A stretch of 64,000 nucleotides of DNA, from contig NIVC01000172.1 in the NCBI GenBank assembly GCA_002269645.1, positions 396,558 through 460,557 of the forward strand, in the 5' to 3' direction. A program made the position numbers and the translations under genes. Shown here piece after piece: positions 1 to 64,000 of this stretch. Every line of letters starts with the position of its first letter. Position 1 is the first letter of the stretch. The notes beneath the pieces were generated by a model. The model searched no databases and was not told the origin of the DNA. It saw nothing but the letters and a program-made list of their open reading frames with translations. This DNA comes from Macrostomum lignano. Its lineage: Eukaryota.

Positions 1-2667
1 CGTTACGGCAGAACGCACACTATACAAGTGCTGCGGCAACAACGAACTCCAACTCGAGTGGAATCACGAAACGACTACTCCCAACAACAGCAACTGATAC
101 CACCGAGACAAGCGCCAACACCTTCGGCACCCATCGAAACGATTGAACTTCGCGCCACCCTTCCGCCACCACGGAGACCACCACCAGAACCGAAAGTTCC
201 AAAATGGCCAGCAAACTACTCATACGCCTTTGTTTTGAAGCACCTAACAACAGCAACAATGATCAACCTGTGGTGCCGCAACGCACCGCATACTCGACAC
301 AGATGCACCGCCCTCATTGACAGCGGCGCCTCGATCTCCTGCATCTCACCGGCATTCGCCAAAAAGCTTCGAGTACCATTACAAGACACCAACATGAACG
401 CCATTTGTGCAGGAGGACAACAACTAAACCTCAACAAAAAGGCTACTTTTGATCTCGAAATCGATGGACGCAACCACAAGATATCGGCCTTTGTGCTCGA
501 CACCCCCGACGCTGACTATGATTTGCTCTTAGGAGTAGAAACCTTTAAGTCACTGGGAATACCACTACAATTCGACTACTCGAAAGCGACAGCTAAGCTT
601 GGCAATGAGCAATTTGCGATGCTCAACTCCATCCAACAGTTGCAAGAAACCTCTGCGGTGATGCAAAACAAGCTAGAGTTACCACCACAGACAACGCACC
701 AAGTCACGCTGAAACTCTCTTCTCGACATGAGCCAACGATTCCTGTCCTGTTCGTCCCTAAGGACCACACGATCCAGAAACACCAGTTGATGATACCAAC
801 TTGCCTTGTTTCTGTCAACCCGGACGGACAAACTATCACTGTGGAAATTGCCAACCCGTCGCTGACAACGCAAACCTTGCATCCTCAACAAGTCATTGGA
901 AATCTGGCTAACATGTCTGACTACAACATCGTGCGCCCAGCAGCTCAAATCAACAGTCTCCGCACGCTGCAACAAGAAGCACCTACGACTGACATGATCC
1001 GTACTCAACTCAAACAAGCCAACCAGCACCTCTCAACCGAGCAGAGTGAACAATTAGTTACTCTAATGAACAAGTACCGTGACGTCTTGGCACTACTGCC
1101 AACCGACATGGGTTGCTCTACCCAATACACGGCTCACCTGCATCTACACCCACACTCTGAGCCAGTCACGTCCAGACCCTATCCAATCGCTCATGGACTA
1201 CAAGAACGGTTTGATGAGCTCATCGAAAACTTCCGTCAAAAAGGAATCATCAGTCCGAGTGAATCGGAATACTCAAGTCCATGTCTTCTCGTGGAAAAGA
1301 AGACGCTCGACGCTCAAGGTCGCCGACAACTAAGACTCGTGACGGATTACCGAAAACTGAACAAGCTAATTCGTGCTCCTAGCATCCGACCTCCGAAGAT
1401 TCCGGATTTGCTACATCGATTGAAGAACGCTAAACTGTACACACTCTGTGACCTAGCAGATGCTTTCTACCAAGTTCGGATCGATCCAGAAAGCACAAAA
1501 TACACTGCGTTCATTGCACCCAACGGCCTACTTTGGGAATTCAATCGACTACCTCAAGGACTCAAGTCCAGTCCTAGCTTAATGTGCCGTCTTGTAGCAT
1601 TGTTAACAGCTGACTCTCCAAATCAGATTGCCTACTTGGATGACGTCATGCTCATCGCCGAAGACTTCACCGGCATGCTCAAAGAAATCGAACGCTTCTT
1701 CCAAAAGTTACGACATCATGGATTGCGAATTTCACTACGAAAATGCATCTTTGCTAAAACAGAGGTACAATATCTTGGATTTGTTGTTTCTGCTCAAGGC
1801 ATTAGACCAGCCCCAGCCTTATCGAGAAAATCAAACCTTTCCTGTGCCTCAACGGTTAAACAACTACAATCTTTCCTTGGACTTGCAAATTTCTACCGAA
1901 CGCACATTGCTGGCTACTCACGAGTAGTACAGCCACTTCTGAGTATTATCAAAAATACTTCAAAACCCAACAAATTCGTCTGGACGAACGCTGCGCAAAC
2001 AGCCTTTGAAAAGCTGAAACAACTTCTCTCTACGGATATACTACTGGTTCATCCAAATCCGCGAAAACCGTACTTCCTGCACACTGATGCCTCGGATACC
2101 GCCATTGGAGCAGTACTATCACAGCTAGACGACAGCAACCACCAACGCCCGGTTGCCTACATTTCTAAGACGTTAAGCTCAACTGAACAACGCTACCCAC
2201 CGATTGAACGCGAAGCATACGCCATCTATTGGGCAATAAAGAAGCTACACGTGTTCCTCTACGCTTCTTACCAACAGTTCCACGTCTTCACTGATCACCA
2301 GCCACTCAAGAGTCTATTCAGTGACAAGCAGCCAATTTCAAAACGACTTCAGAAGTGGATTCTAGCGCTACAAGATTACAACTTCACTCTCAACTATGTG
2401 AAAGGCAAATCAAACGTAGTAGCGGACTGCCTTTCACGCATCCCCAAAGTCTGTCAGATACAATCGCTGTCAACATTCAACGGACTGCAGGATGCCATTG
2501 ATCAAGACCCATTACTGTCAACAATCAAAGCACTTCTATCGAAAAATCACCCACTCACGAGCTGTCCAAGAAAGACCAACAATATGTTCGCCGACACCTG
2601 GCACGTTATTTCCTGGACGGAAACACTCTATACTTTGAAGATGACGAAGGACGAAGCCGCCTCGTGA
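1..2667 (+). CDS. pol: Pol (partial): Env cytoplasmic tail, aspartic protease, RT, RNase H
   Basis: Motifs ALIDSGAS, LPQGLKSSP, YLDD, TDAS...E...D. Frame is open from base 1. Three compensating 1-bp deletions at ~1815-1855 and a frameshift at ~2545 relative to copy 2. Confidence 0.93.
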   Translation, partial: RYGRTHTIQVLRQQRTPTRVESRNDYSQQQQLIPPRQAPTPSAPIETIELRATLPPPRRPPPEPKVPKWPANYSYAFVLKHLTTATMINLWCRNAPHTRHRCTALIDSGASISCISPAFAKKLRVPLQDTNMNAICAGGQQLNLNKKATFDLEIDGRNHKISAFVLDTPDADYDLLLGVETFKSLGIPLQFDYSKATAKLGNEQFAMLNSIQQLQETSAVMQNKLELPPQTTHQVTLKLSSRHEPTIPVLFVPKDHTIQKHQLMIPTCLVSVNPDGQTITVEIANPSLTTQTLHPQQVIGNLANMSDYNIVRPAAQINSLRTLQQEAPTTDMIRTQLKQANQHLSTEQSEQLVTLMNKYRDVLALLPTDMGCSTQYTAHLHLHPHSEPVTSRPYPIAHGLQERFDELIENFRQKGIISPSESEYSSPCLLVEKKTLDAQGRRQLRLVTDYRKLNKLIRAPSIRPPKIPDLLHRLKNAKLYTLCDLADAFYQVRIDPESTKYTAFIAPNGLLWEFNRLPQGLKSSPSLMCRLVALLTADSPNQIAYLDDVMLIAEDFTGMLKEIERFFQKLRHHGLRISLRKCIFAKTEVQYLGFVVSAQGIRPAPALSRKSNLSCASTVKQLQSFLGLANFYRTHIAGYSRVVQPLLSIIKNTSKPNKFVWTNAAQTAFEKLKQLLSTDILLVHPNPRKPYFLHTDASDTAIGAVLSQLDDSNHQRPVAYISKTLSSTEQRYPPIEREAYAIYWAIKKLHVFLYASYQQFHVFTDHQPLKSLFSDKQPISKRLQKWILALQDYNFTLNYVKGKSNVVADCLSRIPKVCQIQSLSTFNGLQDAIDQDPLLSTIKALLSKNHPLTSCPRKTNNMFADTWHVISWTETLYTLKMTKDEAAS

Positions 2668-3914
2668 TACCAACACGCTATCGTGAAGCTCTTTTGACAA
2701 GTAACCACTCGACAGCCCTTGGTGGTCATCTAGGTCACCAAAAGACAGCAGACAAAATCAGTCATTTCTACTACTGGCCTACACTACGGCAAGACGTCTT
2801 CAATTTCATTAACAACTGCGAAATCTGCCACAAAGCGAAAACAGCACCTCGACTGCGACCGCTGCACAAAGCCGTCAAATTCAACGAGGTTTTCTCTCAT
2901 TTGGCTATCGACCTTGTAGGTCCACTGCCACCAGCTTCACACGGCCGCGACGTCTACAAGTACATACTCACAGCCCAATGCGGCGTTAGCAAATTCCTGT
3001 TCACTATCCCGCTAACTGAGACAACTTCTGCAACTATCTGCAACAACCTCTTCAACCGTGTGTTCGCTTTCGCAGGACTACCAGCACACATCATCTCAGA
3101 TAACGGACCCCAATTCATCTCGCAAGAATTTCGAGAGTTTATGGGTGCCCTTGGAATCCATCTAATCTACACCTCGGTGTACCAACCATCCAGCAACTTC
3201 GTCGAACGCGCACACAAGACACTGAAGCAAACCCTTACGGCCTTTGTCCATGACAAACCAGATCTCTGGATTGACTTCCTACCTGCGGTGACACTAGCAA
3301 TCAATACCGCCGCACACTCAACGATGAATGAATCACCATTCTACTTGTTCTTCGCTCGAGACTTCCTGCCACCCAACGCACGGATCATGGAACACCAGAC
3401 AACTGCATACATGGACGTTATTAAACCAGTCAATTTGACCTGTTCAGCTATTTTGCTTGCCAGAGAAGTCGCCAAGGAACTTCTGCACAACTCAGCTGAA
3501 CAGCGCGCTGAAAACTCTGACAAGAAGATCAACCGCCGCTACATACGCCCAGGTGCACGATGCTACTTGGATGTCTCAGCAACAAAGGAGACAAAATTCT
3601 CCAATCCTTATCGTGGCCCAATGCGTCTATTAGCATGGCTCTCCGATCAGAACGCACTGATTTCTGACGTCAACCGACCAAGCGAACGACCAATCGTGGT
3701 GCATGCCTCCAAGCTGAAACCATGGCCTGGAGATGGACTCAGCGCTGGACCTAGTCACCTACCTGAGTTCACAACTGATGACATTCAGGTCCACCACAAC
3801 CATCGGCCGCCATTGAGCAAGTCCATCGCGCTGCAAACCACGTCTACTGATGAGCCACCAGTTCAGCCACAGACGCATGGCTACAACCTAAGATCAAAGA
3901 ACAAGAAGTCGTGA
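2664..3914 (+). CDS. Integrase (C-terminal part of Pol)
   Basis: HHCC zinc finger (H-x6-H...CEIC), DDE triad (AIDLVG, SDNGPQF, VERAH), GP-containing C-terminal module. Joined to RH in copy 2. Confidence 0.95.
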   Translation: MIPTRYREALLTSNHSTALGGHLGHQKTADKISHFYYWPTLRQDVFNFINNCEICHKAKTAPRLRPLHKAVKFNEVFSHLAIDLVGPLPPASHGRDVYKYILTAQCGVSKFLFTIPLTETTSATICNNLFNRVFAFAGLPAHIISDNGPQFISQEFREFMGALGIHLIYTSVYQPSSNFVERAHKTLKQTLTAFVHDKPDLWIDFLPAVTLAINTAAHSTMNESPFYLFFARDFLPPNARIMEHQTTAYMDVIKPVNLTCSAILLAREVAKELLHNSAEQRAENSDKKINRRYIRPGARCYLDVSATKETKFSNPYRGPMRLLAWLSDQNALISDVNRPSERPIVVHASKLKPWPGDGLSAGPSHLPEFTTDDIQVHHNHRPPLSKSIALQTTSTDEPPVQPQTHGYNLRSKNKKS

Positions 3915-4195
3915 ATGATCAAAAAACCTTCTAAACTTCTTTTCTCCTTTCTTTTCCTTAACTGACAATATTGCTTTCTCTTCCTTTCTTTCTCTTCTTT
4001 TTTCTTTCCTTCTTTTCTAGCTTTTGCTCTCTCTCTGCATTGCGACACTTTACGTGACTATAATGAACTTTTATTTTCCGTTTTATCAACAAAAGCTACA
4101 AAAAATTTCTCTCTTTTCCCTCTTTACATTGCAGAGCTCACACGCTAAAACAATATTTTGTGTATCTATTGCTTTTCTCCTTTTTCCTTTCTCTT

Positions 4196-5152
4196 ATGGA
4201 TCCATTTCCGCAACCAGTGGATATCCGACCACAGTTAAATCATGATCTTATTTGCCTCGCAACCGTTGTTGCTTGGTTCACTGAAGCAATATTTTATTCT
4301 GAAACTATTGGTGAACACCAACGGCTACGCATGGCCTCCGCTTTCTTCTCTCGTTTTTATGTTATCCGCTGCCATCGCTTTTATCCTAAGATGCTCCGCG
4401 TTTTACGAAATAGTCTATTTGGTATGCTGCGTCGTACTCACTCACGACCACGTATACAGAACTTTTCTCCCACTATGAATGATGTTCTCAGCCGCAGCTT
4501 CGTACCAATCATACATTTTCTTTTCTCTCCTGATATGTCTATCGACGATTTCTTTCAACTCTCTGCTTCTACTCTCCCTCAATCATGCCTGCGCTTTAAC
4601 CAAGACACTTGGCCTTTGTTGCTTTCCTCTCTGCGCTACCCATGGCAACAATTCCGCCATGATGCTGCTAATCTTTCGGCGCAAAAGTTAACTTCTACGC
4701 TCCAAAACTATTTAACCTCCTTCGATTCTCTCGCCCCTTATGTTTATCAAATTTTTCCTCCATTTTCTCCTCGTGCTACTAAGAGCGCTATCATACGCAC
4801 GCTAAATCGTTTGTATCCGCACAATTTTTTCTTTACCCACGCTGTTTTCATTCTCTCAACGCGTTCAAGAAACTTTGCTTTTATAATTATCGATTTTTAT
4901 TCTCGCTCGGTAGTTGCCCATACTATCTTCCCTTTCTCTTGTCCTCCGCTTCGTCGATATTTATACGATATTCACCGTATACGAAATGCTCTTGTTGGCT
5001 ACCCTAACACCTTGCCAGAGTATGCCGCTCTTCATACCTTCTCCATCAAGCGTATTCAGCATTCTCCTCCTTCTGATCTTAATATTAATTTTGCTCGACT
5101 GGCATACGCTCTTTTTTATGACTTGATTCACCATCATCACTCACTATTTTAA
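4196..5152 (+). CDS. Orphan accessory ORF-X (~318 aa) downstream of integrase
   Basis: Long open frame in T-rich DNA. ATG at 4196 follows a polypyrimidine tract and AG. No family recognised. Confidence 0.6.
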   Translation: MDPFPQPVDIRPQLNHDLICLATVVAWFTEAIFYSETIGEHQRLRMASAFFSRFYVIRCHRFYPKMLRVLRNSLFGMLRRTHSRPRIQNFSPTMNDVLSRSFVPIIHFLFSPDMSIDDFFQLSASTLPQSCLRFNQDTWPLLLSSLRYPWQQFRHDAANLSAQKLTSTLQNYLTSFDSLAPYVYQIFPPFSPRATKSAIIRTLNRLYPHNFFFTHAVFILSTRSRNFAFIIIDFYSRSVVAHTIFPFSCPPLRRYLYDIHRIRNALVGYPNTLPEYAALHTFSIKRIQHSPPSDLNINFARLAYALFYDLIHHHHSLF

Positions 5153-5334
5153 TCCGCTTTTTCTTCAATATTGAGCGCTGAAACACTACAAAAATTGTTC
5201 AAAAATACTCAAAAAAATATTTTCCGTTCTTCTGCCTATTACCCCTCCGCTCTTTTGCGCTCACTTGTGTAAAGCTTATGTTATTTTTCTCTGTTATTCT
5301 GTCAACTGCTTTTTCAAAAGTCATCACGCGCTAG

Positions 5335-5390
5335 CCTGCTCAACCCTGCTCAACCCTGCTCAACCCTGCTCAACCCTGCCCAACCCTGAC
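5335..5390 (+). repeat. 10-bp tandem repeat (caaccctgct) x~5.5
   Basis: Read directly. Also present at 19621-19676. Confidence 0.9.
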
Positions 5391-5707
5391 CTACACGACT
5401 GCTGCTCTGTGCCTGGTCACTGCCAATTGCTGTCTCTGGCGCTGCTTCAACCAAATTCATGCCACAACCTTGATCTACGCAGCCATCGCCCTACACTATG
5501 CCTGGTCTCTGCAAATCGCTGTCCCTGGCGCTGCTTTCACCTAAGTCAACCAACTAGCACTAAAGCATACGGCTCAACAACGTTTGTTCCTTCATGACTG
5601 CACAGTCTGCTCATCTGACAACTTCGGCATCACATCAAGTGGTGGCCCTGAAAAGGGCCGTTTCAACATTCAAAAGACCGGCAGAGCCGACAGAGCAACC
5701 AGGGCTC

Positions 5708-5977
5708 TTACACGGCCGCTTCTGCCGACTCGGCCGGCGGCGCTTCTTCATCAGCCGCAGCAGCCGATGCCTCAGGCGCGCCCGACCGACAACAGTTGCG
5801 CCGACAACAACGACAGCAACGGCAACATTGGCACAGCAGCAGCAGCAGCACCAGCACTCCCAGCACAGTGAGAAGGACGAGAGTGATCGCCCACCGCCTG
5901 TCGCCAAGGTCCCAATCATCTTGGGACCGCTTTGCTAAGTCGCCTAGCAAAAACCGCAAGTTCTTCCTTGTGCTCAT
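5708..5977 (-). CDS. Antisense 89-aa single-pass membrane protein with Cys/Arg-rich juxtamembrane motif
   Basis: ATG at 5977, TM segment WAITLVLLTVLGVLVLLLLL, then CQCCRCCRCCRRNCCR and an acidic tail. TATATAA on the minus strand at 6062-6056. Confidence 0.55.
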   Translation of the reverse strand: MSTRKNLRFLLGDLAKRSQDDWDLGDRRWAITLVLLTVLGVLVLLLLLCQCCRCCRCCRRNCCRSGAPEASAAAADEEAPPAESAEAAV

Positions 5978-6631
5978 GATGAATCGAATTTACCTGATTA
6001 TTAACCGTCAGTTAAAAAATCGCTTAACTCGCCTTGCTCCATTTTCAGCTTTGTGTTATATACCCCTTTGGACTGTACACTTTTTCCTAGAATTTTTATC
6101 TCCCTTTCGTTCCCCAGTTAAAAAAATTTAACTTCTACCTTGTACATGATTTATTAGCTGCGCGGTTCCTCGCTAACCCCCCCCCCCAACTTTCGCTGTA
6201 CAATGATTTTTATTACCCTCCTTTTAATTCAACGCGTTTTCATTTTAAGCTTGCGTCGTTCAACCCCCGCTTTGCTTTATACACCTATTTTATCGATTTT
6301 TTTTGGTTCACCCTTGCTACGTTTTATTCCATCCTTACTTTACCAACTAGTTTTGCCTCGCCTGACTAAATGCCCTTCTTCGCGCTCTCCTTCTTCTCGC
6401 TGTTTAAAATGATGTTGTACTTTAACCTATGTTACCTTGCTTAAATTGGTTCCCTTTTACTCAAACATTTTTGATAACATTATTCACTGCGCACTATTTT
6501 TTCTGCAACAACTTTTCACGTTTAATACAATGCGTTATCTTTTTCTGCAATTTTATCAATTTTAACCCCTGCTATACTTTTTCTGTTTTTATGCGCTCGG
6601 AGGGCCTCGCTTCCCCGAAAAATAGAGCGAA

Positions 6632-7288
6632 TGAAGTGATACATTTTGACTCAAGAAAGTTCCCATCCAGATTCAATGTATTTTAACCAATGAATGCGCT
6701 CCAAATAACAAAAGCCGAGGACACGACCCCAATCTCAACCAATGAAAAACAGTTATGTACCATCCAATGCGATCAAGACTGAAAAGTACTATAAAAGCTC
6801 ATGTTAACCAAGCAAGAAGCCCCCCCTTTCTCGCTCCGCCTCTCCTCGCCTTTTCTCTCCTTCGCCCTTCTCCCAGCCGACCTCCTTTTGACTAATTTTG
6901 ATTAACACAGTTAGGGTCTCAACCCAAACGCTAAAACTGATAAATTGACTCACTAAAGCTAAACCAACACCCAATCCACGTTCTACAATAGACTGAACCT
7001 TCGGTTCACCCGAACAATTAGAAACACCTTGTGACTTAAATCGAACGAGCTTCTTATTTGGAATTCCACCTTAGACATTATATTTTGTGAGAAAACATCT
7101 CGAGATCGTGACCATCAAATACAACGGTCTGTAAGTTAACATCAAGTGTTTGCATCATCAGGAAAAGTCAGTTGAATCCGCCGCCTCAGTTATTCGGCTC
7201 TCACATTGATATTTGAAGTAGAACAAGAGCCATAGAAGTGAGAGACCAGAAGAAGAACAATAACGCACATATATTTTAAAATATTTCA
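6632..7288 (+). repeat. LTR (shared between copy 1 and copy 2)
   Basis: The 3' end is fixed by divergence from the second LTR and by the PBS. The 5' end is inferred from purine tract gaaaaatagagcgaa (6617-6631) followed by TGAA, giving TGAA...TTCA termini. Confidence 0.75.
6687..6797 (+). promoter_or_regulatory. LTR U3 promoter: four CCAAT boxes and TATAAAAG
   Basis: CCAAT at 6687, 6729, 6739, 6764. TATAAAAG at 6790-6797. Confidence 0.6.
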
Positions 7289-7289
7289 C

Positions 7290-7303
7290 TGGTTCCCTGA
7301 CCG
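7290..7303 (+). other. Primer binding site complementary to tRNA-Glu 3' end
   Basis: TGGTTCCCTGACCG lies 1 nt after the LTR end. It is the reverse complement of ...CGGTCAGGGAACCA, as in eukaryotic tRNA-Glu(CUC). Confidence 0.85.
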
Positions 7304-9289
7304 TACTTTTCCTCCGATGCTTTTCACCACAATAGCCGCTATGCCCTGCATGGGGTAGACAGCTATAGGCGTGGCTGATGGGTGTGAACGGTTGGACTGG
7401 CTTCCCCCCCCCCTCCCCTTTGAGCATTCGAGACTGTCAATAATACATATTCGAAGAATGAATCGTAAATCACGAGCTCTCAAATTCAAATTCAGAATTC
7501 AAATCGGTTCTAAGTTTTGTCCAGTGCACTGAGACCTGATTCAAGTTATTTCAAATTCAAAGGATCCATGAAAGTCAATAAATTATCGTTCCGGAACAAT
7601 TACAATTTCAATTTCACTTCAATTCAAGAAACGTCGTCGAACGTCTGATATCGAGTTCTTATTCTCAAGCCTCAGAGCTTCAATGCAGAAATTCAATTCA
7701 GTTATTCGGATCCTCAATTGTTAAAGCTTCAAAGCTTCGATTTTTCAAAAGACCGCGGCATCATCAATTGTTCAAGTTTATTTAATGTTGGACGCCTCTT
7801 CCTTCACTGCTTTTCCACAGAATAGCAAAGTCTGCTCTGGATTTCTTCATATATATTTGAAACTCTCCAAAGCGACTGAGCCATTCGATTTCCTCCTCGG
7901 TTTTTCCCAGTGTGTGGCCACATCTAGAAAACTGGCTTATCTTAGATTCTCTGCGCCGTTAAGCGCCCGAAAGAAAGAACGAAAACGCAAAAAACCTGAC
8001 GAGCTATTCCAACCAAGTCACTACAGTAAACATCAATCAAAATCTGGAGCCACCACTTTCTTGCTGTCAGAAAACTTTTTCGCTTATCAGACAGGTTGCT
8101 TGTCTAACCATTCATTATCTTCCTTGATTAAAGCCCAAGATTCGCTGTTTGCCAAGCCTGCGTGCTTCATCTGGAAAACCTTGCTTATTTTCGTAGACCG
8201 CTTGCCTAGCCTTCCATCACTTTTTCTTGATTAAACAATCCAAACTCACTGTTTGCAAAGCCCACGAGCCCCATCCATCAAATCCTCATCGACCCAAGTT
8301 TGTTTTTTCGGATTGCTGATTCTGGCGGTTGCCCTTTATAGATCATTTTGATGTAGAGATTAGGATGCTAGGGAATTTTCTTGTGTGTTTATTCAGCTTC
8401 AGTGCCCTCCAACAAATCCTTATCTTAAACAAGCTGCCCAAGTCAGACTTCGCGCGCATACTTAATCTCCTAGAGAGACCTCCTTTCTTAATTAAAGCCA
8501 TCAATCAACTTCATTTCCCACGAGAAAATCTTTTCCTTAATCAAACTGTCCAGGCCAGCTCCATCCTGCCACTCACTCTCCGGTTCAGCGACCTTTTCAC
8601 GATCTCTGATAAACAATTTCCCCAGGAATTTTTTTCCTTTCCTAGCCATTTCCCGTTTTTGTATGATGGATTAAGATCCAAACAACTTCTACTTTTCTCT
8701 CATCTCCCTATTGCCAAAGGCAATACATGTTTAGTGTTCCTCAGCACCGACTCCCCGAGCTCCATACATGTACCATAATCTTTCCTTGTCTCTTGTTCAT
8801 GGTTTTCTTTCTATCATTGTCCTCGTTACGTCTATAATTGCATTGCAAAAATACTACTTCAAAATAACCATTAGATCGCAAAAATAATAAAATTTGAAAA
8901 CACAAAAAAAACAATACCATTGCTTATAGTTCATCTCGTATAATCCGTACTGCTCTTATCATGTTAAAGTTACAAAATGATCAGTCCGATCAATAAAAAA
9001 TTATAAAATTTTCAAAAAAATTAAAAAATAGCAAATTTATAAAACTACAAAAACATTACTCTACGTTTGCTTAAAATTATGAAATCAACCCCCTAGCTGA
9101 AACTCGTCAGATAGTTCAAAATTCAAATTCGAAATTCAAAAAGCCAGAACAAATTCTCAGAAGAAAACTGCCGACTTCAAGAAAAAGAATACTGCCGACT
9201 TCAATGATACAAATTCGATTTTATTGGCCACCACTGATGTCCGTCTAGTCCAACATTCAGGAGCTCCTTTATCAAATTCAGTTTCAATA

Positions 9290-9483
9290 AAAGTTTCAGA
9301 ACCGATCAAAACGGCAGTTCAATTCAAAATTTCAAAATTCAAAGTTTCAGAACCGATCAAAACGGCAGTTCAATTCAAAATTTCAAAATTCAAAGTTTCA
9401 GAACCGATCAAAACGGCAGTTCAATTCAAAATTTCAAAATTCAAAGTTTCAGAACCGATCAAAAGGCAGTTCAATTCAAAATT
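9290..9483 (+). repeat. 51-bp tandem repeat x~3.8 in the element leader
   Basis: aaagtttcagaaccgatcaaaacggcagttcaattcaaaatttcaaaattc repeats with period 51. Confidence 0.95.
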
Positions 9484-9682
9484 ACTTCGATTTCCAAAGC
9501 TCGTTGCAGATCACAGTTAAAAAATCACACAGTCTCTCTTTCTCTCCCTTCCCCAGCCAGTCCGCCAACCGCAACCCTGAAAGCCACTGCCGTTTGCTCA
9601 CCTTGAATTTGACACTCTACTTTGCTATTAGTTACATTTTTGTGCTATTGTTGCCTTGAAATTATTGATTGAATTCTTGTTA

Positions 9683-10984
9683 ATGACCACACCTGTCCGA
9701 GATTTACGTTCCGGACCAGTTTTTCAAAGCTCAAATATTAACAGACCCCCTGAACAAAATTTAGAAACTTCTGACCGCCAAATAGGTGAACAGCTCCCAC
9801 GAAATAGTTCACCAGTACCTAACCTGTTTATACCAGATAACGTTGAGTTTAATAACCCTCTCGCGGATCATTTTGAACACAACCGTGCACACTCACCAGC
9901 ACCCAGTTCCATCCTAACAGACGCGGACGAAACAGTTCAACCGGCCCCAAACGATATTGCTGAAGAACCTACTCTAGATATGGCTGATCAGGACGGCGCT
10001 CCCCATGTTGATGCTGCAGCGACAAATGCTGTCCGTGAACTTACTGACGTTATGAACCGCAGTCTGCAATTGCAATCAAACCATCCCGTCTCAGCTACTG
10101 CTCTTGCTGAAATTCGTCAATCCCTGAAAGGAATCGACCAAATGCATGACTTCCGCTCCTTCACTGAAGAGTTCGACTTGATCACACGCTCCTTTGGACT
10201 ATCGGAGAACGCAAAGATTCGGCTCTTCCCGCGACTACTGAATGACCTTCTTAAACTCGAATACAGTCGCCTCTCTGCCGCAGTCCAAGCCTCTTATCCA
10301 GCCACCATTGAGGCACTATCTCAACGCCTTCGGGAAGTAACCATTGGCTCGGCTCTAACGCTGCATAATGCAACAACCCGGAAACAACAGTACGGCGAAC
10401 CGTTCCTGTCTTATTTCACCGACATTCGTCGAAAGCTCAGGTCAGCTATGCCGGAAATACCGGAAGAATTTCCGGAAGGTGCCGGTCCGGAAACACCACC
10501 CGCGAACCAAGCTGTCATCGACCAGCGCAACCGAGACTTCCTTGCTACCCTGATGGCTACGACTATCAACAATGCTCTGCCCTACATCAAACGAGAACTC
10601 TTGAAGCAAAATATCACCACGGAAAGTACGCTAATCAACAAGGCCATCCGCGCCGAACAAATCCGCGACTCCACCATGGACTCTGATGGCACTGACTTGA
10701 AAGCTCTCACAGAGCGTCTAACTACCTTAGAAAAAACGACGAAGGAAGCCAATCAGCAGGTGGTTGCCTCCCTGCAAACACAAACCAAGCCACCTATCGC
10801 TAATATGCAACAGAAGCCCACTTGTTATCATTGCGGTCGACCTGGACACTATGCCGCCGACTGTCGTCGAAGGAATGACCAACAACCTCGTCCCTTCCGA
10901 CCTAACTCAAGCGATCGAAGGAACACAGCTCAATACGGCTCTGATGCCCCGCGGATCGTTACCAGCAGGAACCGCCACGATTGA
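9683..10984 (+). CDS. gag: Gag (capsid and first CCHC zinc knuckle)
   Basis: Capsid-like helical region, MHR-like QQYGEPFLSY, knuckle CYHCGRPGHYAADC. First ATG in frame is at 9683. Confidence 0.9.
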   Translation: MTTPVRDLRSGPVFQSSNINRPPEQNLETSDRQIGEQLPRNSSPVPNLFIPDNVEFNNPLADHFEHNRAHSPAPSSILTDADETVQPAPNDIAEEPTLDMADQDGAPHVDAAATNAVRELTDVMNRSLQLQSNHPVSATALAEIRQSLKGIDQMHDFRSFTEEFDLITRSFGLSENAKIRLFPRLLNDLLKLEYSRLSAAVQASYPATIEALSQRLREVTIGSALTLHNATTRKQQYGEPFLSYFTDIRRKLRSAMPEIPEEFPEGAGPETPPANQAVIDQRNRDFLATLMATTINNALPYIKRELLKQNITTESTLINKAIRAEQIRDSTMDSDGTDLKALTERLTTLEKTTKEANQQVVASLQTQTKPPIANMQQKPTCYHCGRPGHYAADCRRRNDQQPRPFRPNSSDRRNTAQYGSDAPRIVTSRNRHD

Positions 10985-12063
10985 CCTGTAACTATTGCCG
11001 AAAACCAGGACACTCTATTAACCAGTGCCGACTACGAGCCCAACGTACACAAGGCTACGGTCCACCGGCGACACAACAATCACGATTTCCACCCCGTCAA
11101 GACTATGGAAACCGGCCTCAGCAACGCTATCCGCCTCGATACAACGGCGCCAACAATCAACGACAACCTCCGAGATTTGCGCAACAACAATATCCACCGA
11201 TACGCGCCATCACTGCTCAGGACCCTGAAACGTCCCACCTAGGATGGAATCAACAGCCGCAGATTGGATGGACGACTCACGACGCTCCCGAGTCTGCCCA
11301 ACTGATGCACATTGCTACAGTTGATGAACGCCCACCGACTTTTGGAAACGAAATTCGCTACTCTGGAGACGCTAAGCAGCTGAAATCCTTACTCAAAAAA
11401 CCGACTACTGCTTCTGCGACTATCAACTCTATCCGCCTTTGTACGGTTGAAAGAATGACTGACACCTACACTCCACCGACCAGCAACAACAACCGCGAGA
11501 AAACCGTGAAAGCTTCCGTCGGAATTCGCCGATCACTACTGACACTTTTTCTCCTGTGCCTAGCAACTTCACTCTTCGCACTAGCCAACGCTACGCCGGT
11601 AACGACGTCAACTCCACCATCGATTGAGAGACAATCTCACGAGGGCTTCATTGACACACCAATGGTCTGTCCGTACAACCAGATCCCACGAATTTTCACG
11701 ATACCACATGAGATCCGTTGTGAACAGCTCAAACACCAAACAACGCCGACACTCCCGTTGAAACTGGAACTTTACACAACAAACGTGGAAACCAGTTCCC
11801 TGGTTATGACTGTCTGTTTCCGCGAGAAAATCACTATTAGATGTGATAAGGCGGTGATAAGAACCTGGACATCCGCCCTGGTAGAGTTGGAACCGCAACC
11901 AGTCACTCAAGCTGATTGTGAAAACTGGGCACGAACAAAGCTATCTCCTGATGGATCATTAGTGTTAAAGACTGCGTCAACTCAGTCTATCCAACGCCTG
12001 CAATCGACATTCAACACGCAAAATGCTGTGCGTTGCACTCCGGTTCCCATTCAGAACAAATAG
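10945..12063 (+). CDS. Gag C-terminus (second CCHC knuckle), internal signal peptide, Env ectodomain N-part
   Basis: CNYCRKPGHSINQC, then RRSLLTLFLLCLATSLFALANA (11527-11592), then a Cys-rich region. In the -1 frame relative to gag. Confidence 0.8.
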   Translation, partial: CPADRYQQEPPRLTCNYCRKPGHSINQCRLRAQRTQGYGPPATQQSRFPPRQDYGNRPQQRYPPRYNGANNQRQPPRFAQQQYPPIRAITAQDPETSHLGWNQQPQIGWTTHDAPESAQLMHIATVDERPPTFGNEIRYSGDAKQLKSLLKKPTTASATINSIRLCTVERMTDTYTPPTSNNNREKTVKASVGIRRSLLTLFLLCLATSLFALANATPVTTSTPPSIERQSHEGFIDTPMVCPYNQIPRIFTIPHEIRCEQLKHQTTPTLPLKLELYTTNVETSSLVMTVCFREKITIRCDKAVIRTWTSALVELEPQPVTQADCENWARTKLSPDGSLVLKTASTQSIQRLQSTFNTQNAVRCTPVPIQNK

Positions 12064-15000
12064 TAACAACAGTGATCACCGGAATCCCAGCCTACTCAAC
12101 AGCAGATCAAAAAATGGAATCTTTGTCCTTCCCAATGGACAACTGCAAACTCACCGACAAATTTTGTACAATTAAAACAACTGCACAAGAAATGCGAGCT
12201 TTCAACCTACCTTTGCCAATACTAACATCCCCCTGGGATCCTTTGGAAACTGAAGCAATCTACCAAATTGACGTGAAAGGACCAAGACATCTAAATCTTA
12301 TTTGGACACCTCCACCACTCGCTGATTGTCCTTTAAAACCATTTCGTACTCTTGAAGGCAACTTAAACTCAGGCTTGTTCTTAACTAATGATCAAACATT
12401 GGGACTAACCTTCAACCCAGTGCCGTCGACTCACACTCTCACCTGCACTGGCGTCCGTAAGACGTTGTACCTTTCAACGCAAGGTCTATACGTAGACATC
12501 CTCGACAACAAAGAAGCAGAATTTCTCGCCACCTTACGAAGCCCATTAGAAGAAGCTACTCCAAAACCTCAAACTAGCGAAGAAACCACTTCTTCGAGAC
12601 AAAAACGTCGTTCACCACCAGCGATACTACCAACGCCACCAACAATATTACCCGTTCAGCAATCGACGACTCAACATCCTTTCACTACGACAACTCAGTC
12701 ACGACAATTCCTACCGCCGCAACCTTTACGACAAGAGCGACCTGATCATCCACCGACGTCAAGCACTTCTACAACAATGGCGCCAACAACTACGATACTA
12801 ACTACTACAAAATCAACACCAACAACTACAATTTTGACAACGACAACACCACCGACTACAACGACAACACCACCGACTACAACGACAACACCACCGACTA
12901 CAACGACAACACCACCGACTACAACGACAACACCACCGACTACAACGACAACACCACCGACTACAATGACAACACCACCAGCTACGACGACAATGCCACC
13001 GACTACAACGACAACAATACCTACCACAACCGTAACACCGACAACTTCAACAACCACCACTGCTACAACCTCAGCAGCAACAACGACAGCAGATTCAACT
13101 ACGATGACTACAAAAGTGACGACACAACCTCGTACCACCACCACTTTACCGCCAACAACCTCAACCTCTAGCAGCACAACCAGTGCACCAGCAAAGTCTG
13201 CAACCTCAACCTTCACGACAAACTCACCAGCGACAACAACAGATCCACAACTGGCTTCTATTCATACGAATCTAGCAGTTCCATATCACGAACCACAAGG
13301 TGGTCAACCGGATCTCCTACTACTACCACGCAACAAGCGAAGCACAGATGACAAAACCATCGCAGCCCCTTCAGGCAACTCTACTGCGCAACTTTCATCA
13401 ACGTTCGCATCCGCTGAACTTCTTGCTGGACAACTACAAGGAGCTGCTAGTAAAGCTCGAAAAGATCTTCTCCAAGTACAGAGGCAGCTGGCAACTACTC
13501 AATGCCTGATGTACGCAACTAATCTCAAGTACAATCGACAGTTATACTACACACAACCAACGCTCGCTGCTCGACTCTTATTAAATGATCCTTTCTTGCG
13601 AGCTAGATCCATTGCTGGATACCTCTTCGTCTACCAGTGCAAACCCCTACATCAGTTTCGCTTTGTCCAACCAAAGTACAAGACGAACCAATGCTTCACG
13701 CGCCCCCCACTGGAATTCCGCCTACAAAATTATACCGTTCTTGGATTTTTGGATACAACGACTCGTATTGTCTCCACAGCTACTCCAGCTCTAATCTCAT
13801 GCGACGCCTTCCCACACTACTACCTGCCTAAACAATCGATGCTATTCAAGACCACACTAAATTTTTCGAGGTTTGAACCTACAACCGCTAATGTCAGATC
13901 CGATGAAAACTATCGATTGTCCGATTTGCAAACTTCCGTCTCCGAGAGCATCTTCAAACCTATGGGAGATATCAATTATACTTCACTTCGTAGCCCAATA
14001 ACGGTGACCGACCTAATGCACCAGTTCATGCAAACTCGCGATTTTCTGATTACAGTTTTCAAACTTCCGAATCGAACACGACACAGGACAGCCCATGCTG
14101 ACAGTGCATTCCTGGACTCAAAACTAGCTCTCTTCAATCTATGGTCTTCGTCGATATTTAACTGGGATCGACTAGTCGCAAACTATCAAGAAAAGTTCGT
14201 CTTAACAGCAGCTGTAATCGTCTACATTGCCGTTATTATCTTCGTGTGCAATCTTGGCCGACTCTGCGTCGCCAGCACCATCCGTTACGGCAGAACGCAC
14301 ACTATACAAGTGCTGCGGCAACAACGAACTCCAACTCAAGTGGAATCACGAAACGACTACTCCCAACAACAGCAACTGATACCACCAAGACGAGCGCCAA
14401 CACCTTCGGCACCCATCGAAACGATTGAACTTCGTGCCACCCTTCCGCCACCACGGAGACCACCACCAGAACCGAAAGTTCCAAAATGGCCAGCAAACTA
14501 CTCATACGCCTTTGTTTTGAAGCACCTAACAACAGCAACAATGATCAACCTGTGGTGCCGCAACGCACCGCATACTCGACACAGATGCACCGCCCTCATT
14601 GACAGCGGCGCCTCGATCTCCTGCATCTCACCGGCATTCGCCAAAAAGCTTCGAGTACCATTACAAGACACCAACATGAACGCCATTTGTGCAGGAGGAC
14701 AACAACTAAACCTCAACAAAAAGGCTACTTTTGATCTCGAAATCGATGGACGCAACCACAAGATATCGGCCTTTGTGCTCGACACCCCCGACGCTGACTA
14801 TGATTTGCTCTTAGGAGTAGAAACCTTTAAGTCACTGGGAATACCACTACAATTCGACTACTCGAAAGCGACAGCTAAGCTTGGCAATGAGCAATTTGCG
14901 ATGCTCAACTCCATCCAACAGTTGCAAGAAACCTCTGCGGTGATGCAAAACAAGCTAGAGTTACCACCACAGACAACGCACCAAGTCACGCTGAAACTCT

Positions 15001-16493
15001 CTTCTCGACATGAGCCAACGATTCCTGTCCTGTTCGTCCCTAAGGACCACACGATCCAGAAACACCAGTTGATGATACCAACTTGCCTTGTTTCTGTCAA
15101 CCCGGACGGACAAACTATCACTGTGGAAATTGCCAACCCGTCGCTGACAACGCAAACCTTGCATCCTCAACAAGTCATTGGAAATCTGGCTAACATGTCT
15201 GACTACAACATCGTGCGCCCAGCAGCTCAAATCAACAGTCTCCGCACGCTGCAACAAGAAGCACCTACGACTGACATGATCCGTACTCAACTCAAACAAG
15301 CCAACCAGCACCTCTCAACCGAGCAGAGTGAACAATTAGTTACTCTAATGAACAAGTACCGTGACGTCTTGGCACTACTGCCAACCGACATGGGTTGCTC
15401 TACCCAATACACGGCTCACCTGCATCTACACCCACACTCTGAGCCAGTCACGTCCAGACCCTATCCAATCGCTCATGGACTACAAGAACGGTTTGATGAG
15501 CTCATCGAAAACTTCCGTCAAAAAGGAATCATCAGTCCGAGTGAATCGGAATACTCAAGTCCATGTCTTCTCGTGGAAAAGAAGACGCTCGACGCTCAAG
15601 GTCGCCGACAACTAAGACTCGTGACGGATTACCGAAAACTGAACAAGCTAATTCGTGCTCCTAGCATCCGACCTCCGAAGATTCCGGATTTGCTACATCG
15701 ATTGAAGAACGCTAAACTGTACACACTCTGTGACCTAGCAGATGCTTTCTACCAAGTTCGGATTGATCCAGAAAGCACAAAATACACTGCGTTCATTGCA
15801 CCCAACGGCCTACTTTGGGAATTCAATCGACTACCTCAAGGACTCAAGTCCAGTCCTAGCTTAATGTGCCGTCTTGTAGCATTGTTAACAGCTGACTCTC
15901 CAAATCAGATTGCCTACTTGGACGACGTCATGCTTATCGCCGAAGACTTCACCGGCATGCTCAAAGAAGTTGAACGCTTCTTCCAAAAGTTACGACATCA
16001 TGGATTGCGAATTTCACTACGAAAATGCATCTTTGCTAAAACAGAGGTACAATATCTTGGATTTGTTGTTTCTGCTCAAGGCATTAGACCAGCCCCCAGC
16101 CTTATCGAGAAAATCAAAACCTTTCCTGTGCCTCACACGGTTAAACAACTACAATCTTTTCTTGGACTTGCAAATTTCTACCGAACGCACATTGCTGGCT
16201 ACTCACGAGTAGTACAGCCACTTCTGAGTATTATCAAAAATACTTCAAAACCCAACAAATTCGTCTGGACGAACGCTGCGCAAACAGCCTTTGAAAAGCT
16301 GAAACAACTTCTCTCTACGGATATACTACTGGTTCATCCAAATCCGCGAAAACCGTACTTCCTGCACACTGATGCCTCGGATACCGCCATTGGAGCAGTA
16401 CTATCACAGCTAGACGACAGCAACCACCAACGCCCGGTTGCCTACATTTCTAAGACGTTAAGCTCAACTGAACAACGCTACCCCACCGATTGA
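12033..16493 (+). CDS. Env ectodomain, mucin-like insert, TM, protease, RT and RNase H in one open frame
   Basis: One 1486-codon ORF: RQKRR (12597), RNKR (13329), TM 14196-14249, DSG 14601, YLDD 15915. Confidence 0.92.
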   Translation: MHSGSHSEQIVTTVITGIPAYSTADQKMESLSFPMDNCKLTDKFCTIKTTAQEMRAFNLPLPILTSPWDPLETEAIYQIDVKGPRHLNLIWTPPPLADCPLKPFRTLEGNLNSGLFLTNDQTLGLTFNPVPSTHTLTCTGVRKTLYLSTQGLYVDILDNKEAEFLATLRSPLEEATPKPQTSEETTSSRQKRRSPPAILPTPPTILPVQQSTTQHPFTTTTQSRQFLPPQPLRQERPDHPPTSSTSTTMAPTTTILTTTKSTPTTTILTTTTPPTTTTTPPTTTTTPPTTTTTPPTTTTTPPTTTTTPPTTMTTPPATTTMPPTTTTTIPTTTVTPTTSTTTTATTSAATTTADSTTMTTKVTTQPRTTTTLPPTTSTSSSTTSAPAKSATSTFTTNSPATTTDPQLASIHTNLAVPYHEPQGGQPDLLLLPRNKRSTDDKTIAAPSGNSTAQLSSTFASAELLAGQLQGAASKARKDLLQVQRQLATTQCLMYATNLKYNRQLYYTQPTLAARLLLNDPFLRARSIAGYLFVYQCKPLHQFRFVQPKYKTNQCFTRPPLEFRLQNYTVLGFLDTTTRIVSTATPALISCDAFPHYYLPKQSMLFKTTLNFSRFEPTTANVRSDENYRLSDLQTSVSESIFKPMGDINYTSLRSPITVTDLMHQFMQTRDFLITVFKLPNRTRHRTAHADSAFLDSKLALFNLWSSSIFNWDRLVANYQEKFVLTAAVIVYIAVIIFVCNLGRLCVASTIRYGRTHTIQVLRQQRTPTQVESRNDYSQQQQLIPPRRAPTPSAPIETIELRATLPPPRRPPPEPKVPKWPANYSYAFVLKHLTTATMINLWCRNAPHTRHRCTALIDSGASISCISPAFAKKLRVPLQDTNMNAICAGGQQLNLNKKATFDLEIDGRNHKISAFVLDTPDADYDLLLGVETFKSLGIPLQFDYSKATAKLGNEQFAMLNSIQQLQETSAVMQNKLELPPQTTHQVTLKLSSRHEPTIPVLFVPKDHTIQKHQLMIPTCLVSVNPDGQTITVEIANPSLTTQTLHPQQVIGNLANMSDYNIVRPAAQINSLRTLQQEAPTTDMIRTQLKQANQHLSTEQSEQLVTLMNKYRDVLALLPTDMGCSTQYTAHLHLHPHSEPVTSRPYPIAHGLQERFDELIENFRQKGIISPSESEYSSPCLLVEKKTLDAQGRRQLRLVTDYRKLNKLIRAPSIRPPKIPDLLHRLKNAKLYTLCDLADAFYQVRIDPESTKYTAFIAPNGLLWEFNRLPQGLKSSPSLMCRLVALLTADSPNQIAYLDDVMLIAEDFTGMLKEVERFFQKLRHHGLRISLRKCIFAKTEVQYLGFVVSAQGIRPAPSLIEKIKTFPVPHTVKQLQSFLGLANFYRTHIAGYSRVVQPLLSIIKNTSKPNKFVWTNAAQTAFEKLKQLLSTDILLVHPNPRKPYFLHTDASDTAIGAVLSQLDDSNHQRPVAYISKTLSSTEQRYPTD
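12840..13030 (+). repeat. 21-bp coding tandem repeat (PPTTTTT)n
   Basis: acaccaccgactacaacgaca x~6, plus degenerate units. Confidence 0.9.
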
Positions 16494-18201
16494 ACGCGAA
16501 GCATACGCCATCTATTGGGCAATAAAGAAGCTACACGTGTTCCTCTACGCTTCTTACCAACAGTTCCACGTCTTCACTGATCACCAGCCACTCAAGAGTC
16601 TATTCAGTGACAAGCAGCCAATTTCAAAACGACTTCAGAAGTGGATTCTAGCGCTACAAGATTACAACTTCACTCTCAACTATGTGAAAGGCAAATCAAA
16701 CGTAGTAGCGGACTGCCTTTCACGCATCCCCAAAGTCTGTCAGATACAATCGCTGTCAACATTCAACGGACTGCAGGATGCCATTGATCAAGACCCATTA
16801 CTGTCAACAATCAAAGCACTTCTATCGAAAAAATCACCCACTCACGAGCTGTCCAAGAAAGACCAACAATATGTTCGCCGACACCTGGCACGTTATTTCC
16901 TGGACGGAAACACTCTATACTTTGAAGATGACGAAGGACGAAGCCGCCTCGTGATACCAACACGCTATCGTGAAGCTCTTTTGACAAGTAACCACTCGAC
17001 AGCCCTTGGTGGTCATCTAGGTCACCAAAAGACAGCAGACAAAATCAGTCATTTCTACTACTGGCCTACACTACGGCAAGACGTCTTCAATTTCATTAAC
17101 AACTGCGAAATCTGCCACAAAGCGAAAACAGCACCTCGACTGCGACCGCTGCACAAAGCCGTCAAATTCAACGAGGTTTTCTCTCATTTGGCTATCGACC
17201 TTGTAGGTCCACTGCCACCAGCTTCACACGGCCGCGACGTCTACAAGTACATACTCACAGCCCAATGCGGCGTTAGCAAATTCCTGTTCACAATCCCGCT
17301 AACTGAGACAACTTCTGCAACTATCTGCAACAACCTCTTCAACCGTGTGTTCGCTTTCGCAGGACTACCAGCACACATCATCTCAGATAACGGACCCCAA
17401 TTCATCTCGCAAGAATTTCGAGAGTTTATGGGTGCCCTTGGAATCCATCTAATCTACACCTCGGTGTACCAACCATCCAGCAACTTCGTCGAACGCGCAC
17501 ACAAGACACTGAAGCAAACCCTTACGGCCTTTGTCCATGACAAACCAGATCTCTGGATTGACTTCCTACCTGCGGTGACACTAGCAATCAATACCGCCGC
17601 ACACTCAACGATGAATGAATTACCATTCTACTTGTTCTTCGCTCGAGACTTCCTGCCACCCAACGCACGGATCATGGAACACCAGACAACTGCATACATG
17701 GACGTTATTAAACCAGTCAATTTGACCTGTTCAGCTATTTTGCTTGCCAGAGAAGTCGCCAAGGAACTTCTGCACAACTCAGCTGAACAGCGCGCTGAAA
17801 ACTCTGACAAGAAGATCAACCGCCGCTACATACGCCCAGGTGCACGATGCTACTTGGATGTCTCAGCAACAAAGGAGACAAAATTCTCCAATCCTTATCG
17901 TGGCCCAATGCGTCTATTAGCATGGCTCTCCGATCAGAACGCACTGATTTCTGACGTCAACCGACCAAGCGAACGACCAATCGTGGTGCATGCCTCCAAG
18001 CTGAAACCATGGCCTGGAGATGGACTCAGCGCTGGACCTAGTCACCTACCTGAGTTCACAACTGATGACATTCAGGTCCACCACAACCATCGGCCGCCAT
18101 TGAGCAAGTCCATCGCGCTGCAAACCACGTCTACTGATGAGCCACCAGTTCAGCCACAGACGCATGGCTACAACCTAAGATCAAAGAACAAGAAGTCGTG
18201 A
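16490..18201 (+). CDS. RNase H C-terminus and integrase (copy 2)
   Basis: Continues Pol after an extra C at ~16484 (ctaccccacc vs ctacccacc in copy 1). HHCC and DDE are intact. Confidence 0.93.
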
Positions 18202-18482
18202 ATGATCAAAAAACCTTCTAAACTTCTTTTCTCCTTTCTTTTCCTTAACTGACAATATTGCTTTCTCTTCCTTTCTTTCTCTTCTTTTTTCTTTCCTTCT
18301 TTTCTAGCTTTTGCTCTCTCTCTGCATTGCGACACTTTACGTGACTATAATGAACTTTTATTTTCCGTTTTATCAACAAAAGCTACAAAAAATTTCTCTC
18401 TTTTCCCTCTTTACATTGCAGAGCTCACACGCTAAAACAATATTTTGTGTATCTATTGCTTTTCTCCTTTTTCCTTTCTCTT

Positions 18483-19438
18483 ATGGATCCATTTCCGCAA
18501 CCAGTGGATATCCGACCACAGTTAAATCATGATCTTATTTGCCTCGCAACCGTTGTTGCTTGGTTCACTGAAGCAATATTTTATTCTGAAACTATTGGTG
18601 AACACCAACGGCTACGCATGGCCTCCGCTTTCTTCTCTCGTTTTTATGTTATCCGCTGCCATCGCTTTTATCCTAAGATGCTCCGCGTTTTACGAAATAG
18701 TCTATTTGGTATGCTGCGTCGTACTCACTCACGACCACGTATACAGAACTTTTCTCCCACTATGAATGATGTTCTCAGCCGCAGCTTCGTACCAATCATA
18801 CATTTTCTTTTCTCTCCTGATATGTCTATCGACGATTTCTTTCAACTCTCTGCTTCTACTCTCCCTCAATCATGCCTGCGCTTTAACCAAGACACTTGGC
18901 CTTTGTTGCTTTCCTCTCTGCGCTACCCATGGCAACAATTCCGCCATGATGCTGCTAATCTTTCGGCGCAAAGTTAACTTCTACGCTCCAAAACTATTTA
19001 ACCTCCTTCGATTCTCTCGCCCCTTATGTTTATCAAATTTTTCCTCCATTTTCTCCTCGTGCTACTAAGAGCGCTATCATACGCACGCTAAATCGTTTGT
19101 ATCCGCACAATTTTTTCTTTACCCACGCTGTTTTCATTCTCTCAACGCGTTCAAGAAACTTTGCTTTTATAATTATCGATTTTTATTCTCGCTCGGTAGT
19201 TGCCCATACTATCTTCCCTTTCTCTTGTCCTCCGCTTCGTCGATATTTATACGATATTCACCGTATACGAAATGCTCTTGTTGGCTACCCTAACACCTTG
19301 CCAGAGTATGCCGCTCTTCATACCTTCTCCATCAAGCGTATTCAGCATTCTCCTCCTTCTGATCTTAATATTAATTTTGCTCGACTGGCATACGCTCTTT
19401 TTTATGACTTGATTCACCATCATCACTCACTATTTTAA
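18483..19438 (+). CDS. ORF-X, copy 2 (1-bp deletion at ~18972)
   Basis: Matches 4196-5152 except gcaaagtt vs gcaaaagtt. Confidence 0.55.
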
Positions 19439-19993
19439 TCCGCTTTTTCTTCAATATTGAGCGCTGAAACACTACAAAAATTGTTCAAAAATACTCAAAA
19501 AAATATTTTCCGTTCTTCTGCCTATTACCCCTCCGCTCTTTTGCGCTCACTTGTGTAAAGCTTATGTTATTTTTCTCTGTTATTCTGTCAACTGCTTTTT
19601 CAAAAGTCATCACGCGCTAGCCTGCTCAACCCTGCTCAACCCTGCTCAACCCTGCTCAACCCTGCCCAACCCTGACCTACACGACTGCTGCTCTGTGCCT
19701 GGTCACTGCCAATTGCTGTCTCTGGCGCTGCTTCAACCAAATTCATGCCACAACCTTGATCTACGCAGCCATCGCCCTACACTATGCCTGGTCTCTGCAA
19801 ATCGCTGTCCCTGGCGCTGCTTTCACCTAAGTCAACCAACTAGCACTAAAGCATACGGCTCAACAACGTTTGTTCCTTCATGACTGCACAGTCTGCTCAT
19901 CTGACAACTTCGGCATCACATCAAGTGGTGGCCCTGAAAAGGGCCGTTTCAACATTCAAAAGACCGGCAGAGCCGACAGAGCAACCAGGGCTC

Positions 19994-20263
19994 TTACACG
20001 GCCGCTTCTGCCGACTCGGCCGGCGGCGCTTCTTCATCAGCCGCAGCAGCCGATGCCTCAGGCGCGCCCGACCGACAACAGTTGCGCCGACAACAACGAC
20101 AGCAACGGCAACATTGGCACAGCAGCAGCAGCAGCACCAGCACTCCCAGCACAGTGAGAAGGACGAGAGTGATCGCCCACCGCCTGTCGCCAAGGTCCCA
20201 ATCATCTTGGGACCGCTTTGCTAAGTCGCCTAGCAAAAACCGCAAGTTCTTCCTTGTGCTCAT
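19994..20263 (-). CDS. Antisense small TM Cys-rich ORF, copy 2
   Basis: Translation identical to 5708-5977. Confidence 0.55.
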   Translation of the reverse strand: MSTRKNLRFLLGDLAKRSQDDWDLGDRRWAITLVLLTVLGVLVLLLLLCQCCRCCRCCRRNCCRSGAPEASAAAADEEAPPAESAEAAV

Positions 20264-20916
20264 GATGAATCGAATTTACCTGATTATTAACCGTCAGTTA
20301 AAAAATCGCTTAACTCGCCTTGCTCCATTTTCAGCTTTGTGTTATATACCCCTTTGGACTGTACACTTTTTCCTAGAATTTTTATCTCCCTTTCGTTCCC
20401 CAGTTAAAAAAATTTAACTTCTACCTTGTACATGATTTATTAGCTGCGCGGTTCCTCGCTAACCCCCCCCCCCAACTTTCGCTGTACAATGATTTTTATT
20501 ACCCTCCTTTTAATTCAACGCGTTTTCATTTTAAGCTTGCGTCGTTCAACCCCGCTTTGCTTTATACACCTATTTTATCGATTTTTTTTGGTTCACCCTT
20601 GCTACGTTTTATTCCATCCTTACTTTACCAACTAGTTTTGCCTCGCCTGACTAAATGCCCTTCTTCGCGCTCTCCTTCTTCTCGCTGTTTAAAATGATGT
20701 TGTACTTTAACCTATGTTACCTTGCTTAAATTGGTTCCCTTTTACTCAAACATTTTTGATAACATTATTCACTGCGCACTATTTTTTCTGCAACAACTTT
20801 TCACGTTTAATACAATGCGTTATCTTTTTCTGCAATTTTATCAATTTTAACCCCTGCTATACTTTTTCTGTTTTTATGCGCTCGGAGGGCCTCGCTTCCC
20901 CGAAAAATAGAGCGAA

Positions 20917-21572
20917 TGAAGTGATACATTTTGACTCAAGAAAGTTCCCATCCAGATTCAATGTATTTTAACCAATGAATGCGCTCCAAATAACAAAAGC
21001 CGAGGACACGACCCCAATCTCAACCAATGAAAAACAGTTATGTACCATCCAATGCGATCAAGACTGAAAAGTACTATAAAAGCTCATGTTAACCAAGCAA
21101 GAAGCCCCCCTTTCTCGCTCCGCCTCTCCTCGCCTTTTCTCTCCTTCGCCCTTCTCCCAGCCGACCTCCTTTTGACTAATTTTGATTAACACAGTTAGGG
21201 TCTCAACCCAAACGCTAAAACTGATAAATTGACTCACTAAAGCTAAACCAACACCCAATCCACGTTCTACAATAGACTGAACCTTCGGTTCACCCGAACA
21301 ATTAGAAACACCTTGTGACTTAAATCGAACGAGCTTCTTATTTGGAATTCCACCTTAGACATTATATTTTGTGAGAAAACATCTCGAGATCGTGACCATC
21401 AAATACAACGGTCTGTAAGTTAACATCAAGTGTTTGCATCATCAGGAAAAGTCAGTTGAATCCGCCGCCTCAGTTATTCGGCTCTCACATTGATATTTGA
21501 AGTAGAACAAGAGCCATAGAAGTGAGAGACCAGAAGAAGAACAATAACGCACATATATTTTAAAATATTTCA
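20917..21572 (+). repeat. 3' LTR of copy 2
   Basis: Matches 6632-7288. Ends TTTCA and is followed by unrelated flank. Confidence 0.8.
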
Positions 21573-21579
21573 GTAGAAC

Positions 21580-22204
21580 CAGGCGCGTCGCCACCGGGGG
21601 GGGGGGCAGGGGGGACATGTCCCCCAGTAAAAGCTATGGGGGGGACATGCCAATGCTTTGTCCCCCCACCCCACCTTGAGACTCGTTGTGGTAAACAAAA
21701 AGTTTTCTTCAGGGCGCCAAAATGAGTGCCTGCGGCGCTAAAATGAGTGCCTGCGGCGCTAAAATGAGTGTCTGCGGCGCCAAAATGAGTGCCTGCGGCG
21801 CCAAAATGAGTGCCTGCGGCGTCAAAATGAGTGCCTACGGCGCTAAAATGAGTGCCTGCGGCGCCAGAATGAGTGCCTGCGGCGTCAAAATGAGTGCCTA
21901 CGGCGCTAAAATGAGTGCCTGCGGCGCCAAAATGAGTGCCTGCGGCGCTAAAATGAGTGCCTGCGGCGCTAAAATGAGTGCCTGCGGCGCTAAAATGAGT
22001 GCCTACGGCGCCAAAATGAGTGCCTGCGGCGCTAAAATGAGTGCCTACGGCGCCAAAATAAGTGCTTGCGGCGCCAAAATGAGTGCCTGCGGCGCTAAAA
22101 TGAGCGCTGACAACACGATTCTCAAAATAATGGAAATGTAGAACTTTAGTCATGTACATTCTTGGCTTTTTCCCCCCACCATAAAATCCATGGCGACGCC
22201 CCTG
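21580..22204. mobile_element. hAT-like MITE with internal 21-bp minisatellite
   Basis: 14-bp TIR caggcgcgtcgcca / tggcgacgcccctg (1 mismatch). Flanks gtagaac and tgtagagc resemble an 8-bp TSD. Confidence 0.75.
21712..22105 (+). repeat. 21-bp minisatellite (ggcgccaaaatgagtgcctgc) x~19
   Basis: Read directly. Confidence 0.95.
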
Positions 22205-22229
22205 TGTAGAGCGAAGGGGGATCTTTTAG

Positions 22230-22700
22230 AAGAGGCCCACATCCACCAGTCGACCAATCATCTGCATCTTCGTGGACTTCCTGAAGGCCTTCGACTCGGT
22301 GTCGAGGCGGTTCATCGCAAACATCCTGCGCGCGTATCACGTATTCATACCTGAGCAGCTGGTGACGGCTGTGTTGGCTCTGCACAAGGAGACCAGGGCG
22401 GCAGTTGTGACGCCGGATGGCCTTTCCAACTTTTTCGACACGTCCTCTGGCGTTCTCCAAGGGGACACCTTGACCCCATTTCTGTTCGCATCTACCTGGG
22501 CGGTCTAGTGCCAATGAATCATGGACACCTCAGGTCGGATCAGCGGAGAGGGCGACTGTTGCAGGCAGTCACAGAAACCGTCCTCCTTTATAATGCTGAA
22601 ATGTGGACACTGACCGGCCCACAGGAGCGGCAACTCGACGCCGCTCACGCTGGACTTCTGCGAGCCCGCCTTCGGTGTCCACTACTCACCGACCGCCACC
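22230..22700 (+). mobile_element. Decayed non-LTR retrotransposon (RTE-like) RT fragments
   Basis: DFLKAFDSV, GVLQGDTLTPFLF, ETVLLYNAEMWTL. Confidence 0.8.
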
Positions 22701-23799
22701 ACCAACACTCATGCAGCGCACGAGTGAGCATAGGACTATTGTCAAAAATCAGCCTTTAGGATAATGCAATCGTCTATGGTTAAACCATGAGCACATTCCA
22801 TTTATTTTTTCACTTAAACTTCAGGATAATGATTTCGAACTCGGAATAATGGACGCCTATTTTTAGAACAAAACAGCAAACACCAACAACAAAAGATTAG
22901 CGCTATGGAAAGTTAATAGTGCAGTATCAATATGGCGCAATTGTCATAGTGCCGAAGACCATTGCAGATTGCAATTGTTGAAAGTGCAGTTGTTCATAAT
23001 AAAGATATTCCGACCGTTCATCTGACGACCATCAGACACGCTCACTGCTTCTTGCACGATGGAACTTTGGATGCTGATGTCAGCAGCCTGATGCCACTAT
23101 TTCATCTTTCGTCATTGCCTCTTGCATATCCAAAGGAACTCGTCTCGGCTCAGTTTCATTCTCTCCATCCTCTTCAGCTGGAGCATCATCCTCGGCCGGT
23201 AGCAGAGGCAAATCATCGGCAGTATCACCGCTCTCAAGAAAGTGCAAGAAGTTCAAAAAGTCTTCGTTATCCTTCATGTCCTTCTGAGATGTGGAAAGTC
23301 TTGAGATCCAATTGAGTTCGCTGCTAGATACGTTGGCTAAACTTTCGACAGGCAGATTGCCCCAGTTGATAGGATATGACGTCTGTTTCTCCATGGCCAA
23401 GCGAATGTAGCTATTTACGTTTTATTCTCTCTTTCTCTCCACATCTCCTTCCTTTCCACCCTCGTAACCCCCGGCCTGTTTGCAACTTCGTTGTCTATGG
23501 CCCAAACTCCAGTAAACCACCTCAGTCTTTATGTCTCTCTCTCCTCGGTAACCCCTCTCTCCTTTCGATGCCCTTTTTGTCTATGGCCCCACTGAAATTC
23601 GACAATGCGGTTATTCGTAAGTGAGACTTTAGGATAATAAAGAGAGGGGTGGAGTGCGCGACTAAAGAGAGAGGTGAGAATGGAGAGCCAATCAGAAGGC
23701 AGCAAGGGAGACAGAGATAAGAATAACAAGATTGAGCTAGACAGAGAGAGAAAACAGAGTAAACAGAGACAAGTGAAGGTGAACTAAGAAATGACTAGG

Positions 23800-24010
23800 A
23801 AAGTCGCGACAGCCGGCCACTTCATCCGAGCAGAGCAGTACTGCCCTGAGCCGCTGCAGACGTGCTGCTGCTCTCTTTTCAAAGGCCGCGTCGGCATTGG
23901 TCAGGAGAGAAGCTGTCTGCCTTTCGTCTGTCTGCTTCTAAGAGATGCTGAGATGTCTGACCATCGCGGACTCGCTGTTCTGCGCAACTCTTCGCTTGCG
24001 CGCACATTTT
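23800..24010 (+). mobile_element. RTE-like LINE 3' fragment
   Basis: AGHFIRAEQYCPEP matches the VIRVEGYCPQPV fragment at ~54200. Confidence 0.6.
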
Positions 24011-24066
24011 GACAGCAGCCCAGCTTGGCTTGTCCAGGGTTGCTGTAGTTTGTTGTTGTTTTTGAA

Positions 24067-24400
24067 GGGGGGCTGTGGCCCGGGGTTCTATCGCGGCGCT
24101 CTGATGTGCCAGCGGCCCAGGCTCGATTCCAAGTGCAGTCACGGTAATTTGAGGCTAAATTGGAATCTCGGCTTGGCTCTGCTCGTGCAATTAACGCCCT
24201 TGAGGCACAGTGAAGTGTACATGCCTAACGATAAATAATGTTGGGGCCGCTGTACACTCCTGTGTGAGTGTGTGCCTGCGTACGTATCCGCGTGCTTGTG
24301 TGCCTGCTCGGGGGAGTCGGCGGAATGGGCAGTGATGCCTCTCGCCGGTTGTGTGACAGGGTGCACACAGCCAACTGCCTCCAATGAAATGTAAAAAAAA
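24067..24400 (+). mobile_element. tRNA-derived SINE (degenerate copy)
   Basis: B-box-like ggctcgattcc and an A-rich tail. Aligns to the reverse complement of 61473-61836. Confidence 0.75.
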
Positions 24401-25260
24401 TTATCGGATGTTCTTTTTGCTGCTTTCAGAGAATGCCGAGCATAAGTCAGAATGCCAACTTTGCAGATGCAGCTGAAGCCCAAAACGCGGCGTACCGCGG
24501 GAGCTTACTTTTTCACCATTACAGCTATGGCAGCCAAAATCTTTGGACATTTGAATGTCACCTAATTTCAGTAGAACTAAACATCTACACATTCCTGCAT
24601 TACCGGCTGATATGAAAGCTAACTTTGAAACAGAATACGGCTTGTATCATCGACTAAGATTAAAGGGACATGTATGTAATTTTTGGAAGTCAGCTAGTTC
24701 CTTTACGAGAATAAATTTAAACAAAGTTTCACACAGCATGACAAGCTAAATTATGTTTATTCTTAGTAAAGCGAGGTTAACAAAAAGCCTTGCAGGATTA
24801 AAAGCAGATAAACATCAATCCGTGGCAATCAGTGGGAAATTTGAGAACTTTGATGACTTCTTAATTAATGGGATAGAATTTTTTTGTCTTGCAATAAATT
24901 CAGAACGTCACACTCAGGTCATGAAATAAACGTTTTTATAGAGCTGAATACCGCACATCAATGGCATGCAAAAGTGTGTAGTAACTTGAATCAAAAAGAG
25001 TTAAAGCTCTGGTTTTCTAAAATTACATAAAAATAAATTACTAATCAGGAGGATGAAGCATTGATTCGGAAGTAAGAATGATATGCGAGTATAATATTGC
25101 TCTAAAGGTTTGAGTACGGGTCTATGATTTGCGAACTCGTTGGTTTAATTATTTTAAATTCAAATTGGTGTCCAATTCGAAACCTTTTGCACAAAAATCG
25201 CCTATCAAAACGTATTTAATCCGTCAGGCTCAGCGACTCCTTGTGAGTATCTCGTAGCCT

Positions 25261-28200
25261 TCAAAAAGGCAGCTTAGCCAAGGACAGAGCCAGTCCGAAA
25301 GCCATCGTCAGGACTCCCAGAGCCGCGGTGACAATCGAGCCAGCCTTTGGCGTTGTGGCTGGCGCCTGAGTGGTCATCTCAGCAGCAATGAAATCTCGGT
25401 ACCACTTGGCGCTGTCCTTCAAGGTTCTGGGCCGCTCAGGATCGTTGAAGTCCACCGAGACGATGCCGAAGTGCTCCGTGTAGCCCTCGGCCCATTCGAA
25501 GTTGTCCATGAGGGACCAGGCGAAGTAGCCGACTACGTTGCACTTGAACTCGTTCTTGGCTGCAGGGATGGTGAAAGAGAATGAAATCCTGCATTCGTGG
25601 CATTCATGAAGACCGTGTGTGTAGACAGGAGGGACTGTAGGAGACCATCCTCTTCCAACTTCGTTCATAGCCAGATGATCAATATCAAAGATATAATCAA
25701 GGATGTCCTCAGACAAGTAACCTGGCATGGGCCTGTTTTGTATCTGTTAGGAGCTAGTAAAGAATGCCTTATTAAGTAGTCTTGAGTTGTGGCAGTGCCC
25801 TATGGGCTCCATTCTAGGGCATTCAATGTGATAGAATTTCTGTTTGTTTTGTAAATATTCAGCTCAAGATGTCTTTTATTACCCTGCGTAACGTTGCCGA
25901 TGTACTCTCTGTAGAAGTCAATCCGGTGTTGGTCACTGGTGGTCCCGTCATTGTCAGAAACTCCGTTCTCCGTGACCACAAGGGGCGGGTTGTCGTACCG
26001 CTCGCTGAGCCACTTGATGCCCTCGCGAATGCCGAATGGTGTCACCTTGAGCCAGATGCTGCCGCTTCCAGGCCAGCTGGGATCCAGAGAGGAAACCAAG
26101 TCCTGATCGTCATAGTATCCGCCATCGTTGCTCAGTATTTTGTGCTCAGCAATGCTGGAGGTGTAATAGTTCAGGCCGAAGAAGTCGCTGGAGCCTTTCA
26201 GCTCGGCTTTCTCATCCGCTGTGAACTCGGGCAGCCTGAGGAAAAAACAAAGGAGAGCAACGAGACCTTTAGAAGGGCTTAAAAATCTTTATCCAGCAAC
26301 GATATCTGTCTGAAAATCTAAAGTGAAGCATAAAAAATAAGCGGTCTGTTTCCGGGACGAATGAAGCCGGCAAAGACATCCTGCTTGCAGCTGTCTTCAT
26401 CTGAACACGCACTAAGGAACGTGTTCGAAAGAAAAGCTGGGCAAACTAGACAAACAGAAACCGGATTCGAACCCGATTGGAGGCTGATATTTCTAAAGCC
26501 AGTTTAATACGTAGCCAAACTGACTTGAACGGTCAGAAGTTCGTACCTTGACTTTGGCAAGCCGGCTGCCGCACTCTTGTTACCGATCCGGGTCTTCATC
26601 TCCTCGGGGTAGTCGCCGAAGTACACCGGGTCGGAGTACCAGCCAAACATGAACTCCATGGCTCGCTGAGCGGCTTTCTTGTCCAATTCGCTGGACGGGT
26701 CCTTCGGCAAGACGTAGGCGCCATTGAGCGTGATGCCAACTTTGCCCTGCTGCGTGGGCTTGAAGTCTTTCTCGTAGATCCTGTAGGCCTTGGCGTGGGC
26801 GCGCAGGAGATTGTGTCCCACAATGTACAGGGTAGTCTTTAACTCCTTCTTGCCGGGCGCGTGTCTGCCTTCTCCGTTGCCCACCACGTTGAACACCCAG
26901 GGCTCGTTGAATGTGATCCACCACTTGACCTGGATGGAAGAAATGGAGGATTTTTCATAGAAAAGTACAAGTACATCGGATTCTTGGAGCCATCGATAGA
27001 TGGCTATAAGGTAACGTACGAGTTTAAAAGAAAAAAATGCTGTGTGCTGTGAATGTGCGTGCTCTAGTTTACGATAGGCCGACGACACAGCCCTCAGTGT
27101 TTCAGCAGCGTTGGTCGTTGGACCCAGGATTGACTGCAGCATGACTTGACTGACTGCTTATGCACCGGTAAACTGTGCCATTGACATTTCTTGCGTTAAT
27201 ACGTCTGCTCATCCCACCCGTATTCTGTCACCTTTTTGCGTGGGGGTGATGTTGTGAAAATGCATGCCCTATGCTATTACGAGTAAATGTATGTGACGAA
27301 CGCTCACTTATGTACACCTGTAAGTCAGACAATGCTGCAGTTACAACAATCTGCAAATCATCCTATGGCTTTTGTTAAAACTGACGTTTTGATTCTGAGC
27401 TTTCGACTTCAACGCATTTTTGCGGTTTGCCAAGATTGCGAAACTGCGTGAGAACAGTGGTAAAGATTCCAAGGTCCCACACCATCAATCAATCTTGAAG
27501 ATAAGTAATCAATTCACGTATGGGTTTGTCGCCAAGCAGAAAAAAGAGAGAAGAACTTTAAAGAAATTGCAAGAAACTTTTGGAGCGAAAAATAATACAC
27601 TAACAATATTCAAGAGCTGATCCTTCAGTGAAACGGTGAACTGATAAGATAACAGATTTTCTTAGTTTGAGTCTTTAAATCAAGATATACCGACCGCTGT
27701 CTAAACCAAAGTCGTCAATGTCAAAAAATTTCATCTATGAAAACTTGCTTATGACAACTTTCAACTCAAGCTAGAGATAAAGCGACAGTGTTTTGACAAA
27801 CTGATAACGTCACCCAGAAACCGTCGCAAACAGGCCACCAAGTTTGTTGGCCCAGGTCCATGAGGAACGGTAAATTCATTCAATGACATTCTAAAATTCA
27901 ACTGGAGGGTGTGTTAGTTTATATTCGCACACCCAAGCTTAGGCGTCCGTTTTTGAGGCATTTTGGCTGATGCCTAACTCACACGGTTGGCTCTACAGCA
28001 AATGATCCTGCATGACACCCGTGTCTTTTCCCATCGAAAGAAAATTCCTAATCAGTTCACAACTAGCTTACCTTGTCGCCCAGCTTCTCGAACATCAGCT
28101 TGGCGTAGTCCACAAAGTGCGGAATGATCTGCTCGCTCTCCCAGCCTTCAAACTCATTCTGCAGAGTCAGCGGCAGATCCCAGTGGTAGAGAGTCGCCAT

Positions 28201-28808
28201 GGGCTGAATTCCGTTTGCAAGCAGTTCGTCCACCAGGTTTACGTAATATTGAATGCCTTTCTCGTTTATGCCACCCGCCAGGGTTCCGTTGGGCAGAACT
28301 CGAGGCCAGGAGATCGAGAATCGGTAACCATTGACGCCTAACTGTTTGAGCAGCTGGACATCCTCTTTGTACTTTTCATAGCTTCTGCAGGCTATGTCGC
28401 CGGTGCTGTTGTCCTTGATGGTGGTGCCGTTTCGGCGGACAAACTCGTCCCAGATGCTCATTCCTTTGCCTGCGAATGGTGTAATTCAAGATGGAGTTAT
28501 TTCCAGACGTCATTTCCAAGCTATTTCCAAGCGACATCATCGAAGCCTCTTAACAGATACGCCATCAAAAACTGCGATGAAATCCACAGTGATCTTTAAT
28601 TGATCGCTTATAGCACGTAGCTACTTTCTTGCCTTTAATTGCCACTCAAAGCTGGTATTCACTTACCGTCAACATCCCAGGCGCCCTCGATCTGGTAGGA
28701 GGACGTCGCCGTGCCCCAGATGAACTCCTGAGCGGTGCACTGTCGGGACATGCTGGTCAGCAGCAGAGTTAACGAAATCGCAGCGACTAGCGGCATTTGC
28801 AGCGTCAT
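25261..28808 (-). CDS. Glycoside hydrolase family 1 beta-glucosidase A (lactase-phlorizin-hydrolase-like), 5 exons, 524 aa
   Basis: Exons 28808-28667, 28469-28072, 26929-26547, 26235-25883, 25559-25261. All introns are GT-AG and the total is 1575 nt. Motifs [17 protein letters not shown] (acid/base), TENG (nucleophile), DNFEWAEG. Signal peptide and hydrophobic C-terminus. Confidence 0.95.
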
Positions 28809-28947
28809 TTTAAAACAATTTTTGTAGCACTGGGTCAGCTAAAACTTGGGAAAACTACGCCGATTTCCGGCTGGCGAATTCTCACGGGAATTTAAGCTCG
28901 CACAAACCAATCGAGTATCGAAGTCCGGGGAGCGGGTGTGGCCGATA

Positions 28948-28954
28948 TTTTATA
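28948..28954 (-). promoter_or_regulatory. TATA box of GH1-A
   Basis: TATAAAA ~140 bp upstream of the ATG, same spacing as in GH1-B. Confidence 0.5.
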
Positions 28955-29419
28955 ACCATGGCATTGCACTGCATGGTGCCTGGCATGCTGTTATCTTATC
29001 TTGGACGTTTGCCATGGGCTATGCAGCAAAAAATTAAGCATTCGGGCAGGACACCCGTTGAGTTTTCCAAGCCATATTTACTGTATCTGGCTTGGTCTGA
29101 CTGATTTTCAATGAATAATCTACAGATCTGATGAAATTCTCTCTCCCACATGGACGGGCTCACAATGGGCTTGAGCTTGGCTTGCTGCAATGGAGCTGGT
29201 TAAGCAAAGTAATAAATTATTTGGATCTAGCCAGCCGATTTCTCGCTGCCTCTTCTCTCTCAAATAATTTAACACCAGGTAAAATTAGTACAGTTTTAGG
29301 TTTAACATTGAAATAAGATCATATATAAATACTAGGGAAATAGGTAAAGCAAATGTCACTGATACCAAACTATCTACTCTAATACTTTGTAGCATGTCCT
29401 TTTGACTTAATCACAGCAT

Positions 29420-29875
29420 CTTATCGCCTAGGCATACTGTCCACCAGCTTCTGGCACACACACTGCCCACGAGTCCTCAATGATGCGGTACATCTGATCA
29501 AGGGAAGCTGGATGCTGCCTCTGGATGTCCCGCTCGACCCAGTTCCACAGATTCTCAATCGGATTGAGGTCTGGTGACTGCGTTGGACAGTCCATGGTGC
29601 GGATGTTGTTCCCAGCAAGCCATGCCTTCACAACCTTGGAGGTGTGTATCAAATCGTTGTCCTGCTGACAGTGCACCTGGGATCGAATTCCTCGACACCA
29701 ACTCGGCGGCGCACATACCGGCAGCCGTCAGAATCAGTGCGGTAAAATTTGCTCTCGTCACTCCAGATGGTCTTGGTCCAGTCCTGGGGTGTCCAGCTTG
29801 CATGCTGCTTTGCCCAGTTCAAGCGCCGCTTCCAGTTTTTGTCGGAGATAAATGGCTTCTTAGCAATGCACCTTT
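29420..29875 (-). mobile_element. Tc1/mariner transposase remnant
   Basis: WSDESKF, QQDND, SPDLNPIENLW (DD34E type). Internally deleted. Confidence 0.85.
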
Positions 29876-30149
29876 ATAGCACCTTTTAACCCAATTGATG
29901 AAGTGGTCTTATTTACTGTGTGACTTATCAAATTCGAAAGTGAGACAAGTGACTCAAATTAAACACGCTAAATTGCAAGTAATTACCCAACACATCACTA
30001 ATTTAATTGATTGATACCATGGTTATCTATAACTTATTAGATTAAAATGCTTCCGCAATCTGTGTAGGTTATGAAGTTAAAAGTTCGAAGTTGTGTTAGT
30101 TGGTCTGATTTCATTGTGCGCCACTGTACATGTACAACAGAATACGCTG

Positions 30150-30900
30150 TCAGTGTCACATGGCGCCTCAGGGCCAAGTCACGAATGAACGCCACGCCGC
30201 CGGCGTCAGCCAGCAGGCAATCGACGATACGTGGACAGTACGTCTCTGAGCGGATGATGTGGCCTGTCAGCTGGAGTCGCCGATGGTGCCACAGGTCGCT
30301 TCGGCGCGATAATACAAAGCCGCGTTGGTCACTCGCTCGTAGCCGATCTTGAACGCTTGAGCGAATCCATCAGCGTCCAGGTCTCGGCGTTGTACAACAG
30401 GGCGGACTCGACCACCGCCTGGAACAACGCCGCCCTCTGGCGGTCAGGTAGGGCCTTGGACTGCAGGACTGCCTTCACAGAACGAAAGGTAGCCTAGGCA
30501 AGGCCAGGGCGACGCTGCGAATACTCGCGGACGCCGGGAACCAGACCGCCGTGGTAGACGAACTGCTGACAACGCGAAAGCTCTGTCGCCTGTCCATCAG
30601 CGCCTCGGAACAAGATCTCAGCCTCGATGTCGTCTGGCACGCAGAACACGACGGTCATCTGCGTGTTGACCACCAGGCCGACACTCGCCGCAACAGCAAC
30701 TAGCTTGTCCAGTTGTCGCTGGGAGTTGAGGACAGCAGGGCAAGGTCGTTGGCGTAGCCCAGCACGCTGAGTCGTCTCTCCGGACGACTTCGAACCACGC
30801 GTCGCCGCAACAGAAAGCCGTCATCGTTAGTAGGTAGAGCTATCCGCAGAAATCTCGCTGTCTGCAAGTCTGCAACTCGCATACGTCGACAACATCACCC
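30150..30900 (-). mobile_element. RTE-like LINE fragment
   Basis: GYANDLALLS (degenerate YADD) and ALFQAVVESALLYNAETW-type text, frameshifted. Confidence 0.75.
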
Positions 30901-30944
30901 TTCTACGTCGCGATCTGGCTGCCGCTCAACGTGCTCCCACGCAC

Positions 30945-31610
30945 TAGGCTCTTATGAGGAGGGTAACCCACGTTGGACTGGTGATTAACGCCTCCAAGAC
31001 GGAAGTGCTTCATGTAGCTACTGACACGTCTGCTCCTGGCTCTGCCAAATGGAGATGTCATCAAGGTGTGCGAACACTTCCGTTACCTCCGCTCCGGCAA
31101 TCCCGCGTGGCTGTCCCATGTCCTTTCCCGCCCTGCGCAGGGCCCGGCCTGCTTGGACTTAACCGCAGGGACATCAGGGCGGTGACCATGGCCCTCTCGG
31201 GTCACGGCTGTTTTGCCAGGCATCGCCACCTCCAGGGAAAAATCCACAGTGAGGAATGCCCATTCTGCCTCTCCGGTGTCGAGAATGCGGATCAATTCAT
31301 CTGTGAATGCCCCGCCTTTACTCAGAACAGGCTCACCTCCCTCGGCCAAAACCCGGACCTCTCCGATGTTTTCAGGCACGAGAATCTACCAGCTCATCCG
31401 CTACCTGAGGCCACCAAGCGAGCGACCATCCACCTCCTGGACTCTCCGGAGGGGGACCGCGCTGCGGACAACGGCACCACCGGAACTCCCTGCGCGACAC
31501 CGCAGCACTAGCTGCCCGTGGTCACCAGGCGTTAGCGAAATGGGCGGCAACGCCTCCTAGCTGTTTCCAGACGCACGGAGCCCCCAGCTGCAGCTAAGTC
31601 AAGTAAGTCA
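30945..31610 (+). mobile_element. LINE fragments: short RTE piece plus I/R1-group C-terminal zinc-knuckle region and 3' taagtcaag tail
   Basis: GLVINASKTE; LSGHGCFARH...CPFC...CECP; ends gctaagtcaagtaagtca. Confidence 0.65.
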
Positions 31611-33239
31611 GCTCCCTTGTGTTGAGCCTGAACAGAATCATCTCCAACAGAACTCGGGCCTGGCGCGTGTCCCGTCTGCTTAGGAGAACCTTCAACTTAA
31701 CGGAACCGATACTCCTGTGATAGCAGGGAAGCTGCTCCACTGACTAAGACGCGACAACACGCCCTGGGTGCGCACTAAATCAGCACTGGTTCTCCTTCAT
31801 CAGCCCACTAGGCGTCTGCGGAGCGGGCCGCCTGTCAATCAGCAAATCAAATTATAAAGAAGATAAGCTTAGTGAAAAGACACAAACCAATTGGTTTTCA
31901 ATTCCTGCATCCATGCAGGAAAGGCCCCAAAAATGATGGACCAAATGTGTTTCTATGTATATAGTTAAATATATAAAATATATATATATATGCATACCAT
32001 GGTGTCCATAGGCAGTGTGGACAATCAGGGCAATGTCCACAAAGCAGCTCGCGGCAGTGCCAAATTCAAACAAATTGCAATATTCGTTAAAACAGTCATA
32101 AACAGTAAAGCACGCAGCATGCATTAAGATAAGCAGAATACTAAATTTCAAAACGGTATTAAATTGTTTAAATTAATTTAGCAGCATATTCAATTGTAAA
32201 CAGGCATCTCACAATTCCCGTCTCCGTGGATCATAAGCATTATATAATCATATACTATATCTATTATTGTTGTTAACCAGCATTGAGAACAACAATTATA
32301 AGCTTTTCATAACAGTCAAAAGCTGCTGCAGGCTTCAAAACTCCAAAGATTTGGGCCTCTTAAAGCATCAAAGGCGTGCAATGGAAAATCGAGGCGAGAG
32401 CAGTGCGAAATTTTTTGTTTTACAAATTTCCAGTCATAGTCGCATTCAACTACTGATTCAGTAGAAACACGCGGAGGCAAATTATATGAAGCCAAAGCGC
32501 TGTGATGATAAATCTGGGAGTTAATTGGGTGCCAACTAAAAACACAAGCATAAGTAGGTGAAAGCTACAGGTGACAATATAATAACTATAAATATGCTAA
32601 TATAAAAAACTTTCAGAAAGTCAATTCTCTTTTTCAACAACGCGAGCTTGTTTGTACTAATTTAAGCACTAAAGACGTACAAGGAAGGCTGGATAATATT
32701 AATTAGATCAGGAAAAGAGAAGGATAGACGGCGGTTAAGTGCACATGTACTGCAGAATGCGACATGTAAATAATAGACAGATCTATATGCATATAAATAT
32801 AATTAAACAATATGGAAAACATTGGGCACGCATGTCTGTACAAAACTCTCTCTGCATGGACAGACCATCCCGGCAAAAGATGATTTATTAATTGTTCAAC
32901 TATTAAGTAATAAAACAACACAAAAGCAATACGTTGTTCACGGCGTGCTCTACTAGTAGTAATATAAGCATTCGCTGAATATATTGTAATTACAAGCATA
33001 AAAGTTATATATGCATACCGGATTAGCAAGAAACCGATAAACAAAGCATTATTAGAATATTAGCAATACTCAATGCTACTCGTAGTAGCGACTTTAATTT
33101 GTGTCGGATTACGAAAGGAGCGGTTCACATGGGCGCAATTTAAATAATTCTGCGCCTTCTGAGCATGCATAATGCTTACATGACGGACGAGTTTGTATAT
33201 TTGCTATACTTGCTACTGTTTAAGTAGCATTACTCTGTT

Positions 33240-33759
33240 GGAGAGGTAATGGGAGGCCTGAAGGATCGGAGGAGAGGTAATGGGAGGCCTGAAGGATCGG
33301 AGGAGAGGCAATGGGAGGCCTGAAGGAACGAAGGAGAGGTAATGGGAGGCCTGAAGGATCGGAGGAGAGGTAATGGGAGGCCTGAAGGATCGGAGGAGAG
33401 GTAATGGGAGGCCTGAAGGATCGGAGGAGAGGTAATGGGAGGCCTGAAGGATCGGAGGAGAGGTAATGGGAGGCCTGAAGGATCGGAGGAGAGGTAATGG
33501 GAGGCCTGAAGGATCGGAGGAGAGGTAATGGGAGGCCTGAAGGATCGGAGGAGAGGTAATGGGAGGCCTGAAGGATCGGAGGAGAGGTAATGGGAGGCCT
33601 GAAGGATCGGAGGAGAGGTAATGGGAGGCCTGAAGGATCGGAGGAGAGGTAATGGGAGGCCTGAAGGATCGGAGGAGAGGTAATGGGAGGCCTGAAGGAT
33701 CGGAGGAGAGGTAATGGGAGGCCTGAAGGATCGGAGGAGAGGTAATGGGAGGCCTGAAG
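33240..33759 (+). repeat. 31-bp minisatellite x~17 downstream of PAK
   Basis: Unit ggagaggtaatgggaggcctgaaggatcgga. Confidence 0.95.
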
Positions 33760-33882
33760 TATCTCTAAACCTGAAGTACTTCTCAAGATTTTAAATACTT
33801 CCGAGAATCTCATTTACGTACACCGAAAAAAAAAAACTGAATGAATCCGATCCAGGCAATAAAAAGAAGTCCTTGAACCGAC

Positions 33883-36800
33883 TCAAGCTTGCTGGCTGGC
33901 GTCTTTAGCAGCCAGAATCAGCGGGGTGAGACTGCTCAAAGGTTTAGCCAGCCGAATAAACGGATGGCTGAGCAGCTCGCTAGCAGTGGCTCGCCGATCG
34001 ACATCGACTTCAAGGCAGCGGTCTAAGAAGTCCTGGAATACTGGCGACAGCTTCTGACGGTCCTTGATGTGCGGCTTGCCGTTGGAGGCGATCAGGTACA
34101 GCGCGCGCAGCGGGTTCTCGTTCAGGTAGGGCGGCTCACCGTCGATCATCTCAATGGCCATGATGCCCAACGACCAGATGTCCACCTTGGGGCCGTAGGC
34201 CTTGCGGGACACCAGCTCCGGGGACATCCAGTAGGGCGTGCCGACCATCGTGTGCCGCTGGCCGCCGCCTTCCAACTGGGCGCAGAAGCCGAAATCCGTC
34301 AGCTTCACAGAGCCGTCCATGCCTGAGTCAGGGGCAGATGGGGAGGGTTGTACAGCTCTGCGATTCTCATATGGGGTTGTACAGCTCTGCGATTCTCATA
34401 TGGGGTTGTACAGCTCTGGGATTCTCATATCGGATTGTACATGTACAGCTCTGGGATTCTCATATGGGGTTGTACAGCTCTGGGATTCTCATATCGGATT
34501 GTACATGTACAGCTCTGCGATTCTCATATGGGGTTGTACAGCTCTTGCTATTCTAATAACGGGTTGTACAGCTTTGCGATTCTCATATCGGGTTGCACAT
34601 GTACAGCTCGGCGATTCTCATATGAGGTTGTACAGATCTGTGATTTTCATATCGGGTTGTACAGCTCTTGCTATTCTAATATCGGGTTGTACAGTTCTGC
34701 GATTCTCATATCGGGTTGCACATGTACAGCTCTGCGATTCTCATATCGGGTTGTACAGATCTGTGATTTTCATATCGGGCTGCAGGGCAATTCTTATATC
34801 AGGCGGTGCCTACAGCCAACAAACTAAAAACTGTATTTTGTACATAGGTGGACAAAACAAGGTTAATAATGGAATTGATAAACATAAAAAACTGAACTTT
34901 AAGAAAGTCATGCAAACATGTGCAAGTGTTCTGCCCGCAAACTCTCTACAAACATTTCTTGACTAAGTACCCGAAAGCTTTGCGACATAAACTGCCCTGT
35001 CTAGATGAGCTGAGACTAACTAAAATCAATGCATAGTGTATCCATAATGCTATACAATATCCTAATGGTATATGGATGGATCAAGCATAATTCTATAGTT
35101 TTGTTACATGCTGACTTGTTAGGCAGATCAATCTTAATGCATTTGGTCTAGCGCTCTCTCTCTCTCTCTCTCTCCCCCCTAAACTCTGCGCACATCGACA
35201 TGGCTGGCAGAGAATGCAGGCAAATATGACTTTAATAAAATCTGTGCACCGTAGCATCGGCCGCGCAAACACAAATACGCCTTAAGAGCGTTTTATGACT
35301 GCTAATTGGAATTAACTGACGCAAGCAAAACCGGTGGATAGGGACGGGCGGTGAATAGGGACAGATAGAAACACCGGTGAATAGATAGAAACACCACTGA
35401 TAGGGACAGGTAGAAACACCAGTGAATAGAATCAGATAGACACACCGTTGAATAGGGTTAGATAGAAACACCGTGAATAGGGACAGGTGAAACACCGTGA
35501 ATAGGATAGAAACACCGGTGAATAGAGATAGATAGAAACACCGTGAATAGGGACAGATAGAAACACCGTGAATAGGGACAGGTAGAAACACCGTGAATAG
35601 GGACAGGTGAAACACTGAATAGGGACAGATAGAAACACTGAATAGGGACAGGTAGAAACACCGGTGAATAGGGACAGGTAGAAACACCGGTGAATAGGGA
35701 CAGGTAGAAACACCGGTGAATAGGGACAGGTAGAAACACCGGTGAATAGGGACAGATAGAAACACCGGTGAATAGGGACAGGTAGAAACACCGGTGAATA
35801 GGGACAGGTAGAAACACCGGTGAATAGGGACAGATAGAAACACCGGTGAATAGGGACAGGTAGAAACACCGGTGAATGGGGACAGGTAGAAACACCGGTG
35901 AATAGGGACAGGTAGAAACACCGGTGAATGGGGACAGGTAGAAACACCGGTGAATAGGGACAGGTAGAAACACCGGGAATGGGACAGATAGAAACACCGG
36001 TGAATGGGGACAGGTAGAAACACCGGTGAATAGGGACAGATAGAAACACCGGTGAATGGGGAAAGCTAGAAACACCGGTGAATAGGGACAGGTAGAAACA
36101 CCGGTGCATGGGTAGGAACAGTTTCCTGGTGATAAAGCGAATGAAATATGCAAAATGTAATAAAAATACAGAGCAAAGACTCACCCAGCAGCACATTGTC
36201 GCTCTTTATATCGCGATGGATGACGCCGTTCTCGTGCAGAAATTCCAACGCTTTCAGCACCTCTTTGCACACGGCTCCGATCTGGCCTTCGTCCATGCAG
36301 GTCTCGGTAACAACATCGGTCAGGGACCCGCCGGCCAAGTAGTCCATGACAACCCAGAGCTCCTCGCCAACCAAATAGCTGTCCATGTAGTTCACAATGT
36401 TCGGATGCTTATTCTCCTTCATCACTAGAATCTCATTAATGATGAGATCTTTCTTAGGCTGCTGGGCCAGGTTCATCTGCTTGATGGCCAACTCCCGGCC
36501 AGTGGCCACCTCCCGGCCCATGTGGACGACCCCGGACGCGCCCTGGCCGATCTGGCCGATCTTCTCGTACTTGGCTGACGGCGCCCCGGCGCTCACGATG
36601 AAGCGCAGCCTCTCCTGAACCTCGGCGTCTGTCAGCTTCTTCTTCTGGGGCCGCTTCTGCTGGCGCGGTTGCTGTTGCAGACTCTGCTGTTGCTGCTGTT
36701 GTTGTGAAACAGATCCGCCATTGTTTACAGAAGGCTTTTGCTGCTGCGGCTGCTTTTCTGTTACGGATTTCTGCTGCATTAGCGGCGTCTGAGGCGGCGG

Positions 36801-38338
36801 GGGCTGCTGCTGCTGAAACTGAGGCGGTTGCTGACCAGGAGCTGCCTGCGGCGGCGGGGTCACCGGCTTTGTCCAGACAGATTTGGTCTTCTCCGGCCGC
36901 TGAGCGATGGGGGGCGGAGGCGGGGTGGCCGCGTCGGACACAGCGGATCCGGAGCCGGAGGGCTGCGGGAAGCGGCGGGGATTCAGGGTGAATTTTAATT
37001 TATCTGGAATTCTCAATCAATCTGAGAGTTATGGGGATCAATACGAATATTAGGGATACAATGGGGAGCAATCTGAGGATTAAGAAGACAATGGGATCGA
37101 TGAGGATCAATCTGAGGATAGGGATACGATGAGGATCAATCTGAGGATAGGGATACGATGAGGATCAATCTGAGGATAGGGAATACGATGAGGATCAATC
37201 TGAGGATTAAGAAGACAATGGGGGATCAAGGGGATCAATCTGAGGATTAGATGAGATCAATCTGAGGATAAGATCAGTCTGAGGATTAAGAAGACGATGA
37301 GGGGGATCAATCTGAGGATCAAGAAGACAAGGGGGACCAATCTGAGGATTAGGGGCTGATGATTTGGAAGATGACAAGTAAAAGACATAAAATCTGGGAG
37401 TTGTAGATAAGACAGGGGATTAATATGAAGGGGAAAACTCACGGATAGCACTGCTCTTGGATCACACAAAATAAAAGCTTTCATCTTACCCGAAACCCTG
37501 CGCCAGGCGCCTCAGCGGCGCCAACGTCACCCGAGCTGAGAGCCGAACCGACAGAGTCGTTGCTAGGCAACCGAAACGACGCCTGCGCCCCAGCAGCCGA
37601 AGACGCAGGAACGGGGCCACCGGCTGAGGCAGAGTTACCCTCGTGCGGCACGGTGGTCATGTACTTGTCCCGTTCAATATGATGGAAATACTGCAGCACA
37701 TCGAGCACAGCCTGTGGATTCTGCTGCTGTTCCTGCTTGCTAATATTGGAGGTCTTCAATAAGTTGTTCCACACCTCAGGCATGCCGGTGAACTCCTGCC
37801 TATTGTGATCGTAGCTCACGTGCATTGTGTGCTGGAAGTTGTGCGGACTGGAAATGCTCGGCTTTGGCGCGTCTTTCAGCATGTTGAGGGCCGCCGACGC
37901 CGCGGCTGATGAAGGCGAAGAGGCCGCGCCTCCAGATGAGGATTTGCCGCCGAAGAAGGAAATCTTCTCCTTCTTGCCGCCGCTGCTGCCGGACTTGTCC
38001 TTGGCCTTGCTGGATTTGCTGCCGCCGCTGCCCAGGCTGCTCGAGGAGCCGCCGCCCCATTTCTTCTGGTCCGGGGTGTGCGGCAGCGGCTTGCTTGGCG
38101 GCGGAGGCAGGGCCTGCTGCTGCTGCTGCTGGCTGGCGGGACTCCCGCCACCGACTAAGCGCGAGCTGCTGCTGGCGAGGCGCATCGGCGGCGCCGGCGG
38201 TCGTTCATCGGCTTCGGACTGCTGGTGCCAGCGCTGCGGCTGCTGCTGCTGCGGCTGGAACTGATGAAGCTGGCCCGGCTGATAATGATGAAATTGATGC
38301 GGCGTCCGACCGCCGCCTCCGCTGCCTGTGGCGCTCAT
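33883..38338 (-). CDS. PAK: Group I p21-activated kinase (PAK1/3-like), about 688 aa from ATG 38338
   Basis: Exons 38338-37490, 36962-36185, 34322-33883 with consistent phases. [17 protein letters not shown]; kinase [31 protein letters not shown]. The frame stays open upstream to an acceptor at 38428, so the N-terminus is uncertain. Confidence 0.93.
34340..34790 (+). repeat. ~29-bp minisatellite in PAK intron
   Basis: Unit gggttgtacagctctgcgattctcatatg with acatgt insertion variants. Confidence 0.9.
35335..36105 (+). repeat. 26-bp minisatellite in PAK intron
   Basis: Unit gtagaaacaccggtgaatagggacag. Confidence 0.95.
37020..37350 (+). repeat. Degenerate ~29-bp minisatellite in PAK intron
   Basis: Unit gatgaggatcaatctgaggatagggatac. 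Confidence 0.85.
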
Positions 38339-38420
38339 GCCGCTGCCGCCGCTGCTGTGCGAATGAGCGGCGTCATTTTGGTGGCGGTGCTGCAATGATT
38401 TTGGGAATGGTTGCGATGTG

Positions 38421-41191
38421 TCAGCAGCTGTGAAATCCTGAGGGAGGAGAGTCAGTAGCTGTGGAATCCTGAGGGTGGAGAGTCAGCAGCTGCGGAGAGT
38501 CAGCAGCTGCGGAGAGTCAGCAGCTGTGGAATCCTGAGGGTGGAGGGTCAGCAGCTGTGGAATCCTGAGGGAGGAGAGTCAGCAGCTGCGGAATCCTGAG
38601 GGTGGAGAGTCAGCAGCTGCGGAATCCTGAGGGTGGAGAGTCAGCAGCTGCGGAATCCTGAGGGTGGAGAGTCAGCAGCTGTGGAATCCTAAGGGCGGAG
38701 GGTCAGCAGCTGTGGAATCCTGAGGGTGGAGAGTCAGCAGCTGTGGAATCCTGAGGGTGGAGAGTCAGCAGCTGTGGAATCCTGAGGGTGGAGAGTCAGC
38801 AGCTGTGGAATCCTGAGGGTGGAGAGTCAGCAGCTGTGGAATCCTGAGGGCGGAGGGTCAGCAGCTGCGGAGAGTCAGTAGCTGTGGAATCCTGAGGGTG
38901 GAGAGTCAGCAGCTGTGGAATCCTGAGGGCGGAGGGTCAGCAGCTACGGAGAGTCAGTAGCTGTGGAATCCTGAGGGTGGAGAGTCAGCAGCTGTGGAAT
39001 CCTGAGGGTGGAGGGTCAGCAGCTGTGGAATCCTGAGGGTGGAGAGTCAGCAGCTGTGGAATCCTGAGGGTGGAGAGTCAGCAGCTGCGGAATCCTGAGG
39101 GTGGAGAGTCAGCAGCTGTGGAATCCTGAGGGCGGAGGGTCAGCAGCTACGGAGAGTCAGTAGCTGTGGAATCCTGAGGGTGGAGAGTCAGCAGCTGTGG
39201 AATCCTGAGGGTGGAGGGTCAGCAGCTGTGGAATCCTGAGGGTGGAGGGTCAGCAGCTGTGGAATCCTGAGGGTGGAGAGTCAGCAGCTGCGGAATCCTG
39301 AGGGTGGAGAGTCAGCAGCTGTGGAATCCTGAGGGCGGAGGGTCAGCAGCTGTGGAATCCTGAGGGTGGAGAGTCAGCAGCAGCTGTGGAATCCTGAGGG
39401 TGGAGAGTCAGCAGCTGTGGAATCCTGAGGGTGGAGAGTCAGCAGCTGTGGAATCCTGAGGGTGGAGAGTCAGCAGCTGTGGAATCCTGAGGGTGGAGAG
39501 TCAGCAGCTGTGGAATCCTGAGGGCGGAGGGTCAGCAGCTGCGGAGAGTCAGTAGCTGTGGAATCCTGAGGGTGGAGAGTCAGCAGCTGTGGAATCCTGA
39601 GGGTGGAGAGTCAGCAGCTGTGGAATCCTGAGGGCGGAGGGTCAGCAGCTGCGGAGAGTCAGTAGCTGTGGAATCATGAGGGCGGAGGGTCAGCAGCTAC
39701 GGAGAGTCAGTAGCTGTGGAATCCTGAGGGCGGAGGGTCAGCAGCTGCGGAATCCTGAGGGTGGAGAGTCAGCAGCTGCGGAATCCTGAGGGTGGAGAGT
39801 CAGCAGCTGTGGAATCCTGAGGGTGGAGAGTCAGCAGCTGTGGAATCCTGAGGGTGGAGAGTCAGCAGCTGTGGAATCCTGAGGGTGGAGAGTCAGCAGC
39901 TGTGGAATCCTGAGGGTGGAGAGTCAGCAGCTGTGGAATCCTGAGGGTGGAGAGTCAGCAGCTGTGGAATCCTGAGGGTGGAGAGTCAGCAGCTGTGGAG
40001 AGTCAGTAGCTGTGGAATCCTGAGGGTGGAGAGTCAGCAGCTGTGGAATCCTGAGGGTGGAGAGTCAGCAGCTGTGGAATCCTGAGGGCGGAGGGTCAGC
40101 AGCTGCGGAGAGTCAGTAGCTGTGGAATCCTGAGGGCGGAGGGTCAGCAGCTACGGAGAGTCAGTAGCTGTGGAATCCTGAGGGCGGAGGGTCAGCAGCT
40201 GCGGAATCCTGAGGGTGGAGAGTCAGCAGCTGCGGAATCCTGAGGGTGGAGAGTCAGCAGCTGCGGAATCCTGAGGGTGGAGGGTCAGCAGCTGTGGAAT
40301 CCTGAGGGTGGAGAGTCAGCAGCTGTGGAATCCTGAGGGTGGAGAGTCAGCAGCTGTGGAATCCTGAGGGTGGAGAGTCAGCAGCTGTGGAATCCTGAGG
40401 GTGGAGAGTCAGCAGCTGTGGAATCCTGAGGGTGGAGAGTCAGCAGCTGTGGAATCCTGAGGGCGGAGGGTCAGCAGCTGTGGAATCCTGAGGGTGGAGA
40501 GTCAGCAGCTGTGGAATCCTGAGGGTGGAGGTCAGCAGCTGTGGAATCCTGAGGGCGGAGGGTCAGCAGCTACGGAGAGTCAGTAGCTGTGGAATCCTGA
40601 GGGTGGAGAGTCAGCAGCTGTGGAATCCTGAGGGCGGAGGGTCAGCAGCTACGGAGAGTCAGTAGCTGTGGAATCCTGAGGGTGGAGAGTCAGCAGCTGT
40701 GGAATCCTGAGGGCGGAGGGTCAGCAGCTGCGGAGAGTCAGTAGCTGTGGAATCCTGAGGGTGGAGAGTCAGCAGCTGTGGAATCCTGAGGGTGGAGAGT
40801 CAGCAGCTGCGGAATCCTGAGGGTGGAGAGTCAGCAGCTGTGGAATCCTGAGGGTGGAGAGTCAGCAGCTGTGGAATCCTGAGGGTGGAGAGTCAGCAGC
40901 TGTGGAATCCTGAGGGTGGAGAGTCAGCAGCTGTGGAATCCTGAGGGTGGAGAGTCAGCAGCTGTGGAATCCTGAGGGTGGAGAGTCAGCAGCTGTGGAA
41001 TCCTGAGGGTGGAGAGTCAGCAGCTGTGGAATCCTGAGGGTGGAGAGTCAGCAGCTGTGGAATCCTGAGGGCGGAGGGTCAGCAGCTGCGGAGAGTCAGT
41101 AGCTGTGGAATCCTGAGGGTCAGCAGCTGTGGAATCCTGAGGGTGGAGAGTCAGCAGCTGTGGAGAGTCAGCAGCTGTGGAATCCTGAGGG
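38421..41191 (+). repeat. 31-bp minisatellite array (~90 units) immediately 5' of the PAK coding exon
   Basis: Unit cagcagctgtggaatcctgagggtggagagt, with interspersed 17-bp short variants. Confidence 0.97.
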
Positions 41192-44100
41192 CATGTGAAA
41201 GCCTGTGAAAGCGACCCACAAGGGGGGACTCAGGGTTGAATGATTAGGCTAAAGGATCTCAGTAATCCCTTATGCGTTTATTATTTCAAATTTCCCACTC
41301 AATCTCACCGTGTTTGAGCAGCCGCACAGCATTGCACGTGCACGAATAGATATGAGTTTTTTTGATTACTTAGAACTATTTTTACCCAATTTCTGTCACT
41401 CTATAGGAACAAAATTCAGGTCAGGATTGCTTAGTATTAATAAGATTCATAGCCACGACTCTGCCGTCATAGGAAACAGGAAATCAGTCAATATAGTAAC
41501 TGTGAAAACTAGCCAAATAGTAAACTCTCTCTCTGTGTCCATAGAATTCGGCCATGCGCACTTCCTATCCAATGTCAATGCAAATGCAAAGTGCTAACCT
41601 GCAGTCGGAAATTAATTAATACAATGATCACACCCTTTAAGATTTCCTGTGCTTTAATCATTAATAAGCCAGGGAAAATTAAATTTTTATCACAAAACTT
41701 TTGCTCAATACTACTTGAAGTGTCATGAAACGTCAACTTTAGTTTTGGCATCTGGAATTTTGATTCCCAGATGCCAAAATAAAACTTCATTGGACCAAAT
41801 AGACTCAGCAATACAAAAGGTAGGGTAGAGATATTGCTATTTTATACGACAGTTATAGAAATAAATGTGTGCTGCATCAACCTTTAATAGAAATTGCAAT
41901 TATTACTTTCATTGCTACATTGTCAATTGTCAAAAACATAAACAAAGCAATTCAAATGCTATTTTTAGGCTCTGGAGCACTAGCTAAAAAGCAATTGATA
42001 TACAAAATCAATCTAGTTATATAGGCATGCAGTCTACAGTTTATAGTCAATGAGTCTACAATGAAGTTATACTTCTTTCTAGATATTTTCTAGATGTTTG
42101 GCAATAAAAAACAATCATCAGTATAGTTTATATGCTCTGCTATATGTTTAGTTCTTTTAGAATTCATAAGCAGCTATGTGAAAAATATAGAATTAAAAGT
42201 TTGAAACAGATTGCATTTTGCAACTTTGTTTTATCTATTATAGTTCAAAAGTCTTTAAATTTCAAAAACATGATAGGACCCTATTGTGGAATGACCCATC
42301 ATATGCCCAAAACCTGTCCAACCTGTCCAAACTGGATGGATGAAATGGCTGCTGGCCATGAAAAATGAAAAATTGGGGGAAGAAAAAAAGGAGAGGGAGA
42401 GAAAAGGAAAAGAAAGGAGGGAGAAGAGAGAGGGAAAAGAGGAGAGAGAAAGAGAAGAAAAGAGAAAAAGGCAAGAACAGTCATATACAAAGTGAAAATT
42501 AAGTCACAATTGGGAGGAACTAAGTTGCAAATCTGGACAAAACTAAGTTGCACTGGATGGGTGAAATTTTGATGTTGGGCATATATGACCCATCATAGAT
42601 ATATGATATTTTTTTACCTTTTTTTCTATTTCACAATAATTCTTTTGCATGATTCTATAAAGCGCATGCCAGGTGTATTTTCTTAGGAGTGATGCATGCA
42701 ACTGTGCACACCTACTTTTGGCATGCAAGGCCAATGCACGCCTGAATTTTTGGGCATATACTATATGATCTGGAATGTGGTCCAACATATATATCACAAG
42801 TAAAATAGTTTATATAAACTTAAATTTATGATATTAGGGATCACTTTCTTAGCATACTCTGTAACAGATTTTATAGTCTGGATGCATGCCCATATTCTCA
42901 AGTCTAGGCCAGTATTTAAAAAATAATTGACTTTTTTGCCTTGCAACAAAAAACCTTTTTGCACTGCATAAAAACTTTTTTGGCTAATAATTTGGTTAAT
43001 TATGTATTTTTTGCCTTATGCTATTTGGTGTTAAATTGGGTCGGAGCGGTTGCTACCTGCGGATCAGCCCTGGGAGGGGCTTTGCCGCAATGGGCACTTC
43101 CAGGGGCCTAAGCCCGAGATACCCACTAAACTTAGTTAGACCCTAACGTCTTGGCTAGGGATGGGTGTGAACCACTACTAACCCAAGCCTATGGACTAAG
43201 GAACTGCCAACCCAAAGTGGAATCAGGGATGGTGCTAAGACCGAGTCCACCTAGACCACCACCCAGTAGACAAGTCCTCGGGAGTGCGCGCAAAAAATGT
43301 TTGAAAAAATGCTTAGATTGCTACTAAGTGTGGTCCGAGAGCGGGGAAACCCCAGAAGTCTACAGAAAAGCACAGGTTTGGAACTTAGGAGTTTGGCTGG
43401 AAGGCTTGTTTCCAAGGGCGAGTCTTCTATCAAGAGGTAAAAGTGCATAAACCCTCCTATAGGGCTGCAAGCCACAAGGGTATCACCTATCCAGCTTTAG
43501 ATTGGAGGCCAGGCCAAGGGGTTGGGAAGGGGCACAAGGCGCAAGAGGACCCAGACTTAGCCAGTATCTCCAATTTGGGACGAACTTCCTACCCAGGACT
43601 CCAGTCCACTGTCAGGATGAGAGCCAAGACACAAGGGCAGGGAAACAGCCAGAGGAGCCAGCAGTGGACCAAGGTCAGAGCAAGATAGACCGGGCAGGGA
43701 GGGCAGAGCTCAAAACTCCAGGTTAGAGTGGCACTAAGCTGGTTAGTAGGTAGGCACTACCCAGTACGTACATTAAAGGAAATAAAAACAATAAAAACAA
43801 TGGGAGAAGCCCCTGAACCCTATTAGCAGGTGGGGGTGAACCTGCAACCCGGGGCTCAGCCTCAGGACTGGCATGCTACTAGGCTCTACCGTACACCTTT
43901 GTGAATGGTACTTCTTTCTTGCAGGGTGACTGGGGGGCTCAAGTCCCATTCTAGCCACACTGTAGTCCAGAGTACACACTCACGCCAGGTACACCCCCTA
44001 AACCAAGGCCGAGGGCCAAAAAACTAATTAGAATGAAAAAAAGTTTATTTTTAAAATAGGCACAGCCCCTCTAGGGTGGACCCTTAGTAATTGGGCTAGC

Positions 44101-45790
44101 AAGAGCCAGACTCAATCCAATTGCGCACAACCGTTAGACAGGCTACCAGAGAGTCAGTCAGGGTAAAAATAGTCAGAGACCGTCCTTTTATAGCAGAAAA
44201 TTTATTAGCACAGTTTTTTAAATGCCTTATTAGGTTTAGGATCTTAAAAACTAGAAAACTTAAAATTTATATTATTAAAAATGAACTTTCTAATCTTTTT
44301 TCTTCTTAATATTAACTCTTCCACATGATTCTATAAAAAGGCATACCAGGTCAGTCAAGGTATATATATGAATCTATTTTCTTAGGAATAATATATACCA
44401 ATTGTATATACCAAATTTTTGGGCATATACCATAGTTTGGATCATACTGGGTACATGCCCAAACAAAAATTAAAAAATTACAAATGCATGCCAAAAATTT
44501 AGTGCATGCCCATTCTTAAAAATATGCTGGTGTTGCAACAATAAATGACCTTTTTAAACTGCATAATAGACATTTTTTAGCAATTATTTTGGTTGATTTT
44601 TTTGTTTTTTTCAGCAATACTAAGTGTTGTGGGTTGATGGCTTTGCCATAGACATTTTTGTTACGACTGCGTTGATGAATTGAACCATGAAATTGAGTTA
44701 TGAAATAAATGATAGATGCGTCAGAGGTCAACAGACCACTAGACTGACAATTGCTAAAGGCTAAAGCCAAAAAGTACAACACTAAGCCCTATTTGCAAAA
44801 AAAATTGATACATGCAAAAATTTGTATAAATGCTTTTTACAAGCTTAAAAAACTAGAAAGCTTGAAATTTATGCTTAAAAATAAACTTTTTTCATCTCTT
44901 TTCTACTTCATAATAACTCTTATATGTGATTCTATAAAATGCATACCAGGTATGTATGCATACTATTTTCACTGGAGTGATGCACACCAATTGTGCATGC
45001 CTACTTTTGGCATGCAAGGCCAATGCATGCCCAAATTTTTGGGCATATACTACATGATCCAGAGTATGGGATAGGGGTTGCAATCCTGGGATCCTAGGAT
45101 TTAGACATTTTTTGGGATTATAGGATCCTAGGATTAGAAGTCAGGATTATGTTGGGATTTGGGTTTAAAAATTAATATGTGAAAAATAGAAACTAAGTTA
45201 TTGAAATAGTAAAAAGCAAGGTATTATGATTAATTTATGATATAGTACATGTACATGTGCACTATGCTGTGAACAATTAGGAGCAATGAGCAAGCTAAAT
45301 GCCAGTGTGCAGATCATGTACCCATGTACACCAGAAAAAATTTAGGCATCCAGGACTTTGTATGCCAGTGTACGCCAAAAACAAAAAGTTGCGCTAAAAT
45401 ATACACTAAGAATTCCTAAAAAAAAGGTCATTTGGTTTTCATGAGTAGAGTTTTCTAAGAAAGGCTTTTGTATGAAAAGTGTTTTTAAAATATTATGAAT
45501 ATTTTCAATTTAAACAAACTTAAATTATACCTACAAAAAATATAATGCAAAATTAATACTCTTAAAAAATTACACTAATTTTATTTATTATTATTTAAAA
45601 GAAGCGAAAACTTTATCACTGACGATAAAAATTTTCCTTTACTTTACGTAAAAATGTTAATTTACATTATAATTTTCATGCACAGCATGAATTTATTCAC
45701 CAAAATTTGTAAACCAAAAAAGTATGCGTGGCTATGTTACTTGTGTATGCCAATAGTGTATGCCAACAAAGTGCGCTAGGGGTTGTGTAT

Positions 45791-47012
45791 TAGTGATGGA
45801 TCCGAATATTCGGATTCGGAATCCGAATCCGAAAAAAAGTCTTACTTTTATAGGAATCCGAATGTTTCGGATTCGGAAATTTTTTTTTCCGAATATTTCC
45901 GAATGTGCTTCTAAAATTCAAATCTAAAATAAATATTACAAATCAAGAAACCAAAGCATGCAACCCGTTAAATAAAGAAACTAAAAACTAAAAAGAAAGA
46001 AAATTAAAAGGCAAAGAGCAAAATCTATCACGTTATTCTTTTTTTCTACGATTGTCTATTTTTGCAGCAATATATGTTTAAAAAAGTTAAATAAGTGAAT
46101 TTACTAAACCTAGGGACCCGTAAGACAATAAACCTAAAGTTACGGAAATATTTAGGTAATTATTGTTTAAGTGTAATAACAGGTTTTTTCAAAATGCAAA
46201 ATTGCAACTGCACGGGTCACATGGACTGTACGTACGTACGGTAAAATTATCATAATTGCACTGTATATATATGTCACTCATTAGCTATAGTCAGTAGTAC
46301 TAGAATTAGATGTTAATGTAACACGGTAGAAGTAGAACTGAATTTCCCATCTAAGTCTGTCTCTTTAAATTTGGTTTTGCGATAGATATCAGTAGAGGTC
46401 GGACAAGCAGAAGATTTTGGTCATGCGTGAATTTTTCAAAGTCAGGCGTGATCGTGATTGTGAATTTATATTAGCATACATGTATATTGAGCTCGTAAGT
46501 TACAAGTGTTGAAAATAACAAACAAGAAAAGAAATCATACTCGTATATTGATAATAGCTACTCGGCCGTAATGCTGTCAAGTCAACAAATTTAAAATTTA
46601 TTAATTCTTTACACATGAATCGTGTTCACGTTTTTTGGTAAATCAAAGTAGAAAAGTTATGTTTCTAATAAAAACGTAAGCAGAAATTCACAACCGTTGA
46701 ACAGGTTTCAACAAAATCACTATCGTGAAAAAATGGTCCTGAATTCACGATTGTGATCACATCCGACCCCTAAGATAAAAGTACGAGTACGAATATAAGC
46801 CCAGGAGAGATGGAATCTTGTCAGTCAATTTATGTGCGCACTAATTAGATGACGAGACATTTTCGTAAATTAAAAGAGTTGTAGTTACTCCCGCCGTTTA
46901 CCTTACACTTTTTGCTTACATTCGGAAACATTCGGATTCGGATTCGGATTTTTTTTGTACATTCGGATTCGGTTTCGGAAACTTGCAAAAATCCACATTC
47001 GGTCCATCACTA
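45791..47012. mobile_element. hAT MITE
   Basis: TIR tagtgatgga...tccatcacta, perfect 8-bp TSD ttgtgtat, subterminal ttcgga/tccgaa repeats. Confidence 0.9.
46393..46772. mobile_element. Possible small hAT-like MITE nested in 45791-47012
   Basis: TIR tagaggtcgga / tccgaccccta. TSD is imperfect. Confidence 0.45.
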
Positions 47013-47279
47013 TTGTGTATGCCGATTATGTACGCCAAGGACTTAGGGTGGCCATTTTGTACACCGGAAAAGTTCTGGCATACATGCATACCATCCGCAA
47101 CCTGGGCTAAATGGTGTTAAAAACTTGAAAATGCATAAATGAGATGCTTGTTTCATTACTAAAATCAGATTTTATGACATAATCAAGGTAAACTGGGAAG
47201 AAATCTCCAATCCTGAAGTCAATCCCAAGATCCTGGGATTTCTAGTTTTTAAATATTGGGATCCTAGGATGGAAAAAAG

Positions 47280-49646
47280 GGTTTCCATGCATTTCGGTGC
47301 CCGTGCTTTTCGGTGCCCGGCATTTCAGTGCCCCAGATTGCTTTTCAGTGCCTCAATTTATGACGCCGAAATGATGATAATAAAAAAGAAATCCAATAAA
47401 TGTTCAAAACGTTCGATATTCCTAATAAAAGCAGTGTTCATTTTGTTAAGCTGGCACGCTTCTTAAATTTAGAAAAATCTGGTCAATTTAATTGCATGCA
47501 ATTGCTGTACAGTATGTAATCATAATCATGTAATATACAATACAATCTGGCGGCACTCAGCAAGCGTGCCAGTGCTATGAAGACTTAGTTAGGTAAATTT
47601 GAAATCCATTAACGATGCTACATGTTAGGGGGCGACCCAGTCCCGGGCCCGGGCCCGAAAAGTCGGGAATCCCGACCAAAATCGTGGCCCGACCCGGGCC
47701 CGGGCCCGACCCTAAAAAAGTCGGGAAATCGGGACAAGTCTTTTTTCCCTAAAGGCACTAACCGCGTGCGAATAAGAATAAAATTATTTTTATTCACAGC
47801 ACAGCACAACACTCAGTTAAGCATCGCATCAGCACTCAAGACTCAAGCACTGCACGACTGCAGTAATAGTAATAGATGATATGATGTGAAGTAGCAATAT
47901 CATTGATTTGTAGTATGCTCTTAGCGTGAGCGTCTGTGACTGTGACCGTGAGCGTCAGCCACAGCCAGTTTCCACTTTCCAGGAAGATCGGATTTTTTCC
48001 AGGAAGATAAAATTAAAACATAGTTTTGCAATACTTTTTTGCAATATTGATTCCACTTTACACGCTGCAGGCTGCAGCCTAAAAGCAAAAATATGATTCT
48101 TAAAAAAGTTGATTTGTCAATTTTAAGCTTTTGTAAATAACATTTCCTATTTACATTCCAAGAAGTACCTATTAAGGGCCAAGGCTACCATTTTTCCAAG
48201 AAGTTTGCTATCTGTCAGAGTTTGTAATCGTGTTCATATTTGTATTGTATTCGTAGGTAGTTGTAGTCGTAGACTCATAGTATCATATTCGTAATCATAT
48301 TCGTTTAGGTAGGTAGGTGAGCAGGTAGGCAGGTATCAGCTAATTACTTGTATTTCCATTGTCTGTTTGCCTGTTCTGTTGAGACAGTTGAGTGTTGTGT
48401 TGTGTTGTCACTTCACTTGTGTTCTGTTCTGTTGTCTTGTCTTGTTGTCTTATTGAATACTGACTGTGTACATGGCTCTTTACATTGAAGCTATGTAAAG
48501 GAACTAAAAATTCAAATAAAAGAATCAATCAATTGATTTGGTTCTTACTTCCTTATTGCTTCCAATGCCAAGTGCCTTACACTTAATGCTTCAGCTTTTC
48601 TTCTTTTTGCTTACTGCCACTGCCAGTGCCAGCCGCACTACCGCAGTGCCTGCTTGCCTACCTCACTGCCTATTAGTGTCACTGTCACTGGCACACACAC
48701 AGTACTTGTGCCACTCAGTGACATTGAATTTGAACTATTGGGTATATTGATATTTGAGTATTAAGTCTTTTAATGTAACTCTTATCTATTCTGAAGTCTT
48801 AACTAATGTATTAAATAAAAATAATATTTATTATAGTATATATTTAATATATATTTAATTTAATATATTATATTTATTATATTTATATATTATTATATAT
48901 TCAATATATTTATATATTATAATATATTTAATGTTTATCATATATTTATTATACATTTAATATATTATATTAGATTTAATATATCTATATATTTATTATA
49001 TATTTAATAGTAATCCGCATATGCTAAAAGTATTAAGATTTATTATGATTTTTTTTCCAATTATTGAGCTGTCCTAAAGATCTTGTCCCGAATTCCCGAG
49101 GCCCGACCCGGGCCCGAGTCCTCATTCCCGGGCCCGACCCGGGCCCGACTTTGGCTGTCCCGGTCGCCCCCTACTACATGTAGTTTTGATCAAAATTATG
49201 AAATGTGACAAGTCTACATGTATTTTAGTTAGTATTGATTTTTTGAATCACACGCGACCGACGATCATGTTTTGTTTCATAAAACTGCCTAGGAAATGAA
49301 GTGTGTATTATTTGATGAGCTGAAATGATTAGACCATAATCTATAAGATTTTATTATAAGCGCATTTGGGGCATTAGTTTAAAATTTTGATGTGGATGAG
49401 AAGCGAGTAATTTCGAAAACCATTTTTTTGAATTAAAACACCAGGTCAGCTTAACAAAATGAATAATACCTTGTTTTTTAAAGTAAGTAAGTACTGCAAA
49501 GACAAAGCACTCACTGCTAAATTATAAGGGCTCAATTTCTATATTCTTGTGTCCAATTCCAATGTATAATTTGGGCACCGAAAAGCAAGCTGGGGCACCG
49601 AAATGCCGGGCACCAAAAAGCACAGGCACCGAAAAGCGTGGATACC
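47280..49646. mobile_element. TIR element with GG termini and 8-bp TSD (Merlin-like?)
   Basis: ~85-bp imperfect TIRs with ttcggtgccc subrepeats. TSD gaaaaaag on both sides. Confidence 0.75.
47626..49173. mobile_element. hAT MITE nested in 47280-49646
   Basis: TIR tagggggcgacc / ggtcgcccccta, perfect TSD ctacatgt, cccgggcccg subterminal repeats. Confidence 0.92.
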
Positions 49647-50115
49647 GAAAAAAGACAGGATTTTGCAACTCCTAGTGTAGGATATATAGGCCTACTATAT
49701 GATCTGGAGTATAGCCTTTTTGCTATGTACATAACTTGTTATATGTGATATAAAACATTTTTTTAAATCTGTATGCATTGCAGATTGCTTTAAATAAAAT
49801 ATATAAACACTAAGAAAAGAATCATAATAATTTAACCAGGGTTTTTTTTGTGCGCAGAGTGTGCGTATGCACCCTAAATTTTAAAATCGCACCCTGAAAT
49901 TAAAAAAGTAGGTGCGGTTTAGGTGCGGTCTTATAACCATTTTTCTTTAAAGGCTTAACCATGCTTAAGCTATTTTTTATGCACTGCCTTAAATTTTAAA
50001 ATATGAAACAAAATAACTCTTTAAATCCTATTAAGTCATATAGGCGATATAGCCTATAGCTATAGCCTTATGTAAGATATTAAAATATACATTCCCAGTT
50101 GTCTGAAATGTGAGC

Positions 50116-52601
50116 AATGTGAGGGTTTCACGAGAGATATTCAGACAAAGGCTCCCTGAAACGCGCCCCGCACCGGGCCCCGAACTGCTACACATTATAA
50201 CATTTTTTGTCAATGCAGTATTTGATTGCAAGGAAAAGTTAAAATAGTAATGGAATAAATATCTTTATTTTTTTTTTAAATATTATTTTTTATATTCTCA
50301 TTTTCATTATTAAATTATAATATTATTATTTTATTAATATTATTATTAATATCACTTATTGTTCACCGAATTTTATATTTCAAAGTAAAAAAAAACTAAA
50401 TTTAATAAAAACTTGAAGCTTAACAGAAAACGCATTCTGAAGTGTCTTTAGTTATAGTCCAATTTGTTTTAATGTGTAGCGCTGCAGGGCGGTGCAGGGC
50501 GTGTTTTAGGGAGACCCATTCAGACAGACATTCAAAATGATTGTCTGTAACTTCAAACAAAATTCACCCGCTTCAACCATCTTTTTGGCAAATACTTACG
50601 CAAGTGTTGGGCATTAAATAAGCTTTAATTTATTAACTGAAGTAAAAATCCTTCTGACATACATTGATTTAAAAATTGCTTAGCAACACTAGCTCTGATT
50701 AGAAATCGCTTTACTGTTGACTAAAATTGTTTTGATCGTAGCAGCCTAAAAGCAGATACTGGATTTAAAAATGCTTCGATTTACTCTATACGCATGTCTC
50801 AGCTTTAAAATGACACCTCAGGCATCGCAAAAGACAGCTTTGATGCTGAGATATTCGACACTAAACATGCATTGCTTTGCGCAATCTCACATTCAGAAAT
50901 TTCACTGATTTTTTGTCGATATTTGTGCAGTTGCCATGTCCTTGTTTTTCATCAGAATCTTGTCAAATTCTAGTCATGTCTATACGCATGTCTCAGCTTT
51001 AAAATGACACCTCAGGCATTGCAAAAGACAGCTTTGATGCTGAGATATTCGACACTAAACATTGCTTTGCTCAAACTCACATTCGGAAACTTCACTGATT
51101 TTTATTCAATATTTGTTCAGATGCTTGTCTACTTCTCCATTTATTAACCATCGCATGGAGCCTTGCTAACGTACAAGTGTATGTAGTTACAGTAAATGGG
51201 GTTTTTGTGACTCACTTAAACTTGTTTACGCATTCTACAGCTATTCGCCGCCTTTCATTGGAGTGATTCATGGAGTCCAGTTGATAAATTTCCACAAATT
51301 GGACTGCTTCTACGTCAGATCTCAACATTTGGAACCGTCCTTGAACTATTTCAGAGTTAAGTGAGCTAATGGCATCAAATGGAAGGCTAGTGCTTGTACT
51401 TGTAAGCGAAGCAGGTTCACAATTGAAATGGTTGTATTCATGGCCATGGGATCTAAACTGATCTGTTTTACTTTCACGATCGCTTTGGTCTCAGAAGGAG
51501 CAGCAGTTGATGGACTGAGGTGAGAAGAAGATGTGTCACGACTTGAGCTGTTTTTAGAAAATATCTTTATCCAATTAAATATTTTCATGCGGCTCCTTAG
51601 GTTGTTCCGAATTCCGAGTCTAGAAGTCAAGACAGAAAAAAAGTTAAGAACTGCTACTGTAGTCCGTAGGGATTGGAAAGCTTAGCAGTACATTAGAAAT
51701 CGCCTGTTCAATCTAAAAAGTTTGAAGTACATATAGCTATTGGGTTGCAACAACAGTAGAAAAAATTCTTCCTTTTTATTTTATTCCCACCGCTTACATC
51801 ATTCCGATTTGGATAGCAGAATTGCCACGCAAAAAAAGTAAAAACATAACAATAAACTATTTGCTTCATATTAATTGCCACTGACTGTTAATAAACGCGA
51901 CGTCAATTTCTCTCAATAACAGTTGGAACATGTTTCTTGTACACTCGTATATTTATTTGAACCGCAAAGCGGTGAAAAAGTCATGATTGGTTGCCATATG
52001 TACAAATGTACACTCACAGACTCACTGACTCAGGTACAATCTATGCAATATAAAGGCAGGAATCATTAAAAATCAAATACTTAAGACAGTTTAAGAGAAG
52101 TCCAGGTTTAAACTGGACATGACTAGAATTTGACAAGATTCTGATGAAAAACAAGGACACGGCAGCTGCACAAATATTGACAAAAAATCAGTGAAATCTC
52201 TGAATGTGAGATTGCGCAAAGCAATGCATGTTTAGTGTCGAATATCTCAGCATCAAAGCTGTCTTTTGCGATGCCTGAGGTGTCATTTTAAAGCTGAGAC
52301 ATGCGTATAGAGTAAATCGAAGCATTTTTAAATCCAGTATCTGCTTTTAGGCTGCTACGATCAAAACAATTTTAGTCAATAGTAAAGCGATTTCTAATCA
52401 GAGCTAGTGTTGCTAAGCAATTTTTAAATCAATGTATGTCAGAAGGATTTTTACTTCAGTTAATAAATTAAAGCTTATTTGACGCCCAACACTTGCGTAA
52501 GTATTTGCCAAAAAGATGGTTGAAGCGGGTCAATTTTGTTTAAAGTTACAGACGATCGTTTCGAATGTCTGTCTGAATATCTCTCGTGAAACCCTCACAT
52601 T
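50116..52601. mobile_element. Foldback-like element with ~486-bp inverted arms
   Basis: Left arm 50116-50147 plus 50527-50980 is the reverse complement of 52116-52601. Confidence 0.85.
50148..50517. mobile_element. Mutator-like MITE inserted in the left arm
   Basis: 9-bp TSD attcagaca and ~45-bp imperfect TIRs. Confidence 0.7.
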
Positions 52602-53989
52602 CTAAACAAGACTCAAGAGAAATTGCACTCTGAGCCTTAAAATCGCACCTTGAAATTTGGCACAAGGTGCGATTTCGCACCTTATCTCTGGCGAAAAAAA
52701 AACCCAGAATTTAACAAGGCATCTAGATTCTACTAACTAAAGCTAAGTCCAGAGTCCTATACTAGGCCCCTATATAGGCCCTACCCCTACTAAGTTTGAT
52801 AGGGCCTGTGTTTTTACTTTTTAATGCTTGATAGGCCTACAAAATGTAACCTATTACTTTAATAAGATGTCAATTTTTACACTTAGTGGAGCCTTTATGA
52901 ATCTATTTTATTAGAAATTAAAAAACATTTGGTATTGGGGGTCTAAAATCTGGATGTCAAATCCAAAATTTAAAAGGCCAATGATATCAACTATAATAAA
53001 GCCATTTAAAAATAAAAGACAGAAATGAAAGGCATAGAAATGACATAGCCATAAATAACGCCAATATCTTTAAGTTGTTATTATGAATAGGCCTACCGAA
53101 TAAATTATTATTATTGAAATCGGTTTCGCTATTGTTGAGTTTCAAATGAGTATTGACATTTCTATGAACGTTTTCTGGTTATAACAACTCTTCGGCATTG
53201 AATGGGAAGGATCCACTTATTAAGTTCCTCGGACTTTGAAAGAGTTTATTAGTTAGCTGAGAAATCTAATTTGATAAATCATCTTAAAATATCTGCAAGC
53301 GGGGATGACAACCTGCCGACCTGGTTAGTTTGATTTGAATTTCCCGTCTAAGTATTCTTAAACTATGATTACGAAGTTTTAATGCTTTTACTATTACTGC
53401 GAGTAGTCATCACTGACGCCAACTCTTTTTACTCATTGTCTGAAAAATATTGTTTTCCAAAAAGTAAACATAGGCTTTTTATACACAGCAAGAACTCTTG
53501 TGCGTGTGTGTATACCAAGGACAACGTAAGTACTTAAGTCGTCCTTCGTGTATACGCTGAGCGGTGAGCGCTTTCAATTGTTCATGGTTTCGGATTATCT
53601 ATGACTTGACAGGTTAACACAAAGACAATTAATTGAATTTATTGAATTTATTAAAATTTAAAATGTTAATATTAATGTTAATACAAGGGGCCTGTCAACT
53701 TAAGGCTAAATTGGAGCTCGTGCAACCTATGTACCCAGTCCCAAATAATACGTCATTCTACTCACCATGACGCCAGGAAACTGGGCTTGGCAAAAAACGC
53801 GATGAAAATTGGACTTGGGATAGGAGAGAACAAGCAATTGGCCGTTCCGCTGAACCAATATCAGGCTAAGGGCTACTAGCGAATTAGGATGTGATGAAAC
53901 TCCTGCTTAGGAAGGCCAAATATTTTATTATACCTGCTGTTTTAATTCACTTTAATCTGACAATTTGAACAAAAGATTGTTGGGTCTTA

Positions 53990-54500
53990 ATCAATATGAT
54001 GTTTTGATACTCTAGCTGAGTATACATGTAACAACAACACAACAAAATACGCGGCCCCGCATGCAAAGTCACAGTTAGAGCGGGCGCGCCAAATGGCGCG
54101 CCGCTCAGAGCCTGGGAGCGAACGAAGTCCGCTCCGTTTGCAGTGTGGAGCAGCAGGACGTCCTGAACAGGTTGGGGGCAGTAGCCCTCGACCCGGATCA
54201 CGTGGGTTGCACGCCATTTGAAGTCGCCGCCGGTGCATGCAGGATGGTGGACGGGCGCTGCAGCTTGGCCCGATCGTGCAGGGCCTCGGTCCCGACGCTC
54301 TCCGCGTCAGCTCGAAAGGCCGTACGGAGCAGCCCTGAGTGCGCCGAGTCCAGCTGCCGCTCTAGCGTAGCCGTCAGCGTCCACGTCTCGGCGTTGTAGA
54401 GCAGGACGGTTTCGACCACCGCCTGCCACAGCCGAGCCCTCTGGCGGTCGGGCAGCGCTTCCGACTTGAGGACGGCTCGGCTCAAACGGAAGGCCGCCCA
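53990..54500 (-). mobile_element. RTE-like LINE 3' fragment
   Basis: RLWQAVVETVLLYNAETWTL; VIRVEGYCPQPV. Confidence 0.8.
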
Positions 54501-55749
54501 GGCAAGTCCTCTGTGTAATTATTCTTGACTTTGCTTCACTAATTAAGTCTCCACATTTTACCACCAGAATATACTGCTTTGGATTTATTCGCAGTGTACC
54601 TCGCTGTTTTTATTATTTATAAACCCTACGTCGCAAGTACTCTTCAAAGTTCTGCTGTAATATTTCTTAAAAAATTAAACAACTGGTTTACTGTGTACTG
54701 CAAATGATGGATAACTTGGCATGTCCGAGTTGTGGATCTACTCGTTCAGCAAAGCTGCAAATTTGGATCGGCACATGCTGATGAGCCGCTGCTCTCGGGC
54801 TGCGCAGTTGGAGGCAAGCGGCGATTCGCCATCTCAGTTCCGCAACGCCAGGGAGACGCGCAACTTCATTGCCACACCGCTGGAGGAGCATTGAAGGCAT
54901 TTCTCAACCCGAACCTCTTTCCCGAGATCTCTAGCCACCGTTGAACGAGTGACTTGGCTCAAGCGAGGCTACTTTGATCAGTTCTGCGACATGCTGCCTG
55001 AAACCTCACGCATGCGATTCCTCTGGAAGGAGAACAGAGCTTTTCTGTATCTGAAGAAGCTAAGGCAGGGTCTCAGCGCTTTAAATCTTTAGGCTTTGAC
55101 TTTAAAATTTCTAGCCAGCGAGCTTGCAAAGTTTTTTGTGAGTTGCTGCCGACCAATTCAAGCTGGATCCCTATCAGCCTCATCACATCGCAGCTGATCC
55201 GCCATCCGCCATGCTGAACTCCATTGTGAAAGATGAATTAATTGATCTTGGGTGTCTTTCACAATCTGCTGAGGGGGCGCAAGCTAGTGCTGCTGATTAG
55301 TGATCACACATACTTCTATGTGCCAAAGAGCACCAAAGCTCGAACGTAAAGAAGAAGATGGATGCTGGTAAATAGCAGTGGCCATATTATGTACAGCTCA
55401 CCATTCGCAGGTGCGATCTCCCCAACTCTTGGAGATGGCAACCTGACCGCGATGCAGCTCGATTGAGCCGGAGCTGACTTGCAGAGACTCTAGTTGCAAG
55501 TCGTGAGGATATTTGACAAGGATACAACAGGATACGACAGATGTCAATTTCGCTGACTTTCGTGCGGCGACAAAGTGGGGGCGATTATTTGCTTCTGTTT
55601 CCCAGCTCACCAGGTGATCCAGTGCTGAATGCCAACTTTGAGCACGTCGCAAACCTTTACCAATCAAGGGTCGGCCAATTTCTGGTAAGCTGACAGCAGC
55701 TGAGGCCAATAATAGCAGATGCGCAACCATGTTTCGCTACCTAGTCCAA

Positions 55750-56600
55750 TGCACATTTGCCGCAATCAAGCAGGACAAGTGCATTAACGAGAGGCACGAG
55801 CCATATCAGCCGTGTAGCTTCGCTTGGATGTGATCGTTGAGAATTCCATGGCCAAGTACAACCGCAGTCATCCGGGATTCCGATACAAGAAGCAGCTGCC
55901 ACCTTCATGGAAAGGTCAGTCAATGTTTGAATTCGGCAGGAACTTCGCCAGAAGAATTTATCTGTCAAATGAATTCGACGACAATGAGAGGCTCCGATTT
56001 AACTGCGATGTCACTCGCATTCCGACTCTGAATTCGCGCAAATGGATCGCAGCTAATGCACTTGATCCGACCAGCTCCAAACTTCCTCGCATCTGTGCCT
56101 TGAATCTGGAAGAGGTGTACGTACCAGTTTCAGCCTATACTCTTCAGCCAAGGTCGGCAGTAGAACTGCAGGCACGCGCCTCTCGGACATCGAGCTGTCC
56201 ATCACCGTCAGCCAGCGGCTCGGTCTGCAAACTGCTGCTTCTGGAGTGTGCGAGTGCCGCCAGCCACTCGATGCCCTGGGGGACCACGCCCTCACCTGTA
56301 AACGTGGCGTCGAGCGCTTCCGGTGACACGACGAGTTCAACTCGCGGCTCCGGGACATCCTGGGGGAGGCCAGCTTTTCATTGGTGCTCGAACCAGATGG
56401 TCTCGATGGCACCACGGTGGTAGCTTTCGAGCGCGGACGACTGTCGGCTTGGGACGCGACTATCACACACACCTGCGCCCCAACAAGTCACCTGCACGCT
56501 TTTCCGTCGTCCCCCGCGCAGCTGCCACCAGGCCGGCAAATCCTCCCGGTCGGGGTGGAGACTCTGCAGGGCGCCCTTGTCCCCCATGCTCTGGAGCTTG
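55750..56600 (+). mobile_element. Decayed restriction-endonuclease-type LINE (CRE/NeSL-like) C-terminus
   Basis: CECRQPLDALGDHALTC (CCHC knuckle), HDEFN, EPDG, WDAT. Confidence 0.7.
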
Positions 56601-59600
56601 TTATCGCTCTTGCGGCTCCCCTTATGAGCTTAACTTGACATAATATTCCCAATTATCCCCTGTTTGTTCTCCCCTATCCCAAGTCCAATTTTCGTCGCAC
56701 TTTTTTGCCAAACCCAGCTTCCTGGCGTCACTGTGAACGGAGTGACGTATCATTTGTGTACACAGGTTACTCGGGCTCCACTTTATGAGCTTGAGTTGAC
56801 ATAATATTCCTAATTATACCCTTGTTTATTTTCCACTTTAACATAAATTCTGGTAACTCTATTACTCATGTGATAAGGCCGGTTTACATTAAAGCTGGAA
56901 GCTCAACGGGTCAAATATTTCTCAAACCAGTTTACAGTTAGTTTATTCCCATTTTAAAATTGATGGGTTTCGACCTTTCAGGCCCCTTGTGAGGGAGCCT
57001 TCGGGCCTCAGGTCTCAGAAATAAATCAATTAGAGTCCTGGCCCCCCACTCCTGTCAGATGGTCAGCCCCATGGTAGCTTGATCGTGTGGCGAGCAGTCT
57101 AGGTCCTATAGCTAAGAGAGGGACAGCGAGATACAAGCAGGGAGAATTTTGAAGGTAGAAATTAGCTAATCCGCAGACTAAGCTAACTCGCTGCCATCAG
57201 CCCGTGCGTCCTGGCTCACCACACCGGGACTCTCGAAATCGGGCTTCCGACTAGAAGGGGCTTTGCACTTACCTGCCAACTAGTGTCTTTTTGCTGTCAA
57301 TCTCGAAGTCATAGCCGATGATAAGGGACACTGCTGGGACTAGATCGCATTGGCCATGCAGGTACAGAGGGGACTTGTGCAGGGGATTCTTGCAGTGGCG
57401 AGTCTATGGGGCAGCTACATGTACTATTACATTGCTAAATACGAAGATATGTACTTTTGGCCTTCAACGCGCCAACTAGCCTCTCATAGCGCTGATGATA
57501 GACTAACTCGAACTTCGGAGACCTCGCATGATTCGTTACCCGAGCCGCTTGGCTAACCTAGAGTGCACGAAGTACATCTCTGGCGCCGATTCTGCACTTC
57601 TGGCAGTTTTGCTCACTGGTTTGATAGATTGATCGACTGAAAGCTGCCTGGCCATTGGTCCACTGTGACCGGCGCCTACTAGCTTAGCTACTCATCTGAG
57701 CCATCGGCGAACAAAGAAATAAAACCGATAAAAATAACTGTTAGATTTAAACTTCTCCTTATATCTCTTCACACCTCAGATTGAATTGGAGTTTCAGACT
57801 ACTAGCAGTATTATTGAATGATTTCTGCCTCAGTAACAGCACTACTGAACAAAATGAGCAAAAGTGTGCGCCTAATTCAGCTACTGAAACAGGGGACAGA
57901 TAGGGGATCACCCAATCAAGCAAGTCTAGGTAGCCTCTCACCCAACCAATCAGAAACTCAACAGCCGGAGACCAGGTAATCCACAGTGACCGAATCGGCT
58001 TGATGCTCTGTGGCGGTAGACTCGGGATGGTGCTGTCACAGTCTTCGCTGATAGCTAGCAGGTGATGATCTTCGCTTGATGTTCGCTGCTGACGACCGGG
58101 GGACTCGTCCTTGATGATGATGGGGGAAGTCGCAATCCGGGGATCAAGAAACGACGGTCGCGCTCCGGGAACCAGAAGTTGCGTGCTGGGCCCGAGCCAA
58201 AGTTCCAAGCAAGTAGAACCCGGGTTAAGTCCGAGCGGGCCAAAAACTTCGGTTTAAATAGCCGCCAACTGGACCGCAGTTTGTTATAATGGAACACGTC
58301 GATTCTGATTGGCTGAGCCGTTTTGTTAAAATGAGCGCCGAATTTTCTGATTGGCTAAGCTTGTTGCTACCCAGAATCACGTGACCGAGAGATCCTATCA
58401 GTTCCCACAGGGTCGTAAAAAGATGACAGGTGCGGCCATAAATCACTCAAAATCGCAACAAAATGATTTATGACATTTCGCGTAGGATTGACAGAAATTA
58501 ATGAAAAAATATACATTAGAAAGCTCTTATTAAATAGAAAGTGAAGATAATGAAGAGAAATTGCTAATCGCTAATCCCAAAGTACTTTTAGGGGTAAAAC
58601 GCATAGCTGTCAAAGCTGTCACACGCTTGAGTGAATCCAAACAATAGGCACTGACCTCATAAATCTTGATGGCCTGTCAAAATGATGAGAAAAAAGCTAC
58701 CGCCCGCATCCTCTCAGACCATCTTGCGCCCGTCTCAACACTGAGTGAGGCGCAGGTGGCTGTCAGACCAGCTTCGAGAGCGATGATTTGTGACCCAAAA
58801 AGCAATGCCTATGTTATTATGACTACTAGTATGGCCAAACATTATATCTAGTATAGATTCTATGCCTATTCGCAGAAAAAGGATAAAAATGCCCACTGCC
58901 CATTGTTAGTAGGCTAGTAAGTTTCGAGCCCATGTGCTAGTGCGAGATTTGGGAAAAAGTGCGTCCTCATCAAAATTAAAATCTAAACCAGCCTTAAAGC
59001 ACTGGAGACCATGAAATGGTGCCCTTAATAATGTCGCGGCTCTGCAGTGAGTTTGACGCTCGATAATTTTCATACTCATGAACTATGGTTCAGAATAACG
59101 AATGACATGTAAAACTTGATTCATACAAATTATCTGACGTTACATATAAAGCAGCTGTATTGAGAAAAATTTTGTTTTTCTACGGTTCGTTGGAAATTCT
59201 TGTTAAAACTGGACTTTGATCCATTTTCTCATTTTAGGATAAAAATTTTTAAATTTCAATAACATAGAAATCTACCGAGTGCATGTCTGCATGTCTGCGT
59301 TGGTTGTTTGCTATTGCAGTACATATGCATGTTGCTACAATATAAATATATTTATGTCGCTTGGAGAATGAGAAAAGCATCATTCTATGCTGAGCTTGCA
59401 GAAAGCAGTCTCGTGAATGCTATAGGCAATGGTTGTATGTGTAAGACTACAGGTGGTTGTTTTTGTGTCAGTAATTTCTGACCATGACGCACATTATTCG
59501 TACCAAATTACTCGTACAAATTGTATTATCGGAGGTCTCGTGATTTCATCGACTTGAAGAGCTACAGCAGAAGGTCTAATTAAGTTTTTCTCGAGCGTTG

Positions 59601-59696
59601 TACCTACAGGCAGGCTAGCTCTGCTAATTGTGATGATTAGCTAAAGATAAGATAAGATCGATAAGCAAGTATTTTAGCCAGAAGAGAACCGCGCAG

Positions 59697-59703
59697 TATA
59701 AAA
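59697..59703 (+). promoter_or_regulatory. TATA box of GH1-B
   Basis: TATAAAA ~135 bp upstream of ATG 59835. Confidence 0.5.
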
Positions 59704-59834
59704 TCTCGGCTACTCGTCGGACCTCTGCGCCACTGAGAAGCTTATTCCAAGAGTTATAGATTGTTTTTCGCCTTGCGTCAGTTTTTCAACATCGTTAATT
59801 TGTGTGCAAGCACAGCGCTGCTCCCAACTCGAAA

Positions 59835-62800
59835 ATGACGTCGCGAATGGCGTTTGTCGCTGCGATTGCAGTCACTCTGATGCTAATCAGCTCGGCTCCT
59901 GCACAGTGCACTGCTGAGGAGTTCCTCTGGGGCACGGCAACCTCCGCCTACCAGATCGAGGGTGCCTGGGATGTTGACGGTGAGCGGATATTGCTGCAAA
60001 GTAGCTTTTAACTCGTACTTGACCTAACTTGACTTAGCTGAGGGTGGCCCGAAGGTACAGCAGGGAGCTAGAGGTGAAGGTCACCAATTCTGCCCACTCC
60101 TGTAGGCCAGCAGACAGGTAAAGGTGAGGGGTCGGTCAGGTGGTCCACCAGTCCGTTCTGCAGCGTTATCTTCCATGGGGATGGCTCGGCTTGTTTCCCG
60201 GAGCTGAAACTGGATGAGATGTCGGATGCTGTCTGGCTGACAGACCTCGTCGATGGACGGATTGGGCCCGAGGTACGTAGCGTAGCCGGTCTCTGGTGAA
60301 AAAAGGGCAGTGACAGACAAAGTGCTGAGCCCATTAGTGGGCAGCGTAGCTGGGATCTCGGAAGCGTTTCTTTTTTCACTTCCATTGGAGTTGCCTGATG
60401 CTTAATAATCATTGATATCGAATTTTGAAGTTTCTTTGAGCCAATAACACACCATTCGCAGGCAAAGGAATGAGCATCTGGGACGAGTTTGTCCGTCGAA
60501 ACGGCACCACCATCAAGGACAACAGCACCGCCGACATAGCCTGCAGAAGCTATGAAAAGTACAAAGAGGATGTCCAGCTGCTCAAACAGCTGGGTGTTAA
60601 CAGTTACCGATTCTCGATCTCCTGGCCTCGAGTTCTGCCCAACGGAACCCTGGCGGGTGGCATCAACGAGAAAGGCATTCAATATTACGTAAACCTGGTG
60701 GACGAACTGCTTGCAAACGGAATTCAGCCATTGGCGACTCTCTACCACTGGGACCTGCCGCTGACTCTGCAGAATGAGTTTGAGGCTGGGAGAGCGAGCA
60801 GATCATTCCGCACTTTGTGGACTACGCCGAGCTGATGTTCGAGAGGCTGGGCGACAAGGTGAGCTAGTAGATAGGCGATTAGTTAGCATTTTGGACTGCA
60901 GAGTGATTCATGCCTGTACAACTCAGAGGGTCTTAAAAGAGTACTGTAAGATTAAGAACTTGTCGAAGAAGTCGGTTAATAACATTTTACGACAAATCTA
61001 CGAGTATGTTCGAGTCCTTCAAGTTCATGCATTCGCCTTTACAATTTTGAAGACAACAAAATTGTTGTTTATTGAGAGGTCGAATGTCTCTAACTGAGTA
61101 GCCAATGAAAACAACCAGGTTAGCACGGCAAGGCTCGTACGAGTATTTCTGGCGATACGAGAAACCCCAACTGAAATACAATATAAACGTCGATTCTGAA
61201 TTCAAGCGAAATTTCGAAATGATAAGATATTAACTTTTGCTTAGTTAGCCTTTAGTATTCCAGACCTGTCAAAAAGTTGCCGAGTTGATTAATACCGAAC
61301 TTCGACAAAGTATCTCTAATCAGTTCGGAAATTTCCATACCTCAAGCCCGGCCCTGCAAATTGATAATGGGACAGACCGAATCTTTTGTTAGAGTTGCCA
61401 AGTTACCCCCCTTCAACCTAGAAAAATTGACGAAATAAATTACCTGTTCCATAGTTGCCAGCGCTCAGAAATTTTTTTTATTAGAGGCAGGGGGGTTGTG
61501 TGCACCCTGGCGCACTTTAAGCGACATAGGCACACAACCGGCGAGAGGCATTACTGCCCATTCCGCCGACTCCCCTGAGCAGGCATACAAGCGCGCGGAT
61601 ACGTACGCAGGCACACACTCACACAGGAGTGTACAGCGGCCCTAACTTTATTTTATCGTTAGGCATGTACACTTCACTGCGCCTTGGGGGGTTGGCTCTC
61701 AAGGCCGTTAATTGCACGAGCAAAGCCAAGCCGAGATTCCAATTCAGCCCCAAATTAATGTGACTGCACTTGGAATCGAGCCTGGGTCGCTGGCACACCA
61801 GACAGCTGCGCTACCGCTGGGCTACGCCCCCCCCCCGCGCTCAGAAATCACAGAGGAAGGTCACCTGTGCAGTGAGTATCAGCAGTGACCTGTTTCACAA
61901 GAAAATATTTGTAAAAAATTGAGACTTCAGACACAGACACCAATATTGCGTAGCATGGGTTTTCCCCATTTTTTCTAAATTCCCCAATAAATAGCAATGC
62001 ATTTTGATGAAATGTTTTGGTTCGTACATAGTATACTCGATTGCCTGGATAATCTAGTAGACTACATGTACCCCATTATACACTTTTTATCTAGAGCGCA
62101 ATCTAAAACACAAACTATATTTCTCATAGTTACGGAGATTCTAATTTTGCATCTCCCGACAAGGCAACAAAATCTTTACAAGAAACGACTTCTGCATAGA
62201 AACCAAACTCTTTTCCATTGCATTCCAGGTCAAGTGGTGGCTCACATTCAATGAGCCCTGGGTATTTACCGTGCTTGGTTACGGTCTGGGTGCCCACGCG
62301 CCTGGAACAAAAGACCTTGTGAACACAGTGTACATTGTGTCGCACAATCTCCTGCGCGCCCACGCCAAGGCCTACAGGCTCTACGAGAAAGACTTCAAGC
62401 CCACACAGCAGGGCAAAGTTGGCATCACGCTCAATGGCGCCTACGTCTTGCCGAAGGACCCGTCCAGCGAATTGGACAAGAAAGCCGCTCAGCGCTCGAT
62501 GGATTTCTCGTTTAGCTGGTACTCCGACCCGGTGTACTTCGGCGACTACCCCGAGGAGATGAAGACCCGGATCGGTAACAAGAGTGCGGCAGCCGGCTTG
62601 CCAAAGTCAAGGTACGCTATATGATAAGCGTCCTAAATTCAGTTGTGTCAGGGTTACCAGGCAAAAGTGGCCGAGAATAATTATCGACTAAAACGGCTAC
62701 CGGACATTTTCCCGCCTCTGGCGTTTCCCTGCGTCAATAAAAACAAGCATGAAATGGGTCGCGGAATAACAAAGCGCTTTGTTGGCATCATCATATGTCT

Positions 62801-63006
62801 AAAGTGTCTCCCCTTCTCTCTCCCACTCCCCCTCTTCATTGGCAGCAATGTGGATGTACATGTATCCATTTTATTCAACTAACTTCCGGTGATAGAGAGA
62901 GAGAATACACGCGGACATGGACATAGGGATTCGAGATCGCTCATAATTTCATCCCAAGACCTACAACTACCCTTAATTCCCAACTCCAAAGGGCCCCCCT
63001 CTCTCT

Positions 63007-63038
<32 letters not shown>

Positions 63039-64000
63039 ATTGTGTTTTGTTTATTCCTATATGTCTCTATGGGGGCAATGTCCGAGGGGGGGGGAGGAAA
63101 CGCCGAAGGTGAAACGGTGGAGGGGAAACGTTAGAGGGGAAATGTCTAACACGTTCAGAAAGAAGGCTAGAGAGAGGGAAATATTATTCGTAACTTTGCA
63201 TGGATGATGCATCTTTGACTATCTCCTGGAGGTTTTTATCATACTCTCAATGAATAAACTCCCGTCCCCAGAGGTCAACAGATCACCGCTAAAGCTGGGA
63301 CAGCACAAGTCGAGACTTGAAAATCTCATTACTCATCATCGTTTACCTCCTCAGACTGCCCGAGTTCACAGCGGAAGAGAAAGCCGAGCTGAAAGGCACC
63401 AGCGACTTCTTCGGCCTGAACTATTACACCTCCAGCCTTGCTGAGCACAAAATACTGAGCAACGATGGCGGATACTATGACGATCAGGACATAGTATCCA
63501 CCATGGACCCCAGCTGGCCTGGAAGCGGTAGTCCTTGGCTCAAAGTGACACCATTCGGCATTCGCGAGGGCATCAAGTGGCTCAGCGCGCGGTACGGCAA
63601 CCCGCCTCTTGTGGTCACGGAGAACGGAGTTTCTGACAATGACGGGACCACCAGTGACCAACACCGAATTGACTTCTACAGAGAGTACATCGGAAACGTT
63701 ACGCAAGGTATATTTAAAAGTACATTTAAATAGCTACGTTCTTACGATGAAATTGAAGCTTCTGAATTTTGACAGACAGTTTTTGTGCACAAGTTGGTGT
63801 GAATCACGCATTGAAAAAAATTTCGATGTTTCTGTGTAACTAAATCTTTAACCTGGTCTGACTATAAATTTTAATCATTTTAACCTGCAATCCCCAACGA
63901 ACACTGCAGCCAAGAACGAGTTCAAGTGCAACGTAGTCGGCTACTTCGCCTGGTCCCTCATGGACAACTTCGAATGGGCCGAGGGCTACACGGAGTACTT
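59835..64000 (+). CDS. GH1 beta-glucosidase B (paralog of A; runs off window; 1-bp deletion in exon 2)
   Basis: Exons 59835-59979, 60462-60858 (397 nt vs 398 in A), 62229-62611, 63355-63707, 63910 onward. Same intron positions as A; TFNEP and TENG intact. Confidence 0.9.
61473..61836 (-). mobile_element. tRNA-derived SINE with TSD, in GH1-B intron 2
   Basis: Head GGGGGCGTAGCCCAGCGG (A box) ... GGCTCGATTCC (B box), poly(A) tail, direct repeat gcgctcagaaat at 61461 and 61837. Confidence 0.9.
63010..63038 (+). repeat. (GT)n microsatellite
   Basis: Read directly. Confidence 0.9.

Follow-up and report, generated by a model that had tools for sequence, protein, structure and literature searches.

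In this work we describe a recently active jumping gene of the flatworm Macrostomum lignano, carried by a genomic stretch of 64,000 nucleotides (the window, to which all positions refer). It is a Ty3/gypsy element at 9683-18201 with the order gag, env, protease (PR), reverse transcriptase (RT), RNase H (RH) and integrase (IN). We consider it probable that this is a young, multi-copy member of the GAG-ENV-POL HSV/gB-type elements already published, translated as one polyprotein. GAG-ENV-POL elements with a gB-type Env have been reported from nematodes, bryozoans and flatworms, including M. lignano (Chary & Hayashi, eLife 2026, PMC13524379). Since the order is already documented, the original prediction that it was undescribed loses its claim to novelty, and the window element represents a family that is new within a known gene-order type.

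Boundaries and copies of the element

The initiator ATG, the CCHC pair, the signal-like segment, the transmembrane (TM) helix and the DSG and YLDD motifs all lie where the original prediction had placed them (Table 1). The envelope is indeed seen between nucleocapsid and protease, also in other copies. Features of Ty3/gypsy elements found here are the PR-RT-RH-IN order of pol, a Ty3-like RT, TG...CA LTRs, a tRNA primer-binding site (PBS), a polypurine tract (PPT) and a short target site duplication (TSD). Ranked against solved RTs, the closest was that of Ty3 (E 9e-54), the next groups following at 2e-33 to 5e-31. The tRNA-Glu primer site gave 32 genomic matches (control 0) and was assigned to tRNA-Glu at both loci scanned. 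No canonical heat-shock element was found in the LTR or leader.

Table 1. Features of the window element and of the adjoining copy 1
Feature	Position	Strand	Remarks
Copy 1, 3' half (linker, pol, accessory ORF)	1..6631	+	99.7% identity to copy 2; part of chimeric tandem
LTR common to copy 1 (as 3' LTR) and copy 2 (as 5' LTR)	6632..7288	+	TG...CA; 0 substitutions vs LTR 20917-21572
5' leader	7289..9682	+	2.4 kb; 20 ATG triplets; 51-nt tandem repeat at 9290-9483
Primer-binding site	7290..7303	+	complementary to 3' end of host tRNA-Glu; genome matches
Gag	9683..11526	+	ATG 9683; presumed capsid region, two CCHC knuckles (10823-10864, 10987-11028), Q/P/T-rich spacer; broken near 10950
Internal signal sequence	11527..11592	+	basic N-side; A-x-A signal-peptidase-type site at end, putative cleavage
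Env N-terminal half	11593..12596	+	beta-rich, probable gB domains I-II; broken near 12040; pN/pS 0.05-0.18
Furin motifs and mucin-like spacer	12597..13340	+	motif 1 at 12597; 239-aa spacer (42% Thr, no Cys); motif 2 at 13329-13340
Env C-terminal half	13341..14195	+	long central helix, gB domain III-V-like region, 5 N-glycosylation sequons; pN/pS 0.08
Transmembrane helix	14196..14249	+	putative stop-transfer
TM-protease linker	14250..14550	+	Pro-rich; PSAP late-domain motif at 14403-14414; pN/pS 0.09
Pol	14551..18201	+	aspartic protease (DSG 14601), RT (YLDD 15915), RNase H, integrase (H2C2 and rve); broken near 16480; stop at 18201
Orphan accessory ORF	18483..19438	+	318 aa; split in copy 2
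Polypurine tract	20901..20916	+	purine-rich, directly before 3' LTR
3' LTR	20917..21572	+	656 nt; TG...CA

At least eight distinct insertions of the family, with 4-bp TSDs, were distinguished, and one of them combines an LTR pair without substitutions and a matching TSD. The 4-bp target duplication that follows the 3' LTR of the window copy equals the 5' flank found at two other contigs. As the flanks place copy 1 and copy 2 as parts of two different insertions, the tandem is a chimeric join. Between copy 2 and the part of copy 1 in the window there are 12 substitutions and eight one-base indels over 7285 nt, and the original use of copy 1 as independent evidence for the fusion of the Env tail to PR does not hold. 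Independent support for that fusion comes from dispersed copies instead.

No Pfam family matched the presumed capsid region of Gag. Over RT-RH, pN/pS is 0.03.

Reading frame across Gag, Env and Pol

As had been claimed, a single stop-free frame (11952-16493, 1513 aa) leads from the middle of the ectodomain through TM, PR and RT into RNase H. The three breaks of the window copy, originally put near 10950, 12048 and 16484, are present near 10950, 12040 and 16480; they are absent or different at 11/11, 8/11 and 11/11 other loci, respectively. Among 12 loci, the junctions were found in one open frame as follows: knuckle-knuckle in 11, knuckle-signal in 10, TM-PR in eight, PR-RT in five and RH-IN in six, so that no junction is broken in every copy. 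One natural frame of 2069 aa starts at the gag ATG, covers Env and reaches PR; none of the 12 loci is open from end to end.

A sister family of the same genome (PAA86625.1, PAA47950.1, PAA65221.1, PAA87129.1) has a single gag-env-pol protein of 2852-2859 aa, 40-60% identical to that of the window family (42% in Gag). Four of its eight loci hold stop-free genomic frames of 2859-2866 aa, by which a single polyprotein is well supported. In line with the original prediction, the window family most likely encodes one chain of ~2.8k aa as well, judged from these frames. P0043 and P0044, from other assemblies, join env-TM-PR-RT-RH-IN within one protein; P0027 and P0028 join knuckle, env and PR.

The breaks might be programmed frameshift sites that set the ratios of Gag, Gag-Env and Gag-Env-Pol, a mode of expression frequent in LTR elements, and the ORFs do overlap at each break. 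We hold this to be very improbable, because the breaks are not common to other loci, fall between the knuckles, within Env and within RNase H but not at gene borders, and do not interrupt the sister-family frames; moreover, four in-register slippery heptamers occur from the gag ATG to PR, but neither the nucleocapsid-signal interval nor the TM-PR interval contains one. The three breaks appear to be errors or decay peculiar to this copy and not sites of programmed recoding.

Still less credible, to the point of being negligible, is an ordinary gag-pol element into which env came by a single chance insertion, as debris of the host or through an error of assembly. The chimeric tandem and the many small indels across loci (in 11 loci compared with the window copy, 191 that shift the frame, 69 being in homopolymers) would speak for it. 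Against it, the position of Env is constant over 12/12 near-full-length loci and is the same in three or more further families of this genome, Env is homologous to gB and evolves under purifying selection, and words of 10500-14800 are present in 20 sequencing runs from nine studies (word matches only). No RNA run among those listed contained these words.

It is unlikely, though less so, that the frame is continuous in DNA while Gag-Pol is made from an RNA that bypasses Env by splicing or internal initiation; movement would then be intracellular, with Env level set separately and no fixed 1:1:1 ratio. Automatic gene models P0001 and P0011, which are predictions only, omit most of env, the ATG triplets of the leader make translation control likely, and retroelements usually produce far more Gag than Pol. 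This explanation has to face the TM-PR and knuckle-signal junctions, which are in frame not only in the window and sister families but also in distant relatives, and the strong selection on the linker (pN/pS 0.09). We retain translation as one polyprotein as the preferred reading.

Env, the linker and the accessory ORF

The ectodomain measures 868 aa with 14 Cys, close to the Cys-rich segment of ~880 aa originally described, and both furin motifs are kept in 12/12 loci. The topology first suggested is self-consistent, the 2069-aa frame having no more than two hydrophobic regions; R-x-K/R-R motifs likewise number no more than two. A pN/pS of 0.05-0.18 indicates that Env is under purifying selection.

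Judged by sequence profile and modelled fold, Env is a homologue of the herpesvirus-gB-type class III fusogens. A profile built from 31 sequences gave herpesvirus gB in 29/29 PDB matches (best E 1.4e-15). The structure model (pLDDT 62, monomer; mucin-like spacer below 50) matched gB (E 3e-10) and Nyavirus G (E 7e-15, the top viral fold match) in Foldseek. The TM-scores were low (0.26 when normalised to the query, rmsd ~13 A), and the best structural alignments showed 8-11% identity. Direct sequence matches were weak (HCMV gB, E 0.12), and Pfam PF24664 was hit by the C-terminal half at E 8.5e-4, below the curated cut-off. Direct searches with the N-terminal half gave no PDB or Pfam match, the ESM Atlas search with the C-terminal half returned sub-0.9 leads only, and a word-indexed homologue search with env-PR yielded one protein only. 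The F-type Env identity was rejected, as profile and fold matches point to gB. The env segment, for which the original prediction required recurrence in other copies and fusogen homology, has both.

The PSAP motif of the linker is found at 11/12 loci of the family. In a test selected after PSAP had been noticed, late-domain motifs occurred in the TM-protease linker of 11/23 homologues (2.1 expected; luminal control 1/23), the other 12/23 linkers having none. By type, PT/SAP tied with one permutation (4 vs 4) and YPxL was ahead (3 vs 2).

The accessory ORF is open in copy 1 (4196-5152) and at 14/18 family loci, with pN/pS of 0.22-0.67 in 21 pairs. We found for it no Pfam family, no useful match in PDB and no match at sister-family loci, and none of 728 candidates (174-557 aa) was homologous. 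Its single-sequence model reached pLDDT 37 (best Z 5.2). Atlas leads were clan CE proteases (0.81-0.83), and His215 and Asp233 are invariant in eight copies. A clan CE protease identity is not claimed, since no Cys stands at the nucleophile position expected from the spacing in that clan.

The predicted mucin spacer between two furin sites, the putative ESCRT late-domain motifs of the linker and the conserved orphan 318-aa ORF were not found described in the literature examined.

Proposed route to an envelope and comparison with known systems

We infer the topology, processing, stoichiometry and infectivity of the polyprotein from its sequence. After translation of the single chain, Gag would fold in the cytosol and the internal signal would direct Env into the ER. 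Cutting by signal peptidase would leave Gag tethered through a C-terminal anchor, which may replace the matrix domain; Gag begins with MTT, hence no Gly2 myristoylation. The TM would halt transfer, so that the linker and Pol face the cytosol, still tethered. Two furin cuts would release the glycosylated mucin spacer and prime the fusogen, and the PSAP linker would recruit ESCRT for budding. Its position may be compared to HIV p6, the late-domain region just before protease. The protease would then liberate capsid, nucleocapsid and Pol, and the enveloped particle could move between cells, e.g. from soma to germline, like Drosophila gypsy.

Our tentative proposal, which we would put at somewhat less than even, is envelopment by a non-retroviral route. 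A matrix-less Gag would be held from its C-terminal side by the Env signal, the ESCRT late domain would reside in the Env-tail/protease linker and not in Gag, and a mucin glycopeptide cut out at two furin sites would shield or prime a gB-type fusogen. One membrane-spanning chain would carry the capsid, the fusogen, the budding signal and the enzymes at 1:1, the conserved orphan 318-aa protein acting as an accessory factor. How gB-type elements work is not settled by the published surveys, and the anatomy of the window element yields checkable predictions; should they hold, they would show how a retrotransposon acquired its envelope with neither a matrix protein nor an env mRNA of its own. Four or more such families occur in the same genome, some of them very young, and M. 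lignano is a transparent, transgenic-capable model worm.

Membrane-spanning polyproteins with structural and replicative proteins in one ORF are known from flaviviruses, hepaciviruses and alphaviruses. The planarian nidovirus PSCNV likewise has them in one ORF, and both signal peptidase and furin are predicted to process its product (PMC6211748). The likeness to all of these is an analogy only, with no homology claimed. The element differs from BEL/Pao env elements (Tas, Cer, Anakin), which have a BEL-type gag, protease and RT and an env that follows integrase, in that env precedes PR and the RT is Ty3-like, and from insect F-type errantiviruses in that env is neither F-type nor placed after pol. 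With herpesvirus gB and mononegavirus/chuvirus class III glycoproteins it shares the whole-ectodomain profile and fold and a furin site before the central helix, whereas the location in a retroelement polyprotein, the second furin motif and the 239-aa mucin spacer set it apart. Herpes gB requires partner glycoproteins.

In the nematode endogenous retroviruses (NERVs), Env precedes pol according to the statement in the citing paper (Sacco et al. 2022, J Gen Virol 103:001739, as cited in PMC13524379). The window element resembles them in this placement, in the Nyavirus G fold match and in a gag-env-pro-pol ORF that is continuous at family level (unbroken in the sister family, at 0 loci of the window family open throughout). 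NERVs reportedly have one continuous gag-env-pro-pol ORF, a Nyamiviridae-like env and extra ORFs, and are said to be restricted to chromadorean nematodes. The present element differs in its flatworm host and in having no helicase ORF. An AAA_11 helicase is carried by the env homologue P0015.

The sister family shares the Thr-rich spacer and PSAP plus LYPxL in the linker; it differs in having one canonical CCHC, a first basic site of R-x-x-R only and no match to the 318-aa ORF. Its GenBank proteins are annotated as hypothetical protein or RNA-directed DNA polymerase.

The closest likeness in kind is to the elements of Chary & Hayashi: Ty3/gypsy pol, a gB-type env between gag and pol, LTRs, multiple copies and a flatworm host. 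Of the defining features of GAG-ENV-POL HSV/gB-type errantiviruses, we found env between gag and pol, a gB-like ectodomain between signal and TM, and a platyhelminth host, the last in accord with 99% identity to a named M. lignano protein. Their table lists nine flatworm elements, one of them from M. lignano, ten bryozoan elements and 36 nematode elements (72 matches at two per row); the authors treat GAG-ENV-POL elements as not monophyletic and term entry by gB-type elements unknown, and their main text makes no mention of polyprotein, fused, late domain, ESCRT or mucin (PMC13524379). The M. lignano element listed, Mlig_errantivirus_2, has an LTR of ~864 nt, another PBS and an LTR spacing of 9.7 kb, in contrast to 656 nt, tRNA-Glu and 14.3 kb (LTR start to LTR start) in the window family. 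In a family of the same genome with the PBS motif of Mlig_errantivirus_2, Env is only 27% identical. The window family is not the M. lignano element listed by Chary & Hayashi.

Structure and setting of the window element

The gag-env-pol feature in the window is real, and the anatomy given in the original prediction was borne out. Four plus-strand frames span 9632-18201. Pfam places CCHC knuckles in the first two; the third holds protease (PR), reverse transcriptase (RT) and the beginning of RNase H (RH), and the fourth the remaining RH and integrase (IN). The signal-like segment, transmembrane helix (TM), DSG and YLDD were confirmed at their predicted positions. The third frame, 1513 aa long, runs stop-free from mid-ectodomain through TM, PR and RT, and the ATG-to-stop length is ~2839 codons. 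Among solved structures RT is nearest to Ty3 (E 9e-54, following groups 2e-33 to 5e-31), and pol is 99% identical to a named Macrostomum lignano protein, which makes this species the probable host.

Features of the window
Feature	Position	Strand	Remarks
Middle LTR	6632-7288	+	657 nt, TG...CA; from comparison of other copies' flanks
Right LTR	20917-21572	+	656 nt, TG...CA; from comparison of other copies' flanks
Mucin-like spacer in Env	12597-13340		interval includes the furin motif on either side
Pro-rich linker	14250-14550		TM to PR
Orphan ORF, copy 2	18483-19438		318 aa, 3' of integrase
Orphan ORF, copy 1	4196-5152		318 aa, 3' of integrase
Low-complexity ORF	19938-20417 and 5652-6131	+	
Glycosyl hydrolase family 1, first copy	~24100-28750	-	inverted relative to second copy
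Glycosyl hydrolase family 1, second copy	~59900-64000	+	
P21-Rho-binding (CRIB) domain	37481-38482	-	E 2.6e-23; host-gene exon amid minisatellite arrays
Likely non-autonomous DNA transposon	50511-52585		470-nt terminal inverted repeats, 97% complementary, around 1.1 kb

The primer binding site (PBS) is complementary to host tRNA-Glu (32 genomic matches of the pattern versus 0 for the control), with tRNA-Glu genes at both PBS-matching loci scanned (2/2). Target duplications of the element are 4 bp. They match in one insertion of the window family whose LTRs carry 0 substitutions, and this insertion is therefore very young. Right flanks of the family represent 8 different sites among 9 examined.

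Copy 1, the 3' half of a neighbouring element, had been taken as an independent witness of the fusion of the Env tail to PR. It cannot serve as one, since it is near-identical to copy 2 (12 substitutions and 8 single-base indels between 1-7288 and 14283-21572) and the tandem joins two insertions. Copy 1 matches one insertion in its left flank and left-hand LTR, whereas a different insertion is matched by the LTR in the middle and by the LTR and flank on the right; contig C2365 of the searched genome (G000) bears the reciprocal mix. The tandem at 1-21572 is either a recombinant or an assembly join.

Of 18 family loci, 14 keep the 318-aa ORF open. It is absent from loci of the sister family (a single-protein gag-env-pol family of M. 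lignano, e.g. PAA86625.1), and shows purifying selection within the window family only (pN/pS 0.22-0.67, 21 pairs). Neither a homologue nor a fold was found for it; a weak Atlas lead points to clan CE proteases, with His and Asp invariant and no matching Cys. Partial copies (72-82%) occur at G000:C87, C2152 and C2121. For the low-complexity ORF, most of the 3' regions inspected have a frame of 147-159 aa in a comparable position; no useful Pfam match was obtained. Elsewhere in the window, exon regions of the two glycosyl hydrolase genes are 89-96% alike.

Affinity of the envelope

Used alone, Env gave a weak match to HCMV gB (E 0.12) and one to PF24664 below the cut-off (E 8.5e-4). Env is a fusogen of the gB type: a profile built from the query and 30 of the 36 homologues matched herpesvirus gB solely (29/29), along the whole ectodomain and with a best E of 1.4e-15. 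An AlphaFold model built on 34 sequences had a mean pLDDT of 62 and a disordered spacer; its match to solved gB reached E 3e-10, at low TM-scores, and that to Nyavirus G reached E 7e-15. Within the family, pN/pS was 0.05-0.18 in the N-half of Env, 0.08 in its C-half, 0.43 in the spacer, 0.09 in the linker, 0.10 in the capsid region and 0.03 in RT-RH. In one Env homologue, P0015, the protein also includes an AAA_11 helicase domain, reminiscent of the helicase ORF that nematode elements have.

Continuity of the reading frame

Searching the genome with the window element yielded 25 matches, 12 of them near full length, both window copies counted. A single open frame joins ATG to knuckle at 4 of 6 loci (the other six being cut before the ATG), knuckle to knuckle at 11/12, knuckle to signal at 10/12 and signal to ectodomain at 9/12, followed by ectodomain steps at 7/12, 8/11, 5/11 and 6/12, TM-PR at 8/12, PR-RT at 5/12, RT-RH at 9/12, within RH at 7/12, RH-IN at 6/12 and within IN at 10/12. 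Every junction is intact in at least one of these 12 loci, and none of them is open end to end; one natural frame of 2069 aa starts at the gag ATG, spans Env and reaches PR. The window breaks near 10950, 12040 and 16480 are unlike 11/11, 8/11 and 11/11 other loci, respectively, and other indels are mostly private (98 of 125 ten-base bins confined to one locus).

The best Env homologue, M. lignano protein P0002 (2852 aa, 40-60% identical), has the order gag-env-PR-RT-RH-IN, and four of the eight loci of its family (the sister family) in this genome have frames of 2859-2866 aa that no stop interrupts. Two more distant families of this genome have env-containing frames of up to 2458 and 2538 aa. 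In other assemblies, P0043 and P0044 hold env-TM-PR-RT-RH-IN within a single protein; P0027 and P0028 hold knuckle-env-PR. P0043, which NCBI lists under a bacterial MAG (Kangiellaceae), is an env-TM-pol polyprotein with 61% identity to the sister family's RT-RH; it is probably animal sequence that was binned with bacteria.

Two variants were also seen. An internally deleted copy (G000:C1861:82211-86524) lacks about window 11784-16172 and has a 1347-aa frame through RH and IN, with no GT/AG at the window ends matching the deletion; C2231 and C2767 have in common what looks like a ~270-nt duplication within env.

Processing signals and relation to known elements

In the 2069-aa frame hydropathy exceeds 1.6 only at the signal and TM, and basic residues number 5 before the signal and 1 after. 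Its only two R-x-K/R-R motifs, kept in 12/12 loci at a spacing of 653-765 nt, enclose the 239-aa spacer (42% Thr), at whose position P0044 has a much shorter stretch. The signal would be cleaved and Gag anchored, furin would cut at both motifs, and Gag:Env:Pol would be made at 1:1:1. A continuous gag-env-pro-pol ORF was reportedly described by Sacco in 2022, possibly already with a discussion of topology.

PSAP is present in the linker of 11/12 loci. In a post hoc test, in which not every row is established as GAG-ENV-POL, PT/SAP, PPxY or YPx(1-3)L occurred in 11/23 homologue linkers versus 2.1 expected from shuffles, and in 1/23 luminal control stretches of the same length. The sample comprised 24 of the 36 Env homologues, P0043, P0044, P0073 and the window, leaving out ten short fragments, an own-family gene model and one repeat match; rows lacking a TM (3) or having short tails (2) were subsequently removed. 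With query and sister excluded, the count was 9/21. Against their permutations PPxY led 6 to 3 and YPxL 3 to 2, and PT/SAP equalled one of its permutations, 4 to 4. Just two linker pairs could be aligned. Late motifs bind ESCRT factors in retroviral Gag, and those of the linker may be used in the same way.

The order, originally thought undescribed, is published for the host phylum and species: according to the main text of Chary & Hayashi (eLife 2026, PMC13524379), elements from Nematoda, Bryozoa and Platyhelminthes have solely ENV of the HSV/gB type, in the order GAG-ENV-POL, and are not monophyletic, the nematode form being credited to Sacco et al. 2022. That main text has no mention of polyprotein, fused, frameshift, late domain, ESCRT or mucin, nor do the preprint passages searched mention polyprotein or fused. 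The main text of Ustyantsev 2025 (PMC12801592) leaves envelope and glycoprotein unmentioned, and its supplements may contain the window family. A search of mostly open-access literature found no work on late domains or topology in GAG-ENV-POL elements.

At least four gag-env-pol families coexist in the genome (Env identities about 97, 55, 34 and 27%), the last with dozens of copies. The window element is a new family with the published order, plus some mechanistic leads. The one M. lignano element in the table of PMC13524379 differs from it in LTR length, PBS and spacing, and in this genome the PBS motif listed there lies upstream of a family with only 27% Env identity (e.g. C1470). For a single-ORF polyprotein, a precedent is the flatworm virus described by Saberi 2018 (PMC6211748), with predicted signal-peptidase and furin processing.

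Follow-up and report, generated by a model that had tools for sequence, protein, structure and literature searches.

A probable herpesvirus gB-type envelope protein within the Gag-Env-Pro-Pol frame of a Ty3/gypsy retrotransposon family in Macrostomum lignano

The locus studied herein raises the question of what kind of envelope protein is carried between the gag and protease genes of a flatworm retroelement, and from where this protein was obtained. The original prediction, made on the window (the whole 64-kb stretch of Macrostomum lignano DNA that was analysed), had assigned this Env to the class III fusogens of the herpes gB and chuvirus G type rather than to the class I retroviral or baculovirus F proteins, and had taken it to be captured, either from an RNA virus or from a herpes-like source. 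In the present study, the envelope protein is very probably of the HSV/gB type (class III) and forms part of the single Gag-Env-Pro-Pol frame of a Ty3/gypsy element that has multiplied recently. This reading of the sequence is based on gB homology along the ectodomain, on the gene order, on the single frame observed in sister families and in other copies, and on the purifying selection seen in related Envs.

First, the element is an LTR retrotransposon, probably of the Ty3/gypsy group, with the order gag-env-PR-RT-RH-IN, and its copy in the window is damaged. The following features were located.

6632..7288 (+): 5' LTR, TG...CA, 657 bp, common to the upstream tandem copy
7290..7303 (+): primer-binding site (PBS), complementary to the 3' end of tRNA-Glu
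9683..11526 (+): gag, with two CCHC zinc knuckles at ~10820-10867 and 10984-11031
14256..18201 (+): predicted cytoplasmic linker and pol, in frame with env
~14580-14831 (+): protease, within pol
~15582-16067 (+): RT, within pol
within pol (+): RNase H, with a frameshift near 16,480 in the window copy
~16954-17475 (+): integrase, within pol
18483..19438 (+): extra ORF 3' of pol, broken in the window copy
20917..21572 (+): 3' LTR, pairing with the 5' LTR

Env is placed between the gag and the protease of this element. The domain order and the Pfam set of POL fit gypsy and exclude copia, and no BEL/Pao-specific Pfam domain was observed in the scans of the window element or the sister families. 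The 5' and 3' LTRs are identical in 656/657 columns. ARAGORN detected no tRNA gene in the short loci obtained from the PBS search (0 of 6); a second pattern search found tRNA-Glu, and tRNA-Glu genes matching the PBS were present in 6/6 loci scanned in this genome. The leader (7304-9682, ~2.4 kb) contains a 51-bp tandem repeat near 9290-9483. The number of Gag zinc knuckles varies by family, with three in L043/L044, two in the window family, and one in L041 and L045-L048.

The retroelement recurs with a period of ~14.3 kb in a tandem array with shared LTRs, in which three LTRs (L053:2513-3168 and window positions 6632-7288 and 20917-21572) delimit two elements with one LTR in common. Eighteen substitutions separate the first LTR from the other two, and a search at the ends of the array found no target-site duplication. 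These observations suggest that the array arose by recombination between insertions or is an assembly join. The extra ORF 3' of pol is open in the upstream copy (4196-5152, +; 318 aa) and matched no Pfam family; near-full-length matches to it, open and 93-100% identical, account for 14 of the 31 found in the genome. Unrelated ORFs of ~235-307 aa occupy the same position in sister families.

As assembled, the window copy cannot make a complete protein, and its ORF is interrupted by three frameshifts, in gag (between the two CCHC zinc knuckles), in env (near 12,030), and in RNase H. The env frameshift is also present in one of nine other copies. Among ten copies examined, seven keep a single frame from the gag knuckles up to and including furin motif 1, and one, L003, is open over all 4,101 bases examined. 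In the sister families, single ORFs of 2,458-2,866 aa encode gag, Env, PR, RT, RH, and IN; five of the loci found with a protein probe are complete in one frame, at 2,458-2,859 aa. Because intact frames are found in the sister families and, over gag-env, in other copies, the family belongs to the elements with an uninterrupted frame and the window copy is a damaged member of it. A 1.1-kb env probe gave 26 matches in the genome, of which 23 were full length at 93-100% identity and 20 of these at 98% or more; the count of ~23 near-identical copies may be inflated by assembly redundancy. Of 24 sequencing-run rows, 20 contain the stretch; all 20 belong to a single organism, and none is recorded as RNA.

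Several other features were observed in the window. Exons of glycosyl hydrolase family 1 occur at 25261-27157 (-) and 62145-62624 (+) as two inverted copies that are 89-96% alike. PAK-like kinase exons (PBD and kinase domain) lie at 36066-38482 (-) between minisatellite arrays of 26, 29, and 31 bp, and an inverted repeat at 50511-52585, with 470-nt arms that are 97% complementary and 1.1 kb apart, is MITE- or foldback-like.

Second, the env gene was resolved into the following parts.

11527..11592 (+): predicted internal signal peptide, with basic residues, a hydrophobic core, and a terminal A-x-A; shares the frame of the gag 3' end
11593..12596 (+): Env N-terminal half, equivalent to gB domains I/II; the open copy has 10 Cys
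11902-11961 (+): motif VTQADCENWARTKLSPDGSL
12141-12167 (+): motif NCKLTDKFC
12597..12608 (+): furin motif 1, RQKR
12609..13328 (+): mucin-like linker, Thr/Ser/Pro-rich, 240 codons, 21-nt repeat
13329..13340 (+): furin motif 2, RNKR
13341..14198 (+): Env C-terminal half, with central helix, PT..AR motif, crown, domain V, membrane-proximal region, and five sequons
13377, 13728, 13860, 13974, 14070 (+): the five N-glycan sequons, in the C-terminal half
13431 (+): motif QLQGAASK
13497 (+): motif TQCLMY
13503 (+): central helix (domain III) Cys, C-terminal half
13554-13640 (+): motif QPTL...VYQC
13638, 13692, 13800 (+): crown (domain IV) Cys, C-terminal half
13689 (+): motif QCFTRPPL
13743 (+): motif GFLDTTT
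14199..14255 (+): transmembrane anchor, from hydropathy

All of the Env motifs quoted in the original prediction were recovered in their places, but not in a single frame, since they are spread over two. The 10945-12063 frame holds the signal peptide and VTQADC; the remaining motifs belong to the 11952-16493 frame, which continues from env into protease, RT, and RNase H. A signal peptide, a luminal ectodomain, and a C-terminal TM anchor were found by hydropathy scan and translations, and the predicted topology is that of a cytosolic Gag, a luminal Env, and a cytosolic protease-RT-IN. The five sequons are likewise present, with a sixth (NAT) at 11587 at the end of the signal peptide, but they have no diagnostic value, their number being no greater than that expected by chance (shuffling gave a mean of 7.6 for the 869-aa ectodomain, where 5 were observed; for the C-terminal half, the 5 observed compare with 2.4, P ~0.06). 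Five sequons also occur in the Gag part and two in the Pol part examined, and the sequon count was rejected as evidence of topology. The cysteine pattern exceeds chance and is informative: 12 of the 14 ectodomain cysteines are invariant in all ten Env sequences of this genome (10/10), which are 22-45% identical to the first. C638, C683, C701, and C737, in the domain III helix and then the crown, are aligned to gB cysteines and kept in 35/36, 38/38, 37/38, and 37/37 rows, respectively.

Third, the fold of this Env is, in all likelihood, of the class III gB type, and the proposed homology to gB and Monjiviricetes G was borne out by profile matches to solved gB structures. The C-terminal half of the window Env alone matched HCMV gB in the PDB at E 0.11-0.48, and six of its seven matches were gB. 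With a profile of the ten Envs of this genome, gB accounted for 21/23 PDB matches (best EBV gB, E 1.5e-15), and the other two were at E 0.42-0.48. The addition of seven database relatives gave 50/50 matches to herpesvirus gB; a profile of 38 sequences gave 17/18, with EBV gB 29-627 covered in one stretch and the single non-gB match at E 0.3. Across the Env profile searches, the best E against gB was down to 9e-16. A profile of the N-terminal half alone gave six matches, weak but specific, all to gammaherpesvirus gB (best E 0.005). In the alignment, the helix Cys of Env falls on the HCMV gB helix Cys whose bonding partner is C111. Domain I aligned poorly. 

Relationship to the Monjiviricetes glycoproteins was observed in several searches. 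A full HMMER search found 35 database relatives of Env, including nyavirus G at E 2.9e-8, and hhalign aligned Env with the G of San Jacinto virus (Nyamiviridae) at 98.8% over 420 columns with ~21% identity. Word-indexed protein searches, which are insensitive at such distance, found no Env relative. The Monjiviricetes_fusion family (PF24664) matched 19 of the 35 relatives at E<=0.001 (12 passed the curated cut-off) and matched the C-terminal half of the window Env at E 9e-4 (17.7 bits, below the cut-off of 27). PF00606 matched three of the 35, all below cut-off; the whole ectodomain of the window family matched no Pfam family, and members of the N-terminal half matched no relevant family. The closest named database relatives of Env are Macrostomum lignano proteins at 56% identity. 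In several unnamed matches, gag or protease is fused around Env. Two matches labelled as bacterial MAG proteins, P0009 and P0018, carry Env followed by retropepsin-like sequence and are probably eukaryotic contamination; in P0016, an Env fragment is joined to an AAA_11/UvrD-type helicase.

Related elements are numerous in this genome. With a protein probe, 145 of 147 candidates matched, among them families at 61%, 36%, 33%, 31%, and 23% identity, and at least seven families with a gB-type Env were distinguished by Env identity. In sister families, a hydrophobic segment equivalent to the signal peptide also precedes Env. Where selection is measurable, the related Envs are under purifying selection, with dN/dS of 0.03-0.09 in all seven unsaturated comparisons (of 16). 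Comparisons that include the window family are all saturated, and in them pN lies well under pS (0.29-0.42 and 0.76-0.84, respectively, for its two nearest families). Constraint on a gB-type fusogen gene is seen in several gypsy families that have multiplied recently within one animal genome.

The mucin-like linker is a family-specific feature of the window family and two relatives, and it is the sole unusual extra of this element. Thr content reaches 41% over the 255-aa stretch tested, and the linker occupies the position of the disordered, cleavable furin loop of gB. Its length ranged from 615 to 756 nt in 19 distinct copies, 12 in frame and 7 out of frame, and varied among copies that are otherwise 94-100% identical. 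In this count, both anchors were found in 28/30 loci and nine rows were duplicates; because the anchors included the furin motifs, the conservation of these motifs is partly by construction. Three related families have the linker (window, L041, and L042, the latter two with only R-x-x-R as first furin motif), and the other seven Env sequences lack it. The unrelated database protein P0031 has a long Thr-rich insert at the equivalent position. The linker was not found in print: 'mucin', 'polyprotein', and 'splic' do not occur in the main text of Chary & Hayashi (eLife 2026, PMC13524379), the figures of which, e.g. Figure 5-supplement 1, may show the insert or the cysteine class of the window family.

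Herein, we propose a model for the expression of this polyprotein. An internal signal peptide located after Gag would start co-translational translocation into the ER, and cleavage by signal peptidase would free the N-terminus of Env. Because the TM helix would stop transfer, protease-RT-IN would remain cytosolic on the Env tail, and the protease of the element would presumably release Gag and Pol. Barring splicing or recoding, capsid, Env, and Pol might in this way reach a single membrane in equal amounts. Env would trimerise through the central helix, and furin might cut on both sides of the Thr-rich linker; with the linker excised, the two halves would be held together by disulfides such as C111-C506 of gB, since Env keeps the corresponding cysteines. 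By analogy with Drosophila gypsy, Env might let particles fuse with other host cells, plausibly from soma to germline. We tentatively hypothesize that, in the subclade comprising the window family, L041, and L042, Env may have gained a 200-250-residue O-glycan-acceptor linker between two basic cleavage motifs, which would be excised at maturation and might shield a stand-alone class III fusogen until removed, or act as its activation switch. If so, the polyprotein, with capsid attached at one end of Env and Pol at the other, could be a small natural system for gB-type fusion in the absence of gH/gL as well as for budding coupled to a polyprotein.

It might be argued that in the window family the gB-derived fold is no longer a working fusogen and that Env instead anchors or scaffolds the assembling particles at the membrane, the element moving only within cells. 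The presumed fusion-loop positions, placed by eye in the alignment, are aromatic in sister families and look less so, and weakly hydrophobic, in the window family, and the insert is very large. The linker is out of frame in 7/19 distinct copies, as noted above, but indels also occur outside env, as would be expected of assembly errors. However, the 12 core cysteines, the signal peptide, the TM helix, and the furin motifs are all kept, pN is much lower than pS in comparison with the two nearest families, and the insert is found in open frames of three related families. We consider the loss of fusogenic function to be unlikely, and a gB-type Env with a putative role in fusion is the preferred reading.

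The origin of this Env is a separate matter. A recent capture by the lineage of the element from a nyavirus- or chuvirus-like RNA virus or a herpes-like virus, in line with the original prediction, might be suggested by the nyavirus G found among the 35 database matches and aligned over 420 columns, and the capture of an RNA-virus glycoprotein is named in the title of Sacco et al. 2022 (doi 10.1099/jgv.0.001739). However, identity to the viral G is only ~21%, a named virus was found for only one of the 20 database matches looked up, and none of 49 pattern matches in viral contigs was confirmed as an Env relative. In the Env tree, an unnamed protein groups with the ten genome Envs (SH-aLRT 98) to the exclusion of the virus, and nyavirus G sits on a long branch (support 87); being quick and unrooted, with long branches and with 24 of 38 rows (14 dropped for <60% coverage), this tree cannot name a donor. 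The Env and RT trees share the same three groups within the genome, although the order among these groups is unsettled in the RT tree, which is also quick and in which L049 (a stretch without RT) was left out and L057 added. Recent capture was thus not borne out and appears quite improbable. A remote viral origin of Env is possible, and the published survey argues for an ancient association or acquisition of gB-type ENV with pol (PMC13524379).

Finally, a reading in which the resemblance to gB would be coincidental, Env being either of class I (F-type or retroviral) or a mucin-type membrane protein taken from a cell, is hardly credible and largely refuted by the colinear gB matches: the furin motifs followed by a long helix give a superficial fit to class I, the N-terminal half had a haemagglutinin cluster as its top ESM Atlas match (0.89; Monjiviricetes fusion third at 0.88, at low recognition, and the C-terminal half gave unrelated matches, also at low recognition), and one relative, P0004, had a sub-threshold Baculo_F match near the membrane anchor, but no F, HA, or retroviral Env (nor VSV G or gp64) appeared among the PDB matches of four Env profiles, which upholds the predicted exclusion of class I, and a hydrophobic fusion peptide is absent after either furin motif.

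A gB-type Env embedded in a gypsy polyprotein can be compared with several known systems. HCMV gB has its furin site in a disordered loop that precedes the central helix, and a bond joins C506 of this helix to C111, close to the N-terminus (PMC4617298). The profile match of Env to herpesvirus gB (EBV 3fvc/7fbi, HCMV 5cxf) runs colinearly from the N-terminal Cys pair to domain V, taking in the central helix and the crown, and the furin sites of Env likewise lie in the loop before the central helix. Env differs from herpesvirus gB in forming part of a retroelement polyprotein in which its tail carries Pol, in its ~240-aa insert, in having 14 cysteines of the conserved type compared with 10, and in the lack of a gH/gL partner encoded by the element. 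With the Monjiviricetes G proteins (nyavirus G of San Jacinto virus; chuvirus G; PF24664), Env forms the same family by profile, at the low identity given above.

Certain nematode elements are said to have a continuous gag-env-pro-pol ORF, an Env like the G of Nyamiviridae, and extra ORFs. The present element differs from these elements of Sacco et al. in host phylum; env lies before pol in these nematode endogenous retroviruses (Sacco et al. 2022, as cited in PMC13524379). BEL/Pao 'Anakin' elements bear chuvirus G (PMC7642597), whereas the window element is Ty3/gypsy-like.

The closest comparison is with the errantiviruses of Chary & Hayashi, in whose text the HSV/gB-type ENV is the sole ENV type in elements of Nematoda, Bryozoa, and Platyhelminthes, with the order GAG-ENV-POL (PMC13524379). 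The window element resembles these errantiviruses in gene order, gB-type Env, multi-copy status, LTRs, and the presence of a PBS. The table of that paper contains nine flatworm elements, one of them from Macrostomum (Platyhelminthes_Rhabditophora_Mlig_errantivirus_2). The 12-nt PBS listed for this element is carried by L045-L048 (four of nine loci scanned) and not by the window family, which uses a tRNA-Glu PBS and has an LTR of 657 bp compared with ~864 bp in the listed element. The window Env is only 25-26% identical to the L045-L048 group and has a mucin-like linker between two furin motifs. GAG-ENV-POL elements with a gB-type Env are already published for flatworms, bryozoans, and nematodes, and the value of the present results is incremental because the general point is already in print. 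To this, the present study adds more family diversity, a single-polyprotein topology, as read from the sequence, and a variable double-furin mucin insert, which could bear on the triggering of gB-type proteins.
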